The notes below the pieces were generated by a model. That model was not told the DNA's origin. It did not search any database and saw nothing but the letters and a program-made list of their open reading frames with translations. The position numbers and the translations under genes are program-made. Positions 1-64,000 of a stretch of 64,000 nucleotides of DNA are shown here, piece after piece (within the stretch, counting starts at the first letter, position 1; each line of letters starts with the position of its first letter). Source of the stretch: a virus; the IMG/VR virus record IMGVR_UViG_3300031758_000036, positions 21,757 to 85,756 of that record; one strand, written 5' to 3'.

Positions 1-1
1 A

Positions 2-2659
2 AGCGAAACATTAGATGCTGCGCTTAAAAATATCAAGACTTCGCTGCTCGGTACTGAGACTGCTTATAGTAAATCGGCAGTTGCAGTTGACAACTACGCT
101 GAAAAACTAAGTGCAGCTAAAGTAGTCGCAGATGATTTTTTTGCCAGCATTATCGCCGGATCAAAAACTGGACAAATTTTAGACGAAAGTAACGAAGATA
201 CAATTGTAGCCATATCTGAAGCTCTGCGAGTGGTAAATAAAGCATTAGCGGACACTGAACCTGTGGCAAAAAAAGCAGAGCAAGCTATAAAGGCATACAA
301 TTCTGAAACCGCGAGTTCAGAGCAAACTGCGCTTGTAGTTGCACAAGCAAAAGCAACGGTTCAATCATACGATGCGATTATTGCGTCCGCCAAGAAGCTA
401 AGAGATGCTCTGGATAAAAAGGCAAAAACAAGCGGCAACGGTCTAACAGAGGAGGAGCGAAGAGAGCTTCTTCTTTTTAACGCTGTCATAGATAACACAA
501 TTAGGAAGCGCAAAGAACTCATAGAGTTAGCGAAATCAAAAAATATTCCCCTTGGTATTGACATAACTGGCGTAGATCTTGCCATTAATTCAACAGAAGA
601 ATTAAAAGCACAACTGAAATCTTTTAAGGAGATTGAAGCTAACGCCAAAATAGGTACTAAAGGCTATGAACAAGTACAGCAGGACATAAAAGGTATCGAG
701 GGTATACTTAAAGCCCTTGAAACCAACTTTACTGAACTAAAAATCAAGGTTCGCTTCGAAGAAGACAAAGCCAGTCTTGAGGGTGCAATTAATTATGCTA
801 GTGCATTATTAGACAACTATAAGGCACAACAAGGCTACAAGCAGGCTGGTTTTGACTTATCAAGGAGCGAAGCAGAGTATAGGGTAAAAACAGCAGAAAC
901 GGAACTGGCTGCGCTAAAAGACAGAAAGGCCAGCACCGGTGCAATCAAAGCAAAAGAAGATGAAATTGCACTTTTAAAGCAGGGCGTTATCGGGATAGAG
1001 AAGACAGCAATACAGGCTAGGATTACAGGCCTTGCGAGTGCACAAGCCCAAGAAAGGCAAATATTACTAGTCAAGCAACAGCAACAACAATTGGAAGCAC
1101 AGGCTGCCGTAGCGCAAGCGCAGCGTATAGCAGCAGAATCTAGATTAGCTGTATTAAAGGCAGAACAAAATCTGCTTAGCGCAGCATCAAAGGGAGCAAC
1201 GCTACAAGAATTAACAAGTCTTTATGAGATTGTTGAAAAAACGAAAGAACAGGTTGCTATTAGCGATAGACTAGTCGCAGTTGAAAAGAATCGCCAAGCC
1301 AACCTTAGCGCAGTCCAGGCACTTGAACAATCAACATTAGACTATAAACAAAAGACAGAAAAATCCACATTAGATGCGCAAGCCGCTCAATTGGGACTGA
1401 ATACAGCAGTCAAAGATGGCGTAGCACCCGCGCAAAATATAGCAAATAGCTTCGACCAAATGGGAGCCAATGCAACCCAGTCCTCTGCTGAGATCAGAGG
1501 CAGCACTGCCGGAATTTCAGAATCGTATTCATCAGTAATAGGTGCAGTTGATATCTTGAATTCGAGTATAGATGATACTGGTGTTTCCGCCGCAGGAGCC
1601 GCCAGCCAAGTGAGTACTGCAACTAGTGCAATAACGGGAGCCCTAAATGGAGCAGGATCCTCTGCTACTGGGCTAGAAGGTAAGATTGATGATGTCGGTA
1701 ATTCCATCCAAGCAACAGGGAGCAAGACAAGAGATTTAAATGCTAATTTATCCGCTGCACCAAAAGATGCTTATAATGAAATTACAAATCAGCTAGAGGC
1801 TGCTAACACAGCAGTTGGAGGCATTAGCGCCGATTTAGGCGCGGCAGGATCAGCGGCTGGTGGATTTAGCAGTAAAGTCAGTCCAATTGCGAGTAATCTA
1901 TCTGATGCTTCGCAAGCTTCGGCTGGATTAAGTGGAAATATTTCAAAAATTCCAACCAGTACATTGAATAATATCGAGACTTCGTTCGCTGGTGCGGCAA
2001 AATCCGCAAGTTTGATCGCTAGCGCTGACGTTGCTGGCTCCGTATCTGGTGCTCAAGCTCCTGCTAATAGCTTTGCCAATAGCATGGATGAGGCTAACAA
2101 TGCTGTTCAGGGTGTTTCGGATAAACTGAAATCGCTTAATGGTACTACGATTACAGTTAATGTTGATGTGCGCGGAGGATTGCCTGGCTACTGGACTGGT
2201 GGTCCAATTTCTGGCAATACTTTGGCCAGGGTTAACGAACTTGGCAAGGAGGCATTCCTGTCGGCCAGCGGTCGACTTTCGATGATTAATCGACCGGCTA
2301 ACAGTACCTGGAGAGCCCCTAGTTCCGGTACGATTATACCTGCACATCTTACTTCACTGCTAAACATCCCCAGGGGCGGCGTCAGCCTGCCTTCAGGTGC
2401 CTCTTCCAGGTTCCACAAGGCCACCCGAGGTAGCAATGGCGGTCGTAGCCTGGAAAGGGCAATTACCAGCGCTCTGAGGGGCTCCAGCGGAGCTGCTAGC
2501 AACGGCTACGAGGCTCGTTCTCAGGCAGCTCAAGCCGCGCAACTTGGTCGATTAACGTCAGCTATAAACGAACTGACACGCAAAAACTGGAATGTGGATG
2601 TGAAAGTCAGGAATACTGGAAATGCAGCCTATCTGGATGCGCTTAACCAGAGATTGTAA
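2..2659 (+). CDS. Tail tape measure protein, C-terminal part (5' end outside window)
   Basis: Frame is open from position 2 to TAA at 2659; long Ala/Gln/Lys coiled-coil then Ala/Ser/Gly-rich region; C-terminal 'WTGGPI..ARVNELGKEAFL' typical of TMP ends; followed by tail genes. Confidence 0.85.
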   Translation, partial: SETLDAALKNIKTSLLGTETAYSKSAVAVDNYAEKLSAAKVVADDFFASIIAGSKTGQILDESNEDTIVAISEALRVVNKALADTEPVAKKAEQAIKAYNSETASSEQTALVVAQAKATVQSYDAIIASAKKLRDALDKKAKTSGNGLTEEERRELLLFNAVIDNTIRKRKELIELAKSKNIPLGIDITGVDLAINSTEELKAQLKSFKEIEANAKIGTKGYEQVQQDIKGIEGILKALETNFTELKIKVRFEEDKASLEGAINYASALLDNYKAQQGYKQAGFDLSRSEAEYRVKTAETELAALKDRKASTGAIKAKEDEIALLKQGVIGIEKTAIQARITGLASAQAQERQILLVKQQQQQLEAQAAVAQAQRIAAESRLAVLKAEQNLLSAASKGATLQELTSLYEIVEKTKEQVAISDRLVAVEKNRQANLSAVQALEQSTLDYKQKTEKSTLDAQAAQLGLNTAVKDGVAPAQNIANSFDQMGANATQSSAEIRGSTAGISESYSSVIGAVDILNSSIDDTGVSAAGAASQVSTATSAITGALNGAGSSATGLEGKIDDVGNSIQATGSKTRDLNANLSAAPKDAYNEITNQLEAANTAVGGISADLGAAGSAAGGFSSKVSPIASNLSDASQASAGLSGNISKIPTSTLNNIETSFAGAAKSASLIASADVAGSVSGAQAPANSFANSMDEANNAVQGVSDKLKSLNGTTITVNVDVRGGLPGYWTGGPISGNTLARVNELGKEAFLSASGRLSMINRPANSTWRAPSSGTIIPAHLTSLLNIPRGGVSLPSGASSRFHKATRGSNGGRSLERAITSALRGSSGAASNGYEARSQAAQAAQLGRLTSAINELTRKNWNVDVKVRNTGNAAYLDALNQRL

Positions 2660-3420
2660 TGAGTGTAACAATTGGAAGTGTAACACTGAATACATTAACG
2701 GCGCAACCATTTGGTTACGACGAATCAGATACCAGTCGCGGTCAAACTGCTCGCAGGTTTGCAATTAGTGGTCTGGTCTCCCCTTCCGAATGGCTTGATT
2801 TATTAGACGAATACGATAATTGGCGTAATTCACGAATTGACGATGAAGATCCTGCAATTTCTGCCGTCATTGGCACAACTGTAAATTTTAGCGGAACAGG
2901 CCCTGGGTCTCAGTCTTGGTCATCTGTGCAGTGTTGGTTTACTGCAGCGCCAAGCGCTGAACAACGTGGAGCCTGGTTGGCTGTTAACGTAGAGTTAGTT
3001 TCTGCAGTCGAAGCTTTACAGGTTTTACTTAAGCAACAAGAGGCAGAGACAGGCGGTGGAGGAGGTGGATCCACCTTAACGCCAGATTTTGGTACATTTG
3101 TGATCGGAGGCACGACATTAACATTAACAAAACCCCCAGATTCATATGGGGCTGGTCCAGCCTTGGACTTGACAATAGGTGGAACTCATTACGTTTCAGG
3201 TACATTGACTGTTGTCATAAATAAAGATATAGAAGGTACCACAAATCTTACTGGGTGGAATAACATAAAATCATGGTACGAAGCCACGATAACTACGACT
3301 CCATCCAGTGGTAGTTACTTTCCGGTCAGCGTTCCCAGTGCAACTGCTGAACGTGTATTGATTGACGGAACACCAACTGATATATATACCGTTTCGGTTG
3401 TACTGGTGCAGGTAATTTAA
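2659..3420 (+). CDS. Tail protein (distal-tail position)
   Basis: Coupled to TMP by TAATG overlap; two similar beta-rich halves (SVTIGSVTLNTL / TFVIGGTTLTLT). Confidence 0.55.
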   Translation: MSVTIGSVTLNTLTAQPFGYDESDTSRGQTARRFAISGLVSPSEWLDLLDEYDNWRNSRIDDEDPAISAVIGTTVNFSGTGPGSQSWSSVQCWFTAAPSAEQRGAWLAVNVELVSAVEALQVLLKQQEAETGGGGGGSTLTPDFGTFVIGGTTLTLTKPPDSYGAGPALDLTIGGTHYVSGTLTVVINKDIEGTTNLTGWNNIKSWYEATITTTPSSGSYFPVSVPSATAERVLIDGTPTDIYTVSVVLVQVI

Positions 3421-3421
3421 G

Positions 3422-5731
3422 ATGGTACTTGATATTCGCGCACAAATCAATTGCAGCCTTGGTGATTTAATTGATGCCAGCATAAGCGATGACTATATTC
3501 AACAGAATGGATTGATAACAACTCAAGGGAGTTGCACGATAGAAGGCACGATTACACCGTCAATTGGAGAAATTGTAACATTTAGTTATACAAAAAACGG
3601 TCAGACTTATGATATTCCGCGTACATTACGCGTACTCAGCAGTTTCACCGATCCGTATCGCAATACTAGTAAAATTCAACTAGGCTGTAAATTTACATAC
3701 CTTAATGACCTAAAAGAACCAGTTCGATGGGATGCCTTTTCCGACCCGCAAAATAGCAATTACACTAGTTCTGATACGGAGATTGTAGTTATACCTATTT
3801 GGGCAAAATCAATAGCTCAGAGGTGCCTAGATGGGCTTGGTATAACCCTGGCAGCAGGAAGCAATCTTAGTGTTTTGACAAATAGTTTTAGTATTAAGAC
3901 ATTTGACTACAGTTCTGGTTATGTGAATATATTAAACAATCTACTGGTATCCGAGTCATATTGCGGATATTTAAACACTGACGAAAACTTAGTATTGTTT
4001 CCGATTCAGGTAGGTGGCGGAAGCGGTCCTTACATTGACGAAGATAAGATGGTCGATGCTAGACCTGTAAATGTTGGAGATATACCGGCTGACGCTGTTT
4101 TCGTTTCCTATAGTACATTGGTATTAAAAAATGCAGGAGAAGAGCCAGATCCGCCGGATCCAGATGATCCCCCGCCGGACCCAGATGATCCACCGGCTCC
4201 AAACCAAATAACACCACCGCCACCAAATCCTGATATTGACCCGGATACCGGCTTGCCTATTGATCCGCCAGTTCCAGGTGATCCGGATTATCCGGATTAT
4301 GCGGCTGCAAAAGACGAATATCAGAAATGGTTGGAGTATTTTTTACGTTTCAGGGAGGAAGAAGGCGGCCCTTCTTTCGCTGTACTTACTTACAAGGAGG
4401 ATACAGTGAGTCCGACTGGTGAAACTACAACAGCAAAACTTACTGCGACCGTAGTCCATAATCCTGTAACAATTACGCGCTCTACTTACGAAGCAGTTGC
4501 AGTTCTGAATACTGAAGACGAATCGATTTCCCTTGAGGAAGAGAGGCTTGTGGCCGAAAGCACTGTGTCATCAAATATTTGTGGTATTATCGGTGCGGGT
4601 TATTACCAAGGTGTACTTGATGCTGCGTATGAGGCTAACCCCGAATTCACCTCTCTGTACATCAGAGACTTCAATCTACTTGGCCAGTCTAATGTTTACA
4701 TATTTAAGGAAATATTTTACTATGGCTGGGGTACCAGGACTATAGAATCTAAATACATAAGTGCGCTGCAAGTTGCCGCTGAAATGAACATGAAATGGGC
4801 ATTCGTATTTGCGGGACCTGATGGCGAACTATACCTTTCATATGTGGGATTTTCCGGGTATTTGTTGTCAGAGCAGACAATAACTGATGAACAGAAAATT
4901 GAGGATTTCGCGTCAAATGTTACTTATTACTACAGATTATGGCATCAAACTCTAGCCGGCCAGATAGCGACCGCCACCGCATCAGATGATGACAAAATAG
5001 AGAATACCCAGGCTGCTCGCAGTTATTTTGATGCTATCGCCAGACAAGGGCTAGTCTTTGATTATTCGACAAGTAGCCTTTCGTTTAGCAAAGGCAATCC
5101 CACCAGGCCTGCTAAAGAAAAACTAGTTCTAGAGCAATATGTAGATAAATCAGCAAATAAGATAATTACAAAGTCTGTCACGGATACTTCCAGTATTTTT
5201 CCTGAAGGCATTATTCCAGGGACGACACCTACGCCTACACCTACGCCTACACCTACGCCTACGCCTACGCCTACGCCTACGCCTACTGGTGGTGATCAGC
5301 AAAGTGGCTCCGCAGATATAAAGAAAAACGACCAGAGAACTGAAAGCCAATCTAGGCTGGAATTTGTTGATGGCAACATTCAGGCAACCAGAAGGATAGA
5401 GTATCGGTTGCCTTATGCTCCAGACGATAGGTTTTTAAAGACTACCGACGACAAATACTTTGCCATCCGGTCTGACGCGCCTCAAAAAGCGAATAAATAC
5501 GGCAAAATTCAAAATGCATTGGTTTTCGGTAACAGAGCTGGGATGAATGTAACAACAGTGCCGGAACTTTTGCCAAATCAGCCGTTTGCACCTATCGTGA
5601 TTGAAGCAGGCGGCTTTGCTGCTATGTTCAGGACAAATGGTACTAGTTGGGCTCTCGATTCAACTGGCATCTTAGTAAGCACTGATGGATTGTTTTGTGG
5701 GGGAGTTGGGACTGTTTACCCAACTCCTTAA
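3422..5731 (+). CDS. Tail tip/baseplate hub-like structural protein with Pro/Asp-rich and (Thr-Pro)10 linkers
   Basis: 769 aa, second gene after TMP; low-complexity linkers. Confidence 0.55.
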   Translation: MVLDIRAQINCSLGDLIDASISDDYIQQNGLITTQGSCTIEGTITPSIGEIVTFSYTKNGQTYDIPRTLRVLSSFTDPYRNTSKIQLGCKFTYLNDLKEPVRWDAFSDPQNSNYTSSDTEIVVIPIWAKSIAQRCLDGLGITLAAGSNLSVLTNSFSIKTFDYSSGYVNILNNLLVSESYCGYLNTDENLVLFPIQVGGGSGPYIDEDKMVDARPVNVGDIPADAVFVSYSTLVLKNAGEEPDPPDPDDPPPDPDDPPAPNQITPPPPNPDIDPDTGLPIDPPVPGDPDYPDYAAAKDEYQKWLEYFLRFREEEGGPSFAVLTYKEDTVSPTGETTTAKLTATVVHNPVTITRSTYEAVAVLNTEDESISLEEERLVAESTVSSNICGIIGAGYYQGVLDAAYEANPEFTSLYIRDFNLLGQSNVYIFKEIFYYGWGTRTIESKYISALQVAAEMNMKWAFVFAGPDGELYLSYVGFSGYLLSEQTITDEQKIEDFASNVTYYYRLWHQTLAGQIATATASDDDKIENTQAARSYFDAIARQGLVFDYSTSSLSFSKGNPTRPAKEKLVLEQYVDKSANKIITKSVTDTSSIFPEGIIPGTTPTPTPTPTPTPTPTPTPTPTGGDQQSGSADIKKNDQRTESQSRLEFVDGNIQATRRIEYRLPYAPDDRFLKTTDDKYFAIRSDAPQKANKYGKIQNALVFGNRAGMNVTTVPELLPNQPFAPIVIEAGGFAAMFRTNGTSWALDSTGILVSTDGLFCGGVGTVYPTP
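5225..5284 (+). repeat. In-frame hexamer microsatellite (ACRCCT)x10 encoding (TP)10
   Basis: Read directly from sequence. Confidence 0.95.
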
Positions 5732-5768
5732 TCCAGCACCTTTATTCTAGTTCTTAAGGGCTCAAGGC

Positions 5769-6932
5769 ATGGCACCACCTAGCGAAACTCCTGTACCCTG
5801 GTTCCCTGTAGTTCAAGGTATAGTGTCACTCGGTGAAATTCCCGAGGTTGTCGACGGGCAAATTACGGTCGAGCATCTTGTCCCAGTTTGGAATCAAGTA
5901 ACAACGACTTCATCTAAAACTAGGACAATAATTGAGGTAAAGGTTTATCGTTATTCGCTTAACCTGTTAACAGAAATAGCCCCCATACCATCTCACACTG
6001 AACTGGTTGTCCAAAGTATTAATACAATTAATCCGGACATTGTTTTAGTGCAGGTCGCTATTGCTGATCCGACGATAGAATCTGGGTCGCTTGCTATAGA
6101 TGTTCCCGTTACAGAGGTAACCATTAATACTTCGACAGTTATTCATGCCGGCGATGTGAGCGTCGTTTATGTAGATTCAATAATGAATATTGATATTCAA
6201 ATACCAACCATAAGCGTAACCGCAAACTTAGCACCTGTTGTCTGGCATCTTGACGGAGTAAATAATTCAACCTCTACTTCTTCTAGCGGCGCCTACGCCG
6301 TCTCCGCTACATTTTACGGAACGGCTGCTTTGTCTACAACAAGATCGAAGTATGGCGCATCTTCTGTGTATTTTTCACAGGAACAAATTGCTTTTTTTGA
6401 AGTTCCGGATCCCAGTATTTCTCGCTTAGTATTTGTTCCTGATATTCAATTAGGCAGTGAGGATTGGTGTATTGAATTCTGGTGGTTTGCAGCAAGCCCC
6501 GACTCTACGGCTTACACCACTATCTATACTATAAAGAATGATGCAATTTATGGAGAACTTGCTAGCTTAGATGTCGATTTTACTGACAACAGAATATCAC
6601 AATGGTGGACCGGAGGTATTGGATTTAATCTTGATGAGTCACTAAATCCATTAATATTCACAAGAAATCAATGGAATCACGTAGCATGGTACAGAATCGG
6701 CAACTCCTACTACCTGGCATTGAATGGTGTAGTTGAAAGTGACAATGTTCGCGGCCCAGTGAATCCATCTGATCCGATACTTAATATTGAAGATATTTTA
6801 CATACAGTTGGTGAATTTGATGGTCTTGGTTATTATACTATGCCTGATGATTATGTTGATGAAATAAGGATTTCCTATGGAACGTCTCCATACACTGCGT
6901 CCAACTTCATCCCACCTTCCTCTCAATTCTAG
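5769..6932 (+). CDS. Tail protein with C-terminal LamG/concanavalin-like lectin domain
   Basis: Motifs SKYGASSVYF, DWCIEFWW, NQWNHVAWYR..YLALNGV, YVDEIRIS..YTASNFIPPS. Confidence 0.75.
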   Translation: MAPPSETPVPWFPVVQGIVSLGEIPEVVDGQITVEHLVPVWNQVTTTSSKTRTIIEVKVYRYSLNLLTEIAPIPSHTELVVQSINTINPDIVLVQVAIADPTIESGSLAIDVPVTEVTINTSTVIHAGDVSVVYVDSIMNIDIQIPTISVTANLAPVVWHLDGVNNSTSTSSSGAYAVSATFYGTAALSTTRSKYGASSVYFSQEQIAFFEVPDPSISRLVFVPDIQLGSEDWCIEFWWFAASPDSTAYTTIYTIKNDAIYGELASLDVDFTDNRISQWWTGGIGFNLDESLNPLIFTRNQWNHVAWYRIGNSYYLALNGVVESDNVRGPVNPSDPILNIEDILHTVGEFDGLGYYTMPDDYVDEIRISYGTSPYTASNFIPPSSQF

Positions 6933-6968
6933 TTAAACTTGGAATTATAGATAAGTCTCCTTTTAACA

Positions 6969-7397
6969 ATGGCTGTTGTTTCTGTTTATAACCATACGGC
7001 CCTTCGCTTTATCAATGGGTCGAATAGCCCCACTGATACTTATAAATTAATGCTGTGCACTAGCAGTACCTTTGATGCTACGAATACGACACTTGCTGGT
7101 ATAACAAAAACCGAAGTGGCAACGGGGAACGGCTATGTCGCGACCGGCAAAGCTTTGACAAATACTGCAGTCGCTACTGTTACTACAAATGATGCAAAAT
7201 TTAGTGCAGATAATGTAGAGTGGCTTGTTAATACGGCATCAATATCAGCCAACAGCGCGATTCTGTACAATGATACGGATGCTGATGATCCCCCTGTTTT
7301 TCATATTGACTTTGGTGGGACCAGAACCGTATTACCGGGAAATACGTTTGGTATTATCTGGAGTGCTGATGGCGTTTATAAGTTTAATATTACCTAA
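6969..7397 (+). CDS. Small virion structural/tail protein
   Basis: Motifs TYKLML..EVATGNGY..ADNVEW..AILYND..IDFGG common in phage tail modules; preceded by the late motif. Confidence 0.6.
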   Translation: MAVVSVYNHTALRFINGSNSPTDTYKLMLCTSSTFDATNTTLAGITKTEVATGNGYVATGKALTNTAVATVTTNDAKFSADNVEWLVNTASISANSAILYNDTDADDPPVFHIDFGGTRTVLPGNTFGIIWSADGVYKFNIT

Positions 7398-7450
7398 TTA
7401 TTGGAACCATATCAGGGAGCGAATAGCCTTACCTCAATCACCTTTGTGTC

Positions 7451-7855
7451 ATGGCGCAATCGACTATCATTAGCACAAAGGAACTTCAGCGGCAGGCCGA
7501 GTTATGCTTTGAGGGCGAGACATTAAAGGTAATGCTGGCGAGTGTGGGTGCTACTGGTTACACAGAAGAAAGTACAGTAGCTAACTGGCAGTCTGTTGAA
7601 GTGACTGGGCTGGGATACACTCGCTTTAGTACTGTTATTGGAACTGGTTCGTATAGCAATTCTCTTGCTGCATATACCTTACCTTCTATTGACGCAGTAT
7701 TTACTGCCGGTGGTACAGGGTGGGGATACGATCGGATCATTATTTATATCGATGGTGCGACTTATCCTCATAGTATAATTGCAGAAAATCCTACAGTTTT
7801 CCTGCAGTCTGGTCAAACGCAGACTTATCGGTTGGCCCTTCGCCAGGATGACTGA
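7451..7855 (+). CDS. Small virion structural/tail protein
   Basis: Similar architecture to previous gene (TLKVML..EVTGLGY); late motif upstream. Confidence 0.55.
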   Translation: MAQSTIISTKELQRQAELCFEGETLKVMLASVGATGYTEESTVANWQSVEVTGLGYTRFSTVIGTGSYSNSLAAYTLPSIDAVFTAGGTGWGYDRIIIYIDGATYPHSIIAENPTVFLQSGQTQTYRLALRQDD

Positions 7856-9687
7856 TGGGCTTAAAATTAAACCTAATTATAGATTACGGAAATCTTGTTC
7901 AAACCATAAGAAACATTGTTGAAGCAAACCGCAAGAAATTACTTGAGCAGGATAGGAAACGACAGATCAAAGAGGATATAAAGAGCAAAGAGCAGGAGCA
8001 GGCAAACTTTGGTGGCCCGCAGCCGCGAAATTCAGCATCTCCCGGTTTTCCGGAGAGCGAGAAAACTCCAAGAACAACATATGAGCCTTGGGATACAACA
8101 TCTGAAACTAAGAATTACCGCGAAACTTTAGCAGAAGCGAAAGAAAATGAACGCCGCAAATCAAAAGAAAAGGACGAAAAGTACAGAGCAAATAAACCTG
8201 GAAGCTTTCCTGATAAAAGTAAGCCAAAATTAGGACACTTTTGGGCTTTCAAAGATTATAAATTCCAAGAATCTGGTCCCAAAGTTCTGGGTGAAAGTAG
8301 TGGTGGCCTTGGGGAGAGTGGCTACGCAATACTTCTGCCAGAGATTAGCGGTGGAAATACAACAATACAAAAGACTAATCTTGTCACAGGAACTGGTGGC
8401 AAATGGGATGAATTTGGAGGCGATTCTTTTAGCGCTGAATTCGTAACTACTACCGACTTTGAGTCAGTATTCGACGAAATCACTCTATACATAACTGATT
8501 TTGATACATGCGAAATAGTGTGTCCGAAGGAACGTTGGCAGACCGGCTATGTAACGACATCCTCTCTGTTAAATGTTCAGGAGGCTGTAGAGCATTTAGC
8601 CATTCCCGTTGGAGATGGCAAGTTTATACTAATTACAGCCGAAAAATATGTATATTGGCAATTTAATACTATCTGGACAGGTGGGAAGAAGATGTATGCT
8701 GGAGACGGCAGTTGCGAAAGTTTTGGACAGGGTAGTTGTCCTGGAGGCTGGAACCCAATCTCCTTTCCGGGCAACCCGAACTTATGTCCATCAGAAATCT
8801 TACATATTGTAACGTTCGTTGGCGGCTGGGCTGATACGAACTGCGAGACGATATACAGGTATTGGGGACCGTATGAAGCAACATATGGCTTCGTCTCTAG
8901 AAGTTATGTAACTGACACTCGTAGAATATTCTCCGCTTATATTTGCAGCGATAGTAACAGAAGGGAGATCGATATACCTGAAAAATTGCAAGATTTCCTT
9001 GATATTCAATTTGATGAAGCCGTTGCCGATTATCCGCCTCCTTATGAAATTGGCTTCAACTATACTTACGAGCACAGTGAAAAAATTTACAGGGACATTG
9101 GCAGCCACGACCTAAATAGCGGTTATGTCCCACCTGCAAACGGCAACCCCGGATACCAAATTGACATCTCAAAAGGCTTGTGGACTGATAATTTTCTTGA
9201 AGGGTACACACCAGAGGTATTTAAGTGGATAAACAATAAAATTAACTTTGTAGATGGAGGTAAAATCAAAGAATTTACAAATAAAAAGCAGATCATACTG
9301 GATGCTTCGAGGCCAGATACTGCTTATGGACACATTTTAAAATATATCGATGATGAAACCGGCGATGTTGATTACCCATATGCCAGTTACCTATATAATA
9401 ATTTTACAAATTTTCTGTATGCCACAATTCCTGCAGATAAAACGCCTTCCTGGGACATGTGGAGAGAAGGCTATGCAGGTGAGAAACCCAAAAGCGAACT
9501 CACTGCGACCCTCAGATTGAGGGCCAATCGTGACAAGGCTGAAGGTGATTACAATGACTACGATTCAGAATTAAAATATTACGGCAAAGAAGATATACTT
9601 GGAGTGGTTTGGGACTGGGATGACCCAAAATACTGTAAAGAAATGTGCATTGCGCTAGGCTTTAGTGGTGGCGATTTGACTATATAA
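7855..9687 (+). CDS. Hypothetical structural protein (610 aa)
   Basis: Coupled to upstream gene; charged N-terminus, aromatic/Cys-rich body. Confidence 0.5.
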   Translation: MGLKLNLIIDYGNLVQTIRNIVEANRKKLLEQDRKRQIKEDIKSKEQEQANFGGPQPRNSASPGFPESEKTPRTTYEPWDTTSETKNYRETLAEAKENERRKSKEKDEKYRANKPGSFPDKSKPKLGHFWAFKDYKFQESGPKVLGESSGGLGESGYAILLPEISGGNTTIQKTNLVTGTGGKWDEFGGDSFSAEFVTTTDFESVFDEITLYITDFDTCEIVCPKERWQTGYVTTSSLLNVQEAVEHLAIPVGDGKFILITAEKYVYWQFNTIWTGGKKMYAGDGSCESFGQGSCPGGWNPISFPGNPNLCPSEILHIVTFVGGWADTNCETIYRYWGPYEATYGFVSRSYVTDTRRIFSAYICSDSNRREIDIPEKLQDFLDIQFDEAVADYPPPYEIGFNYTYEHSEKIYRDIGSHDLNSGYVPPANGNPGYQIDISKGLWTDNFLEGYTPEVFKWINNKINFVDGGKIKEFTNKKQIILDASRPDTAYGHILKYIDDETGDVDYPYASYLYNNFTNFLYATIPADKTPSWDMWREGYAGEKPKSELTATLRLRANRDKAEGDYNDYDSELKYYGKEDILGVVWDWDDPKYCKEMCIALGFSGGDLTI

Positions 9688-9731
9688 ATATATGCTTCGG
9701 CACCATAGTATCAGAGCTTTAGAATACAAAA

Positions 9732-9857
9732 GTGCAAGACGAAGAGAAGCCTGATCTATTAACAAAAATGCAGATGGCAGTTAGTGTGAATCGCCATTCA
9801 ATGTTACGTAAAAGCGCTGACAAAAAGCTAGTTAACGATGCGATATACGGCAAGTGA
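9732..9857 (+). CDS. Small hypothetical protein (41 aa, GTG start)
   Basis: Fills the gap; preceded by GGCACCATA motif at 9699; below ORF-track cutoff. Confidence 0.4.
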   Translation: MQDEEKPDLLTKMQMAVSVNRHSMLRKSADKKLVNDAIYGK

Positions 9858-9861
9858 ATTT

Positions 9862-9870
9862 GGCATACTA
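9862..9870 (+). promoter_or_regulatory. Putative late promoter element GGCATACTA (representative of about 20 GGHANNMTA copies)
   Basis: Recurs in intergenic gaps upstream of structural and lysis genes. Confidence 0.65.
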
Positions 9871-9880
9871 ACGCGCCCTT

Positions 9881-9938
9881 AGGCGTGATGCCTGCAGACA
9901 TGTCCGACGAAAATCAATCCGCACTTGAGATGGGTGCG
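9881..9938 (+). promoter_or_regulatory. Two GNGAY-pentaloop hairpins flanking the scaffold start codon
   Basis: AGGC-GTGAT-GCCT (9881-9893) and CGCACTT-GAGAT-GGGTGCG (9920-9938). Confidence 0.6.
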
Positions 9939-10637
9939 ACCAGCTCTGGAGAACGCAATATTCCAGATCCAGGTGATAACCGCAGTTATTCTGAAGAAGA
10001 AGTCCAAAACTTGCTGAAAGCTCTGAAATCGGAGCGCGAAGCTCGTAAAGTATACGAGAAAGAGGTAAAAGAAAAAGCAGCAATGCTTGAAAAATTTGCC
10101 GATATTCAGCCTGAAGAATATCGTAAATTACAAGAAGAAGTTGCCACTTCCGCAAGGGAGAAGGCCGCAGTAGAGGAACGGACTGCATTGCTGGAGGAGA
10201 AGTATGGCTCCCAGGCTGCAGAAGCAGCTAAGGCGCGAGATTCTGCTAATCGCGAACTGCAAGAATTCCGCAAGCGTTATGCGCTTGAAAAGGTATTCTT
10301 TGCTGCAGGCGGTCGGACTGATTCCGCTGATGGCGTATCTTTCTTTGATATGCTAGCAAATCAAATTGGTGCTCAATTCCGACTTGAAGTTGATGGCAGT
10401 ATTACTGTAGTCGACAATGCTGGTGATCCTGTGTTGGATAAAGAATCTGGCCGCCGATTGAACCCTGAAGATTACTTAGGTCAGTTCAAGACGCACCCGA
10501 TTTATGGTACCTTCTTCAAAGGTAACAAAGGTTCTGGTGCTGGTATTGGCTATGGCGGCACCGATACTGTTGGCATGACTGGTGAAGATTTGCACGCTCT
10601 CAGTCGTGATGAATTGTTCCAGCGTGCATTTGGCTGA
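9900..10637 (+). CDS. Capsid scaffolding protein
   Basis: Acidic N-terminus, coiled-coil 'LKALKSEREARK', C-terminal 'FFKGNKGSGAG'; directly upstream of MCP; ATG at 9900 preferred over GTG at 9885. Confidence 0.85.
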   Translation: MSDENQSALEMGATSSGERNIPDPGDNRSYSEEEVQNLLKALKSEREARKVYEKEVKEKAAMLEKFADIQPEEYRKLQEEVATSAREKAAVEERTALLEEKYGSQAAEAAKARDSANRELQEFRKRYALEKVFFAAGGRTDSADGVSFFDMLANQIGAQFRLEVDGSITVVDNAGDPVLDKESGRRLNPEDYLGQFKTHPIYGTFFKGNKGSGAGIGYGGTDTVGMTGEDLHALSRDELFQRAFG

Positions 10638-10661
10638 CAATAATTAAGCCATTATATACGA

Positions 10662-10686
10662 AAGCCGGCCCATTGGGTCGGTTTTT
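10662..10686 (+). terminator. Intrinsic terminator after scaffold
   Basis: GCCGGCCC-ATT-GGGTCGGT stem plus T tract. Confidence 0.7.
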
Positions 10687-10721
10687 ATTGCATTTTTGGA
10701 ATCATAAGTTTGAGTACCCAG

Positions 10722-10789
10722 CCCTGAATTGGTTGAGATGACCGATCGGGGAGGGTCTAGCGCCAATGGATGAGACATCCAATCAGGCG
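10722..10789 (+). promoter_or_regulatory. Structured capsid mRNA leader with two GAGAY-loop hairpins
   Basis: ATTGGTT-GAGAT-GACCGAT (10728-10746) and TGGAT-GAGAC-ATCCA (10767-10781), both with outer stems. Confidence 0.65.
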
Positions 10790-10833
10790 ATTTACCTTTC
10801 CTGTTCATTGTTCATCTATCCCTTTTAGGAATC

Positions 10834-11733
10834 ATGGCCTTAACTCTTGCTGAAGCTAAGAAGCATTCTAGCAACCCCCAGGAGCTTGCAATCGTTACCG
10901 AGCTTGCTGCTGGTCCCCTGCTGCAAAACCTGCCGTTCCGTGAAGTCCAAGGCAACGGTCTGTTCTGGAAGCGTGAGGAGTCCCTTGGTGATGTGGGCTT
11001 CCGTACGTTCAACGCTGGCTACACCGAAAGCTATGCCACCGTCAAGCAGCACAGCGAAGCGCTGAAACTGTTCGGTGGTGACATCAAGGTTGACCGCGCT
11101 ATCGTCGACCTGGAGGGCCCCGAGGCCCGCGCTTACCAGATCCAGTCCAAGACCCGCGCAATGCGCCTGGCTTTTGAAGGCCTGTTCATCAACGGTGACT
11201 CCAATACCACCGGCGCTGAATTCGATGGTCTGGCTGTGCGCCTGCCTGATGGTTCCAGCCAGTATATCGCGAACGCTGGTGCTCCTGCTGCCCTGGATAC
11301 CGGCGCCCTGGACGAAGCTATTGATGCTGTGGACGCCCAAGGCGGCCAGAAGTATCTGGTTATGTCCAAGTCGGCCCGTCGTCATCTGAGCAAGGTGGCT
11401 CGCGCCAATGGTCAAATCGACATCGAGCGCAACGATTTCGGTTACCAGCAACTGTTCTACGGTGGCATTCCGGTGCTTGAGCTGGACCGCGACCATCAGA
11501 ACGTGGCCATCCTGGATAGCGATCCTACTGATCAATCGATCTATGTGGTTGCTTTCGGCAATGACCTGCTGACCGGTCTGCAGAACGGTGGCCCTCAGGT
11601 GCGTGACCTGGGTGAAGCAACCGATTCGCCGGTCCTGGTGACCCGCGTTGAATGGTACTGCGGGGTGGCTTTGATAAATGGCCGAGCTGCTGCACGTCTC
11701 GCCAACGTCAACGCAACTGCTGCTATCGCCTGA
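10834..11733 (+). CDS. Major capsid protein (HK97-type)
   Basis: 299 aa; MALTLAEA..LPFREVQGN..GGDIKVDRAI..FINGD..EFDGL..TRVEWYCG; strong C-ending codon bias; scaffold upstream and strong terminator downstream. Confidence 0.9.
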   Translation: MALTLAEAKKHSSNPQELAIVTELAAGPLLQNLPFREVQGNGLFWKREESLGDVGFRTFNAGYTESYATVKQHSEALKLFGGDIKVDRAIVDLEGPEARAYQIQSKTRAMRLAFEGLFINGDSNTTGAEFDGLAVRLPDGSSQYIANAGAPAALDTGALDEAIDAVDAQGGQKYLVMSKSARRHLSKVARANGQIDIERNDFGYQQLFYGGIPVLELDRDHQNVAILDSDPTDQSIYVVAFGNDLLTGLQNGGPQVRDLGEATDSPVLVTRVEWYCGVALINGRAAARLANVNATAAIA

Positions 11734-11761
11734 TAAACCCAGTCTGGGACAGCGATCTAAC

Positions 11762-11785
11762 GAGCCCTTCGGGGCTCTTTTTTTT
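11762..11785 (+). terminator. Intrinsic terminator after MCP
   Basis: GAGCCC-TTCG-GGGCTC plus T8. Confidence 0.95.
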
Positions 11786-11846
11786 GACTAGTGGCAATGA
11801 TGAATAAATATTGGTATCATGTGGATGCGTCACTGCCATCAGCCAG

Positions 11847-12395
11847 ATGAGACCCCTTCCCGCATTGCCTCACATTAGTGTATTAAATGAATATCTTGAG
11901 ATTGATCCAGCCATACCCGCTGGATTAAGGTGGAAGACGAGGGCTTCAAAAAATACACGCATCGGATCACCAGCGGGCAGAAAGCATTCCAATGGCTACT
12001 GGGAAGTTAGGCTCCAGGGTGTGCTGTACAAAAGCTCAAGGATAATATATAAAATTTATAACAATGGAGAAGATCCTGGCCTGTTCGAGATAGATCACAT
12101 TGACAGGAACAAGGACAATAATGCTGGATGGAATCTTGTGCTTGCAACAAGAGCAGAACAGGCTCGAAATAAGACGGTTACGTCCAAGGCTGGTTTCAGG
12201 CATGTGGCTTTTGATGCTCGCACTCGCAGGTCTTCTGCTCCATGGATGAGTACAGTCTCATTTAGGGTTGATGGCGTCAGGAAAGCCAAATTCCTAGGCT
12301 ATTTCTTAAATCCATACGAAGCGGCAATTGCAGCTATCGTTTATAAACGTGAAAATGGTATCAGGTATGAATATGCTCCTGGAGGAGCGGTCTAG
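11847..12395 (+). CDS. HNH homing endonuclease with AP2-like C-terminus
   Basis: EIDHIDRNKDNN..NL..AEQARN; FLGYF..YEAA. Confidence 0.85.
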   Translation: MRPLPALPHISVLNEYLEIDPAIPAGLRWKTRASKNTRIGSPAGRKHSNGYWEVRLQGVLYKSSRIIYKIYNNGEDPGLFEIDHIDRNKDNNAGWNLVLATRAEQARNKTVTSKAGFRHVAFDARTRRSSAPWMSTVSFRVDGVRKAKFLGYFLNPYEAAIAAIVYKRENGIRYEYAPGGAV

Positions 12396-12462
12396 AACTT
12401 GGCAAACTAGGAATCATCACGTATTTCCGTCTACGGAAAACTAATGGGATTGAAGTGCCTCA

Positions 12463-13302
12463 GTGATTTTATCGTCTTCTGATATCTTCAGGATTTTATC
12501 CAGCGATCCGGTAATACGGGTATCTGCGCGTGTAAAGATTGTAGATACCAGGCCACCGATTGAGACTGCCGATAGCACTGTAATCTATATTGCAAAATAT
12601 CCGATCGTTTCTGATTTCCAGGCAGTATGGACTGTTTGGATTGCTGATAATTCTAACGAACCGCTTGATTTAATACTAGCACAACTCAAGCGTTTACTGC
12701 CTGGTTTTCAAATAACAGATAACGGTATTATTGTAAAAGCAACTGTTACAGAATTAAAATCAGCAAATACCGAGACAGCTCCTGTTATACCGGCTAAACA
12801 AGACCAGGGCCTGCTCAGCTCTTTACAAGCAAAATTTGATGAGCTAAAGCAGTCAATAGAAGACCGAATGCTGCTGGTTGGCCCCGGCAGGGCTGGCAAA
12901 GAAGGTATTCCTGGTCGCGATGGTGCAAATGGCAGCGATGGCAAAGACGGGAGAGACGGGAAGGATCTAATAGCCACTGACGCTGAGCTAGATGACCTGA
13001 AAGATGTATTCACGACTGATGCGCAACGCGGTCAATTTTTAATGTTTGATGGCGCCTCATGGGTTGCCAGGTTTGTACCGCAAATCATCAGAGCTAGTGG
13101 TGGCGGTGGTGGCGGTGGAACAGGTGGCGGTATCGAAGAAGCGCCACTTGATGGTAACTATTATGTCAGACAAAATGGTCAATGGGTCAACCTAGTTGAT
13201 GCATTGGCTGATCTTGGCAATATCGATGCTGGCGACTTCACGACTGGTGTTGCTGATACAAATAATTCCAGTCAATTTGATGGTGGGGACTTCAGTCCAT
13301 AA
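12463..13302 (+). CDS. Virion fibre protein with short collagen stretch and foldon-like motif
   Basis: GKEGIPGRDGANGSDGKDGRDG; GIEEAPLDGNYYVRQNGQWV. Confidence 0.7.
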   Translation: MILSSSDIFRILSSDPVIRVSARVKIVDTRPPIETADSTVIYIAKYPIVSDFQAVWTVWIADNSNEPLDLILAQLKRLLPGFQITDNGIIVKATVTELKSANTETAPVIPAKQDQGLLSSLQAKFDELKQSIEDRMLLVGPGRAGKEGIPGRDGANGSDGKDGRDGKDLIATDAELDDLKDVFTTDAQRGQFLMFDGASWVARFVPQIIRASGGGGGGGTGGGIEEAPLDGNYYVRQNGQWVNLVDALADLGNIDAGDFTTGVADTNNSSQFDGGDFSP

Positions 13303-13331
13303 CAGGAAAACTAATCTGATTCACAAAAAAT

Positions 13332-15995
13332 ATGACCACACCTTCGCCCAGGAATCCAATCAGAATTGCCCGTGGTCTGTATGCAGATCTACTGGCTTCT
13401 GTAGCTGATCTGGGTGAAGGCGAGATTTGTTTTGCACAAGATCAGGATACGTTATATGTAAAAGAGAATGGTGTACTGACGCTGGTTTCTGGTGGCGTCA
13501 GCTCTACGCTGGTCAGGGAGATTGCTGGCATTGATCAAACTGGCGAACCGATGGGTCACGCCAATCGTTCGGACAGTGGTATTTCTTTTGATAGCGGTTC
13601 ACGTATATTTACGATTGAACCTGTTACTGCATCGTTTGATGTATGGTGCCGTGGGATCAAGTATACATACGTCAGTGCGCAATCGATAACGATTCCCGAT
13701 ACGACCGGCCTGTATTATGTATATTTTGACGAAGACGGTGATCTGCAGTACCAGACATCGTTCTTTGATCTGGAATATCAGGCACCCACTGCTTATATTT
13801 ACTGGAATGCGGATACAAATCAAGCAGTGTATTTTGGCGATGAGCGTCATGGCATTGTGCTTGATTGGCAGACGCATGAATACCTGCACAGGACACGTGG
13901 TGCTGCGTTTGCAAGAGGTCTGGAGCTAGTCGCCTATACAGTACTTGGCGGCGGTGCCGTAAATACAGATGCGCAAGTCAGCCTAGAAAACGGTGTATTC
14001 TTTGACGAAGATATCCAAGTAGATATTATTCACTCTGCCGACCCCGTCGCCAATACGTGGCAGCAGGACTTGCAGGGACCTGGACTGATTCCTGTTTTAT
14101 GGAGAAATGCTACTTCGTGGACACTTGATGCCGCTTCAGAATATCCCCTGAAAGCCGGCACTCTCAGGCCGCAATATAACCTAGAAGGAATTGGCGGATC
14201 ATGGAGCACGGTCGATGCCGATAGTGGTAAGTATATTTGCGTATTTCTTATTGCAACAAACAATTTAAATCATCCAGTTGTCTCTATTCTTGGCCAGACG
14301 CAACATAATAATATAGCCAGTGCGCAAACCGAGACTTGGTCTACGCTTGATTTAACTGGATTCCCTTCGCTTGAATTCAGACCGCTGTACCAACTGATTT
14401 ATCAGTGTGGTGCATATGGTAACGCAATATCTGCACGGCTCAGGGGTGTATCTGATCTCAGGTATACGCAAGCAGGCATCTCGATTACCGGCCAGGTGGG
14501 CGCCACTGGCCCCGTGGGGGCCACTGGTGCTATTGGCGCTACTGGTGCCACTGGTATTGGCGAAACGGGCCCTACGGGCGTCGAGGGCCCCACTGGCGTT
14601 ACTGGGCCGGTTGGTCCGACTGGCCCTATTGGCATTACGGGTCCAACGGGCGTTGAGGGGCCTACGGGTGCCAGCGGTCCGACTGGTCCGACTGGACCGA
14701 TTGGCATTACGGGCGCGACGGGCGTGGTTGGTCCTAGCGGACCTACGGGACCTACGGGACCAATTGGCATTACAGGTGCCACAGGTGTAGTTGGCCCAAG
14801 TGGACCCACTGGCCCGACCGGCCCAACTGGTCCGATTGGTATAACTGGGGCTACTGGCGTTGTTGGTGTTAGTGGCGCTACTGGTATCGAAGGACCGTCT
14901 GGACCGACTGGTCCGACTGGACCCATTGGGCCTACTGGTCCGATTGGTATAACTGGGGCCACCGGCGTTGACGGTCCAACTGGCCCAAGTGGACCGACTG
15001 GCCCGATTGGTTCAACCGGACCCACTGGTGTTGCTGGTATCAGTGCAAGCGGCCGTATTTGGTACTTTGCGCAGACTGCTTCTGATATTAGTGGCTACGA
15101 AACATTGCAACCCGATTCTCCTGATTCGGCTCCTCAGGATGACATGACAGCAGTCACCACCAGTTCCAGCGGCGAGGTTCTGATAAATGAATTCGTCACC
15201 GCTGTCGGCGACCCTGATCTCGAAGAACTGCCAACTGGTGAATATGAAATTCGTTTCTGGAGTTATGTGTCCAGTAATGATGGCGACACGCGGCTAGTGT
15301 TCCGTGTTTATAAGCGTGCAACGAGCGGTACTGAAACGCAACTATTCTATTTGGATTCGCCGGAAATTAACGCAACTGCAGCAAGTTATTACAATCAACT
15401 CCTGGTTAATACTCAACCAAATGTAATTGATCCGACTGATCGTATTGTAACAAAAGTATACGCAAAGACCACCAGTAGTAACAATATTACCGCGCACTTT
15501 GTGCATTCTGGTACGACGCCCAGCTCCTGGAGAACTGCTATTACGTTGGGCTATGTTGGCCCCCAGGGTGCCACCGGTCCAACTGGTGTTCAGGGTCCAA
15601 CTGGTCCGATTGGTATTACTGGAGCTACCGGCCCGGATGGTTCAACTGGTCCCACCGGTGCAGATGGTCCCACTGGCCCCAGCGGGGTCATTGGGGTTTC
15701 TGGCGCCACTGGCGTTGTCGGAGTAACCGGCGCTACTGGCGTCGTAGGTGTTACTGGTGCGACTGGCGTTGTCGGTGAAACCGGTGCAACTGGCGTCGTT
15801 GGTATTACTGGCGCCACGGGCGTTGGTGGCGTTACAGGTGCAACTGGTCCGATTGGCATTACAGGCCCCAGCGGTGTCATAGCAGATGGCGACAAAGGAG
15901 ATATAACTATTTCTGGTAATGGTACACTGTTAAAAGTTAACCCGGTCGTCTACGGCCGAGTCCTCGCTGCCCAGTACGGCGCAGCAATGCCCTGA
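13332..15995 (+). CDS. Collagen-like tail fibre
   Basis: N-terminal '[22 protein letters not shown]' anchor motif; two long G-X-T collagen tracts. Confidence 0.85.
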
Positions 15996-16013
15996 CGTTC
16001 GCTTTTACCTCTC

Positions 16014-16466
16014 ATGGCCGCCAACACTTCCCCCATCTGGACGCTGACCCCCAACGTCTCGGGCGTTGACATTGCAACAACAGCCGCAAACGTCAATACC
16101 ACTGCTCCTGGCACCATCGGAACCAACTGCTTCCTAGCGTTCACCTCCGGCGCCGACGGCTCCTACCTACAAAAGGTTCGCTTCTCCTTTGTCTCAACCA
16201 CCAGTGTAATCTCCAGCGTTGCCACAACGCTTCAGGTTTACGTATCTACCATCAACACTGGCGCAACATCTGCGGCCAACACCGATCTAATCGTGAACGT
16301 ACAGGCCGCATCGCAAGCAATTCCAAACACATCAACAGCACCTTATGTAATCGAGATTCCCCTTAACTACGCAATCCCAGCCGCCAGGTATATTCTAGTC
16401 ACACAATCTGTTGCTCAAACCACCAATTCTAACTGGCAAGCAATGGTGATCGGAGGTAACTACTAA
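16014..16466 (+). CDS. Fibre-associated small structural protein
   Basis: MAANTSPIW..GGNY family usually found before glycine-rich fibre genes. Confidence 0.55.
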   Translation: MAANTSPIWTLTPNVSGVDIATTAANVNTTAPGTIGTNCFLAFTSGADGSYLQKVRFSFVSTTSVISSVATTLQVYVSTINTGATSAANTDLIVNVQAASQAIPNTSTAPYVIEIPLNYAIPAARYILVTQSVAQTTNSNWQAMVIGGNY

Positions 16467-17383
16467 TGCTTAATCTATTCAACATCCCAAAACCGCAAAA
16501 CGGTTTTGTTAGCGTATTTCCTGGTTTTGCAAACCCCAACCTTCAGTTTATTGCCTGGGAAAAGCCCGCTGGCATAGGCACGATCCGCATCATTTGTATT
16601 GGTGGAGGTGGAGGTGGCGGTGGCGGTTTTCCAGCGGCTACAGGAAACCGTGGCGGCGGTGGCGGTGGCGGTTGTGGTGGATTTACAACAGTAGAAATCC
16701 CTGCGGCTTTTTTGCCTGATGTCCTGTACGTTATGGCGGGTATTGGTGGCAACGGCGGCGCTTCTTCTACTACGGTTGGGACAGTAGGAACCAATGGCGT
16801 TGTGTCTACGGTTGCAACCTCACCAATGAATGGGGCAATTGTCTGCAGTGCTAATCCAGGGACTGGTGCTACACCAGCGGCCACAGCAACAACTGTTGGA
16901 GGTGCAGGAAGTTCCGCCTCTGTGACCAGTCTCTTTACCTGTAGGCTTGCTGGATTGGGAACTATCTTTACTTACGGTGGGCAAAATGGCGGCGCAGGCG
17001 GCGCAGTTGCTGGTGGAGCTGGTGGCACAATCGCTTACCCCACAACTGGATTGTGGTTGTCCGCTGGCGCAGGCGGCGGCGGCGGCGCAGGCGGCGCAGG
17101 TGGTAATATCACAAACCCCGGTTTTAACCTTTTTACAACTTTGTCAGGAGGAGCCGGCGGCGCAACTCCGGGCAACGGCTCTCCAGGAGTTGAATTGCAA
17201 ACTCCGCTGATCGCCAGCGGCGGATCAGGCGGCGGTGCCAACAGCGGCAACGGTCGCGGCGGCGATGGTGGCAACGGCGGCTTCGGCTCTGGTGGCGGAG
17301 GTGGCGGTGCAGGTGGCACCACAGGCGGTGGTGGTGCCGGCGGTAACGGCGGCCCCGGCCTGGTGCTGATCTACTCCTGGTAG
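16466..17383 (+). CDS. Glycine-rich tail fibre protein
   Basis: WEKPAG..IGGGGGGGGG..GGAGGNGGPGLVLIYSW. Confidence 0.8.
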   Translation: MLNLFNIPKPQNGFVSVFPGFANPNLQFIAWEKPAGIGTIRIICIGGGGGGGGGFPAATGNRGGGGGGGCGGFTTVEIPAAFLPDVLYVMAGIGGNGGASSTTVGTVGTNGVVSTVATSPMNGAIVCSANPGTGATPAATATTVGGAGSSASVTSLFTCRLAGLGTIFTYGGQNGGAGGAVAGGAGGTIAYPTTGLWLSAGAGGGGGAGGAGGNITNPGFNLFTTLSGGAGGATPGNGSPGVELQTPLIASGGSGGGANSGNGRGGDGGNGGFGSGGGGGGAGGTTGGGGAGGNGGPGLVLIYSW

Positions 17384-17472
17384 CACAGATCTAATGTACT
17401 CATGATCATATTCATGCCCATCAACAGGCATGTCTGATGACCGCTATACTGCAAATAGACTCAAGCCCATAC

Positions 17473-19074
17473 ATGCGCCTGCATCTGGTCGGCATATTCC
17501 ATACGCAGCACAAGGCGTCGTTTAGCCACTGCGCATTCACCGGGAAGGCATTACGCTTTCCAAAGATGATGCAGAAGTATGGATATCATATTATTGAATA
17601 CAGCAACGAAGGATCCGAAAGCACGGCAGATGAGAAGGTCGTAATTCTGGATAATGCCCAATTCGAGAATCTGTATGGATCTCGCAAGAAGTCCGATTTC
17701 TTTGGTGATAATGCAACAATCGGCAGCGATGGTCACAGGCTGTTTGAAGAGAAGCTAGTGGTTGAGATGCAGAAACGCATCCAGCCCGGTGACATCGTGT
17801 GCCATCCTTTTGGTCACGCTCACCAAATCCTGATGTCCGTATTCAGTAATAATCGCCATGTCGAGACGGGCATTGGTTATCCGACATTGATGCCTGACAG
17901 TTTCAGGATATTTGAAAGCTATGCCTGGATGCACTACCACCAGGGTAAAGAAGGCCGGAATGGACGTAACTATGAATGGGTAGTACCAAATTATTATGAC
18001 CTGGATGATTGGAAGCCGAAATACAAGCATGGCGAGTATCTGGCGTTCCTGGGACGGATTACTTCACTGAAGGGTATTGACACCATCAGGGCAATTGCCG
18101 ACTACAGTGAATACCCAATCGTCCTGCACGGCCAAGGTGATCCATCGCAATGGCAGCATCCGATGATCGAGTATCGGGGGCCAATCAGCGGACGCAAGCG
18201 AAGCGAGTTCCTGGGTGGTGCCAGGGCGCTACTTGCTCCTACGGTGTTCACTGAACCGTTCTGTGGAATGGCAGTGGAGGCAATGCTGTGTGGTACGCCG
18301 GTGATTTCTGTCAACTACGGGGCCATGACCGAAACCGTGCAACCTGGCATGGGCTTCCGTTGTCATACACTACAGGATTGGCTTGATGCTATTGATGATG
18401 TTGGAACGCTTAATCGAACATTTATTGCAAAAACAGCCCGCGCTAAGTATAGCCTAGAGGCTTGCGGTGCTAAATATGACAAGATATTCAAACAACTGAG
18501 TGACCTGGATAAGCGGGGCTGGTACGAAGTTGATCGAATTAACTTCTATCAGATCGAGGCTGAAGAAGGTCCATTTGCTAAGCGATTGGCGGAATGGATC
18601 GATTCGATGTACGAACCAATGGAAGTCCTGGATGTTGGCTGCGGTCCTGGTATCTATGTTGACGCATTGGTGGAACAAGGTATTGCCGCTGTTGGTATTG
18701 ACATTGATCCCAGGATTAAAAACAAAGATTATATCGTTCAAGAGTCATTATTTGATACCAAACGCAGTTCCGAGCTGGTGCTTTGTCTGGAGGTGGCGGA
18801 ACACATTGATCCGAAGTTATCTGATGATATCGTATCCAGTATTGTCGGTACCATTAGACCTGGTGGAACTTTGATCTGGTCAGCGGCACATCCAGGACAA
18901 GGTGGCATTGGTCATATCAATTGTCAGCCAAAAGAATACTGGGAAGACCTGTTCTTGTCCAGTGGGCTTGTTCGAAATCTGACGGAAGAAGAAGTAATGG
19001 TCAATCACATTAAATCCGGTTACCACATGGGATGGTTTATTCAAAATGGTATGATCTTCACAAAGCCAAAGTAG
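17473..19074 (+). CDS. Fused GT4-family glycosyltransferase and class I SAM methyltransferase
   Basis: FLGRITSLKG and EPFCGMAVEAMLCGTPV (GT-B, GT4); VLDVGCGPG, CLEVAEHI, HINCQPKEYW (methyltransferase). Confidence 0.9.
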   Translation: MRLHLVGIFHTQHKASFSHCAFTGKALRFPKMMQKYGYHIIEYSNEGSESTADEKVVILDNAQFENLYGSRKKSDFFGDNATIGSDGHRLFEEKLVVEMQKRIQPGDIVCHPFGHAHQILMSVFSNNRHVETGIGYPTLMPDSFRIFESYAWMHYHQGKEGRNGRNYEWVVPNYYDLDDWKPKYKHGEYLAFLGRITSLKGIDTIRAIADYSEYPIVLHGQGDPSQWQHPMIEYRGPISGRKRSEFLGGARALLAPTVFTEPFCGMAVEAMLCGTPVISVNYGAMTETVQPGMGFRCHTLQDWLDAIDDVGTLNRTFIAKTARAKYSLEACGAKYDKIFKQLSDLDKRGWYEVDRINFYQIEAEEGPFAKRLAEWIDSMYEPMEVLDVGCGPGIYVDALVEQGIAAVGIDIDPRIKNKDYIVQESLFDTKRSSELVLCLEVAEHIDPKLSDDIVSSIVGTIRPGGTLIWSAAHPGQGGIGHINCQPKEYWEDLFLSSGLVRNLTEEEVMVNHIKSGYHMGWFIQNGMIFTKPK

Positions 19075-19151
19075 CCAATTGGCAAACTAGGTCTAACTGA
19101 TGGCGCCTTTTGGGTAACGCGCTACCTTGGACTTTGGTATAAGCGATCCAG

Positions 19152-19424
19152 ATGCCCGATCCAGCTCCGATTGTTAACAGCACAGTGCTAGAAGTAGTAC
19201 TGAATGTTACATCGGCAGGAAATGTTAATGTAAGTACTGTCGTACAACAGGCGGCATCAAGTGTCGTAACCGCTGGCGATATAGATATCATTGAATTACA
19301 ACCCGAATCAGTAACAGAAACTTTGGCAGTTGATGGGGCTAATCCACAGGGTAGTCCTGCGACATTGGTAACAATGTCTGTACAATCCAATGTACTGACG
19401 CTGGTGCCTACACAGTTGGTGTAA
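19152..19424 (+). CDS. Small protein resembling the N-terminus of the 19845 fibre
   Basis: MPDP..DIDIIELQ versus [12 protein letters not shown]; duplicated upstream DNA. Confidence 0.5.
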   Translation: MPDPAPIVNSTVLEVVLNVTSAGNVNVSTVVQQAASSVVTAGDIDIIELQPESVTETLAVDGANPQGSPATLVTMSVQSNVLTLVPTQLV

Positions 19425-19528
19425 GACTTTTGACAGCACTGTGATAACTGCAGTCATCAGCAATCACGTTCATTTGAGCATATACGATAATAGTCAATTG
19501 GCAAACTAGATCTAGCTGATTACATCCG

Positions 19529-19852
19529 TTGGATCCAGCACAATTATCTATTACAATCCACCAACGTGCAACGTTCCGCCAGCAATTTACGCTGCCGTTT
19601 GATTGTACTGGACATACTGTAATTGCTCAAGTCTGGAAAGAAAAGCGTCGCAGTTTGCTTTTTCAATTTACCGTTGAATGGGTAGATCAATCTGAAGGTA
19701 GCTTTTATTTAGTTGCTGACTACGAAGACACCACAAAGATGACGAAAGATGGTGTGTGGGACCTGATGGTTGTGTATCCAAATACTGAAAGATTTTATTG
19801 GGTAGAAGGCGCTGCTGTTATTGATTTTGGCATAAGCGATCCAGATGCCTAA
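19529..19852 (+). CDS. Fibre adaptor-like small structural protein
   Basis: [22 protein letters not shown] pattern found before collagen fibres. Confidence 0.6.
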
Positions 19853-22193
19853 TCCTGTTATTAATACAGTAATACAGCAGGTATCTTTCACCGCTACGCC
19901 GATCGGCGATGCGCAGATTATTGAATTACAGGCTTCTCCTGATACGGAAGTTGTAACAGTTGGCGTAGTTGGACCCCAGGGACCTCCGGGAGTCACTGGA
20001 CCGGCTGGTGTGACGGGAGCATCGGGCCCAGTCGGGGCAACAGGCGCTGCGGGCCCTCAAGGGGATCCGGGTGGGGCTACTGGCGCTACTGGAATTACTG
20101 GAGCTACTGGAGCTACTGGGGCCGCTGGGCCTGGTGGAGAACAGGGAGCGACTGGTTCCTCCGGTCAGATGGGGGCCACGGGGCTGACTGGAGCAACTGG
20201 TGCAATTGGCATTACTGGAGCGACTGGAATAATTGGTCAAACCGGTGTCACTGGTGCTACAGGCGCCGGCGGGGCAACTGGCCCAATCGGGGCAACGGGG
20301 GCGGGAACTCCCGGAGCAGATGGGGCAACGGGAGCTATCGGCGTGACTGGCCCTACTGGACCGACTGGTTTAGCGGGTTCTCAGGGTGCAACTGGTTCTT
20401 CTGGTGTTAACGGCGCCACTGGCGCTACTGGCATTGGTACTACTGGCGCAACAGGGGCCAGTGGGATCGCCGGGGGTACCGGTTCGACTGGTGCAACTGG
20501 GATCATTGGCACAACGGGCGCAACAGGCGCAACTGGTGTTGGTGTTACTGGTGCAACCGGTGCCACAGGCGCGGCGGGTACGGCTGGAGCAGCCGGGGAG
20601 ACTGGTGCGACTGGGGTCGGAACAACTGGTGCCACTGGTGCAACAGGGGCGGCCGGTACCGCAGGAGAGACGGGGGCGACGGGTGTCGGAGTAACTGGTG
20701 CTACCGGTGCTACTGGGGGAACTGGTGCCACTGGTACCACAGGGGTCACAGGGGCAACTGGTGCCGATGGTGCTACGGGCGCTGGCTCCACAGGCGCGAC
20801 AGGCGCAATTGGAGCAACTGGCCCTGTTGGGGCAACTGGTGCTGGTGTTACTGGTGCTACTGGTGTACAGGGCTCAACGGGAGATATTGGCGCTACAGGA
20901 CTAACCGGAGCAACGGGTACTGCTGGGGTAACTGGTGCTACTGGTGTTGCAGGGATTGACGGTGCTACTGGTGCGATCGGAGCAACTGGTGTTACTGGCT
21001 CTGTTGGCGTCACAGGGGCGACTGGTGTTGGCGCGGCTGGACCCACCGGTGCTACTGGCGCGGTGGGCGAAGTGGGAGCCACCGGGGCCGGCGTAAGCGG
21101 AGCTACGGGTGCGACAGGTCCCGCTGGTCTGCCTGGTCCCAATGTTGCTGCTTATAAAAATGCAACTCAAGCCATTGGCACCACTGCTTCGCTGGTTGAA
21201 TTTCAAGCAGAAAGATACGATACCGATAGTGTTTTCCTGAATAGCAGATTTACGCCGAACACTTCGGGCTATTATTTGATAACGACAACGCTGCGATATA
21301 GCGCAACAACAGGACACGCGCTGCGTTTAATGTTGTACAAGAATGATGCTTTTCTGTACTACATTGGCGGGAGCGCTTACAGCTCTAGTAGTGCTAACTT
21401 AATTGCAATCGGCTCTGCCAGTATCTATTTAAACGGCGCGGGTGACTATATTGAGATATGGGCTGAAACATCTACGGGCACTGTTACGTTGTTGCATGCA
21501 ACGGCGGACCTTAGCAATCTTCAGATAACAGCAAACGCTGGCCCAGTTGGTTCCACTGGCGCCAGTGGTGCAAACGGATCACTGGGTGCAACTGGAGCAA
21601 CAGGCGCGGGAGTCACCGGTGCTACTGGTGCAAGTGGTGGGCCTGGAGCGACGGGAGTTGATGGTGCAACAGGTGCAACAGGTGCTGGAGTAACTGGAGC
21701 AACGGGTGTCGCTGGACCCACTGGAGTACAGGGCTCAACTGGCGCCACCGGTGCTGGTGCGACTGGTGCAACCGGTCCAATAGGCGCTACTGGCCCTGCT
21801 GGCGGTGGGGGATCTGCTGTTGCTCGCCTGCAAGAAACACAAACAGCGTCTTCACTTGCCAGTGGATCATCTGCTGATTTGTTATTTATTGCTTTAAATA
21901 AAATTGGCACGTTTGTTTCAGTAACAGTGTCAAACCCCGCATGGGTACGATTCTACTGCACTTCTTCCAGCAGGACAAGTGATGCTTCTAGATTAGTTGG
22001 AGTAGATCCCACTCCAGGATCTGGTGTATTACTGGAAGTGCTGACGACCAGTGTCGATCAGGTCGTCAATATTACCCCAGCAACTGAGTATTATAATGGT
22101 GACTCTCCACTTGATAGCAAAGTATATGTTGCAGTGAAAAACCTAGGGGGCGCTACTGCTAGTATTTCTGTTACAGTAACGGCTATCGCTTGA
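19845..22193 (+). CDS. Collagen-like fibre with internal C1q/TNF-like domain
   Basis: Long GAT/GVT repeats; [33 protein letters not shown]. Confidence 0.85.
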
Positions 22194-22238
22194 TGGCTTT
22201 TCGTTTCCAGGAAAACTATTAACGACTTAGTCGACAAG

Positions 22239-23072
22239 ATGGCATACACTTTATATTATTCATACGGACCAGCCGTTGCCAGTATCAATAATCTTTGGGC
22301 TGTACAGGATTATCATTTTGGCACGTTTCTGCCTACGCGTGGCTGGGATGTGTATACGCAAACCGGGGTTCTGTACGGTCAAGTTGACGCAAATTATTAC
22401 TGGTATCACAAAGATTTTGCGACCCTTACGGGTGATACAATATCTGAACATACATTGTGGCAGTTCTCAAAAGGTTCTAACAATGATGGGCTTATGTTTG
22501 ACACTTCAAACAGCATACCCAATTATACCACTGGGCCTGTTCAAGCTAATTGGGATGGCAGGAAACAATTTTATGCTGATACCAACTGGACTGGAGCCAC
22601 CACCAGTGCTCAATGGTGGGTCAATACCGATGGTTCCTGGTTTGTTATAAGCAATGGAAAACTCTGGGCCTTCGAAATGCCACCGGGTGGTTATGTCAAC
22701 AGAGCAACCATGACGTTGGCCTCTACCTTGAGTGGTCCAACTAGGATGGTTTGGTTCCCAGATGGCGGTTATGCATATCTGACAACAACTACCGGTCAGC
22801 AATCTAGTATTGTGAGCGGTCTAGTCAAAACGGGTACGATTCTCACCAGGGCTAGTGATCTTGTCGCACTTGCCGATGCAACCGGTGGTCTTCTTTACTG
22901 GATTGGAAGTCCTGCTGATATATTACAAAAATGGCACAGCGGCACTAATCTTTTAATGAGTACCGCAGTTACTGTAACACAAATTGGCAGTAATTTTTAT
23001 TTTGATACTGGTGGATCAAGCGAATATGGCCTTCTGTTTAATGTAGGAACAACGGAACCTAGCATTCCTTGA
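22239..23072 (+). CDS. Hypothetical structural protein
   Basis: Aromatic/Thr-rich; late motif at 22210. Confidence 0.5.
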   Translation: MAYTLYYSYGPAVASINNLWAVQDYHFGTFLPTRGWDVYTQTGVLYGQVDANYYWYHKDFATLTGDTISEHTLWQFSKGSNNDGLMFDTSNSIPNYTTGPVQANWDGRKQFYADTNWTGATTSAQWWVNTDGSWFVISNGKLWAFEMPPGGYVNRATMTLASTLSGPTRMVWFPDGGYAYLTTTTGQQSSIVSGLVKTGTILTRASDLVALADATGGLLYWIGSPADILQKWHSGTNLLMSTAVTVTQIGSNFYFDTGGSSEYGLLFNVGTTEPSIP

Positions 23073-23073
23073 C

Positions 23074-23265
23074 ATGCCTAGTTTGACTATTCCCACCGGC
23101 AGCGTAGACACCAACCTCGGTGGCGATTTTGATCTCAGTATTAACTATAGACTTGAAATTACATACGCCTATCTTCCTATAATAGATGATATTGTTGGCG
23201 TATCCGGGAAGAAATTATCAACAAGGCCAGCTAGCGGTATGCTATATCCACGAAAAGTGGCTTAA
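23074..23265 (+). CDS. Small hypothetical protein
   Basis: C-terminal RPASGMLYPR motif; coupled to upstream gene. Confidence 0.5.
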   Translation: MPSLTIPTGSVDTNLGGDFDLSINYRLEITYAYLPIIDDIVGVSGKKLSTRPASGMLYPRKVA

Positions 23266-23286
23266 GTTATAGGAAGCATAGTTACA

Positions 23287-23317
23287 GAATCGCGCCACTA
23301 CTCTACGGGGCGGATTC
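23287..23317 (+). repeat. 31-nt leader hairpin, copy 1
   Basis: GAATCGCGCCACTACTCTACGGGGCGGATTC, identical to 23715-23745. Confidence 0.95.
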
Positions 23318-23336
23318 GTTCACCAGGAGAATTCTA

Positions 23337-23696
23337 ATGGCTCAACGTTCTGAAGGCGTATTCCCTAGGGAAAAGTTTGACCTTGATGATGCAATGGAAG
23401 TGCAGTGGGATAATACGACCACTTCGCCTGTTCCCCTTAATAGCGTGAACACCTGGAGGATCATTGTTCTGGGTGCTACGGGCCTCGGTACGGGTGGTGA
23501 GGGCGGCTACGTCCGCGTCAGCACTGGCGGCGAACTGACTGATTTCTACGCCGAGGATATTGATCCCAATGGTGTTGGCATTGCCCATTTCCGTGGTTCC
23601 AGCATCCAGGAAGGCCAAAACGGCACCTGGTTTGATTACTACAACGGTGCAAGTGCTGATGCTGTTTACCTGGATGCCGTCGACAACGTCGGCTAA
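23337..23696 (+). CDS. Putative abundant virion protein, paralogue A (head decoration?)
   Basis: Shares GVFPREKFDLDDAMEV, NGVGIAH and DAVDNVG with 23776; GGAG RBS. Confidence 0.6.
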   Translation: MAQRSEGVFPREKFDLDDAMEVQWDNTTTSPVPLNSVNTWRIIVLGATGLGTGGEGGYVRVSTGGELTDFYAEDIDPNGVGIAHFRGSSIQEGQNGTWFDYYNGASADAVYLDAVDNVG

Positions 23697-23714
23697 ATAG
23701 GTAATCTATTTCAG

Positions 23715-23745
23715 GAATCGCGCCACTACTCTACGGGGCGGATTC
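23715..23745 (+). repeat. 31-nt leader hairpin, copy 2
   Basis: Identical to 23287-23317. Confidence 0.95.
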
Positions 23746-23775
23746 TGTTAACCCTAGCCAATTTGGAGAATTACA

Positions 23776-24126
23776 ATGGCTGCTCGTTCTACTGGTGTAT
23801 TTCCTCGCGAGAAGTTTGACCTTGATGATGCAATGGAGGTCACCGCTACTGCCTCTGCTGCACCCATTAGCCTGAAGACCATCGGCACTATTCGCGTGGT
23901 TGTGCTTGGCGCTGGTGGTATTGACAACGCTGGCACCAACAAGATCACCGTCAATGTTGGCGGCAAATCTGTGGTGTTCAATGCAAACGATCTGGATGTC
24001 AATGGCGTGGGCATTGCCCACCTCCGTGGCACCCTTTGTGACGCCAACAACAACGTTGATTACGACCTGGGCGGCACTGCTACCCTGGACGCTTGCTACA
24101 TCGACGCGGTTGACAACGTCGGCTGA
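23776..24126 (+). CDS. Putative abundant virion protein, paralogue B (head decoration?)
   Basis: Paralogue of 23337; MCP-like codon bias; terminator follows. Confidence 0.6.
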   Translation: MAARSTGVFPREKFDLDDAMEVTATASAAPISLKTIGTIRVVVLGAGGIDNAGTNKITVNVGGKSVVFNANDLDVNGVGIAHLRGTLCDANNNVDYDLGGTATLDACYIDAVDNVG

Positions 24127-24147
24127 GTTAATCGCTTGGAATAATAA

Positions 24148-24172
24148 GGGGTGACTTCAGTCGCCCTTTTTT
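24148..24172 (+). terminator. Intrinsic terminator
   Basis: GGGGTGAC-TTCA-GTCGCCCT plus T tract. Confidence 0.85.
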
Positions 24173-24175
24173 ATT

Positions 24176-24529
24176 ATGTATATTCAGGACGCCCCGGTTT
24201 ATTTCACGAAAGGTGATAAGCGTAAACCCGTATACCATAGTGTCCTAGCACGTGAGCTGCTGGCTGCTGGTTGGCAGCAGGAGGGTGTAACTCCCGCACC
24301 GGAGCCCGTGGCTGTCGAACCTGTGGAGGCCGCCCCAGAAGCAGAACAGCCCTCGCAGTCAGAAGAGGAGACTGATCCCGAACCGGAACCCGAGGTGGCT
24401 GTTGTCGATTTGGACAGCATGACGAAGAATCAACTGGTTGCTTTTGCAGAAGCAAGCAACATTGAATTCAAGTCAACTGTGACAAAGTCTGAACTGCTTC
24501 AACTCTGCAAGGACTCTGTAAATGATTGA
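24176..24529 (+). CDS. Protein with C-terminal HeH/LEM (Rho-N-like) motif
   Basis: LDSMTKNQLVAFAEASNIEFKSTVTKSELL after an acidic Pro-rich linker. Confidence 0.65.
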   Translation: MYIQDAPVYFTKGDKRKPVYHSVLARELLAAGWQQEGVTPAPEPVAVEPVEAAPEAEQPSQSEEETDPEPEPEVAVVDLDSMTKNQLVAFAEASNIEFKSTVTKSELLQLCKDSVND

Positions 24530-24707
24530 ATTCACTTACAGTGAAGGCCCACGAATCCTGGAAGACGGCACAAATCTGGACAAAGATATTATTGCTGCTC
24601 ATCCGCGAATCCAACGTCGCAGCATTACTGATCCTGTCAGTGACGGCAGCCTGGGCCCTCCTGGGTACCAACCAGGACAGAAAAACCTTGATGGAACTGA
24701 CCTCTAG
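24522..24707 (+). CDS. Small hypothetical protein
   Basis: ATG overlaps upstream stop. Confidence 0.5.
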   Translation: MIEFTYSEGPRILEDGTNLDKDIIAAHPRIQRRSITDPVSDGSLGPPGYQPGQKNLDGTDL

Positions 24708-24749
24708 GTTAAGCAAAGTTCAGGAATCCTAGATAAACGAATTATCATC

Positions 24750-24845
24750 ATGGCGCTGCCGCTTATTATTGCGAAGCAAATGGGTGGCAAGAAACCCGCC
24801 AAGAAGGGTGGTAAGTCGAAACCAAAAGGATCCGGTAAACGCTGA
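24750..24845 (+). CDS. 31-aa lysine-rich peptide
   Basis: MALPLIIAKQMGGKKPAKKGGKSKPKGSGKR; late motif at 24723; TGATG coupling to next gene. Confidence 0.55.
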   Translation: MALPLIIAKQMGGKKPAKKGGKSKPKGSGKR

Positions 24846-25141
24846 TGGCAGCCAAGAAGCGCAGTACTGCTGAATTCTATGCCAACAATCCAGAGGCATA
24901 TAAAAAGAAATTAGCTTACGACAAGAAGCGTAATGCAAAGCCTGATCGCAAAGATTACCGCGCTGAGTTAGCACGTGAGCGCAGGGCCCGTGGCATCATG
25001 GGCAAAGGTGGCCCCGACGTAAGTCACACAGCAGACGGTAAATTTAAGCTAGAAAATCCTAAAGCTAATCGTGCCAGGAATGGGCATGGCGACAACAAGC
25101 GCCTTGCCCCCGGCAAAGGTACTAAAAAGTCAAAACGCTAA
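24845..25141 (+). CDS. Basic protein with degenerate HNH-like motif
   Basis: K/R-rich; DVSH..NRARN. Confidence 0.6.
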   Translation: MAAKKRSTAEFYANNPEAYKKKLAYDKKRNAKPDRKDYRAELARERRARGIMGKGGPDVSHTADGKFKLENPKANRARNGHGDNKRLAPGKGTKKSKR

Positions 25142-25148
25142 AATCATC

Positions 25149-25313
25149 ATGGCAAAACGTCCAGGATTGTACGAAAACATTCGTCGCAAACGTGAGCGAA
25201 TCGAAGATGGTAGCGAGGAGCGCATGCGTAAGCCTGGCGCCAAAGGTGCCCCAAGTGCTGCTGATTTCCGCAATGCCGCAAAGACAGCAAAAAAGAAGAA
25301 AAAAATAAACTGA
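25149..25313 (+). CDS. Small basic protein
   Basis: GLYENIRRKRERI..RMRKPGAKGAP..AAKTAKK, a recurrent aquatic-phage family. Confidence 0.65.
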   Translation: MAKRPGLYENIRRKRERIEDGSEERMRKPGAKGAPSAADFRNAAKTAKKKKKIN

Positions 25314-25374
25314 CATATTTGCTATTTGGAAACAGCAAATAACAGGCACACTATACCAGAGTTGTGCATGACAG

Positions 25375-25563
25375 ATGACTGCTATTGTCGCATACATTAT
25401 TGCAAATGGTCCCGAAATTCTCGGTGTGTTATTTGCCATTCACGCAGCAGCACTTGCTTTCGTCAACCTGACGCCTACGCCGAAAGATAACGAAGTTGTC
25501 GCAAAGTATTACCGGGTGCTTGAAATCCTGGCTGGTATCGTAACTAAATTCTCAAAGGACTGA
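25375..25563 (+). CDS. Putative holin
   Basis: Hydrophobic helix plus LTPTPKDN motif; upstream of endolysin. Confidence 0.65.
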   Translation: MTAIVAYIIANGPEILGVLFAIHAAALAFVNLTPTPKDNEVVAKYYRVLEILAGIVTKFSKD

Positions 25564-25586
25564 ATACATCGGATACACGTTTACTA

Positions 25587-25856
25587 TTGCGTTTTTCTAC
25601 GCGTAGCGAACGGGAAGAAGTTGAGCGTTTAATCGCAAGGGCTAAGTTTTATAGAACCCTGAGCCAACGGATGGCCTTGGAGATCGCCAGGGTTAAGGCT
25701 GAAATGGAGAAGGCTGATCCGCCAGCACAGCCAACGATAATTGATCATCCAATAGATGACACCTTACAGACGGGTGACTCCAGGCTTCTTGGTGGAGGCA
25801 TGAGTATACATGCTCCATATAGGAAAACTGAAAACATGGCTGATCCATGGAAATGA
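25587..25856 (+). CDS. Hypothetical protein in lysis cluster
   Basis: TTG-start ORF. Confidence 0.45.
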   Translation: MRFSTRSEREEVERLIARAKFYRTLSQRMALEIARVKAEMEKADPPAQPTIIDHPIDDTLQTGDSRLLGGGMSIHAPYRKTENMADPWK

Positions 25857-26143
25857 GCGTTCCGGACTCTTCTGTATCTCATGTAGAGATATATCACAAG
25901 CTTGGAACGCTTGAAGGTAAATTAGATGCGCTAATTACACGCACTACTGAATACAGGACTGATCTGCAGACTGCTTTTGACCGTTTAGCAGTAATTGAAA
26001 ATAGATTAGCGTGGGTAATGGGAGCCGCCGTTGTTATCAGTGCCCTTGTACCTATCATGATTAATGTTATCAGCAGTAGCTTCCACATGAAGATTGAACC
26101 GCATCAACAGGAAAGCAATATTGAATCAACTAGAAACATTTAA
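25847..26143 (+). CDS. Coiled-coil membrane protein of the lysis module
   Basis: LGTLEGKLDAL coiled-coil followed by one TM helix. Confidence 0.55.
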   Translation: MEMSVPDSSVSHVEIYHKLGTLEGKLDALITRTTEYRTDLQTAFDRLAVIENRLAWVMGAAVVISALVPIMINVISSSFHMKIEPHQQESNIESTRNI

Positions 26144-26162
26144 GGTACACTAACACGCACGA

Positions 26163-27299
26163 ATGTTGCGTATGTCTTATATCACATGGGGAGAAATTGC
26201 ACGCCTTGCTGGACAGGCTGGCGCGAAGTATCCCGAATTATGCGCGGCACAATGGGCTCTGGAAAGCGCTTGGGGTACGGCAGTTAGCGGTAAGAATAAT
26301 TTCTTCGGCATCAAAGGTAAGGGCACGCAAGTAAAAACAACTGAGTATGTCAACGGTATCGAAATGACCGTTGTTGACGAGTTTATGGATTTCAATAGTC
26401 CAGAAGATTGCGTTAAATATTTGATTGACAGATGGTATAAGGATTTCAAAGATTACAAAGGTGTGAACCATGCTACCAGCAGGAACGAAGCAGCAAAGAT
26501 GCTAGTAGCAGAGAACTATGCTACCGATCCAAATTATGCAAAAAAGTTAATTGACATCATGGATAAAAATAGTGTACTAAAAGATATTAAGGTGCAGCCA
26601 GATAAGGTAATCAGCCTCAGGGAGGCAGCGCGATGGTATGCAAACCTGGAGCATCAGAATAAAGCTCTAGACAACTTGCAGGCAACACTGACTCCAGAAC
26701 AGTTGCTTACTTTTGCGCAAGAGTTCAGGGCAGGAACTGTTCAAGCTAAACCCAAGTTCCCTTTGTCTGTGCCATACTTCTATCAACGTGACAGCAAAAC
26801 TGGTCACGGTGAAAGATCTTGCCAGTCATCTGCCCTGGCAATGGCTATCAAATATTTGAATCCAAAATTAATCACAGATGATGATGACTACTTAAACCTT
26901 GTGTTCAGGTATGGCGATACCGTTGCTCAGTCAGCTCATCAAAAAGCCCTTGATAATTTAGGGCTAAAACATAAATTTGCGATGAATGGTTCAGAGAAGG
27001 AGCTTATCCGTATTCTTGATTTAGGGTATCCCGTACCGATTGGAATTCTGCACAAGGGTTCAATTCAGAATCCTAGTGGTGGAGGTCACTGGATTACTGT
27101 AACTGGATATGATTCTGAGTTTTTCTATGTACATGATCCGTTCGGTGAGTTGGACTTGGTTAATGGTGGTTACCCGCTGGCTGGCCCGACTAATGGCAAA
27201 CAGCAAAAATACAGCCGTAAAAATTTATTAAAAAGATGGCTTATTAGTAACACTTCAGATGGATGGTACTGGGATCTGAGTGCCAATAGTAAGCAATGA
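26163..27299 (+). CDS. Two-domain endolysin: GH73 glucosaminidase plus C39-like peptidase
   Basis: AQWALESAWG, NNFFGIKG, YATDPNYA; SCQSSA, GGGHW..GYD..VHDPFG. Confidence 0.9.
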   Translation: MLRMSYITWGEIARLAGQAGAKYPELCAAQWALESAWGTAVSGKNNFFGIKGKGTQVKTTEYVNGIEMTVVDEFMDFNSPEDCVKYLIDRWYKDFKDYKGVNHATSRNEAAKMLVAENYATDPNYAKKLIDIMDKNSVLKDIKVQPDKVISLREAARWYANLEHQNKALDNLQATLTPEQLLTFAQEFRAGTVQAKPKFPLSVPYFYQRDSKTGHGERSCQSSALAMAIKYLNPKLITDDDDYLNLVFRYGDTVAQSAHQKALDNLGLKHKFAMNGSEKELIRILDLGYPVPIGILHKGSIQNPSGGGHWITVTGYDSEFFYVHDPFGELDLVNGGYPLAGPTNGKQQKYSRKNLLKRWLISNTSDGWYWDLSANSKQ

Positions 27300-27511
27300 A
27301 ACGTCAATCAATCCTGCCATTTTTACCTGGATACATGTTCGATGGGGATCGTCTAGTATCCACTGGTACAGCCCTGCCTCCGACACAGCACATTCACCCA
27401 GAGACGGGTGAGATACTATATTATGTCCGTCCCATCTTCAGGTATGGCGGATCATATGTTGGTATGTATATCAGGCACAAGGGAATCGTAGACTGGCTTA
27501 ATAATAATTAG
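27296..27511 (+). CDS. Hypothetical protein
   Basis: ATGA overlap with endolysin. Confidence 0.5.
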   Translation: MKRQSILPFLPGYMFDGDRLVSTGTALPPTQHIHPETGEILYYVRPIFRYGGSYVGMYIRHKGIVDWLNNN

Positions 27512-27972
27512 TCGTCGAGATCAATCGGCTCATCATCTTCCATCTCATCATCTGAATCCGCTGCCATATAGGACAGCCCAGGGATGCTTTCGACGATGGC
27601 CCTCATGTAGTCATGAATGCGGTCTTTGTCCCATTCGCATTCGTGATATAGTTTTGTGCTAAGCTCGTTCAATGCTAGAGAATGATTGGTGGTCCATGAT
27701 TTATTAAATAATGCATCTTCTTTTACCTTGGTGACACTCATCAGTATTTCCAATTCGTTATTAAGTGATTTCTGGTCTATTACCATCTCAGCGTGGCCAA
27801 CCCGGTCTCTATTCACCAGCCATAGCGACAATTTAAAAACGTTAGCTACAAATGTTACTAACGAATCAGCGATGTTTGTTTGAATGTCGATAAAAAATGT
27901 AAAGATTACCTGTAATCCAAATATCAGGTTTTCACCCATGTCAGCGATCAATTCAAACAGTATATTTTTCAT
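27508..27972 (-). CDS. Hypothetical protein, acidic tail
   Basis: Coupled to helicase stop. Confidence 0.55.
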   Translation of the reverse strand: MKNILFELIADMGENLIFGLQVIFTFFIDIQTNIADSLVTFVANVFKLSLWLVNRDRVGHAEMVIDQKSLNNELEILMSVTKVKEDALFNKSWTTNHSLALNELSTKLYHECEWDKDRIHDYMRAIVESIPGLSYMAADSDDEMEDDEPIDLDD

Positions 27973-29750
27973 CGCTTGGTCCGGGAGCTTTTGATCACAT
28001 CAATATTCTGCATGGTATCGTCGTTCTTCAGGCTTGCCGTCTGGTAATCCAATTGTATTAGCGACATGTCGACAAACCCTTGAACAGTGGTGATTTGTTC
28101 ATTCGGTGGCGCACCTTCCCAGAAAGCTTGCCTGCCGCGTACCTTAGAATGCCAAACCTCTAGTTTTCGGTCAGACGGTTCTCCTTCCTTTTGTTTTTGC
28201 TTTCGGACGAGCCAGACAACATGGGACACATGCGATAGAGCATCGGTACCACGTATCTGGTCAAGTTCTGGTGGCTTTGGTTGGGCTTTGACATCATCTT
28301 GCTCGCGCTTAATGCCAACCGTATTCATTTGCGCTAACACGAACAGATCGATGTCCAGCTCCTTGGCTGCCGTCATTAACTTGTAAGCCCTCTCCTCAAG
28401 CATTGCTGCGCCATCCCTGGCGGCATTCTTGTGCCTGGACAGGACATGGAAGTGATCCAATACGACAGCCCTCAGCTCTGGGTTCTTCGCTTTCATTGTA
28501 CGCATTGAATTAACAACGGTATCAACGCAAGCACCCCACGGCGCTTCAATGATCAGTTTCCCGCCAGATTCTTGATACTTGAATGCCAATGTTCCAAGTA
28601 AGTTTGTAACTTTTTCTTTGTCTTCAATACTGGGCACAAGTAGCTCGCCAACAGTAACGTAACCTATCCTGTCGGTACTTGAACGCCAGTGATATCCATG
28701 CTTTGCCAATACCTTTCTGCTGAGTGAGGCAAGCAAACGTGCTTCTATTTGAGCGTAATCAAGCTCTGCTGATATGAACCCAACTGATAAACCTTTACTA
28801 CATAACGCTGTTGCTATTTGGCAGCCCAGAGCAGTTTTCCCAACACTGGTCCTGGCAGCCAGGGTGAACAAGCGGCCGCCACAAGCTTGGTTCATCCTAG
28901 GGAAGGAAACGCCGCCCTCAATGTCCAGGTCGATTGCGTCTATGCCCGTAGATGCAGGCCTGTTCACCTCAGAGTAATTCATTACCCTATCGATCCAGTT
29001 CTGGCGTTGCACACCAGGATCACCAATAATGACATCCAGCAGTCCGATCGACTGGCCCTGGTTGCCGATGGTGCCACGCATCATTCCGACGCCTTCCATG
29101 GCACGTTGTTGCAGGTATTCCAATGCCTCTTCAAGCTTTGTATCTGCCTTGATGTTTTGCTTGGCATTATGCAATGTCTCTAAGTACAATGCACGCACCC
29201 TGACCTGTTTCAGTACGTCAAGAGCTGTATCCCATTCGGTTTTCACATCGCCGTATGATTCAAGTACGTCTGGTTCCGAAAGTTCCGTAATGGTCTGATT
29301 GAAGTCAATTATGGATACACTTCGTGACGCATTGTTTAAATTAGTGTAACTTGCAATCAAGGATTCTCTCGATATCAATTGGTTGGATCGCTGTCCGATA
29401 AAAGTTAGATCAATTTCCTTTGCGATAGCACGAAATCTATCGTCGGACCACAGGGACAGTGGGACCAGTTGACCATGACCGATTCCAAAACCAGTCCTGA
29501 GTTCACCCCATAGCTCTCTGGCCAGCCCAGCAGGGGACGCCAGGGTGCGACCAAGGACGATAGCTTCTTGGGTCAGGGTATCCTCCCTGTCCTGAACGCT
29601 TGTTGGCTGCAACTTGTCAACAATCCGAGCAACATCCATTGCTCGTTCGATTGCCGGCTGATTGCAGCCAGTAATCTTTTCTCCATCGGTTTCAAGCAGC
29701 CCGAGATCAACTGCCTTTTGCAAGTAGAAGGGTAATGTCACGGCTATCAA
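27969..29750 (-). CDS. dnaB: DnaB-like replicative helicase
   Basis: Walker A ARTSVGKT, FISAEL, VVLDHFH, AKELDIDLFVLAQMN, IRGTDAL. Confidence 0.85.
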   Translation of the reverse strand: MIAVTLPFYLQKAVDLGLLETDGEKITGCNQPAIERAMDVARIVDKLQPTSVQDREDTLTQEAIVLGRTLASPAGLARELWGELRTGFGIGHGQLVPLSLWSDDRFRAIAKEIDLTFIGQRSNQLISRESLIASYTNLNNASRSVSIIDFNQTITELSEPDVLESYGDVKTEWDTALDVLKQVRVRALYLETLHNAKQNIKADTKLEEALEYLQQRAMEGVGMMRGTIGNQGQSIGLLDVIIGDPGVQRQNWIDRVMNYSEVNRPASTGIDAIDLDIEGGVSFPRMNQACGGRLFTLAARTSVGKTALGCQIATALCSKGLSVGFISAELDYAQIEARLLASLSRKVLAKHGYHWRSSTDRIGYVTVGELLVPSIEDKEKVTNLLGTLAFKYQESGGKLIIEAPWGACVDTVVNSMRTMKAKNPELRAVVLDHFHVLSRHKNAARDGAAMLEERAYKLMTAAKELDIDLFVLAQMNTVGIKREQDDVKAQPKPPELDQIRGTDALSHVSHVVWLVRKQKQKEGEPSDRKLEVWHSKVRGRQAFWEGAPPNEQITTVQGFVDMSLIQLDYQTASLKNDDTMQNIDVIKSSRTKR

Positions 29751-30739
29751 CCAATCTCGTCATCATAAATCCAGAAACGCTGTCTGCTTGTTTCTGGTTC
29801 TGGTACATCTGTCGGCCATGAACTTAACTGATACTTCATCCTGAATCGTGCCGGGTCAAATCCAGCGTTCCTGATTTCCATTTCTGTTTGAGTAATTCTG
29901 TCGGTTAATGTGCTTACACTGTCGGGATCATTGCGTGTCATGTTATAATACATGTAATGAAGGTTGTCATATTCATCTATTGATTTCCTGAGAGTTGCCG
30001 GTATAACAGTTTCGTCTTGTCGATCTTCTTCTTTTACTGCTCGCGACTTATCGTAGTTTAGCCCTTCGTTGTACAAGTCGTGAACATTTTGATACTTTTT
30101 GGTTTGTGGTTGACCAAGTCCAGTTATACTCTGCAGTGTTTTACTGGTGTTCTGTTTTGACCAGAATGGTGAATGATCGACCCCTGCTTTTAATACCGCA
30201 AAAAAGTTATCGTAATCATGCGGCGTAACGCCAAGAGCGGATATATGCAAATCAACGGCTTTCAGTAATTGAGCGCTGAGGCGATTGATCTTGGAGTAGT
30301 TAGCTGGCCGATACTTATTCCACGCATCTGTCGCATCATCAAAATAGTTGATAACTTCCTTGGGCTTGCGCTCCTTCTTGACAGGTTCCTCGTAGGGGCC
30401 AAGTAAAGACTCTTCTACTATACGCCTGGATTCATCATCTATCTTCCTCAGTTTACGAAGTATCGGCACAGGATCGTGCACTATGATATGCTCAGTAGTT
30501 CCAGATATCAAGCCAAGTTCTCTAAGTTCAACCATACAACGGACTCTAGTGTTTCTGTGTATGCCTATTCTTCTGTCCAGAACTGATTTATCGATTGGGC
30601 CAAATTTAGATTGATTAGCTAAAACAATCCACAGCAACTTACTATTTGCGGTTAGATCATCGCAAAGCAATAGTTCGTATGGCGCCTTGGCATAGACCTT
30701 GGGCTCCCAGTCAGTGTCTTTAGAGACGGCGATCTTCAC
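29747..30739 (-). CDS. Replication initiator-like protein with N-terminal winged HTH
   Basis: LTANSKLLW..IGIHRNTRVRCMVELRELGLI; upstream of helicase and next to iterons; GTG at 30739 preferred as start. Confidence 0.65.
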   Translation of the reverse strand: MKIAVSKDTDWEPKVYAKAPYELLLCDDLTANSKLLWIVLANQSKFGPIDKSVLDRRIGIHRNTRVRCMVELRELGLISGTTEHIIVHDPVPILRKLRKIDDESRRIVEESLLGPYEEPVKKERKPKEVINYFDDATDAWNKYRPANYSKINRLSAQLLKAVDLHISALGVTPHDYDNFFAVLKAGVDHSPFWSKQNTSKTLQSITGLGQPQTKKYQNVHDLYNEGLNYDKSRAVKEEDRQDETVIPATLRKSIDEYDNLHYMYYNMTRNDPDSVSTLTDRITQTEMEIRNAGFDPARFRMKYQLSSWPTDVPEPETSRQRFWIYDDEIG

Positions 30740-30807
30740 GGGACATGGGAGGAACGGTCTCACCTTAGCGAGGGCAGCGGTGGTGGCAACCGATACCCGG
30801 TTAACTT

Positions 30808-31040
30808 TTGTTGCAGCAATCTGCTGATTTTTGCAGCGCTCGCACTGTTTTGCAGCAAAATCACGCTGCATTTTTGTGCAAGGTCACGCTGCGAAATTCA
30901 GCACGCACGCTGCAAAATGCACATCGGTCGGTCCAGGTTACGCTGCAAAACGCAGCACATAAAAGAGTACTCTTAGCTTTAAGCTAGTTATCTACGGTTT
31001 ATGGTTTTACTCTCTTAAAAAAAAGAATAATAAAAAACTA
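30808..31040. repeat. Putative replication origin: CGCTGCAAAA iterons plus AT-rich tract
   Basis: Direct copies at 30862, 30885, 30906, 30939; inverted copies at 30829, 30848; AT-rich 30960-31040; strand-switch point. Confidence 0.7.
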
Positions 31041-31087
31041 TGAAAAAGAAGGCGCGGTGCGCCAGGAGGTGGTTATGGTGGTTAGGG

Positions 31088-31441
31088 ATGGACCAACCCA
31101 TCGGAATGAGACGGAAGAAACCCCTGACACCGACAGAGCAGATCCGGCTCGACGAGGGCTGGGAAGAGATGGGCGAGTCCATTGCCGCGACGATCCTGGT
31201 CGGCGGCCGCACCGCCCAATGGGCCTGGGACTTGCTTGGTCCGCTAGGCTTGTACAAGCGTTGGATGATCGACCTGTGGCTGGAACGGTATCGCCAGGAA
31301 CACCCAGAGGTCGACCGCCCTGTCGGCGAGAGGGCTGATCAGCTCAACCTCAAGCGAAAAGCTTCCAAGAGATCTGTTTTCACCAAGAAAGAGCAGATCC
31401 AGGAAGCTTTAAAAATGCTTAACGAACGAACTAATCACTAA
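31088..31441 (+). CDS. Hypothetical protein
   Basis: First gene of the rightward operon. Confidence 0.5.
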   Translation: MDQPIGMRRKKPLTPTEQIRLDEGWEEMGESIAATILVGGRTAQWAWDLLGPLGLYKRWMIDLWLERYRQEHPEVDRPVGERADQLNLKRKASKRSVFTKKEQIQEALKMLNERTNH

Positions 31442-31465
31442 ACTGCGTTATCAAGTAATCCGACC

Positions 31466-32191
31466 ATGCCCGATTCAATCCCTAATCTCGCCGGCATTGC
31501 AACCAAAGATCTGGTTGAAACTATTGGCGGCGGTAGTTTTAAGGCTAGTTACATCAACTGGGCTCGGACCTTTAACCTGCTGCATGAGCATGCACCCGGT
31601 TGGTGCCTTGAGATCATGACTGCGCCCGATGGAGGCCAGGTCTTTCGTGCTCCTGGTAACGGCGGTTACCTGATGCTGCGCTTCGTTCATTTGGACGGGA
31701 CTGTGCTACCAGAAGTCCCCCAAGCAATCATGGACACCCGTAACCAGCCGATTGCTTTCGATAAGATCAGCGCCCGTGATGTGACAGACACTCATCGTCG
31801 CGGTGGCTGCATGGCGGCTGCTATGACATTTGGCTTGGCACATGAGCTGTGGGCCAAGATGCCACTGGAGAGCGGCTACGCGGGCCAGGAGGCTGCTGGG
31901 GTAGCAGTGGCGCCACCGGCCTCCACAGGCGCCTCCAAGGCCCCTCTGCAGGTTGATCCGCAGCCAACCATGGAAGACTTCCTGGAGGCCTGTCTGGGGA
32001 AAGGATTGACCACTCTGGCTGCTGACAAATTGATTAATGTGATCGGTGACAATTATGCAGGCGCGTTGAAGACACTTGCCAGCAAAACGCCTGAATGGAT
32101 TGCTGAGCAAAACGCTCAAGCCGAACCCGCCCCAAAGCCCGCGAAGACCACAGCGAAGAAGTCGACGAAACCGGACCCGAGCGACTATTAA
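31466..32191 (+). CDS. Sak3/DUF1071-like single-strand annealing protein
   Basis: SYINWART, AIMDTRNQPI..DVTDTHRR..FGLAHELW. Confidence 0.75.
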   Translation: MPDSIPNLAGIATKDLVETIGGGSFKASYINWARTFNLLHEHAPGWCLEIMTAPDGGQVFRAPGNGGYLMLRFVHLDGTVLPEVPQAIMDTRNQPIAFDKISARDVTDTHRRGGCMAAAMTFGLAHELWAKMPLESGYAGQEAAGVAVAPPASTGASKAPLQVDPQPTMEDFLEACLGKGLTTLAADKLINVIGDNYAGALKTLASKTPEWIAEQNAQAEPAPKPAKTTAKKSTKPDPSDY

Positions 32192-32308
32192 ACAAAAATG
32201 AATTTCCCAGGCTCCTTGATCCGCAAGATCAACCTGCTGTCCCATTTATCGATTGGGCTACGTCCAGGTTTGCTGAGGCTTTCAGCGGAGCTATCATAAG
32301 AAACTATG

Positions 32309-32331
32309 AAGGGCCTGTCTAAGGCCCTTTT
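32309..32331 (+). terminator. Hairpin/terminator
   Basis: AAGGGCC-TGTCTAA-GGCCCTT plus T tract. Confidence 0.55.
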
Positions 32332-32363
32332 ATCGTCTAACCTGAATTGACTTTCAGCAGGCC

Positions 32364-33164
32364 ATGGCTCCCATTATCACAACGGACGAAATCACGTTTT
32401 GGATGAATGCAGCGGGAAGCAAGCCAATTCTGTCCAAGGATGAAGTCTGCTTAATTGCACGTAAGATTCGCTCCTCCGAGCCTGGCAGTTTAGCCTATAA
32501 GCGTTGTGTGAATAAATTGGTTGCACACAACCTGAGATTGGTTATTCGATCTGTTCATTTGCATATGGGCAGTAAAACACGCAAGAATTGGGGCGGCGTC
32601 GAAACACTTGACTTTCTCCAGGCCGGTGCGCTAGGGCTAATCAGAGCGGCAGAAAAATATGATCCTGAGATGGGATATACGTTTGCTACATACGCAACGT
32701 TCTGGATTCGTTCCGCCATTGGTCGATATGGGATTAAGGCATCCAGCATCTTTCACATACCAGAGAACGCGTGCAGAGATGCTTATGCTTTTGAGAAGCA
32801 TGGATTTATCAGGAAGAAGTCAAAAGAAGAAAGTATGCATCTGACGCAAATGGTGCGTTCGGCACAGTCCGCTATTTCGATTGATGCTCCAATAAGAGAA
32901 AACGCCGACATATCCATTGTCGACGCAATTGAAAGCACTTATGCCCCGCCCCATTCAGGCCAGGGCCGCTTCTCCCCAGAAATGGAGGAAGCTATGAAGA
33001 TCGCTAATCTGACAGCAGATCAAGTCCTGATTTTGGAATGGACTTTTATTGATGAAATGAAAGTCAAAGACATTATTAAAATGACGGACATGACCAAGAA
33101 TCAGGTCTGCCACCTCCGCAAAACCGCTCTGCATAAGCTCAAGTTAGCAATGGTTGCGGTATAA
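32364..33164 (+). CDS. Sigma70-family sigma factor, RpoD/group 2-like
   Basis: Region 1.2-like N-terminus; NLRLVI..DFLQAGALGLIRAAEKYDPEMGYTFATYATFWIRSAI; region 4-like C-terminus. Confidence 0.9.
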   Translation: MAPIITTDEITFWMNAAGSKPILSKDEVCLIARKIRSSEPGSLAYKRCVNKLVAHNLRLVIRSVHLHMGSKTRKNWGGVETLDFLQAGALGLIRAAEKYDPEMGYTFATYATFWIRSAIGRYGIKASSIFHIPENACRDAYAFEKHGFIRKKSKEESMHLTQMVRSAQSAISIDAPIRENADISIVDAIESTYAPPHSGQGRFSPEMEEAMKIANLTADQVLILEWTFIDEMKVKDIIKMTDMTKNQVCHLRKTALHKLKLAMVAV

Positions 33165-33189
33165 TGTATTGTAAACCCTAACGGGAACA

Positions 33190-33543
33190 ATGGCTACTAT
33201 TAGTATTGCAGGTACTGTGACCGGTCGACCCGGAGAGTCTCCTGTCACCGTAAAAACTTTTGAAAACGGCGATAGCGTTGCTAGCTTCTCTGTGGCAGAT
33301 CGGGCATATGTCTATTCTAAGCCCGGTTCGGAACGCCAGGGACAATTCTATCGTTGTGAAGTGCGTGGTAAGGCCGCTGAAATCGTAATCGAACGCATCA
33401 AACGCGGCGACAAGGTCGGCGTGTCTGGGCAGCTCATTCAGCGAATGTCTAACGAGAAACTGTTTCTTGATGTAAAAAATGCATCGGTTACGTTCCTTGA
33501 AGATAACCCGAATCGACCCCAAGGGGGCGAAGTGCCTTTCTAA
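33190..33543 (+). CDS. ssb: Single-stranded DNA-binding protein
   Basis: VASFSVA..FYRCEVRGKAAE..KRGDKVGVSGQL; C-terminal EVPF. Confidence 0.9.
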   Translation: MATISIAGTVTGRPGESPVTVKTFENGDSVASFSVADRAYVYSKPGSERQGQFYRCEVRGKAAEIVIERIKRGDKVGVSGQLIQRMSNEKLFLDVKNASVTFLEDNPNRPQGGEVPF

Positions 33544-33581
33544 GGCACCCTAGACTTAAACAAGGACGGCCAGGCGCATGC

Positions 33582-34073
33582 TTGGCCGTTTCTATTCTTG
33601 GGTCACGGGCAATGGTGAATTGTTTAAGAATTGACGAGATTGCTCCAGGTGCGTGCGGTCTTCTGATTGACGAGATGCCGCTCCTAACCGTGTCGCATGT
33701 CAAGCCGTACATTGTTGCGGTATTACTGCATAGGGGCGCTGTGCGGGTTACAGAGGTCACTCCTGGCCTTGTGCCGCACTGCAGCCCGTCAGACCTAAAG
33801 GTAGGCGGCTGGGATCCTTTTGAAGAGGATTACTGCGAAGAAATTACCAGGATGGAAAAAGTCGTAGAAGACGCTCTTGGTGAGTTCGTTTCAGATGGAT
33901 TGCTTCGCTATAATGAAGAGCAAGATCTGTGGGTGCTGACTGCTGATCGTTTGCCGACGATAGTTTCTTGGGTTACCTCCCTTGGCGCAAAGTTGCCCCA
34001 GCATCTTTCGCTTGAACTTAGTCGGCAGCAATCAAATCGGATACCCGACTATATTGAGTATCATTCGGCTTAA
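33582..34073 (+). CDS. Hypothetical protein
   Basis: ORF in operon; start may be ATG at 33612. Confidence 0.5.
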   Translation: MAVSILGSRAMVNCLRIDEIAPGACGLLIDEMPLLTVSHVKPYIVAVLLHRGAVRVTEVTPGLVPHCSPSDLKVGGWDPFEEDYCEEITRMEKVVEDALGEFVSDGLLRYNEEQDLWVLTADRLPTIVSWVTSLGAKLPQHLSLELSRQQSNRIPDYIEYHSA

Positions 34074-34081
34074 TTGCGCAA

Positions 34082-34315
34082 ATGACTAAAAGCAGTAAAG
34101 GTCAGCTAACGGAAGGTCAAAGATTAGCGCGGCCGCCTTTCCCTCTTCCTTTGTTTGTAAGAGGAGCAAAAGTACAGGTATACCTGGGTGCTGGCTGGAG
34201 CACTGGCAGTGTTGTCAGCAGTCATCAAGACCGGTGTCAAGTAACACTGATAACTGGCAATAGGACTATTACCGTTACTGACGCAAGGTCTATTCGTTCT
34301 CACCATAATGAGTGA
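34082..34315 (+). CDS. Small SH3/Tudor-like hypothetical protein
   Basis: GAKVQV..WSTGSVV pattern. Confidence 0.45.
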   Translation: MTKSSKGQLTEGQRLARPPFPLPLFVRGAKVQVYLGAGWSTGSVVSSHQDRCQVTLITGNRTITVTDARSIRSHHNE

Positions 34316-34748
34316 TACTCAACTCAGGATCGCGCATACATGCGACTCGATCAAAGACTTACTGTTAGACAAAAATGCTAAATATGGCGATTCGGCACTG
34401 AATCCAACAAGGGTGTTCAGCAAGTTAGGGCCAGTCGAACAATTGTATGTTCGCATTGATGACAAGTTATCGCGAATTTCAAAGGGAGCTGGACTGCTAG
34501 CGACTGATGAAGATGTCATTAATGACCTCATTGGTTACTTAGTGCTGCTAAAAATTGCACTACAGGATGATGCGTTTGCCCGCGTCAAGGGTGAACCATG
34601 GGATATTGAAGATGAACAATGGGATGGAACCGATGTTGAGCCAATCTCATTTGGGAAGACTCCAATTGCAAGTCATGTCAATGACAGCCCAAGGTTAAAT
34701 GACACCGATTGGTTTGACATGTATGCAGCAGGAGACAAGTTCGCCTGA
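34308..34748 (+). CDS. DUF1599/Nmad1-like (MazG-fold) nucleotide-modification-associated protein
   Basis: KNAKYGDS..VRIDDKLSRI..DLIGYLVL. Confidence 0.75.
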   Translation: MSDTQLRIAHTCDSIKDLLLDKNAKYGDSALNPTRVFSKLGPVEQLYVRIDDKLSRISKGAGLLATDEDVINDLIGYLVLLKIALQDDAFARVKGEPWDIEDEQWDGTDVEPISFGKTPIASHVNDSPRLNDTDWFDMYAAGDKFA

Positions 34749-35103
34749 TTACATACTGGTAATCAAAAGGCCTTTGTTTTCAAAAGCAAGGCCACGGCTT
34801 ACTAGGACTGGGCACGCATTTATGCCACCGGCATACAAGTTAGCTCAGGCTGAAATGCGAAAGCAAATTAAAGAGCAATGGACCAAGGGGCCGCTAGAGG
34901 GCCCCATTTCATTGTCGATAATGATAAAAGGAGAAGGTCGAGGAGATACAGACAACATAGCAGGAGCCTTCATGGATACGGCACAAGGGGTTCTATGGTT
35001 GGACGACAGGGTAACGGTCATCCCTCAGCTATCTATCTCCTGGCAGAAGGCCCCCAAGGCGGAATCTGAGTGGATCATCCACATTAGGCACTTGCACGTA
35101 TAA
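34699..35103 (+). CDS. rusA: RusA-like Holliday junction resolvase
   Basis: KARPR..GDTDNIAGAFMD..WLDDR. Confidence 0.8.
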   Translation: MTPIGLTCMQQETSSPDYILVIKRPLFSKARPRLTRTGHAFMPPAYKLAQAEMRKQIKEQWTKGPLEGPISLSIMIKGEGRGDTDNIAGAFMDTAQGVLWLDDRVTVIPQLSISWQKAPKAESEWIIHIRHLHV

Positions 35104-35124
35104 TGTGGATCATGCGTTACACTG

Positions 35125-35976
35125 ATGGCTGCAGTAGCCTACAATCAGCCTGATTATCAGTACAGAAGGGAATCGGGAGAAAACCAGAGTTATTTAAAGA
35201 ATATCCTGGTAAGCCCTGCTCATTACAAAGCTTCAAAGAAAAGGCGCTTTTTCCCTACCATTAACATGGAAATAGGGTCTGCTTTGCATTGCCTTGTACT
35301 GGAGGGTGAGGAAGAATTCAGTAAAAGATATGTAATGAAACCCGAAGATATTGCCTTAAACACAAAAGAAGGAAAAGAATGGAAAGCAGCGCAAACACAT
35401 AAAACAATATTGACTAATACTGAAAAAGAACGAGCATGGGATAGCGTGCATGGAATGGCAAATTCTTTGTCTAAACTTGATTGGTTTAATCAAGATTTGC
35501 CAGATTATCGTAAGTACAACGAGTTATCTATTTACTGGGAAGCGGATGGCATAGAATGCAAAGGCAGGCTTGATCGACTCGTTGATATGGGCGATCATTT
35601 ACTGGTACTCGATCTGAAGACAACTGATTCTGTCGAATATAATACGTTTGTGAAGAAGTTAGTAGGAGGCATGAATTACTTATTCCAATCAGCATGGTAT
35701 TCAGAGGCGGCGAGCCTGGCGTATGATAAGCCCTGCAAATTTGTATTTGCTGCTATCGAAAGAACGGAACCTTGGACGTTGGCTCTGTTTGAGATATCCG
35801 ACGAGATGATGGAGGAGGGGAACCGGCAGATCAAGCGTGCGCGGCAACTATTAAAGAAATCCTTAGACACTAAGGAGTGGCCTAGCCCAGATGTGCGTTA
35901 TAATGTATTGAGCCTGCCAAAGTGGTACCAGTCACCAGTGGCGGATTATCATCCAGAATTTGAGGACTTGTTCTGA
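35125..35976 (+). CDS. RecE/exonuclease VIII-like PD-(D/E)XK nuclease
   Basis: GSALHCLVLE, CKGRLD..DLKTT, YLFQSAWY. Confidence 0.85.
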   Translation: MAAVAYNQPDYQYRRESGENQSYLKNILVSPAHYKASKKRRFFPTINMEIGSALHCLVLEGEEEFSKRYVMKPEDIALNTKEGKEWKAAQTHKTILTNTEKERAWDSVHGMANSLSKLDWFNQDLPDYRKYNELSIYWEADGIECKGRLDRLVDMGDHLLVLDLKTTDSVEYNTFVKKLVGGMNYLFQSAWYSEAASLAYDKPCKFVFAAIERTEPWTLALFEISDEMMEEGNRQIKRARQLLKKSLDTKEWPSPDVRYNVLSLPKWYQSPVADYHPEFEDLF

Positions 35977-36179
35977 TGTCACGAAACGATACCAGTACTG
36001 GATCTGGTGGAATCGGATTTTGTGGGCTACTAACAGTTTTATTTGTTGGCCTGAAACTGACCGGATACATTGGCTGGCCTTGGGTTTGGGTCATTTCTCC
36101 TTTATGGATCCCGCTAGCCCTTGTTTTGGCACTGGCAGCGATTGCTGGCATCGTTTATCTGTTTGTTTCTGGTAAATAA
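35976..36179 (+). CDS. Small membrane protein
   Basis: LKLTGYIGWPWVWVISPLW family. Confidence 0.7.
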   Translation: MSRNDTSTGSGGIGFCGLLTVLFVGLKLTGYIGWPWVWVISPLWIPLALVLALAAIAGIVYLFVSGK

Positions 36180-36181
36180 TC

Positions 36182-36859
36182 ATGCACGATGCAAAATTAG
36201 TTGCTCTTACTCAAGGAGCGGAAGAGCACGCCTTGAAACATGCTCAAGAAATCATTATGTACGTTGCCCGTGTTAGCAATCCTTCTAATCAGGATAGCAG
36301 TAATACTGGGCTGCTGAAATATTGTATCAGGGAAAAGCATTGGTCAATTTTTGAAATGGCTAATATGGTCCTGGAAATCAACACAACCAGGGCGATTAGT
36401 CCACAAATTTTGCGTCATCGTTCTTTTTCGTTTCAGGAATTTTCGCAACGCTATGCCACTATTGACAGTTTAAGCGCCTCAATTCCATTACCAGATTTGC
36501 GGCGACAGGATACCAAAAATCGCCAAGCAAGTCATGATGACCTTGACGAGGATCTGAAGCGTGATCTTCAAGCTAATATTGATAACCTTTACGAGCACGC
36601 AAATGATGTATATCAACTACTGCTTCAGAAGGATGTAGCAAAAGAGTGCGCGAGGGAAGTCCTGCCGATTGGTTCGCCAACAAGGCTATATATGAATGGC
36701 ACCCTCAGGAGCTGGATTACATATATTGCGCTCCGAGAAAAAAATGGAACACAACTTGAGCATCAAATGATTGCAAAGTCTTGCAAACAAATATTTTGCA
36801 AGCATCATCCGATTATTGGCAATGCCCTCGGTGGTGTCGATACGCCGTGGGAAATCTAA
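36182..36859 (+). CDS. thyX: Flavin-dependent thymidylate synthase
   Basis: HWSIFE, QILRHRSFSFQEFSQRY, ECAREVLP, TQLEH. Confidence 0.95.
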   Translation: MHDAKLVALTQGAEEHALKHAQEIIMYVARVSNPSNQDSSNTGLLKYCIREKHWSIFEMANMVLEINTTRAISPQILRHRSFSFQEFSQRYATIDSLSASIPLPDLRRQDTKNRQASHDDLDEDLKRDLQANIDNLYEHANDVYQLLLQKDVAKECAREVLPIGSPTRLYMNGTLRSWITYIALREKNGTQLEHQMIAKSCKQIFCKHHPIIGNALGGVDTPWEI

Positions 36860-36875
36860 GTATCAGGGATTGATC

Positions 36876-37514
36876 ATGTCAGAATCTTTGGATCAATCAG
36901 GCTGGCCTGAGTCTAAACCAATAAAAGGAGAGGCTGGTCCAATTTATGGTTTTAGGCGCGGTTATCGTGTCAGCCAGTCCGGTCGACACGAAAACGCCGA
37001 TCAATACGGTTGCTTCCAGAAGTTCTTATTGCTACAGGGAGGCAGGACTTTTAAGGCTCTTGAATCGATAACGGGACATGCTGTACCTACCCTATCTAGC
37101 TGGTCTGATATATTCAACTGGCAGCGCCGTGCAGCCGCCTATGATAAAGATCAATTGGCGATCGTCTGGAAGGAAGCAGAGAAATTCCAAAAAAACTCCC
37201 ATCGAGACGCAATTGTAGAATTTAGGGAGTCATCTGAGCGTCAAGCCAGGATGATGGCCAGAGTTTCGGAAGACTTGCTGCGTGTTCTGGGTAAGCGCAT
37301 AGCAAAGGCCGAGGACGAGGGAGAAGAGGTGCCAATGGCCCTAGTCTCTGGCCTGCTTAAGGCCGCCGCTAGTATTAGCGAGCAGTCTCGTCAATCCTGG
37401 GCCAACTCGCTGGGCATTAATGAAATGCTAGAAATGGTTGATGAAGAGATGAACAAAGTAAACATTGAAGATGTCACTGATGTCGACGCCTACGAAATTC
37501 CAATCGATGAATAA
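36876..37514 (+). CDS. Terminase small subunit
   Basis: WSDIFNWQRRAAAYD motif; helical; upstream of TerL. Confidence 0.65.
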   Translation: MSESLDQSGWPESKPIKGEAGPIYGFRRGYRVSQSGRHENADQYGCFQKFLLLQGGRTFKALESITGHAVPTLSSWSDIFNWQRRAAAYDKDQLAIVWKEAEKFQKNSHRDAIVEFRESSERQARMMARVSEDLLRVLGKRIAKAEDEGEEVPMALVSGLLKAAASISEQSRQSWANSLGINEMLEMVDEEMNKVNIEDVTDVDAYEIPIDE

Positions 37515-37716
37515 ATTTCCTGATCCAAATTTCCCTCTAATCGTAACAGAAGAGGAGGATGGCTCGTTTACACTGGAGTGGGATGACCTTCATCCTATTA
37601 CATCTGTTTTCAATAACTATACGGAGCAAGACTTTATCGACATGCTGACCGCTGGAGCAATCGATACCCTACAGGACAATGAAGAATTAGATGCATCAAA
37701 ACAGGTTGAAGACTGA
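37507..37716 (+). CDS. Small acidic hypothetical protein
   Basis: EEEDGSFTLEWD family; overlaps both neighbours. Confidence 0.55.
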   Translation: MNKFPDPNFPLIVTEEEDGSFTLEWDDLHPITSVFNNYTEQDFIDMLTAGAIDTLQDNEELDASKQVED

Positions 37717-40250
37717 TGGCTACTAGAGCTGGTAAAATCTTTCTTGAAAAAGCAGGATCAGACCGCGAAATGGTTCGCGAGCTGCGAAAAGCTAAGACGC
37801 AAAGGAAAGAAGGTGGCCAGCAAATAGTACTGCATCAGTTTATCAAATCGGTATCTCCTAACTATAAATTTTACAAGGTCCACGCAGAATTAACGAAACA
37901 ACTGCAGCGAATCATTGACGGAAAATGCAAGCGGTTAATTATTCAAATTCCACCAAGGACTGGTAAAAGTTTTCTGTCCTCTAAGTTATTTCCAGCAGCA
38001 TATTTACTGGCCCATCCAGATCGATATGCTGGCATCGTCTCCTATAGCGCAGAGCTGGCTGAAGGCTTCTCGCGGTCTGCCAGAGATTACTACAGGCAGG
38101 CTGGAGGGACATTTGACCCATACAAGCAAGCCGTAAACGATTGGGGTACCCAAGGCGGTGGCGGGTTATGGGCGTCGGGTGTTGGAGGCGCTATCACCGG
38201 CCGCTCAGGCCATTTGCTGATCATTGACGACCCTGTCAAGAACAGGGAAGACGCTGACAGCCCAAGGGTGATGGAAAAACTATGGGACTGGTACACATCG
38301 ACTCTTTACACTCGCCTTGAACCAGAAGTCGGATCAATTGTTGTGATTCAATGCATGACCGGTGATACAAATGTAACCATGAGCGATGGTTCTTGCCGCA
38401 GGCTGGATACAATTAGGCCAGGCGATGAAGTCTTGTCATGGAAGAATGGATCTGCTGTTACTAGAACTGTACTGAATCATAAATGTCAGGGAGAGGACGA
38501 TGTATTTGAGATAAGAACCGCGAGTAGTAGGGTGAAGGCGAATGCGAGGCATCCGTTTTTAGTGCAACGCGAAGATGGGGCCCATGAATGGGTCAGGGTT
38601 GAGGATTTACGGATTGGCGATTCCCTGGTGGCGTCATCCCGCCTTGAATTTGACAATCCCGCGCAAGTAACCGAGCAACAGGCTTGGCTTCTTGGTTATA
38701 TGTTTGGAGATGGCTGGATAACCAGTCGAACCGGTACGCGGCTAGATGCCAATGGTAAAAGGTATCCAAGATCAGGATTCGTAACATGTGTTGCATGTCC
38801 CAAACCAGACGAGGAAAGGGAAAAGATTATGACAGCGTTTCAATCGATATGGGGTTTTAGGCCGAAACTGACTCGTTATGGCTACTACAGGACCGAGAGG
38901 CAGGAGCCAGGGAAATGGTTCACTGCTTTTGGGCTTACTGGAACAGCCAAGACCAAGAGGGTGCCATTGTGGATGTACTCTCAGCCTGCTGAGATTCGCC
39001 AAGCCTTTTTATCTGGATATCACGAAGCGGATGGCGCTACATTTAGTACGGGCAAGGCCGCAGGTAGGTATACGTTTGGCTCATGTAACCCAGATCTGAT
39101 CAACGATATTAGACAAATAGCAAGGGGATTGGGATATTCAGTCACGAATATTAGCGTATATGAAAGCATGATACAAGCTCCCAACAGTCCTGCGCCAGTA
39201 TTATCTAAAAATTGCAATTTACAATTCAACCCATGGTCAAAAAACGAATCAGAATTTCGTACTCATAAAATCAGATCAATTAAAAATATTGGGAGGGAAT
39301 TAGTATATGACATTCAAGTCGAGGACACCGAATGTTTCATAGCAGATGGACTAGTGTCTCACAATACTCGCTGGAGCGAAAATGACCTGATTGGCAGGCT
39401 GATTGAGTCTGAAATGAACGTATCCGAAAAAGGCAGAGAAAATTGGACAATACTTGACCTGCCTGCTATATCCGAGGATGCTGGTTCGCGACCGCCACTG
39501 CCAGAGCATTGCGATGTTGTACCTGATTGGCGAGAAGAGTCTGGGCTAGCACTGTGCCCACAGCGATATGGTATAGAAGAATACGAACGCATACGTGAAG
39601 CGATAGGCACCAGGGATTTTGCTGCTTTGTATCAGCAGCGACCAGCACCTGAGGGCGGCAATATGTTTGACCCTAGTTGGTGGCAATACTATGATCACGG
39701 CACTGAGCTGCCGGAGTTCCAAAGGTTAATGCTTAGCGTTGACTGTACTTTTACTAACTCTAGTTCTAGTGACTATGTTGTTGGTAGCGTAGTAGCCCAA
39801 GCCGGCAATCGATTTTATGTAATCGATATGGTCAGGGAGAAAATGGATATCATTGCAACGATATCAATGATATCAAGAATGTATAACAAACATGCACTTA
39901 GCGGCACGATTATTGAACTTGCAGCGTCTGGTTATGCTGCTTATCAAATGCTAAGCAAAAAAGTGCCAGGTTTAATTGGTTTCAAGCCAGAGAAATCAAA
40001 AACAGCTCGCGCTGCTGGTATCGTCCCAATAATCGAAGCAGGTAATGTGTATTTACCAACAAGCGCACCTTGGCTAGATGCCTTTGTGAATGAATTCAGC
40101 CTATTCCCAGCAGCAAAGAACGATGACATCGTCGACTCTGTTGGCATGGCTATTAATTACATGTCTCAAAGATCGGCTCCCGTGATGACAGAAGTTAGCT
40201 GGGGCCGTGGAACAACTTTACCCTATAATTATAATAACAGTGTAATCTAA
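37716..40250 (+). CDS. Terminase large subunit, intein-containing
   Basis: PPRTGKS, LLIIDDPVKN, ALYQQRP, SVDCTF..SDY, NDDIVDS. Confidence 0.95.
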   Translation: MATRAGKIFLEKAGSDREMVRELRKAKTQRKEGGQQIVLHQFIKSVSPNYKFYKVHAELTKQLQRIIDGKCKRLIIQIPPRTGKSFLSSKLFPAAYLLAHPDRYAGIVSYSAELAEGFSRSARDYYRQAGGTFDPYKQAVNDWGTQGGGGLWASGVGGAITGRSGHLLIIDDPVKNREDADSPRVMEKLWDWYTSTLYTRLEPEVGSIVVIQCMTGDTNVTMSDGSCRRLDTIRPGDEVLSWKNGSAVTRTVLNHKCQGEDDVFEIRTASSRVKANARHPFLVQREDGAHEWVRVEDLRIGDSLVASSRLEFDNPAQVTEQQAWLLGYMFGDGWITSRTGTRLDANGKRYPRSGFVTCVACPKPDEEREKIMTAFQSIWGFRPKLTRYGYYRTERQEPGKWFTAFGLTGTAKTKRVPLWMYSQPAEIRQAFLSGYHEADGATFSTGKAAGRYTFGSCNPDLINDIRQIARGLGYSVTNISVYESMIQAPNSPAPVLSKNCNLQFNPWSKNESEFRTHKIRSIKNIGRELVYDIQVEDTECFIADGLVSHNTRWSENDLIGRLIESEMNVSEKGRENWTILDLPAISEDAGSRPPLPEHCDVVPDWREESGLALCPQRYGIEEYERIREAIGTRDFAALYQQRPAPEGGNMFDPSWWQYYDHGTELPEFQRLMLSVDCTFTNSSSSDYVVGSVVAQAGNRFYVIDMVREKMDIIATISMISRMYNKHALSGTIIELAASGYAAYQMLSKKVPGLIGFKPEKSKTARAAGIVPIIEAGNVYLPTSAPWLDAFVNEFSLFPAAKNDDIVDSVGMAINYMSQRSAPVMTEVSWGRGTTLPYNYNNSVI
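38352..39365 (+). mobile_element. Intein (338 aa) with LAGLIDADG homing endonuclease
   Basis: Starts CMTGDT, block B ANARHPFL, LGYMFGDG and LSGYHEADG, ends VYDIQV..GLVSHN followed by Thr; excision restores VVIQ-TRWSENDL. Confidence 0.95.
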
Positions 40251-40880
40251 ATGTCAAGAAAATCGCTAGATTTCAAGCTAACGCCACAACAGCAGAAAAT
40301 GGCGATAGACAATATCAATTTAGCTCGCCGGGAGGCTTGGCGGGTGCAAAGAACCACTGGAATTGAATATTCTGTTCTAGAAGGAGCCGCTTTTCTGGGG
40401 CTATGTAAGGCGTGCCATCGATTCGACCCCGAATCGGGATATAAATTTTCCAGTCTTGCAACTCCAACAATCAGAGGCGAGATATTGCATTGGGTGCGTG
40501 ATAAAACCTATGCTATGCGTTTATCGCATAAAATGAGAGAGAATTGGATAAAAGGAAGGAAGATGCTATTCAATGGCTCTAATGATCTGCAAATAGCAAA
40601 AGCATTAGAGATGTCGATCGAAGAATGGCAAGAAACCAGGTCGGCATGTTCAGGCCCTCCCCTTGAACTGAAAGATCAGGCAATGCCTTCCGATCCGTTG
40701 GAGCCCGAGGAAGTTGACTTCAAATGTGATTACAGGTCAAAAGCAGAGGAAGCAATAGGAATGATGAGCGAAAAAGAACACGATATGCTAATAGCATATT
40801 ATAAAGGTGACACATCGAAACCACCCATAAGGCAGTTCAAGTATCTGTGTGCAAATCTTAAGAATTATAACATTACATGA
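40251..40880 (+). CDS. SigF/SigB-like (group 3) sigma factor, apparently lacking region 4.2
   Basis: NINLARREA..GLCKACHRFDPESGYKFSSLATPTIRGEILHWVRD; IAKALEMSIEEW. Confidence 0.85.
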   Translation: MSRKSLDFKLTPQQQKMAIDNINLARREAWRVQRTTGIEYSVLEGAAFLGLCKACHRFDPESGYKFSSLATPTIRGEILHWVRDKTYAMRLSHKMRENWIKGRKMLFNGSNDLQIAKALEMSIEEWQETRSACSGPPLELKDQAMPSDPLEPEEVDFKCDYRSKAEEAIGMMSEKEHDMLIAYYKGDTSKPPIRQFKYLCANLKNYNIT

Positions 40881-40935
40881 AGGCGGTATCCAATCCCTAA
40901 GTTGGTGCTAGCCTGAACCAAGAGCCCCGGCACCA

Positions 40936-42522
40936 ATGGGAAAAGCGACGATAAGTGATTATACCATCAAGACGATCAAAGATATTCCTATTACGTCAAT
41001 CCTAGAGAAAGAGGGCGTTCTGTGCAAGAAAGTCGGAAGAGAGGCGGTAACACTATGTCCATGGCATAACGACAAGAATCCATCTTTAACCATAAACGAT
41101 GAGAAGGGATTTTGTTTTTGCTTTGTTTGTCAAACAGGTAGCGATGGTATCGGTTTTATTCAAGAGAAGTTTGGTCTGTCTTTTGCTGATACGATAATCA
41201 AGATCGCCAGATCGCACGAAGTAGAAGTAATATATGAGGATCTGAATCCAGAGCTGGCGGCAGAAGAAGCCAGGCGAAAGGTTGAACTGATAAACCAATT
41301 AAATGCCGAGCACGAATCATATAGAAAATTTATCAAAGACCCAAGAGCACAACGTATCAGGGATTTACTGGATTCCCGTGGTATACAGCCAAGTACCTGT
41401 AGGCATTTTGAACTTGGCTATGCCCCGAATGGTTTTTTCGCTGATCGCATTACAGTACCTATTCATGACCACAGGGGAACGCTGATCGGCTTCAGTGGCA
41501 GAGCGACAAGAGATGAAGTCAAGCCAAAGTATAAAAACTCAGAGAATGATGATCATTTCGATAAATCAAAAATTGTATTCAATGAGCATCGAGCGTCCCA
41601 ATATGCAAGAGAAGCAGACAGTCTGATTTTTGTTGAAGGTCATTTCGATGTAATTGCATTGTGGCAATATGGCATAAAAAACGTGGTAGCCATTCAAGGT
41701 ACTGCTCCTCCCACGGAATCGACAATCAATAGGCTTGCGCGGCGTACGAAGCGATTTATTTTATGTTTCGATTCTGATCAAGGTGGATTCAAGGCAACCG
41801 AGCAATTCATCAAGGTAGCTGGACCCTTGGCCTGCAGAGGTGATCTGACTATTTCTGTAGCAACACTTCCTGATGGAATGGACCCAGATGATTGTATCAA
41901 TGCGAACATTGATTTGTATTCGGTAATCGAAAATGCAAAGCCATGGCTCGACTGGCAACTTGAAACGTGGCTGTCATCAGTAGATAGGACGGACACCGCG
42001 CTGTTCACTCAAATAGAATCCAGAACCAGGGCGCTTGTCGAATCGATACAGTCGCCTGTCTTGAGGCAGTATTATATCGACAAGGCATCACGGATACTTG
42101 CTCCTGACGACAAGTCAGCGTTAAAAATTGCTAAGCAATGGGCAGATAATACTGAAGCGGTCAAATATAAAAAGAAATGGTCAAGACCGACGCCGGTTGA
42201 GATTCGTATCTTGGCAGAACGCAGGTTACTTAGACTGTATGTGCACTTCCCGGAGCTTCGCGCAGAAACCAAGCCTTTGATGGGCAGACTTCAGTCTCCA
42301 GCTCACAGGTGGCTGTGGCAAAGAGTTCTAGACATTGAGTCATGTTGCCAGGGTCCCGATATCCTGAATGTTTTAATGGGATTATATTGTGTATGTGAAC
42401 CACATTATACCAGGCAGTTGCGCTCCATTGCTCAGCCAACTATTAACGTCCGCAAGGATGAAGGTATAATGAATCATATCAGCAAAATCCTTTCACAAGA
42501 ATTAATCATCGATGGCATCTAA
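40936..42522 (+). CDS. dnaG: DnaG-type DNA primase
   Basis: CHC2 finger CPWH..CFVC; IGFSGR, PKYKNS; TOPRIM EGHFDV, DSDQGG, DPDD. Confidence 0.95.
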   Translation: MGKATISDYTIKTIKDIPITSILEKEGVLCKKVGREAVTLCPWHNDKNPSLTINDEKGFCFCFVCQTGSDGIGFIQEKFGLSFADTIIKIARSHEVEVIYEDLNPELAAEEARRKVELINQLNAEHESYRKFIKDPRAQRIRDLLDSRGIQPSTCRHFELGYAPNGFFADRITVPIHDHRGTLIGFSGRATRDEVKPKYKNSENDDHFDKSKIVFNEHRASQYAREADSLIFVEGHFDVIALWQYGIKNVVAIQGTAPPTESTINRLARRTKRFILCFDSDQGGFKATEQFIKVAGPLACRGDLTISVATLPDGMDPDDCINANIDLYSVIENAKPWLDWQLETWLSSVDRTDTALFTQIESRTRALVESIQSPVLRQYYIDKASRILAPDDKSALKIAKQWADNTEAVKYKKKWSRPTPVEIRILAERRLLRLYVHFPELRAETKPLMGRLQSPAHRWLWQRVLDIESCCQGPDILNVLMGLYCVCEPHYTRQLRSIAQPTINVRKDEGIMNHISKILSQELIIDGI

Positions 42523-42742
42523 CGATTCTCCGGCATACGTCATGCACACCATGAACGGATGCTCTTACTGTAATCAAGCAAAAGCATTATTTGATTATTA
42601 CGGCGTATCTTATCAGGTAAAATATGAAAAGGCACCCGACTGGGATACTTTCCCTGGCATCTACAAAGTAAAACCGGATGGTCTTGAACTGATTGGTGGT
42701 TTCTCCGAACTTGCCAAATATTCCTACGAAAACGGTCTATGA
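42512..42742 (+). CDS. Glutaredoxin
   Basis: CSYC, TFP, IGGFSEL. Confidence 0.85.
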   Translation: MASNDSPAYVMHTMNGCSYCNQAKALFDYYGVSYQVKYEKAPDWDTFPGIYKVKPDGLELIGGFSELAKYSYENGL

Positions 42743-42999
42743 TTTATGCTCAATCTCAATTCTATATCTTTCTAATCTTTTTAGTATTTTTATTCTGCCT
42801 GTTTCCGGAAGACTGTATCATATTTGCAGGACTGCTGCAATCCTGGATCCGCATTGGCATCCTTAACTACTATTTAATGTTTCGTGCCTGGCTGATGTAT
42901 CAGCAAATTAGGTCGGACATGGCTAAGCTAGGAATGCCCGCGCCACCTTTCAAGTTCGTTCCAATATGGCAAAGACAGCCTCCGCAAAGAAAACCTTAA
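42739..42999 (+). CDS. Small membrane protein
   Basis: Hydrophobic N-terminus. Confidence 0.5.
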   Translation: MIYAQSQFYIFLIFLVFLFCLFPEDCIIFAGLLQSWIRIGILNYYLMFRAWLMYQQIRSDMAKLGMPAPPFKFVPIWQRQPPQRKP

Positions 43000-43109
43000 A
43001 CGGCAACAACCGCCCCCTGGAACGGATTGGCAAAAAGACCACGCAAGGAAATGGCTTGCGTTCTAAGCCCAAGAAGGGGCAGAAAGCCTACAGGGGTCAA
43101 GGGCGCTAA
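42966..43109 (+). CDS. 47-aa basic peptide
   Basis: KKTTQGNG..KAYRGQGR, a recurrent phage peptide family; below ORF-track cutoff. Confidence 0.6.
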   Translation: MAKTASAKKTLNGNNRPLERIGKKTTQGNGLRSKPKKGQKAYRGQGR

Positions 43110-43455
43110 TGGAACAGCATCCAGGATTGACGGGACCGATTGCCCTATCTGTCTTAGTGGTCAAGGAGAAGTTGGCCGAAGGTAACCTGGCTCATGTAGT
43201 CAGTTTCTTGTATTGCCTTCATAAGTACCACCTACAGGAATGGGTTCTCGTAAAAAGGCTACTCCTGTCGTCAGCAGTTGATTCTCGTTCACTTCTGACC
43301 ATAGCAACAGTCCTGGATGCATCAAAGAAAACCACACTTTCTGAATCAGCACGCATAATTCCTGGGCTTTCATTCTTCTTGCATGAACCGCCTTGTCAAG
43401 AATTATTAGACTGATATTAAAATAAAGGTAATCTATTTTCCCACCAGCGAAAAAC

Positions 43456-45810
43456 ATGACTGAATTTAACGACTTTGCCCCTTCCGCTCCTGCTGTTTTT
43501 TATCGTTCCTACTCTCGGCGAAAGGAAAATGGCGTCCGGGAAAATTTCAATGAAGCAATCACCAGGACCATCAATGCAATTGCTCAAGTGGGCGAATTGA
43601 ATCCAGATCAGACTAATCTGATCCTTGAAATGGGCTTGAAGCAACACTGCTTTCCAAGCGGCCGCGCTCTATGGGTTGCCGGTACTGAATGGGCTCAGAA
43701 GCAAGACAATTTTCCTGGATACTACAACTGCTGTTCGATGCACGTTGATGACGTATCGATATTTGGATTATTGATGGAGTTGGCTATGATGGGCACTGGA
43801 ACTGGTGCCGTCTTAGAGGAAGAAGTCGTCAATAAATTGCCGCGAATTAACCGAGCGGTATTCATCGAATCAGTGGATGAAAATATCTTCTCCGTGGGAG
43901 GCGTTCCTGATACGGAAATCGAATACGAATTAACCGAAGATAATAATCCTGTTATCAGGATTCTAGTGGGGGATTCTCGCCAAGGATGGGCTTCTGCTTA
44001 CCAGGGATTAATTGAGCTAGCCACTGGCAAGACAGCGAAAGGCGAGCCTCAATCAAATAATGCAGTTGATGCCAAGATAATCCTTGATCTAACTCAGGTT
44101 CGACCAAGCGGACAGCCGTTGAAGGGATTTGGAGGCACAGCTAATCCTGTCAGGCTTAGGGAGACTTTTGAACGGGCGGCCAATATCTTAAGTAAAGCAG
44201 TTGGGCGTAAACTGACATCAATTGAATGCTGTCTGCTGATCGACGAAGCAGCGAGTGCTGTTGTCGCTGGTAACATCAGGCGCAGCGCCGGGATGCGTCA
44301 GTTTGGTTCTAATGACGCCGAGGCTATCGTTGCAAAAGATGGTCTATACAAGCAAGATGAATCCGGCAACTGGAGTGTAGATCCGGAGAAAGAAGCTCTG
44401 CGTATGGCTAACCATACGCGTTGTTTTCATTCCAAACCCAGTCTTGAAGAAGTAAAAGAGGCTGTAACGAAACAATTTTGGTCTGGTGAGGGCGCAATTA
44501 TGTACGTGCCGGAATCAGTAGCTCGCGCAAATGTCGATCTGCTAGATAATAAACAGAAAAAAGATTTCTTTCTGTCTACTTATGTCAATGGTAGCAGGGA
44601 TGCAGCCAAGAAATACTTAAAAGTACTTGCAAAGGAAACCGGTAAAGCTATCGACAACAAAACCCTTGATCATCGCATGGATCGTTATGGACTTAATCCT
44701 TGCGGGGAGATCATTATGCGAGATAACCTTTGCAATCTTGCAGAAGTCCATCTTAACACAATAGACCCAAAGGACATAGATTTACAAAAAAAAGCATTCT
44801 ATGCAGCGGGTCTTCAGGTTGCTTCTTTATTGCGTCACAAGTTTTCTCCCGAGCGATTGGCCTATAGTCGTGAGATTGATCCTATTGTTGGTGTCAGTTT
44901 CACGGGATTATTTGACTTTCTTGTTCACGCATTTGGGGCTGATTGGCTTACCTGGATGATGGATGGCGCACGCGTCGGCTTCTATCATAAAAAGTACACC
45001 AATAAACTTATTGAATATCTTACGATTTGGAAAACAAGTGCCGAAAAAGCAGTTAAAGATTACTGTGAAGAGCACAGCATTCGTATTCCCAACAGATTTA
45101 CCACCGTACAACCTGCTGGATCAAAGAGCCTGTTGACTGGGGCCTCTCCCGGCTGGCACCCACCCAAAGCCCAGCGATTCATTCGTCGAATTACTTTTGG
45201 TGTGAACGATCCGCTAGTTAGTGCCTTGCGTGATTATGGATACAATGTGATTCCAGCTCAAAGTGCCAGGGATGAGCAAGGGAACCTGCTGGATGACATT
45301 GCTGATCCCAGGGTTCAAGAAGTATTGGTAGAAATTCCTACGGAAGTTTCCTGGGCAAACATTCCTGGCTGTGATGTTCATGATTTAAGTAAATTACCAA
45401 TAAAAGCTCAATGGTATCTTTACATGCATGTGCAGTTGTTCTATACAACTCATAATACATCCGCGACTCTTGAGTTCAGGGAAGATGAGATCGATCTACT
45501 TTCGGAGCTGATTACATCGAACATTCAAAATAACATGGGTTACATATCGGCTGCTCTCCTCGCTAGATTTGATGCTAATGAGACGTTCCCTCGGTTACCG
45601 TTTGAACCAATCAGCAAAGAAATCTTCGATCGGCGAATGGCTGCTGTAAACGCAGTCCGAAGTACTTTGCCGGAAGGGACAAATGTACTCGATCTTCTTG
45701 CGAAATACGATGCATCGGATTACGAACTCAAAGGCGCCGCTGGTTGTGATTCCGCCAAATGCTTAACTGAATCTGAAAAAGACACGGATCAAGTCGGACT
45801 TTTGAAGTGA
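43456..45810 (+). CDS. nrdJ: Class II (adenosylcobalamin-dependent) monomeric ribonucleoside-triphosphate reductase
   Basis: YRSYSR, PSGRALWVAGT, YNC, VVAGNIRRSA, GLNPCGEI..CNLAE, TTVQPAGSKSLL, C-terminal GCDSAKC. Confidence 0.9.
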   Translation: MTEFNDFAPSAPAVFYRSYSRRKENGVRENFNEAITRTINAIAQVGELNPDQTNLILEMGLKQHCFPSGRALWVAGTEWAQKQDNFPGYYNCCSMHVDDVSIFGLLMELAMMGTGTGAVLEEEVVNKLPRINRAVFIESVDENIFSVGGVPDTEIEYELTEDNNPVIRILVGDSRQGWASAYQGLIELATGKTAKGEPQSNNAVDAKIILDLTQVRPSGQPLKGFGGTANPVRLRETFERAANILSKAVGRKLTSIECCLLIDEAASAVVAGNIRRSAGMRQFGSNDAEAIVAKDGLYKQDESGNWSVDPEKEALRMANHTRCFHSKPSLEEVKEAVTKQFWSGEGAIMYVPESVARANVDLLDNKQKKDFFLSTYVNGSRDAAKKYLKVLAKETGKAIDNKTLDHRMDRYGLNPCGEIIMRDNLCNLAEVHLNTIDPKDIDLQKKAFYAAGLQVASLLRHKFSPERLAYSREIDPIVGVSFTGLFDFLVHAFGADWLTWMMDGARVGFYHKKYTNKLIEYLTIWKTSAEKAVKDYCEEHSIRIPNRFTTVQPAGSKSLLTGASPGWHPPKAQRFIRRITFGVNDPLVSALRDYGYNVIPAQSARDEQGNLLDDIADPRVQEVLVEIPTEVSWANIPGCDVHDLSKLPIKAQWYLYMHVQLFYTTHNTSATLEFREDEIDLLSELITSNIQNNMGYISAALLARFDANETFPRLPFEPISKEIFDRRMAAVNAVRSTLPEGTNVLDLLAKYDASDYELKGAAGCDSAKCLTESEKDTDQVGLLK

Positions 45811-45857
45811 TCTAAAACCGATAGAGCGTGCTAGACTGAGTCATCCAGACAACGTCT

Positions 45858-46106
45858 ATGCACGCCTACCTTATCCCGTCAAGGTCCCACGACCATTACG
45901 GGCCAGAGGTCCAGGAAAAATTAGAAATTTTCCAGGATCTATGGAAAGGCTATTATAATACGACCTGGCTTGATCTAAAGGAAAATTGGATCAGACTGGA
46001 TGCAATTCAATCAGCCTGGGATGCTCTCGCCAAGGCAAGAAAGGCTGAAACCGGAACTGGTTTTTACGTTACACCCGAGCAATACAAAAATGTCCACAAT
46101 CGTTGA
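45858..46106 (+). CDS. Hypothetical protein
   Basis: Follows TGCTAGACT extended -10-like element. Confidence 0.5.
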   Translation: MHAYLIPSRSHDHYGPEVQEKLEIFQDLWKGYYNTTWLDLKENWIRLDAIQSAWDALAKARKAETGTGFYVTPEQYKNVHNR

Positions 46107-46614
46107 TTCTCAGATTGAGGCAATGGCCCTTAGCCAGCCTGCTTTAATAAAGCCTTTTCGCTTTGATCAGGTAAATCCAGCGTCTTACGATGTGCGACTT
46201 GCCGGAAAGATTTTAATTGAATCCGAAGATGGTCAGTGGATTCAGCAATCGCTGCCTTATATTCTTAGTCCCGGAGAGTTCATCCTAGGGGTAACTGAAG
46301 AATATTTCAATGTGCCTAATTACATGGAAGCAGTTTTTCAATTAAAATCTTCTCGCGGTCGGGAAGGATACGAGCATGTTCTTAGCGGCTATATTGACCC
46401 CGGCTACTCTGGCGAAATTACACTTGAATTAGTCAATGTTAATCGCTACAGGGCGCTTCCCTTGGTGAAAGACATGCTCATAGGTCAAGTTAGGTTCATG
46501 AAAACTGATCAGCCGTGCCGTGTCTCTTATGCAACCAAAGGGCACTATCAAGGCGACAGGGGTGTCAAGCCATCAAAGGTAAGTGTCTTCGGCGTTTGCA
46601 ACGAGAATCCATAG
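46090..46614 (+). CDS. dcd: dCTP deaminase
   Basis: QVNPASYDVRL, KSSRGREG, GYIDPGYSGEITLEL, YQGDRG. Confidence 0.9.
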   Translation: MSTIVDSQIEAMALSQPALIKPFRFDQVNPASYDVRLAGKILIESEDGQWIQQSLPYILSPGEFILGVTEEYFNVPNYMEAVFQLKSSRGREGYEHVLSGYIDPGYSGEITLELVNVNRYRALPLVKDMLIGQVRFMKTDQPCRVSYATKGHYQGDRGVKPSKVSVFGVCNENP

Positions 46615-46621
46615 TATTCCT

Positions 46622-46675
46622 GGAAACCTAAGGAAGCCATAGGCGTGACGCCGGCACAACACTAGGCGCGATGCC
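46622..46675 (+). promoter_or_regulatory. Late motif GGAAACCTA plus two GNGAY hairpins in portal leader
   Basis: GGC-GTGAC-GCC (46642-46652) and GGC-GCGAT-GCC (46665-46675). Confidence 0.6.
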
Positions 46676-46678
46676 CCC

Positions 46679-48142
46679 ATGCAAGTCGTTCATCCGGTAA
46701 ATAATCCTGCTCTGGTTAGCTATCATCGACCAGAGCTTATTGATTTAATGCCGAGCCTTGAGCTGGCATTAGATTGCTGGAATCTGCTTGATACTAACGG
46801 CAGGGGGACTGCTAAGGCAAAATATTTACTCCAGGAACCAGCAGAGCCCAAGAAAGCCTACGAGGCCCGTCTTCATCGATCTACTTATACACCAATTTAC
46901 AGGGATTCAATTCGCGCCTATGCCGGATTGCTGAATCGGTTTCAACTTATTGATGCGCCTCCTAGCCTGGTAGCATCAGAAAATAACGTTGACTTACAAG
47001 GATCTAGCGTCCACAGTTTTTGGAATCGTTGTGACGAACAAGCCATCAGAGATGGTGGTGTTTTCATCATGGTTGACATGATGCCAGAAACTGGGGATGT
47101 GAGCAATTTCATTGATCAGCAGAAAGATGGCAGGCATCCCTATCTGATCATGATTGAACGCAAGGACGTTATCAATTGGTCGGTTGAATACAAGGGCGGC
47201 AGGGAATATGTTCATCACGCTACAGTTAGGCAAATCAAGTCAGTTCCAGATCCCAGTGGGTATGGCGTAAAATTAGAACCGTATTATTATGTACTAAAGC
47301 CAAATCTGGTTGAAGAATATCGACTTGAGAAGAGGGACGGTAAATGGTTGCAAATCAAAACCGATTCGGTTGTAACAACTCTGCCGATTGTTCCATTGAT
47401 CTGGTATGGCGCATCTACCAGTAAATTTGGTCAGGGTGACTTGCCGATGAATGGCCTGGCTGAATTAAGCGTTCAGCATTATCAAATGCGTTCAGACCTG
47501 AACGAACTGCTGCACAAGTGTGCAATGCCTGTACCTGTCAGGAAAGGCGCCCCGACAGGCGTAGACGGGCGCCCTGCAGCATTAGTGCTTGGTCCAAACA
47601 CAGCAGTTGATCTGCCCGCAGAAGGTGGAGATTTCAGTTTTGCTGAGCCAACTGGACGCAGTATTGAGCGCCACCAAGCGGAAATAACTCACGTAGAAGG
47701 GCTGATGGATAGGTCGGGCCTTAATTTCTTGTATGGCGCAAATATTAAGACAGCGACAGAAGCATCTCTTCGGGCGTCTCAAGTAGCATCACAAGTGGCG
47801 TCGCTGGTCAGGAACAAGGTCAGTTCCTTTAATACAGTAATGAGATTGTGGGCAGTTTATGCTGGAGAGACTACTACTCTGTCTCCCGAATCAGGTATTT
47901 CCCTGAATGACAGCCTGATCAATCGACCGATAGATCCAAGCGGCATTGCTCAGATGGTTAACCTGCATAACGCAGGATTACTAAGTGGTGCCACCGTGCT
48001 GTCTGAGTTGCAACGCGGCGGTGTCTTGGACCCTGACCTGAAAGTAGAAGAAGAACTTTCCAGAATCGACAAGGAGTCAATTGCGCCCCCACCGGTCAAG
48101 AATACCGAACCACCTACCGTCAATCCTTTAGGAAAACAATAA
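46679..48142 (+). CDS. Portal protein (DUF4055-like)
   Basis: YLLQEPAE..AYEARL, NVDLQGSS, VINW, HYQMRSD..LH, KTATE, TVLSELQRGGVL. Confidence 0.85.
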   Translation: MQVVHPVNNPALVSYHRPELIDLMPSLELALDCWNLLDTNGRGTAKAKYLLQEPAEPKKAYEARLHRSTYTPIYRDSIRAYAGLLNRFQLIDAPPSLVASENNVDLQGSSVHSFWNRCDEQAIRDGGVFIMVDMMPETGDVSNFIDQQKDGRHPYLIMIERKDVINWSVEYKGGREYVHHATVRQIKSVPDPSGYGVKLEPYYYVLKPNLVEEYRLEKRDGKWLQIKTDSVVTTLPIVPLIWYGASTSKFGQGDLPMNGLAELSVQHYQMRSDLNELLHKCAMPVPVRKGAPTGVDGRPAALVLGPNTAVDLPAEGGDFSFAEPTGRSIERHQAEITHVEGLMDRSGLNFLYGANIKTATEASLRASQVASQVASLVRNKVSSFNTVMRLWAVYAGETTTLSPESGISLNDSLINRPIDPSGIAQMVNLHNAGLLSGATVLSELQRGGVLDPDLKVEEELSRIDKESIAPPPVKNTEPPTVNPLGKQ

Positions 48143-48160
48143 TAGATAGCCGAGGTTTCG

Positions 48161-48397
48161 GTGTTATACTGGATTAGACAGTGCCAGCCAATGATTTTAG
48201 CACGCATAGAGTTCAAGCAAGAGCATGCTGAGAAGTTTATCGAATCATCTGGTAACAATCAGACCGTTATCGAGCAGACATTTGAGTCGGTCGATGAGCT
48301 GATCGAAGTCCTTCGGGAATTTGAGCCATTCATCAAAGACTGCACGGCAGTGGTCAATGGTAAAATGCTTCAGTTGAGTTCCTTCAAGGCTAAGTGA
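48161..48397 (+). CDS. Hypothetical protein
   Basis: ORF; true start probably ATG at 48191. Confidence 0.5.
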   Translation: MLYWIRQCQPMILARIEFKQEHAEKFIESSGNNQTVIEQTFESVDELIEVLREFEPFIKDCTAVVNGKMLQLSSFKAK

Positions 48398-48759
48398 ATC
48401 ATCCGCTACCGGCAGGCAAGTGGCTACGATCAGCCGGTGGCAGTTTCGCATATCAAATACTAGGTCCCGTCTGTCGCCTGTATGACCGCGAGGAACTGCC
48501 CTGGCCATGCTGCCGGCTAAGTTGGAAGGGCAAGGAGCCAAGTTGGAATCGCATCGGAAGCAGGTTCGTGCCAGATGTTGCAACGTCGCGCTGCCCCAGC
48601 TACGCTGTGTATGGAACTGATCAGTGGGGGAATGAATGGAACCAAGTCCTGACCATCTACAACAGGAAATTGACTCCAACGGAAAAGCAGTGGTGGATAA
48701 CAAAGAAGCCACCACATCTGGCGTATCCGGAACTGCCAAGCGACCTATCCGAGGACTAG
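48394..48759 (+). CDS. Hypothetical protein
   Basis: GTGA overlap; Trp/Cys-rich. Confidence 0.5.
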   Translation: MNHPLPAGKWLRSAGGSFAYQILGPVCRLYDREELPWPCCRLSWKGKEPSWNRIGSRFVPDVATSRCPSYAVYGTDQWGNEWNQVLTIYNRKLTPTEKQWWITKKPPHLAYPELPSDLSED

Positions 48760-48891
48760 ACTGGACTTCCATTTTGTCCAGGTCAAACCTGGAAAGTCCT
48801 GGATACAGGGAAACCATAGAAAAAATGAAGGCAGATGGCAGGCTGAAAAATCAGTTATAATGAGCTTAAGCATGGCATCTATTGCTGGATC

Positions 48892-49128
48892 ATGAAAGAC
48901 GCAGTTGAAGATCGTTTTAATCGACTCAAGCGATCTGCGCAAATCATTGCAAGTCTACTGGACAATCCAAATCAAACTTTTATCCGTAAAGCGGAAAATT
49001 CTGGGTGCCTGGATGAGTTCGACTTTCTACTGGAGGAAGTTCGCCTATGGCTGGATGATGACTTCTACTTTGAAGATGTCGCCTGGAACATGGTCAACAA
49101 ACCGGACTCTCTGAAGCAAGCCAGTTAA
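48892..49128 (+). CDS. Hypothetical protein
   Basis: TATAAT upstream. Confidence 0.5.
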   Translation: MKDAVEDRFNRLKRSAQIIASLLDNPNQTFIRKAENSGCLDEFDFLLEEVRLWLDDDFYFEDVAWNMVNKPDSLKQAS

Positions 49129-49142
49129 GTTTTGTTACAAGC

Positions 49143-49172
49143 TTGACGGAAGGGCTTTGGTCGGTCTATGTT
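49143..49172 (+). promoter_or_regulatory. Sigma70-type promoter
   Basis: TTGACG-N18-TATGTT in intergenic gap. Confidence 0.5.
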
Positions 49173-49723
49173 GGGTCTGTTGTTACAGGGACAGACCCAT
49201 GCCCGGACTCTCGACTACTGAAGATACAGCGCCCACCCGGCGCTCAAATCGTCCGCTCACTCAGTTTGCTTGTCGGCTTACTGAAGATTTCCTGCTTGGA
49301 AAGCTTGAGCCCAAGAAATACATTATCCACAATACGACAGTTGACTGCACTGAGACAAAGTCAAGTACTACTCTTGCAGTTAAACTGTTCAGCACTCAAA
49401 TTCTGACGGTATCACTTGCTTTGCCGACAGAAGAACCTTTGCATGTGTCAATCAACGTTGGAGATAAGTTCACGAATGCAGGACACCCAACTAAGACTTC
49501 AATCGAAAGACTGAACGGACTACTTGACAGCCTAGGTATTCATGGGATCATCCCTGAAGGAGTCAGAATTTTCAAAGATTTTACTCATGATATGTTTTAC
49601 CTGGGCAAGGGCGATGACAAGATTGCAGTTGGCGAAAAGTACGCACATAACGTCAGCCTGAAACCGGACTCTTTCAATTTTATCGTTGAGGCATCTGACC
49701 TGCCTGCCGAGAAGCTTAAGTGA
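49157..49723 (+). CDS. Hypothetical protein
   Basis: Long ORF; true start likely the internal MPGLST. Confidence 0.5.
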   Translation: MVGLCWVCCYRDRPMPGLSTTEDTAPTRRSNRPLTQFACRLTEDFLLGKLEPKKYIIHNTTVDCTETKSSTTLAVKLFSTQILTVSLALPTEEPLHVSINVGDKFTNAGHPTKTSIERLNGLLDSLGIHGIIPEGVRIFKDFTHDMFYLGKGDDKIAVGEKYAHNVSLKPDSFNFIVEASDLPAEKLK

Positions 49724-49983
49724 AAAGCTATCCAACATGGATCTGTGATCCTTGTGGCACCAAATACGGAACATGGTACGCCAGTGGTCAATACACTGGC
49801 CCCGCTTCTCATTGCGCCACTTATCATCATGGTAAATGTGGGATCTGCAATGATCAAGATGTGCCTGTTACTGAGCCGCGAGATTTTGGACATCTCTTAG
49901 ACTGGGATGTATTAAGCAAAAATCTCAGTGGCGACTACAATCGTAAAAAATATAGGAAAACTCGGAAGGCGCGTACTGATTGA
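49720..49983 (+). CDS. Small zinc-finger protein
   Basis: CDPC..CGIC..VTEPRDFG. Confidence 0.6.
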   Translation: MKSYPTWICDPCGTKYGTWYASGQYTGPASHCATYHHGKCGICNDQDVPVTEPRDFGHLLDWDVLSKNLSGDYNRKKYRKTRKARTD

Positions 49984-50154
49984 GTTTTTACTAATTAAAT
50001 ATGCAGAAGGGTGCAAAGTTGATTACACAGTCAGCCTTTCGCTTGGACGCAATCATGGAATCGGCATCAGTTTACTCTGCCCCTTGTTTTTAGCAGAGAT
50101 TAACCTGATGCCTTTATTTGCGTCTACACATATTTATTACCTGGAAAACGGCTA

Positions 50155-50340
50155 ATGCTAGAATCAGCGACGAAAACCTATCCAAAATCACTGCATATGT
50201 ATAAAATCCAATATTCCGACAACGAGTGTCGTGTGCTATGTGCCTGTGGAATGACGCATGCTTACACCATGTCTAAAGAATACTGGCCCGACAAGGATAT
50301 TTCAGTCATCGATCAATTGGATGACTCATGGAAGAACTGA
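50155..50340 (+). CDS. Hypothetical protein
   Basis: TAATG-coupled ORF. Confidence 0.4.
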   Translation: MLESATKTYPKSLHMYKIQYSDNECRVLCACGMTHAYTMSKEYWPDKDISVIDQLDDSWKN

Positions 50341-50645
50341 ACCCCGTCATCGTGGCACTGAATCTGTCTCTGATTGCGGGCATTGCCATGGTCCTGATTT
50401 TTAAATTAGACAATTACTGATGACCATCTTTCAGGCATTTTGCTGCACTTTGGGGCCAGCCGTATTTGGCATGGGGCTTTCTTATGTCACAATTACCGTA
50501 ATTGCTAAAATAGCAAAAAAGAACAACAGCCACACCGATACATAACTTTAAATGTCAGCGTTTCATGACATCGGTAAACTAACAGGATGTTTTGCTAGGC
50601 TGACATCGCCCAGCCATCGTTAGATGGTTCCAATCATTTCTGGGC

Positions 50646-51056
50646 TTGGCCGCTGAGTGGCAGCGGTGTCGAATTCTGTTTCTAACATTGCTTAAAACAA
50701 TTAGTCTGCTTGGTGTTGCTGCACTGGTTATCTCGTCATTCAAGCCAGTACACGCAATTACCAAGCAATGCACGGTAGCTTCCTATTACGGCTACGGTGA
50801 TGGTTTTCATGGTAAAACAACGGCAAACGGAGAGCGATTCAATGGTCGAGGCATTACAACTGCACATCCAAGCCTGCCATTCGGATCCAAGTTGCTGGTA
50901 TTCAATCCCGACACAGGAAAGTCTGTGATGGTCCGTGTCAATGACAGGGGACCCTATGTTCATGGTCGAGGTCTTGACCTGAGCTACGGGGCCTTCCTGA
51001 AGGTAGCAAATCCCTCACAAGGCACCGCCAAGGTCTGCTATTCGCAGGTCGTCTGA
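50646..51056 (+). CDS. rlpA: RlpA-like (DPBB) lytic transglycosylase with signal peptide
   Basis: ASYYG..FHGKTTANGERFN..AHPSLPFGS..VRVNDRGPY..LDLSYGAF; start probably TTG near 50688. Confidence 0.9.
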   Translation: MAAEWQRCRILFLTLLKTISLLGVAALVISSFKPVHAITKQCTVASYYGYGDGFHGKTTANGERFNGRGITTAHPSLPFGSKLLVFNPDTGKSVMVRVNDRGPYVHGRGLDLSYGAFLKVANPSQGTAKVCYSQVV

Positions 51057-51092
51057 TCCGGTACCGCTAGACTGGGGGCAAGGGCCCCCTTT

Positions 51093-51590
51093 TTGATGGT
51101 CGAAATTATCTTCACGGAAGACCAGCGCCAAAGGGCCCTGAATGAAGCTACAAGGCGTCAGCAGTCCAACGAAGCCGCTGGCCGCAAGGGACGTAACAAC
51201 GGGCCAGCAGTGGGCACCAGCGCACTGGAAATGAATATAATCGGTGCTGGTGGCGAGCTAGCGGTTGCTGTCTACCTTGACCTGGAACAGCATGTCTTCG
51301 GTGATCTGGTGCCCGTCAGAGGATCGTCGGATTTGCCTGGTAAAATAGATATTAAAACCAGGAAATGCCATTCGTGGGACTTGCTAGTGCAGTTGGACGA
51401 CGACCTGGATAAAACATATGTTTTGGTTACCATACAAAACAAAAGAATATTTATCCAGGGCTGGATACATGGGTCTAAAATGCAACGGGAGTGGATCAAG
51501 GAGTACGCCAAAGGCAGGCCATGCTACTGCGTACCTCAGTCAGAACTAAACCCAATCGAGGAACTGAAATGGCAAACGGAAGTTGCTTAG
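51093..51590 (+). CDS. PD-(D/E)XK-like nuclease-fold protein
   Basis: GAGGELAVA..D..IDIKT..IQGWI. Confidence 0.55.
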   Translation: MMVEIIFTEDQRQRALNEATRRQQSNEAAGRKGRNNGPAVGTSALEMNIIGAGGELAVAVYLDLEQHVFGDLVPVRGSSDLPGKIDIKTRKCHSWDLLVQLDDDLDKTYVLVTIQNKRIFIQGWIHGSKMQREWIKEYAKGRPCYCVPQSELNPIEELKWQTEVA

Positions 51591-51754
51591 GACGCCATGA
51601 CTGTTGGGTGTCATGGGAGGAAGACGATGGCGAAGATGTGGCAATTCTGAATTTCTCGGATGAGCTAATAGAGGAATTGGGATGGTCAGAGGATGATCTA
51701 CTGGAATGGACAGACAATGAAGATGGTACTTTCTCTTTGGTGAAAACGGAATGA
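51569..51754 (+). CDS. AbrB/SpoVT-like small DNA-binding protein
   Basis: LNFSDELIEELGWSEDDLLEW..DGTFSL. Confidence 0.6.
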   Translation: MANGSCLGRHDCWVSWEEDDGEDVAILNFSDELIEELGWSEDDLLEWTDNEDGTFSLVKTE

Positions 51755-51954
51755 TGGAAAAACCATTACATCCATCTGAATTGAAAATCCGAGTAGCGGA
51801 GCAGATGTGGAAAGAATGTCGATCTAAGGGTGATCCAATAGAGCCTCCACTGGCAATCTATGCTATGGCTGAAATAGCCATCAAGGAAATCTATGTAAAT
51901 GTTGACAAAATGTTGCTCAACATGATACGAGACAGATTAGAAGAGCTACTATGA
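51751..51954 (+). CDS. Hypothetical protein
   Basis: Coupled ORF. Confidence 0.45.
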   Translation: MMEKPLHPSELKIRVAEQMWKECRSKGDPIEPPLAIYAMAEIAIKEIYVNVDKMLLNMIRDRLEELL

Positions 51955-52251
51955 TCTATGACTGATGAAGAAATTATAAAAGTTATCCAGGATAAGATCC
52001 GTAACCACGAACTCCGGGTGGCCATCGTTTCCGGTATCCTTGGATCTGCGATCCTGGCCGGCATCTTCCATGCTATTCGTCTCAACCACATCTTGTTATC
52101 AAGATGATCTAACGCAAGACGAGTGGGACGAGCTAATAGTGCTGAAAAATGCCATCAGCTACTCGCCAAGCACGGTCCATCCTGTTAAGATGGAGCGGTT
52201 CACCCAACTCTTCGCCAAAAGCCTGAGGGGCAAGGGCGACCCAAGTATTCG

Positions 52252-52479
52252 ATGATACAATCTAATGCTGATAATTGCCCTACCCTGCCCAAGGAAGGAT
52301 TCCATGTTCAGTACAGGAGTGGTGATTTTGAGCATTCCATATCTTTTGGTGACACGACTTGCGTTGACGCTATTGAATACATTGCTAAATTCATGCTTGG
52401 GTGCGGATTCAATTCTAGAGTTATCGCTTACGGACTTAAGAAATCCGCCCAAGAAATAGAAAATAAAATTACCGCTTAG
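52252..52479 (+). CDS. Hypothetical protein
   Basis: FMLGCGF motif family. Confidence 0.5.
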   Translation: MIQSNADNCPTLPKEGFHVQYRSGDFEHSISFGDTTCVDAIEYIAKFMLGCGFNSRVIAYGLKKSAQEIENKITA

Positions 52480-52535
52480 TAACCTGGCAGGCCACCAACA
52501 AGACCTCGCTTGTTGACCGTAAGTCCAGGACTGAA

Positions 52536-52560
52536 GGCCCTCCGCACTGGGGGGCTTTCT
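52536..52560 (+). terminator. Intrinsic terminator
   Basis: AGGCCCTC/GGGGGCTT stem followed by a short pyrimidine tract. Confidence 0.5.
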
Positions 52561-52603
52561 AGTAAACCTGTATCAGTCAAATTATGAACAAATCCCAACG
52601 GTC

Positions 52604-52633
52604 TTGACACGATGACAAAGAGGGGTCTATGGT
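52604..52633 (+). promoter_or_regulatory. Sigma70-type promoter
   Basis: TTGACA-N18-TATGGT. Confidence 0.55.
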
Positions 52634-53087
52634 TGAGACACAGGTAGACCCCTGTTACTACGCCATCTGCCACTTACTACCAATTATGGAACGAGTTCTT
52701 GATTTCTCTGATGTGACCAGCTACGACTTCAGCCTGATGGGTCCAGATATGATCCTGGAACTATTTCAAGGTGATGTCGTTACTAAGATTCGCATTGGAA
52801 CGGACAAAACAAAAGCCAAACCCGAAAAGGTTATTGCAAATATCGCGACGCAACAGCAAACCGTTATCAATGCTGTTAGCCGGCCCCCGCAACCGCTCAA
52901 GCATAGGAAGATTCCTCTGACGCGTCTCAATGAGACACAAGTCAAGGAAATCCGGGGCAACTGGGAGGCCACCGTTCAGGCATGCGGCACCAAGAATGCA
53001 GCGGCTGACCAACTAGCTAAGGTCTACAACTGTAGTGCCAAGAACATCTATGCAATTATTTACAGGTACTCCTGGGCCAACGTCTGA
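52629..53087 (+). CDS. Protein with C-terminal HTH
   Basis: RLNETQVKEIR..LAKVYNCSAKNIYAIIYRYSWANV; true start likely ATG at 52686. Confidence 0.6.
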   Translation: MVETQVDPCYYAICHLLPIMERVLDFSDVTSYDFSLMGPDMILELFQGDVVTKIRIGTDKTKAKPEKVIANIATQQQTVINAVSRPPQPLKHRKIPLTRLNETQVKEIRGNWEATVQACGTKNAAADQLAKVYNCSAKNIYAIIYRYSWANV

Positions 53088-53179
53088 AAAACTCGTTAAA
53101 CTGAGCACGTGGCAATCCCGTTGCCGCGTGTGAGGAGAGGCGTTAGACTGGCGCTGGCCCCCTAAGCCGGCGCTTTTTT

Positions 53180-53548
53180 ATGTCTGACGAACTTCCTTGT
53201 ATGGTCATCACTCTTGATGAGTATAAGTTCCGCATTAACGATCCGAACGAGCCAGACGGGTTTGTTGAATACAAGGGTAAAATGGAAGTATCTTATGATG
53301 GAGAATTCCTGGGAATAGATACCTGGGAAGCTCCGATCGATAAGGATTTTGACGATCTGGCTCCCGGTGGATGCCTGACACTTGCAGGGCCAAACCAGGC
53401 CAATTTGCTGGTGGGTGCAATTTTGGCATTATTGGAATCGTATGGTGAGCCTAGTTTTTATCATGACGAGGACATTCAGAAAGAATACGAACAAATGGTA
53501 TCGCAAACCAAGGACGCATATGCTGAGAAAGCAACTGAAGAGTCTTAG
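53180..53548 (+). CDS. Acidic hypothetical protein
   Basis: 122-aa ORF. Confidence 0.55.
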   Translation: MSDELPCMVITLDEYKFRINDPNEPDGFVEYKGKMEVSYDGEFLGIDTWEAPIDKDFDDLAPGGCLTLAGPNQANLLVGAILALLESYGEPSFYHDEDIQKEYEQMVSQTKDAYAEKATEES

Positions 53549-53706
53549 TTCGGACCCTGATGTATCACAGTATCCAATGTCTGGGCTGAATAGGGTTAAC
53601 TCATTAAATCCCCCTAGTGATTACGACGACATCAAAGTAGCTGCATGCTACGAAACAGACTATCGCCGTAAGAGTTAATCCCAGTCCATATACATTTAAG
53701 GCAAAC

Positions 53707-53949
53707 TTGTGTATGGACATCCAGCCATCAAAACGTACCTGGAACACTCCGGTCAGGGAGCGGTGGAACGCTCCCATCCATCATTGTCTAAAAGCTATAG
53801 ACGCTCATGTTGATTTGTATTTAAAAACAGGCGATTCGTGGCATATGGAGCAAGCTAACTTCTTGAGAAGTTATTTGCATCAATTAAAGACCTGGATACA
53901 TCAAGAAGAAAATCGTTTAAAATATCGCAATGCGGAAGATACGGAATGA
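53707..53949 (+). CDS. Conserved cyanophage-type hypothetical protein
   Basis: WNTPVRERWNAPIHHCLKAID..LKTWIH. Confidence 0.6.
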   Translation: MCMDIQPSKRTWNTPVRERWNAPIHHCLKAIDAHVDLYLKTGDSWHMEQANFLRSYLHQLKTWIHQEENRLKYRNAEDTE

Positions 53950-54233
53950 CTTTCTGGCCGACGATTTTCAGTTTCGTGCCATTTGATCATTGCATCTTGA
54001 CGTAACGGACCTCGATCAAAACAAACCTTGAAGTTTTGCTGAGCTGCCATATCGATCAGTTCCCGCACAGTGCCACTGTGCTTCAATCTTTCCTGGATGA
54101 TTAACTCAGGCCGTTGGTCATACAATTCGCCATAAGCATTATAGTCTGACACGGTATTCATTTTCTCAATAATTGACCGTTATCAGGATTCCGACTAATT
54201 AACGGAATACTGATAGGCACATGAAAGCTAGAT

Positions 54234-54551
54234 ATGCTATCAACAGCAATGCGTCTAAAAGTTCAATTTATTTGTGAACGCATCAGTGTTGGCGCATCTG
54301 TAGAGTTGAATGACATAGCGTGGATCCAAAAGCTAGCAGACAGGAATCCAACTGTTGCTACTGCCCTCAGGAAGGCCCGCAGGTCTTCGGTGACTCAAGA
54401 TGCACCCGCTGATGGCTTGGATGCTTTTATGGCGGACCTGGATTTAGGTGATCCAGATCCTAGTAATCATTTAATCGGACCTCAGGACCCTGTTACACTT
54501 GCCGAATGGTTCAGTAACAGGCAGGCATGGTTTAGAGGTGGAATCAATTAA
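54234..54551 (+). CDS. Conserved cyanophage-type hypothetical protein
   Basis: MLST.MRL..ICERI..LRKARR..LDLGDPDPSNH. Confidence 0.6.
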   Translation: MLSTAMRLKVQFICERISVGASVELNDIAWIQKLADRNPTVATALRKARRSSVTQDAPADGLDAFMADLDLGDPDPSNHLIGPQDPVTLAEWFSNRQAWFRGGIN

Positions 54552-54882
54552 ATTGTCATAATAAGCAATTAAAATCGTCAGGCCAACAATGTAAGAAAAT
54601 ACTCCGCAAATTGAGATTGCGAGAAAGATTTCGACTAAGTCACTTTTTCTTTCGCTTTTTCCCCGCCTTGCTGAGAGCAATTGCTTGAGCTTGTTTCGGA
54701 TCACGGCCCTCACGGATTAAGGTACTAATGTTCTTGCTGATTGCTTTCTGACTGGATCCTTTCTTCAGGGGCATTTGCATCCTCCAGATTGTCTAGTGTT
54801 AGAATCCAGGCGACAAATACGCCGGTCCCTAGTAATACAATTCCAATACCAATTGAAATATCCCATGGAAAATCAGTCATGA

Positions 54883-55170
54883 CTACCACTTCACGCGATC
54901 GCTCCAGTAAGCCGCACTCATCTTACCTTTGGCGATATTTTTTGCGTGTCGCGCCTTGAATGAAGCACGTTTTGCCTTATCAGCAGCAGATTCGCCCGCT
55001 GTTGGTGGCTTGGTATCTGCGCCTTGTTCGCCAAAACGAATTAATTTTACTTTATCGCCCTCTTTCGCTACAACCACATGGCTTTTGGTTGGATGATTTG
55101 GAGTTCTTTTTGGTTTATTGTATCCATCTACGCCGGCTTTGTCTAGGCGAGGATCTTTTTTGGCAGCCAT
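54883..55170 (-). CDS. Small basic protein
   Basis: KVKLIRFGEQG..RASFKARH..SAAYWSDRVKW; late motif GGCAACCTA at 55193-55201 on the minus strand. Confidence 0.75.
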   Translation of the reverse strand: MAAKKDPRLDKAGVDGYNKPKRTPNHPTKSHVVVAKEGDKVKLIRFGEQGADTKPPTAGESAADKAKRASFKARHAKNIAKGKMSAAYWSDRVKW

Positions 55171-55239
55171 GGAACTAGCGCTATCAGTTCACTAGGTTGC
55201 CTGAACACATTGTTATACTGCTTTAGATGCACTTAGAAC

Positions 55240-55590
55240 GTGCCGCATAAAGACCCGGAAAAAAGCAGAAAATATAAAACCGAATGGGCAAGGCGGAATC
55301 GCTCTATTAAGAGTTCATTGCCATACTTTAAAGCAAAAAAGCAGATAATATTTGAAGCCAAGAGTAAGCCATGCGCGATCTGTAAACAGACCTTCCCGCC
55401 GCAAGCAATGGATCTGCATCACGTTGATCCGGCAGGTAAAGAATTTACGGTATCTACTGCCCTGCGAAAAGTTGGGTACGAAAAACTGATACAGGAAATC
55501 AACAAATGCGTTGCACTGTGCGCTATTTGCCACAGACTGCTACATGCTGGACTGGTGGAAATGGAATACCCGATGTCAGATTCGAACTGA
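55240..55590 (+). CDS. Zn-binding HNH endonuclease
   Basis: CAIC..MDLHHVDP..CVALCAICHRLLH. Confidence 0.85.
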   Translation: MPHKDPEKSRKYKTEWARRNRSIKSSLPYFKAKKQIIFEAKSKPCAICKQTFPPQAMDLHHVDPAGKEFTVSTALRKVGYEKLIQEINKCVALCAICHRLLHAGLVEMEYPMSDSN

Positions 55591-55641
55591 CACTGTGAGG
55601 ATTTTAAGTCCTCTGCCTGCTGCCAATTGGGCTAATCGGGC
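55567..55641 (-). tRNA. tRNA-Leu(UAA) with short variable loop
   Basis: GCCCGAT/ATCGGGT acceptor; GAGGA-CTTAAAA-TCCTC anticodon arm; GTCAG-TTCGAAT-CTGAC T arm; discriminator A; CCA not encoded. Confidence 0.9.
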
Positions 55642-55747
55642 GTATACCCAATATACCAGATATTTCTAGGAACGCAAGGCCTGCTTTGTAAAAATTTATT
55701 AAATATCCTAATTGGAATACTTACGATAGCACTGTTCTATTTTAAGT

Positions 55748-56404
55748 ATGAGTTGCAGAAAGAAAGATATAATTGATCGTCATCACATTACTCCGAAGTA
55801 CAAAGGAGGCACGGATGACGCGGAAAATATAGTAAAAATATCCAGAACATGTCATGCGATGTTTCATTATTGCAATTGGCAACTATGGGGTAATACTGAA
55901 GACTATGTTGCGTATAAAGGCCTTTCTTCCCAGTCCAATAAATGTGAAATAATAAAAGCTTTATCCAGTATGAACGGCAAGAGGATGTGCGAAGAGAAAA
56001 AAGGAATATTTTCCCTTACGGATGAAGAGAGGAGGAGATATTCTTCAATTGGCGGCAAAAAGGCTGGAAAATATATGTCAAATTCGATGTGGATTAACAA
56101 TGGCGCTCAAAATAAGCGGATACCAAGATCCGATATGCCTCCAGTCGGATGGGAAAAGGGTAAGATAAAAAAACCTAAAAAGTGCCAGAAAAGAACATGG
56201 CGAGAATACCTTGACGGCTTCGATGATATTTACAAGGAAAGATTAGAGTATTTGAATGACAAAAATTTAAACGAATGGGGAATTAAAACTAAAATAGCTA
56301 AAGACTGGGGCATATCTAGGACACAGGTGAATAGGTTCTTGTTTAAATTCTCTGATAAGGTCGGAATAGGAGCGGCCGGGATCGAACCGGCAACCTTGCG
56401 CTAA
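55748..56404 (+). CDS. HNH homing endonuclease
   Basis: HHITPKYKGGTDDAENIV..HAMFH; MWINNG DNA-binding motif; AT-rich. Confidence 0.85.
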   Translation: MSCRKKDIIDRHHITPKYKGGTDDAENIVKISRTCHAMFHYCNWQLWGNTEDYVAYKGLSSQSNKCEIIKALSSMNGKRMCEEKKGIFSLTDEERRRYSSIGGKKAGKYMSNSMWINNGAQNKRIPRSDMPPVGWEKGKIKKPKKCQKRTWREYLDGFDDIYKERLEYLNDKNLNEWGIKTKIAKDWGISRTQVNRFLFKFSDKVGIGAAGIEPATLR

Positions 56405-56459
56405 TCTGGCGCTAATACGGAGTATAAAGCCGCTGTTCTACCAATTGAACTACGCTCCC
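56367..56459 (-). tRNA. tRNA with UAU anticodon (Ile) and long variable arm
   Basis: GGGAGCG/CGCTCCT acceptor; GTTC-AATTGGTA-GAAC D arm; GCGGC-TTTATAC-TCCGT; extra arm GCGC-CAGATTA-GCGC; GCCGG-TTCGATC-CCGGC. Confidence 0.85.
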
Positions 56460-56468
56460 GACTCACAC

Positions 56469-56497
56469 AGTATACCGAGCAGCCGTCGTTTTGGCAA
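56469..56497 (-). promoter_or_regulatory. Sigma70-type promoter for the UAU tRNA
   Basis: TTGCCA-N17-TATACT ending 10 nt before the tRNA. Confidence 0.75.
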
Positions 56498-56573
56498 TGT
56501 CCCGGTCTCATCATCTCCTATCGACAGCCCCCGATGGGTTGGCTAATGTCTGCCTAAGGCCCTATGACCTACA

Positions 56574-56948
56574 ATGCCCCGCCAAACCAAGTCCCGCACC
56601 AGTCGCCGCCGCCTGCAAGGGCAACGCATCTTGGATTTCGTGTCAACCCATCGGATTGCCGGTAATGGTATCCTGGGCGTTACCGCTGCCAGGAAGTTTG
56701 CTTCAAAAAACAAAATTTCCTATCCTGCGGTGATTCATGTCCGCCGGAATGGCTACACCATCGATAGTTTCTTTTTGGCAGAAAAAGGAATGTTTGGACT
56801 GACCTATGCCGAATTCAACTGGATGTTATTTCCTTGCCTGAAGGAACTGGTCGAAAAAATTGGCCCAAGTCAGTTGTTTTCTGACCTGGACCTGTATGAC
56901 TGGGCTTCTGAAGAAGAAAGCTATAGGGTTGACTATGCTTTTGTTTAA
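56574..56948 (+). CDS. Hypothetical protein
   Basis: 124-aa ORF. Confidence 0.55.
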   Translation: MPRQTKSRTSRRRLQGQRILDFVSTHRIAGNGILGVTAARKFASKNKISYPAVIHVRRNGYTIDSFFLAEKGMFGLTYAEFNWMLFPCLKELVEKIGPSQLFSDLDLYDWASEEESYRVDYAFV

Positions 56949-57343
56949 GCAACCCTAGTTAGACGGTTACCAAAGTTGAACTTATAGCCCTCGACGGTTT
57001 CATCCTGACAGGGCTCCAAATAAGTTCTAAAGCAACAGATCTTATTGATTGATGTGACATCAACGCCAAATTCCTTGGCAATGTCATTCTGTCTTTCACC
57101 CAAGCGAGCCCTGAGGCGAATGTCATAGATTTGACGATCGCTGAAGAAACCCTGCTTGCGTCCACGTTTGATTGGATCCTTATGCAGGGGAGGCCGGCGC
57201 ATAACACGCCTGACGACGCGACTTGGAGTACTGACGGAAACATTGGCGATCCTGGCTATGGTGTCATAGTCATAGCCCTGGCACCTTAGGTCCCAGATAC
57301 GGTCTTCCTTGGGGATGGAGATCCTTCCTCTTGTTCTGGCCAT
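56945..57343 (-). CDS. Double-HTH DNA-binding protein
   Basis: GYDYDTIARIANVSVST; RQNDIAKEFGVDVTSINKI. Confidence 0.7.
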   Translation of the reverse strand: MARTRGRISIPKEDRIWDLRCQGYDYDTIARIANVSVSTPSRVVRRVMRRPPLHKDPIKRGRKQGFFSDRQIYDIRLRARLGERQNDIAKEFGVDVTSINKICCFRTYLEPCQDETVEGYKFNFGNRLTRVA

Positions 57344-57571
57344 GGTTGGGGGGGGTTGACAGATGTCCCACTACCCCTTTATCTTAGACGAACAACTGCG
57401 GATGTCAACATGAAACTGGAAAAAACCACGGCCTTCGGCCTGCTCCTAGCTCTGGCTGGACTTTTTATTTATTCTGAGGTCGTCAGGAAAGATCATGAGA
57501 TGCACATGAAGGAACACAAATACCAGGAAATGGTTAAATCAACAAAGGGAATTATCTGATAGCCTATTGAA

Positions 57572-57638
57572 GGCATCTTGCCGTATCGAACGGCTTCTCT
57601 TGGCTATGTGCCAAGCGTGTTCCTTACACCAAGATGCA
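57572..57638 (-). ncRNA. Minimal tRNA-like element (loop CACATAG, CAU centred)
   Basis: GCATCTT/AAGATGC; GTGT-AAGGA-ACAC; CTTGG-CACATAG-CCAAG; GCCG-TTCGATA-CGGC. Confidence 0.6.
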
Positions 57639-57670
57639 GTGACCCTCCTGTTTGGGCATCATCCCTGGGA

Positions 57671-57698
57671 ACCATTTTGTTAGCGCCAACAAAATGGT
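57671..57698. repeat. Perfect 11-bp inverted repeat
   Basis: ACCATTTTGTT-AGCGCC-AACAAAATGGT. Confidence 0.85.
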
Positions 57699-57765
57699 CA
57701 CCGTTTGGGGGCTAGGCCTGGAGGGTGTTTTTATGTGTTGCCAATAGCCCCTCTTACTTCCCTGA

Positions 57766-57855
57766 CGGAAAGTGCAGGTATCGAACCTGCAATGGCCGGT
57801 CCCAAGGAACCGCCGGGAATTCCACCCGGAACATCTCCATTATACCGAACTTTTC
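57766..57855 (-). ncRNA. Degenerate tRNA-like element with long extra arm
   Basis: Perfect T arm GCAGG-TTCGATA-CCTGC; CCGGG-TGGAATT-CCCGG; CGGTTC/GGACCG arm; imperfect acceptor and no clear D stem. Confidence 0.45.
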
Positions 57856-58364
57856 AGTTTGGCACGCACCTCTTCCCATTCGATTGGCCTGTAGTCCGTG
57901 TGTTCTACGCATACGCAGAAATACCTAGGGTCAATATCACCTTGTTCATCCTGCACACGACGGAAATGCAAATGCCCATGAATATTTCCCGTGTAACGCG
58001 TCAAATTACAGGGATGTACCGGTATGTGCGTTAGGATATAGCTATCCAGGTAATGGCAACCCCTGATGTCTCTGAAATATTTTGTATAATCACTGAGCTT
58101 AAATATATCATGATTTCCTCTGATCAGAACTTTATTTCCATTCAATTTTTCTAGGCACTTCAGCCCGCGCCTAGGGATAGCTACATCGCCAAGATGATAA
58201 ACCTTATCGTCGGGGCCAACAACGCTATTCCAGTTGTCAATCAATGCTTCATCCATTTCGGATGCATTGTCCCAAGGTCTAAGCTTGGACCCGTCATCAC
58301 GCAGGAATCGACATACACCAGCGTGGCCGAAATGCGTGTCAGCGGTAAGAAAAGTTTTTGTCAC
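57840..58364 (-). CDS. Calcineurin-like metallophosphoesterase
   Basis: ADTHFGH, HLGDV, RGNHD, THIP, IHGHLH. Confidence 0.9.
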   Translation of the reverse strand: MTKTFLTADTHFGHAGVCRFLRDDGSKLRPWDNASEMDEALIDNWNSVVGPDDKVYHLGDVAIPRRGLKCLEKLNGNKVLIRGNHDIFKLSDYTKYFRDIRGCHYLDSYILTHIPVHPCNLTRYTGNIHGHLHFRRVQDEQGDIDPRYFCVCVEHTDYRPIEWEEVRAKLKSSV

Positions 58365-58821
58365 AATGGTTATTGTGGCGCTAATACAGTATAGCTTGAC
58401 AAGGACGGATAACCGTCTAGCATGTCAGGGCCTTCTGGTACGGCCTATGACTGCCCTGGTTACCCCCGTCGAAGTGCTGCCCGCTGAACCCGGTCATGAC
58501 TACCGGGCAACCTATTGCCTTGACGGCCAATATGATCATTTGCAGATAAACGCCGCTAGCCACTATGAAGTGTGGCTAATTGTTAAGCGGTCGTATCCAA
58601 TGGCTTGTGTCGTCGCCATTCTGTTGGTGACCATCTAAGACCGTCTAATGCCTATGCCAATCCGACCATGAACGACCTACTGGAAACGACCACAGCTCTG
58701 ATTGAAACGGGCCACCGTAGCCCACGGGCTACAGCTATCTCCGTCCTTAGAGCATTGTCAGCGACCCTCAGGATTTCTTTAGATTCTGAGGAGTATAATT
58801 TGTCAAATTGCGCTGACTGGA

Positions 58822-59220
58822 TTGATCTTCAACTTGAACAATCGAAACCACCCGATGACCAGCCCTAAGACCATTGCCGCCGCTGAATTCGCCAACGAAT
58901 TGGCTGAAGTACTTGAACTGAAGCTACTCGGTTCCGAAAAGGTTGGAGAACAGCCTTGGAACGAATACGCTTATCAGATTCTTGCTAATTATCACAAAGC
59001 CGTAGATAAGTCGGTCACACCCTATCGGCCTCTTTGGCGTTCGCTGTACGAAGCTTACAGTTCGCTAGATAAGTCGAATCCACCTTACTTTATTTTTTCA
59101 CGCATCATAACAGCATTTTGTGAACGGATTGAATCCGACTTTCCGGTACATGAAATCGATCGCGATATTCTGTTGGGATATTTGCGTGATGAATCAGAAA
59201 AAGCATTGATTTGCGAATGA
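58822..59220 (+). CDS. Hypothetical protein
   Basis: ORF; true start likely the internal MTSPK. Confidence 0.5.
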   Translation: MIFNLNNRNHPMTSPKTIAAAEFANELAEVLELKLLGSEKVGEQPWNEYAYQILANYHKAVDKSVTPYRPLWRSLYEAYSSLDKSNPPYFIFSRIITAFCERIESDFPVHEIDRDILLGYLRDESEKALICE

Positions 59221-59297
59221 CTTTGCCACAATTCCTGATACTTGCGGCGGCTTATGCTGCCGTTATTATCCTTATTGCAAAATCACACCTACCTTGA

Positions 59298-59591
59298 ATG
59301 GGCAGCTACTGGGCTACGTCAAAATCTGAGGTTGAATTTTACTTGGTGCATGCCAGGAGGCCATTAGCTAGGAACAAGTTTTCTAGATTTCGTGGTGTGC
59401 ATAAAAATAGCAACCCGGACAAGCCTTTCAGGGTTGCGATCTGCTTTAACGGTAGGCGCATCCTTGGTGGCACTTACTCTGATGAGATTGAAGCAGCTAA
59501 GGCTTATAACGAGCTTGCTCTGCGTGTGGTTGGACCAAAGGCATTCTTCAATGAAATACCCGAGGAATCCGGTGAATCAAAAATCGCTTGA
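59298..59591 (+). CDS. AP2-domain DNA-binding protein
   Basis: SRFRGV..LGGTYSDEIEAAKAYN..GPKAFFN. Confidence 0.75.
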   Translation: MGSYWATSKSEVEFYLVHARRPLARNKFSRFRGVHKNSNPDKPFRVAICFNGRRILGGTYSDEIEAAKAYNELALRVVGPKAFFNEIPEESGESKIA

Positions 59592-59735
59592 CATGAAAAG
59601 GTCTGCCAGTTTCATGGTTACGCTAGCCAAAGCATTGAAGACTGTCAATAAAGAGTCAGTTACACCCGAGGAACTGATTGCAATGGCCAAAATGATCAAT
59701 CAAAAGGCCCAATTATCCTGAAATCCTGACATCTT

Positions 59736-59933
59736 ATGATGGAACACCAAAGTCCGCCGCTGGAAACACCAGCATGTTGTATGATATGGAAGGAGATTAG
59801 AAGTACCTTTAACTGGCACTCCTTCCAAGACTTTCCTGATTACAAAACAATGCCCTGCATTAGTAGCTGGAGAGTCAACTATTGCCCATCATGTGGCTCT
59901 GAAGTACGTTTAACTGTCTGGAGGCAACCTTGA
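59736..59933 (+). CDS. Small Cys-containing protein
   Basis: CC..NYCPSCG. Confidence 0.55.
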   Translation: MMEHQSPPLETPACCMIWKEIRSTFNWHSFQDFPDYKTMPCISSWRVNYCPSCGSEVRLTVWRQP

Positions 59934-60217
59934 CTAACGAAAGGGAATTTGTTCCACCACCACCAGAATTGATGGAGCGCTGGGCCGAAGAGTCCAAGAG
60001 CAAGCCAACGATACAGTCAGCATTCAATTATGTTGCGTACAAGGCCGCGCAGTGGGGCTTTGATGCCGCTAGGGAGCCAGACCCATCCAGCCTGAAGCAA
60101 CGCGCCCTGAGGGGCCTGGAGCGCATTCAGAGCATCGATGTCGTATCCGTGTGGGTTGGCAGGGATGCGTTTGATGTGATCCGAACGGCCCTGGGCAAGG
60201 TGCCGGATAACGCATAA
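59930..60217 (+). CDS. Modular mini-protein (PPPEL-W / AAQWG / SLKQRAL / IRTAL)
   Basis: Motifs shared with ORFs at 61905 and 62605. Confidence 0.65.
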   Translation: MTNEREFVPPPPELMERWAEESKSKPTIQSAFNYVAYKAAQWGFDAAREPDPSSLKQRALRGLERIQSIDVVSVWVGRDAFDVIRTALGKVPDNA

Positions 60218-60238
60218 GCAACACTGATGAGTCAAGGC

Positions 60239-60267
60239 TTGACGCCCTAGGTGTCTAAGGCTAAGTT
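60239..60267 (+). promoter_or_regulatory. Sigma70-type promoter
   Basis: TTGACG-N17-TAAGTT upstream of ligase. Confidence 0.55.
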
Positions 60268-60303
60268 AGGCATGTCCTTAGACACCTCCACAGGCTTTTA
60301 GCC

Positions 60304-61203
60304 ATGCCCCGGATCGCTAAGCCCATGCTCGCTGGAACCTATGACGCCTCCAAGGCGCGGTTCCCTTATGCAGCAACACCCAAGATCGATGGTATTCGCT
60401 TCGTGATGGTTGATGGCGTTGCCCTGAGCCGCTCGTTCAAGCCCATCCGTAACGCCCATGTGCAAGCCACCTTGCGGCAGTGGCTGCCAGACGGCACCGA
60501 TGGCGAATTAACCTGCGGTGACACGTTCCAGTCGTCATCTTCGGCGATTATGTCCGCCGATGGTGCTCCCGATTTCCACTGCTGGGTGTTTGATTTTGTC
60601 CACCCCAGATCTGAGTATATCCACCCCTATTGTGAGCGGATCAACGATCCGGTGCTGACAAGCCTGGAGGCTGAACATGCCCAGTATCCTGCTTCTTTTG
60701 GTCTGACCATCCTTAGGCCTGAAATGGTCGACGATGAATCAGAACTGCGAGCCATCGAGGAGCAGTATCTGGATGCTGGTTTCGAGGGTGTCATGGTGCG
60801 CGATCCAAACGGAACATACAAGTTTGGCCGGTCGACCGCCAAGGAAAACACCCTGCTGAAAGTTAAGCGATTCTTGGATGATGAAGCTATCCTGATTGAT
60901 GTGCTGGAAAAACAGCACAACATGAATGAGGCCACTCAAGACGCTTTTGGCCGTACCAAGCGCTCTACTTGTCAAGACGGCAAGGTTGGTGCAGATACCG
61001 CTGGTACACTGGTTGTGCGTAACGCAGAGGGGCTAGAGTTTGGAGTTGGAACCGGCCTTGATGATGTACTACGCGCCCAGATTTGGGCTGATGTAGATGC
61101 ATACAAAGGAAGACTGGTACGGTTCAAATATTTTCCAGTTGGCGTCAAAGAAAAGCCCCGCCATCCGGTGTTCCTGGGCTTCCGCCACTCGGAGGATCTG
61201 TGA
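60304..61203 (+). CDS. Minimal ATP-dependent DNA ligase
   Basis: KPMLA, TPKIDGIR, DGEL, VFD, EGVMVR, LLKVK, PRHPVFLGFR. Confidence 0.95.
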   Translation: MPRIAKPMLAGTYDASKARFPYAATPKIDGIRFVMVDGVALSRSFKPIRNAHVQATLRQWLPDGTDGELTCGDTFQSSSSAIMSADGAPDFHCWVFDFVHPRSEYIHPYCERINDPVLTSLEAEHAQYPASFGLTILRPEMVDDESELRAIEEQYLDAGFEGVMVRDPNGTYKFGRSTAKENTLLKVKRFLDDEAILIDVLEKQHNMNEATQDAFGRTKRSTCQDGKVGADTAGTLVVRNAEGLEFGVGTGLDDVLRAQIWADVDAYKGRLVRFKYFPVGVKEKPRHPVFLGFRHSEDL

Positions 61204-61505
61204 TCATGGCTACCAAACAGCAAGAACAGATGATTGAACAAATCATCGATGAATTTGATTTCGACAGGATGCATACGGTTATGGTCGCCCTGGACTGGCA
61301 GTGGCAAACAACTGCCGGCAACGGTCTAGCTATTCCATCCAAGGAAAGACTGATTGCTGCTGCACAGTGTCATCTGCGTAACTGCATCAGGACTGGCTAT
61401 TGTGCATCCGGCGGACTTGTAGCACGTTATCATCCCGGTGATGACAAAGGTGCAGAATGGTTTGAATTGGAATTTGTCGTTTGCGGGGCTGATAACTGTG
61501 ACTGA
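61200..61505 (+). CDS. Hypothetical protein
   Basis: IIDEFDFDRMH..LDWQW..SGGL..LEFV family. Confidence 0.6.
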   Translation: MIMATKQQEQMIEQIIDEFDFDRMHTVMVALDWQWQTTAGNGLAIPSKERLIAAAQCHLRNCIRTGYCASGGLVARYHPGDDKGAEWFELEFVVCGADNCD

Positions 61506-61752
61506 TGTTGAACTGATTAAACAGAAACGCCTTAAGGTTGGTGATGTCTTGCAAGATCGCAAGGATTCTAGGAATGGTTCATCATGGGAGTACAGGATGA
61601 AATTATTGTGGGTTGGCAAAGAGATTGCTGTCTGGAGCCACCAAAATCGCCAAGTAGGCAAAGATTGGTCACAACCCGAAGAAAAGGCACACAAATATCT
61701 GTTAAAATATCACGACTGGCAAAAAGCAACCAAGGAGCAACTCGATGACTGA
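61438..61752 (+). CDS. Hypothetical protein
   Basis: True start probably GTG near 61498 (MTDVEL). Confidence 0.5.
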   Translation: MMTKVQNGLNWNLSFAGLITVTDVELIKQKRLKVGDVLQDRKDSRNGSSWEYRMKLLWVGKEIAVWSHQNRQVGKDWSQPEEKAHKYLLKYHDWQKATKEQLDD

Positions 61753-61912
61753 CCCCATTGCTGACCTTGAGCTGCGCGTGCAGCGGCTTGAGGCCATGCG
61801 CGAAACAGAGAAGACTGCGCTGCTTGATGCCTTTCGGCAGATCGAAGAGCTGAAGTGCCGCCTCGACTTCCACTACATAAAGATCAACCGACTAGAGGAG
61901 ACTAATGACTGA
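61745..61912 (+). CDS. 55-aa coiled-coil mini-protein
   Basis: GGAG RBS; ATGACTGA overlaps at both ends; below ORF-track cutoff. Confidence 0.55.
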   Translation: MTDPIADLELRVQRLEAMRETEKTALLDAFRQIEELKCRLDFHYIKINRLEETND

Positions 61913-62105
61913 CAACCACCCGATCACCCCACCGCCTGAGCTGGTGGAGCAGTGGCGAGCCGCCGCCGGCAACGTTCCGGCTTCGCTATCTACGGATCCC
62001 GGTGGGCGGCGAGATTACATCGACTACATCGCCACCCAGGCCGCAAATTGGGGGTACCAGCAAGCGGTCCAAGAACTAGAAACCTTCCTAAAAAAACATA
62101 AATAA
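61905..62105 (+). CDS. Modular mini-protein (PPPELVEQW..AANWG)
   Basis: Shared motifs with 59930. Confidence 0.65.
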   Translation: MTDNHPITPPPELVEQWRAAAGNVPASLSTDPGGRRDYIDYIATQAANWGYQQAVQELETFLKKHK

Positions 62106-62107
62106 CT

Positions 62108-62608
62108 ATGGCACGCTTAACCTTTGGTCAAAAAATAAAGTTATGGCAAAAGGAGTTTATTCCTGACCCTTCGTCGCCATCTGGTATTAAGTGGAAAACC
62201 TTGGACGCCAGTCGCAAGAAGCCGCGTGTGGCTGGCTATTTAAACGAACGCGGATACTATGTGGTCAAAACGCATGGAAAGGAATACAGGTGCCATCAGA
62301 TTGTTTTAGCCTTAAATGGAGTCATGCCTAATCAAAGGCAGTCTGAAGCAGATCACATTGACCGAAACCCTTCCAATAACTCACTTTCAAACCTTCGCTG
62401 GGTGAGCGGTAGCCAAAACTGCAAAAATAGGAAAACAACGGGCAAGGTGCCATTCAAATACGTAATCTCTCGTGGTGTCAAGTTTATAGCCAGGTACAGG
62501 CATCCTGTTACCCGAGAAAAGATTCAAGTAGGGACCTATGACGATGCGTACGAAGCTCACTGCCAAGCTCTTGCTCACCGCCTTGAAAATCACTGGATCA
62601 AACAATGA
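62108..62608 (+). CDS. HNH homing endonuclease with AP2-like C-terminus
   Basis: ADHIDRNPSNN..NLRWV..NCKN; GTYDDAYEAH; same architecture as 11847. Confidence 0.85.
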   Translation: MARLTFGQKIKLWQKEFIPDPSSPSGIKWKTLDASRKKPRVAGYLNERGYYVVKTHGKEYRCHQIVLALNGVMPNQRQSEADHIDRNPSNNSLSNLRWVSGSQNCKNRKTTGKVPFKYVISRGVKFIARYRHPVTREKIQVGTYDDAYEAHCQALAHRLENHWIKQ

Positions 62609-62862
62609 AAACCGTAACTGAACTTGCTCAACAAATTGCCGACCAGGAGCTGCTGGCTTGTGGCAATTACCTTGAAAAGGTCGCCGCATGGTTCCCAGAA
62701 GATGTGACTGAGTTGTATAACTATCGCCGCCCGAGGCCACTAGGGCTGAAAGAGTTGGCGCTTGCCAGCGTAAAACGACTTGAGGAGAGCGGTGATTTTT
62801 TCTCGGACGAGATGCGTGAGCTTAAGTTTATTCGTAAAGCACTGGAGCAACTCGATGACTGA
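62605..62862 (+). CDS. Modular mini-protein (ADQELLAC..LKELAL..IRKALEQL)
   Basis: Shared motifs with 59930. Confidence 0.65.
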   Translation: MKTVTELAQQIADQELLACGNYLEKVAAWFPEDVTELYNYRRPRPLGLKELALASVKRLEESGDFFSDEMRELKFIRKALEQLDD

Positions 62863-63406
62863 CTTCCGAGCACTGTGCGCTGAGCTTCACGCTGCCTTTA
62901 ACACCTACGCAGTGGATATGAAGCACCATGACTTACTGGAACGTGCCCGCGCACTGCTGGCCGAGCCGGAGGCCGAGGGGCCGACGATCCCCTCCCGCTA
63001 TAGGGGACATGAAATAGCTGTTTACCGTGACGGTTTTCATGCGGGCTACAAGGAAGCATTAGCCATCGCCGCCGAGCCGGAGGCCGTGGGGCCAAGTGCT
63101 GATGAGTTGATTGGCCTTGCCCTTGGGCGTGAGCCGTGGGCAACCTGGCTACGGTCAGGCGGCTGCCTTGAGTCGGCCCATTGTGAGCTGGTTGATCTGA
63201 TGCTGGCCGGCATCGCCTGCGCCGGCCTGGCTGAGCAGCCGGTGGGTCCGTTTGTGGTTCGCCACTACACAAATGACGAGCGGCCTTCAATCAAAGGCAA
63301 CGGCTTTGACGGCCTTGAGATCGGTGAAGACCGCCAAGAAGCCGAAGAGTTCATCGCTTGGATCAACAAACGCATTTGCCAAACCCCCGAGGTAACCAAT
63401 GACTGA
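62855..63406 (+). CDS. Modular mini-protein (MTDFRALCAEL, AEPEAxGP repeats)
   Basis: Internal repeat GCCGAGCCGGAGGCCG twice. Confidence 0.65.
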   Translation: MTDFRALCAELHAAFNTYAVDMKHHDLLERARALLAEPEAEGPTIPSRYRGHEIAVYRDGFHAGYKEALAIAAEPEAVGPSADELIGLALGREPWATWLRSGGCLESAHCELVDLMLAGIACAGLAEQPVGPFVVRHYTNDERPSIKGNGFDGLEIGEDRQEAEEFIAWINKRICQTPEVTND

Positions 63407-63623
63407 CCTTTCCCCCGCCGCGCAGGCTGTGAAGGATGCCTTTGATTCCAAGTGGGCAGGCACTAGGCATCAAGCTCTCATCGCCGCCCTGCGGGCTGCT
63501 GCGGATCGGCTTGGCTACTGCCTTGACGGGAGTGCTTATTACGTCATATCCAAGGACGAACTTCTCGACATTGCCGCCGAGCTGGAAAACACTAGTTCTT
63601 ACTGCCAACCAGACGACCAATGA
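63399..63623 (+). CDS. Modular mini-protein (LSPAAQAV..AALRAAAD..IAAELE)
   Basis: Paralogous to 63775. Confidence 0.65.
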   Translation: MTDLSPAAQAVKDAFDSKWAGTRHQALIAALRAAADRLGYCLDGSAYYVISKDELLDIAAELENTSSYCQPDDQ

Positions 63624-63778
63624 AAATAGAAATTAACCATGCTAACCATTGTTACGAATGGAAACTTTGGGATGGACCTGATGGTATTGATTATTTCGAA
63701 GGTGCCGAGCTAGACTTAGGTCAATGCTTTGAACAGATCATCCTCAATCGCACACTAAACGCCTTAAATTACAAATGA
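63620..63778 (+). CDS. 52-aa hypothetical protein
   Basis: ATGA overlaps at both ends; WKLWDGPDGID. Confidence 0.5.
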   Translation: MKIEINHANHCYEWKLWDGPDGIDYFEGAELDLGQCFEQIILNRTLNALNYK

Positions 63779-63996
63779 CTGACATAAAAACCAAAGCAGA
63801 AGCAGTAAAAGATGCTGTGGGAACTGTTTATAAGGATGATTGGTGTAAGAAAGCAGGTTGGGAGATAGATAAACCTACTGTTATTACTGCTCTTCGTGAA
63901 GTCATCAACCAACTCCAACAATGTTCTGCTACTCATCCTGCCTTTATTTCTTGTCCTGATTTATTAGAATTATGTGAGGAGATTGAAAAGTTGTGA
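63775..63996 (+). CDS. Modular mini-protein
   Basis: AEAVKDA..ALREVINQL..LLELCEEIE, paralogous to 63399. Confidence 0.6.
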   Translation: MTDIKTKAEAVKDAVGTVYKDDWCKKAGWEIDKPTVITALREVINQLQQCSATHPAFISCPDLLELCEEIEKL

Positions 63997-64000
63997 ATAA

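Follow-up and report, generated by a model that had tools for sequence, protein, structure and literature searches.

Hairpins with a G-N-G-A-Y loop mark head-assembly messages of P-SS2/S-CBS2-type cyanosiphoviruses: a candidate loop-specific RNA operator

The boxB hairpins of the lambda and P22 nut sites are read by the arginine-rich motif of the N protein. Phage translational operators include the coat-protein hairpins of MS2, PP7 and Qbeta and the sites of the T4 proteins gp32, gp43 and RegA. In the E. coli thrS operator, a dimeric enzyme is bound by two similar hairpins at the ribosome-binding site. Hairpins at transcript 5' ends, such as those of the ompA and T7 phi10 leaders, act as stabilisers and need no particular loop sequence. 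ANTAR targets are tandem pairs of hairpins whose loops have six bases and whose second member overlaps a terminator, and CsrA/RsmA sites present GGA in a hairpin loop. For the control of scaffold synthesis in P22, we know of no defined RNA element or loop motif. The P22 scaffolding gene is reported to be autoregulated post-transcriptionally (Casjens and Adams, 1985; Wyckoff and Casjens, 1985), and according to the introduction of PMC5529062 an obligatory interaction between portal protein and mRNA has been proposed (Bazinet, Villafane and King, 1990).

In the window, the whole 64,000-nt stretch of viral DNA analysed here, an earlier note had described six hairpins with a five-base G-N-G-A-Y loop at genes that it labelled scaffold, major capsid and portal. 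All six are found at the coordinates that it gave, and the three labels are backed by PHROG matches (phrog_206, phrog_212 and phrog_145, respectively; Table 1). Its rule of two hairpins per gene holds for these six sites, but some portal leaders carry three hairpins and the small-terminase (terS) leader, whose assignment rests on phrog_6299, carries one. The gene set is thus wider and looser than three genes with two hairpins each. Single GNGAY hairpins occur elsewhere too, for example at 36132, before thymidylate synthase, a copy that has no counterpart in S-CBS2.

Table 1. Boxes, hairpins, genes and terminators of the head-assembly units, in window coordinates.
Feature	Position	Strand	Remarks
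Late -10-like box GGCATACTA, upstream of scaffold gene	9862..9870	+	Nearly invariant in 62 scaffold leaders (alignment A5)
Scaffold hairpin 1, TAGGC-GTGAT-GCCTG	9880..9894	+	Present in 73/73 loci
Head scaffolding protein gene	9900..10637	+	phrog_206, E 8e-27
Scaffold hairpin 2, CGCACTT-GAGAT-GGGTGCG	9920..9938	+	Inside CDS, codons 7-13
Intrinsic terminator 3' of scaffold gene	10660..10692	+	12-pair stem, then T run
Late box GGAATCATA, upstream of capsid leader	10698..10706	+	
Capsid leader domain I	10713..10758	+	P1, P2, apical hairpin 1
Capsid domain I helix P1, ACCC with GGGT	10716-10719 with 10753-10756	+	
Capsid domain I helix P2, CCCTG with CGGGG	10722-10726 with 10747-10751	+	
Capsid hairpin 1, ATTGGTT-GAGAT-GACCGAT	10728-10746	+	Present in 79/80 loci
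Capsid leader domain II	10761..10789	+	Outer CGCC/GGCG helix and hairpin 2
Capsid hairpin 2, TGGAT-GAGAC-ATCCA	10767-10781	+	Present in 79/80 loci
Remaining capsid leader	10790..10833	+	Conserved (A/T)T(C/T)ACC(T/C) block, pyrimidine tract, TAGGA ribosome-binding site
Major capsid protein gene	10834..11733	+	phrog_212, E 3e-74
Terminator of capsid gene	11762-11777		
Small-terminase leader	36850..36874	+	Late box GGAAATCTA (36850-36858) and hairpin
Seventh hairpin, ATCA-GGGAT-TGAT	36862-36874	+	1 nt before likely terS start ATG 36876
Late box GGAAACCTA, upstream of portal gene	46622..46630	+	
Portal hairpin 1, GCC-ATA-GGC-GTGAC-GCC-GGC	46636..46655	+	Present in 13/16 portal loci
Portal hairpin 2, GGC-GCGAT-GCC	46665..46675	+	Present in 11/16 loci
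Portal protein gene	46679..48142	+	phrog_145, E 3e-83; DUF4055

The hairpins differ in their placement relative to the start codons. Scaffold hairpin 1, whose core AGGC-GTGAT-GCCT (9881-9893) is extended by TAGGC/GCCTG to 9880-9894, begins 10 nt past the box, and its last base lies 6 nt upstream of the ATG at 9900, from which the scaffold N-terminus is conserved and which falls between both scaffold hairpins. Hairpin 2 of this gene starts at about +20/+21, has a stem of five Watson-Crick and two G.U pairs, and its loop codes for Glu-Met or Glu-Thr. At the portal gene, where hairpin 1 has the core GGC-GTGAC-GCC (46642-46652) and stem variants that include AGC/GCT, TCTAGC/GCTGGA and CTTGGC/GCTAGG, hairpin 2 ends at -4, leaving 3 nt before the ATG at 46679; the terS hairpin ends at -2. 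The capsid hairpins lie at about -100 and -63, distant from the ribosome-binding site. Loop-to-loop spacing is about 42 nt for scaffold, 37 nt for capsid and 23 nt for portal, and leaders hold one to three copies. The suggestion in the earlier note that a dimeric protein binds pairs of hairpins, if taken to mean a rigid dimer, fits this variation in copy number and spacing poorly.

Each of these leaders follows a box of the family GGHANNMTA, of which 29 of the 39 plus-strand copies lie in the 18% of the DNA that is non-coding; the portal-leader version is conserved as CTGGAAMCCTA or CTGGCAAACTA. Leader structures begin 7-10 nt past this -10-only late box, and the hairpins are thus predicted, from the motif, to sit at mRNA 5' ends. 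Two phage sigma factors are encoded. Scaffold and capsid each form a box-leader-gene-terminator unit, and a counterpart of the scaffold terminator, a hairpin followed by a T run, is also present in S-CRES and S-CBS2. The other late-gene leaders lack the motif, hairpin pairs following just three of the 29 intergenic late boxes, in agreement with the remark that it was not noticed ahead of tail, lysis or replication genes.

We next considered what this genome alone says about the motif. By the definition used in the earlier note (a stem of at least three pairs, G.U allowed, and a GNGAY loop), the window contains 27 hairpins on the plus strand and 15 on the minus strand. The motif is not enriched by this count, as 100 dinucleotide shuffles produced 28.4 ± 5.8 hairpins and 62 of them reached 27. 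When a close pair was defined as two loop centres at most 50 nt apart, the 85.7-kb genome had four against 0.42 in shuffles, and none of 200 shuffles reached three; however, 62 of 384 equally degenerate loop patterns likewise yield at least three close pairs in the same genome. Judged from this genome alone, the GNGAY hairpins are not beyond chance. The fourth close pair (genome positions 15976-16015) sits some 170 nt into a CDS, has no box and is without counterpart in S-CBS2; we took it as chance. What decides that the hairpins exceed chance is their presence in relatives together with compensatory changes in their stems.

Both capsid hairpins occur in 78 of 80 related viral contigs. Among the 73 loci with a resolvable scaffold start, all have scaffold hairpin 1 and 55 have hairpin 2, which was not detected in the other 18; both portal hairpins are present in 11 of 16 loci. 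GNGAY hairpins were also found in S-CBS2, S-CRES1-3 and P-SS2, and in S-CBS2 the leader-located copies occur only at scaffold, capsid, portal and terS. At terS, S-CBS2 has GGA-GTGAT-TCC and P-SS2 has GCGGA-GTGAT-TCCGC, while five of seven IMG/VR terS loci lack the hairpin. A different hairpin replaces GNGAY at the portal gene of P-SS2 and at three of the 16 portal loci, the contigs of which (L097, L101 and L104) are fragments without a capsid gene. The window, S-CRES2, S-CRES3 and S-CBS2 all have the same GGCGCGAYGCC core in portal hairpin 2; the portal stems are nearly invariant, which adds conservation and little covariation. Across the lineage, the related capsid, scaffold and portal loci bear out the view that the procapsid genes are marked as a set. 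These phages cover marine, estuarine and freshwater habitats, the window phage being a freshwater cyanophage, for which the 20 sequencing runs listed are DNA metagenomes (lake, freshwater and "fungus") with no RNA among them; cultured carriers include S-CBS2, with Synechococcus CB0204 as host, and P-SS2, with Prochlorococcus MIT9313.

A covariance model of the capsid leader (R1) has a single match in the window (10699-10836) and one match per genome, phages outside its building set included, with 76 bits in S-CBS2 and 49-61 bits in the S-CRES phages. We also looked for clades with another loop, using a P-SS2 capsid query, which returned four loci, and a profile query, which returned 80 loci with 62 unique leaders. 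At a stem of at least four pairs, 42 of these unique leaders have at least two GNGAN hairpins, 16 have one and four have none. No alternative loop class was seen among those 4 and 80 loci.

The stems of these hairpins covary. In the 58 distinct rows of the capsid leader, pairing extends to 87.9% of cells, against 73.0% in shuffles and 34-51% with slid partners, double-sided changes number 164 against 61 in shuffles, and the covariation score is 0.512 against 0.244, a value as high as which was seen in none of 500 shuffles. Compensatory changes affect all four apical pairs of capsid hairpin 1 and all six pairs of hairpin 2, and the outer part of helix P1 covaries between AU and GC. The scaffold alignment (62 rows) behaves similarly, with 86.7% of cells paired against 66.2%, compensatory changes at 12 of 12 pairs and a covariation score of 0.621 against 0.253, again unequalled in 500 shuffles. 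Of its two hairpins, the first has such changes at five of five pairs (90.5% of cells paired) and the second at seven of seven; in the latter, pairing within the CDS is kept while the encoded residues change. Conservation and covariation in homologous leaders, which had been put forward as a check, are therefore both present, the covariation above every control. G.U pairs are common in the capsid leader (for example, GC:27 with GU:18 and CG:32 with UG:21), and the fold is therefore selected on the sense strand.

In contrast to the stems, of which there are 18 and 44 distinct versions for capsid hairpins 1 and 2 and 24 and 53 for scaffold hairpins 1 and 2, the loop is fixed at three positions. 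G1 is present in 58/58 rows of each capsid hairpin and 62/62 rows of each scaffold hairpin; For G3 and A4 the figure is 55-61 rows, and the remaining rows are misaligned by 2-3 nt. At position 2, the 58 capsid and 62 scaffold rows have U, A or C and never G, a GGGAU loop occurring just in the terS copy of the window, and position 5 alternates between U and C. At three of the four capsid and scaffold sites, GTGAT outnumbers every other loop. GAGAY accounts for 57 of the 62 rows at scaffold hairpin 2, and GCGAY is the sole form at portal hairpin 2. The proposal that varying stems with kept pairing and loop point to an RNA element is upheld by these compensatory and G.U stem changes around a fixed loop.

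Beyond the hairpins, A114, C115 and C116 in the region of the (A/T)T(C/T)ACC(T/C) block are near-invariant in the capsid-leader alignment A4. Constrained folding predicted an accessibility of the capsid ribosome-binding site of 0.54 with the conserved fold against 0.47, a slight change. A relay model in which the conserved fold closes this site was rejected, as the site was slightly more open (40 of 58 leaders). A competitor fold, in which the 3' strand of P1/P2 pairs with the downstream pyrimidine tract, is the single-sequence MFE, with a predicted stability about 5.6 kcal/mol above that of the conserved fold. Its helix was 80.5% paired against 79.7% when shuffled, with covariation of 0.142 against 0.156; it may form, and the comparative data give it no backing.

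Taking these data together, we think it more likely than not that the GNGAY hairpins are a loop-specific RNA operator for a putative trans-acting reader, and scattered head-building genes probably share one post-transcriptional control. The hairpins would constitute a cis-acting RNA signal common to the head-assembly messages of P-SS2/S-CBS2-type cyanosiphoviruses. Scaffold, capsid, usually portal and sometimes terS would each be a late transcription unit of its own, starting from a -10-only box that is probably read by one of the two phage sigma factors, and the first structure of the transcript would be one to three stem-loops capped by G-N-G-A-(U/C). Because stems change freely and loop positions 1, 3 and 4 do not, one trans-acting factor, most probably a phage or host protein, most likely reads the loop base-specifically. 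Such a factor would control translation and/or lifetime of the head messages as a set; we infer both its existence and the direction of its control. At scaffold, portal and terS, where the hairpin adjoins or brackets the ribosome-binding window, the bound factor would act directly on initiation. In the capsid leader, the two hairpins form the tips of a larger 5' fold, some 50-100 nt ahead of the start codon.

A search for the reader, by an ORF scan and by Pfam and PHROG comparisons of core genes, found no conserved arginine-rich or known RNA-binding protein. The sole real arginine-rich N-terminus, that of a DUF3155 ORF (56574-56948), has no homologue in 50,697 phage records and is therefore not co-conserved with the hairpins; the other hits of the scan were mostly out-of-frame noise. 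The scaffold protein has an acidic pI (4.9) and lacks a basic patch, which neither proves nor excludes a role as reader. The core genes common to the window, S-CBS2 and P-SS2 include 48394-48759, 33582-34073 and 34082-34315, none of which has an informative Pfam or PHROG family, and 48394-48759 had no usable atlas match. The link between these small core proteins and the hairpins is one of co-conservation. It seems doubtful, on present evidence, that the reader is a procapsid component (portal, scaffold or capsid protein) coupling translation of the head messages to the state of assembly. If it were, feedback or even a physical tether could set the portal:scaffold:capsid ratios and nucleate one head per portal.

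Several other readings would dispense with such a factor or give it another task. As generic 5'-terminal stabilisers or insulators, the hairpins would merely shield the 5' end from 5'-end-dependent RNases and keep the ribosome-binding window open, and G-N-G-A(+1) would be a favourable cap needing no reader. They do lie just past the late box, at the predicted 5' end, other late leaders start with hairpins too, the two scaffold hairpins are predicted by folding to leave precisely the start-codon region single-stranded, and no reader emerged from the search. G-N-G-A-Y also reads as GNRA plus one base at the level of sequence, so its conservation could partly reflect intrinsic folding. However, the other late leaders of the same phage have quite different loops, and the GNGAY loop is therefore not needed for 5' protection; G1, G3 and A4 are kept over 18-53 stem versions, beyond the usual needs of stability, the motif is confined to head-assembly genes, one copy sits at about +20 within a CDS, and those of the capsid leader top a larger fold. 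We regard a pure stabiliser as unlikely. Cleavage by an endoribonuclease that trims or matures the head-gene messages, whether RNase III or E of the host or an enzyme of the phage, would suit capsid domain I, whose long irregular helix of about 20 bp has the look of a typical RNase III site. Against this, the stems at scaffold, portal and terS have just 3-7 bp, RNase III does not read loops, and each gene has its own promoter box and terminator, so that there is no polycistronic precursor to cut; a processing signal is quite improbable.

Processive antitermination of the nut or put type, in which the hairpins of the growing transcript, alone or together with an N-like protein, make RNA polymerase read through downstream terminators, would account for one to three promoter-proximal copies with a GNRA-like five-base loop, which resemble boxB and the two-hairpin put RNAs. 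Against it, the scaffold and capsid units end at their own terminators and are followed by a new box, with no further gene that depends on read-through, and no same-strand gene follows portal for about 1 kb. No boxA-like sequence lies near any leader (with a nine-base consensus, the window has four one-mismatch matches against 12.9 by chance, none in a leader), the DUF3155 ORF with the only arginine-rich N-terminus is without counterpart in the other phages of the collection, and one hairpin is within a CDS. We consider this mode highly unlikely. The loops might alternatively pair with a fixed RNA partner, be it the 16S rRNA 3' tail, a small RNA of the phage or, within the capsid leader, the conserved TCACC block, and the prevalence of GTGAT agrees with this, GUGAU being complementary to the single-stranded 3' tail of 16S rRNA; the capsid leader also retains a block complementary to GTGA. 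Yet loop positions 2 (U, A, C) and 5 (U, C) vary while the leader block does not change in step, and with the GAGAY and GCGAY loops of scaffold hairpin 2 and portal hairpin 2 a fixed 5-nt partner would be mismatched in most copies, which makes RNA-RNA contact very improbable. Finally, the pattern could have been chosen post hoc out of many, as the absence of enrichment and the many loop patterns with close pairs in this genome would allow. The same hairpins at the same positions in 78/80, 73/73 and 11/16 related loci, with compensatory changes above all 500 shuffles and every slid control, make chance hardly credible. A loop-specific operator remains our preferred reading.

The comparison with Rfam that had been suggested returned no family. 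At gathering score, Rfam 15 matched just two tRNAs in the whole window, and a permissive scan of 9780-10860 gave a best E of 0.94, far below gathering scores; the capsid leader of about 125 nt is a structured 5' leader absent from Rfam. We did not find the motif described in the searched literature on cyanosiphoviruses, S-CBS2, P-SS2 and S-CRES1-3 included, and on structured RNAs of cyanophages. In the part of the P-SS2 genome paper (PMC2784084) covered here, the terms "hairpin", "stem-loop" and "motif" have zero occurrences, and the GNGAY motif is not mentioned in the corresponding part of PMC6157547. The covered part of PMC10690425 describes 10,006 candidates for structured RNAs of viruses, of which five lie upstream of the capsid family PHA00201.

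The ratios of portal, scaffold and capsid protein and the start of assembly from a single portal are largely unexplained in tailed phages. Here a compact, strongly conserved RNA signal marks precisely these messages though their genes lie tens of kilobases apart, and a hairpin of 13-19 nt with three invariant loop bases offers a direct experimental handle, both as bait for a reader and for tests of stoichiometry.

Compared with known systems, the hairpins resemble boxB in their short stem of free sequence, their conserved, five-base, purine-rich loop, GNRA-like in sequence, and their predicted position just after a promoter, near the 5' end of the transcript. They differ in having no nearby boxA, no conserved arginine-rich protein and one to three copies per leader, in serving late head genes with their own terminators rather than early operons, with one copy in a CDS, and in that the extra base would be loop position five. 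The dual hairpins of ANTAR targets are unlike them, as the loops here comprise five bases and the hairpins are not followed by a T run, and so are CsrA/RsmA sites, given that loop position 2 is never G in the capsid and scaffold rows. As in thrS, the scaffold gene has its initiation region between two hairpins that share their loop, although the thrS loops are 7-nt anticodon-loop mimics, whereas those here have 5 nt and a spacing that differs among genes. With the ompA and phi10 leaders they would share a stem-loop a few nucleotides from the 5' end, which is a predicted one in our case, but conservation here lies in the loop, and the element is limited to head-assembly genes. P22 is unrelated to the window phage; the likeness is a scaffold gene controlled after transcription and the idea of a head-gene mRNA in procapsid initiation. 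Were the reader a procapsid component, the hairpins would be the first defined RNA element for that decades-old idea of portal or scaffold acting with mRNA. Operators of the coat-protein type have another loop, and the present set differs further in belonging to a dsDNA phage, in spanning several genes and in its capsid copies 50-100 nt upstream. As with those operators, the start regions of scaffold, portal and terS adjoin or lie under a small hairpin whose loop is sequence-specific, and a virion protein or another abundant phage protein as putative reader would provide assembly-linked feedback.

All six hairpins that the earlier note had described, each capped by the 5-nt loop G-N-G-A-Y (positions G1 to Y5) and paired at the scaffold, capsid and portal genes, were recovered exactly, and PHROGs bore out the three gene labels. 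The window takes in 64 kb of a phage assembly of 85.7 kb; among cultured phages, its nearest relatives are the cyanosiphoviruses S-CRES1-3, S-CBS2 and P-SS2. Within this one genome the motif is not enriched: the + strand of the window carries 27 stem-GNGAY-stem matches versus 28.4 +/- 5.8 in shuffled sequence. Close pairs of GNGAY hairpins numbered four in the whole genome versus an expectation of 0.42, and none of 200 shuffles reached three; among 384 loop patterns matched for degeneracy, 62 also form at least three close pairs in this genome. Because the single-genome statistics are unremarkable, picking patterns by eye could yield a similar motif by chance. The fourth close pair lies inside a structural-gene coding sequence at 15976-16015 of the whole genome (G000; 5.7 kb before the window; 1477-1516 of locus L088) and has no late box, the -10-like motif GGHANNMTA. 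It is probably a chance occurrence, since it has no counterpart in S-CBS2.

Comparison with relatives shows that the hairpins are real, as they occupy the same positions on different stems. In an alignment with S-CRES1-3 and S-CBS2, the stem of the first scaffold hairpin reads TAGGC/GCCTG, CGGGT/ACCCG, CAGGG/CCCTG or CGGGT/GCCCG around a loop of G(T/A)GA(T/C), and the capsid hairpins show the same stem turnover. A search with the capsid protein retrieved 80 IMG/VR loci (71-94% identity); each of the two capsid hairpins is present in 79 of them, and 78 have the two together. The scaffold start could be placed in 73 of these loci; six lacked a usable ORF or start (five too short, one cut at the locus end) and one, L054, gave the wrong ORF. 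All 73 carry scaffold hairpin 1, and 55 carry hairpin 2, which lies within the coding sequence. For the portal, 16 of 18 loci included the start; hairpin 1 was detected in 13 of these and hairpin 2 in 11, all of which have both. The marine Prochlorococcus phage P-SS2 carries the hairpins at scaffold and capsid; none of the GNGAY type was found at its portal. Three portal leaders (loci L097, L101 and L104) combine the late box with a hairpin of another kind, GGYCG-...GCGCA...-CGRCC, and the N-terminus of their portals differs as well; they may represent a lineage with a switched signal. In S-CBS2 (NC_015463.1; L107/L108), the annotated portal start at 66329 lies upstream of two leader hairpins (66367-66396) and is probably too early, because the region homologous to the portal of the window starts only at 66407.

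Base-pairing is maintained through sequence change. Across the 17 pairs of the capsid leader alignment (58 distinct rows), 87.9% of cells were paired, versus 73.0% after shuffling and 34-51% with slid partners; double-sided changes numbered 164 versus 61, and the covariation score of 0.512 (versus 0.244) was reached by 0 of 500 shuffles, the rows being related sequences with an effective number of 10.8 in the model build. The scaffold alignment (62 rows, 12 pairs) gave 86.7% versus 66.2% paired, compensatory changes in 12 of 12 pairs, 199 versus 70 double-sided changes and a score of 0.621 versus 0.253, again not matched by any of 500 shuffles. In the loop, G1, G3 and A4 are all but fixed across 18-53 distinct stems per hairpin, and the frequent G.U pairs show that it is the sense strand that is under selection. 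The stems at the portal hardly vary and therefore contribute conservation but little covariation.

At the scaffold and portal, the hairpins lie close to the start codon. Those of the scaffold flank the start region, one ending at -6 and the other beginning at +21, and the second portal hairpin ends 3 nt 5′ of the ATG. The capsid leader has a conserved 5′ fold of ~125 nt in two domains, each capped by one hairpin, with helices P1 (ACCC/GGGT) and P2 below hairpin 1 and an outer helix below hairpin 2. Downstream of both domains lie a conserved ...ACC(T/C)-pyrimidine block and the ribosome-binding site. With a covariance model built on this leader, one match per genome was found, always at the capsid leader (258 kb searched). 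Phages outside the model build were matched too, with 76 bits in S-CBS2, 61 in S-CRES1/2, 49 in S-CRES3 and a marginal 17 (E 0.1) in P-SS2. In 54 of 58 leaders, folding energy favours a competing helix (mean -48.2 versus -42.6 kcal/mol), which has no covariation support. Being less stable, the conserved fold, if formed in vivo, would need co-transcriptional trapping or a stabilising ligand, which would suit a bound factor without proving one. We rejected the idea that the conserved fold closes the ribosome-binding site, which is slightly more open if anything.

Each head-gene hairpin set is preceded by a late box. The + strand has 39 copies of this motif, 29 of them in the non-coding 18% of the genome and the intergenic ones mostly 19-136 nt 5′ of + strand starts; the - strand has 20, six of them non-coding. 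Boxes on the + strand span 6941-58506 of the window (e.g., 9862, 10698, 12401, 19081, 19500, 23272, 23700, 43427 and 46622). They are probably read by one of two phage sigma factors, whose synteny is the same in S-CBS2 and P-SS2; for the group 3 sigma factor of P-SS2, the genome paper suggests a particular regulon as target (PMC2784084). The hairpin structures start 7-10 nt 3′ of the box and, if this is a -10 element, would therefore be the first thing transcribed. GNGAY pairs follow only three of the 29 intergenic boxes, and other late leaders carry different hairpins. The boxes within 23272-23330 and 23700-23760 share a leader sequence (gaatcgcgccactactctacggggcg...) before paralogous genes at 23337 and 23776, a 5′ hairpin class distinct from that of the head genes. 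In relatives, a terminator lies before the portal box. Scaffold, capsid and portal are separate late units.

Features of the window discussed in the text
Feature	Coordinates	Remarks
Scaffold	9900-10637	PHROGs
Intrinsic terminator	10660-10686	after scaffold
Major head protein	10834-11733	PHROGs
Intrinsic terminator	11762-11777	after capsid
Phage sigma factor	32364-33164	
terS	36771/36876-37514	
Late box	36850-36858	before terS
terS hairpin ATCA-GGGAT-TGAT	36862-36874	5′ of likely start
terL	37716-40250	
Phage sigma factor	40251-40880	
Portal	46679-48142	PHROGs; 35 kb from the other two, behind ribonucleotide reductase and dCTP deaminase

The small-terminase gene terS, whose start is likely the ATG at 36876, also has a late box and a hairpin. 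S-CBS2 and P-SS2 carry GGA-GTGAT-TCC-type hairpins at the same position; none was found in five of seven IMG/VR terS loci, some of whose starts are uncertain. From these and the locus counts, scaffold and capsid form the constant core of the gene set, with portal usual and terS occasional.

Several other features were observed. The large terminase ORF (844 aa) has terminase matches at residues 21-218 and 550-828; the ~330-aa insertion between them, with weak helicase and recombinase-like hits, is conceivably an intein or homing element. HNH or homing-endonuclease genes number at least five (11811-12395, 55240-55590, 55748-56404, 59298-59591 and 62108-62608), one of them directly 3′ of the capsid unit; S-CBS2 has an HNH gene that separates scaffold from capsid, and even so its capsid leader still adjoins the capsid gene. 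Two tRNA genes (55567-55641 and 56367-56459) lie on the - strand, against the orientation of nearly all genes; the second match spans 93 nt, which implies a long variable arm or insertion. A small + strand gene at 48394-48759 encodes a Trp- and Cys-rich 121-aa protein of no known family, conserved as strongly as the portal (62% identity to S-CBS2 gp092, 53% to a stretch of P-SS2 that has no annotation); the longer overlapping - strand ORF at 48245-48817 is probably spurious. At 9768-9857, flanked by the late box at 9699 and that of the scaffold at 9862, a 29-codon ORF encodes a basic peptide.

Stems that vary freely beneath a fixed, asymmetric loop, recurring at genes that are linked in function but not in position, are the hallmark of a putative loop-specific reader, and the simplest action of hairpins adjoining a start codon would be on initiation. 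Antitermination by the hairpins is unlikely given the unit structure, in which scaffold and capsid each have their own terminator, and the missing boxA. A purely structural 5′ cap explains neither the fixed loop nor the restriction to head genes. The earlier note's "RNA regulon for head assembly" is supported as to element and gene set. For the putative reader the note had proposed a dimeric phage protein, possibly free scaffold; the scaffold protein is acidic. Our search for the reader found no conserved arginine-rich protein, and no known RNA-binding family among the small conserved proteins. An ORF at 56574-56948 with an arginine-rich N-terminus matches DUF3155 (E 1e-24), a family that we take to be restricted to cyanobacteria, and has no homologue among 50,697 phage records.

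The hairpins have no match in Rfam, and the motif is absent from the accessible part of the P-SS2 genome paper (PMC2784084). Closest in working are hairpin operators of the boxB and coat-protein types, but the hairpins described here are members of neither. In phage P22, scaffold autoregulation is reported to be post-transcriptional, and a portal/mRNA interaction has been proposed for which a 2017 paper, in its introduction, calls the experimental evidence scant (PMC5529062). It is from this P22 literature that the biological question posed by the head-gene hairpins arises.
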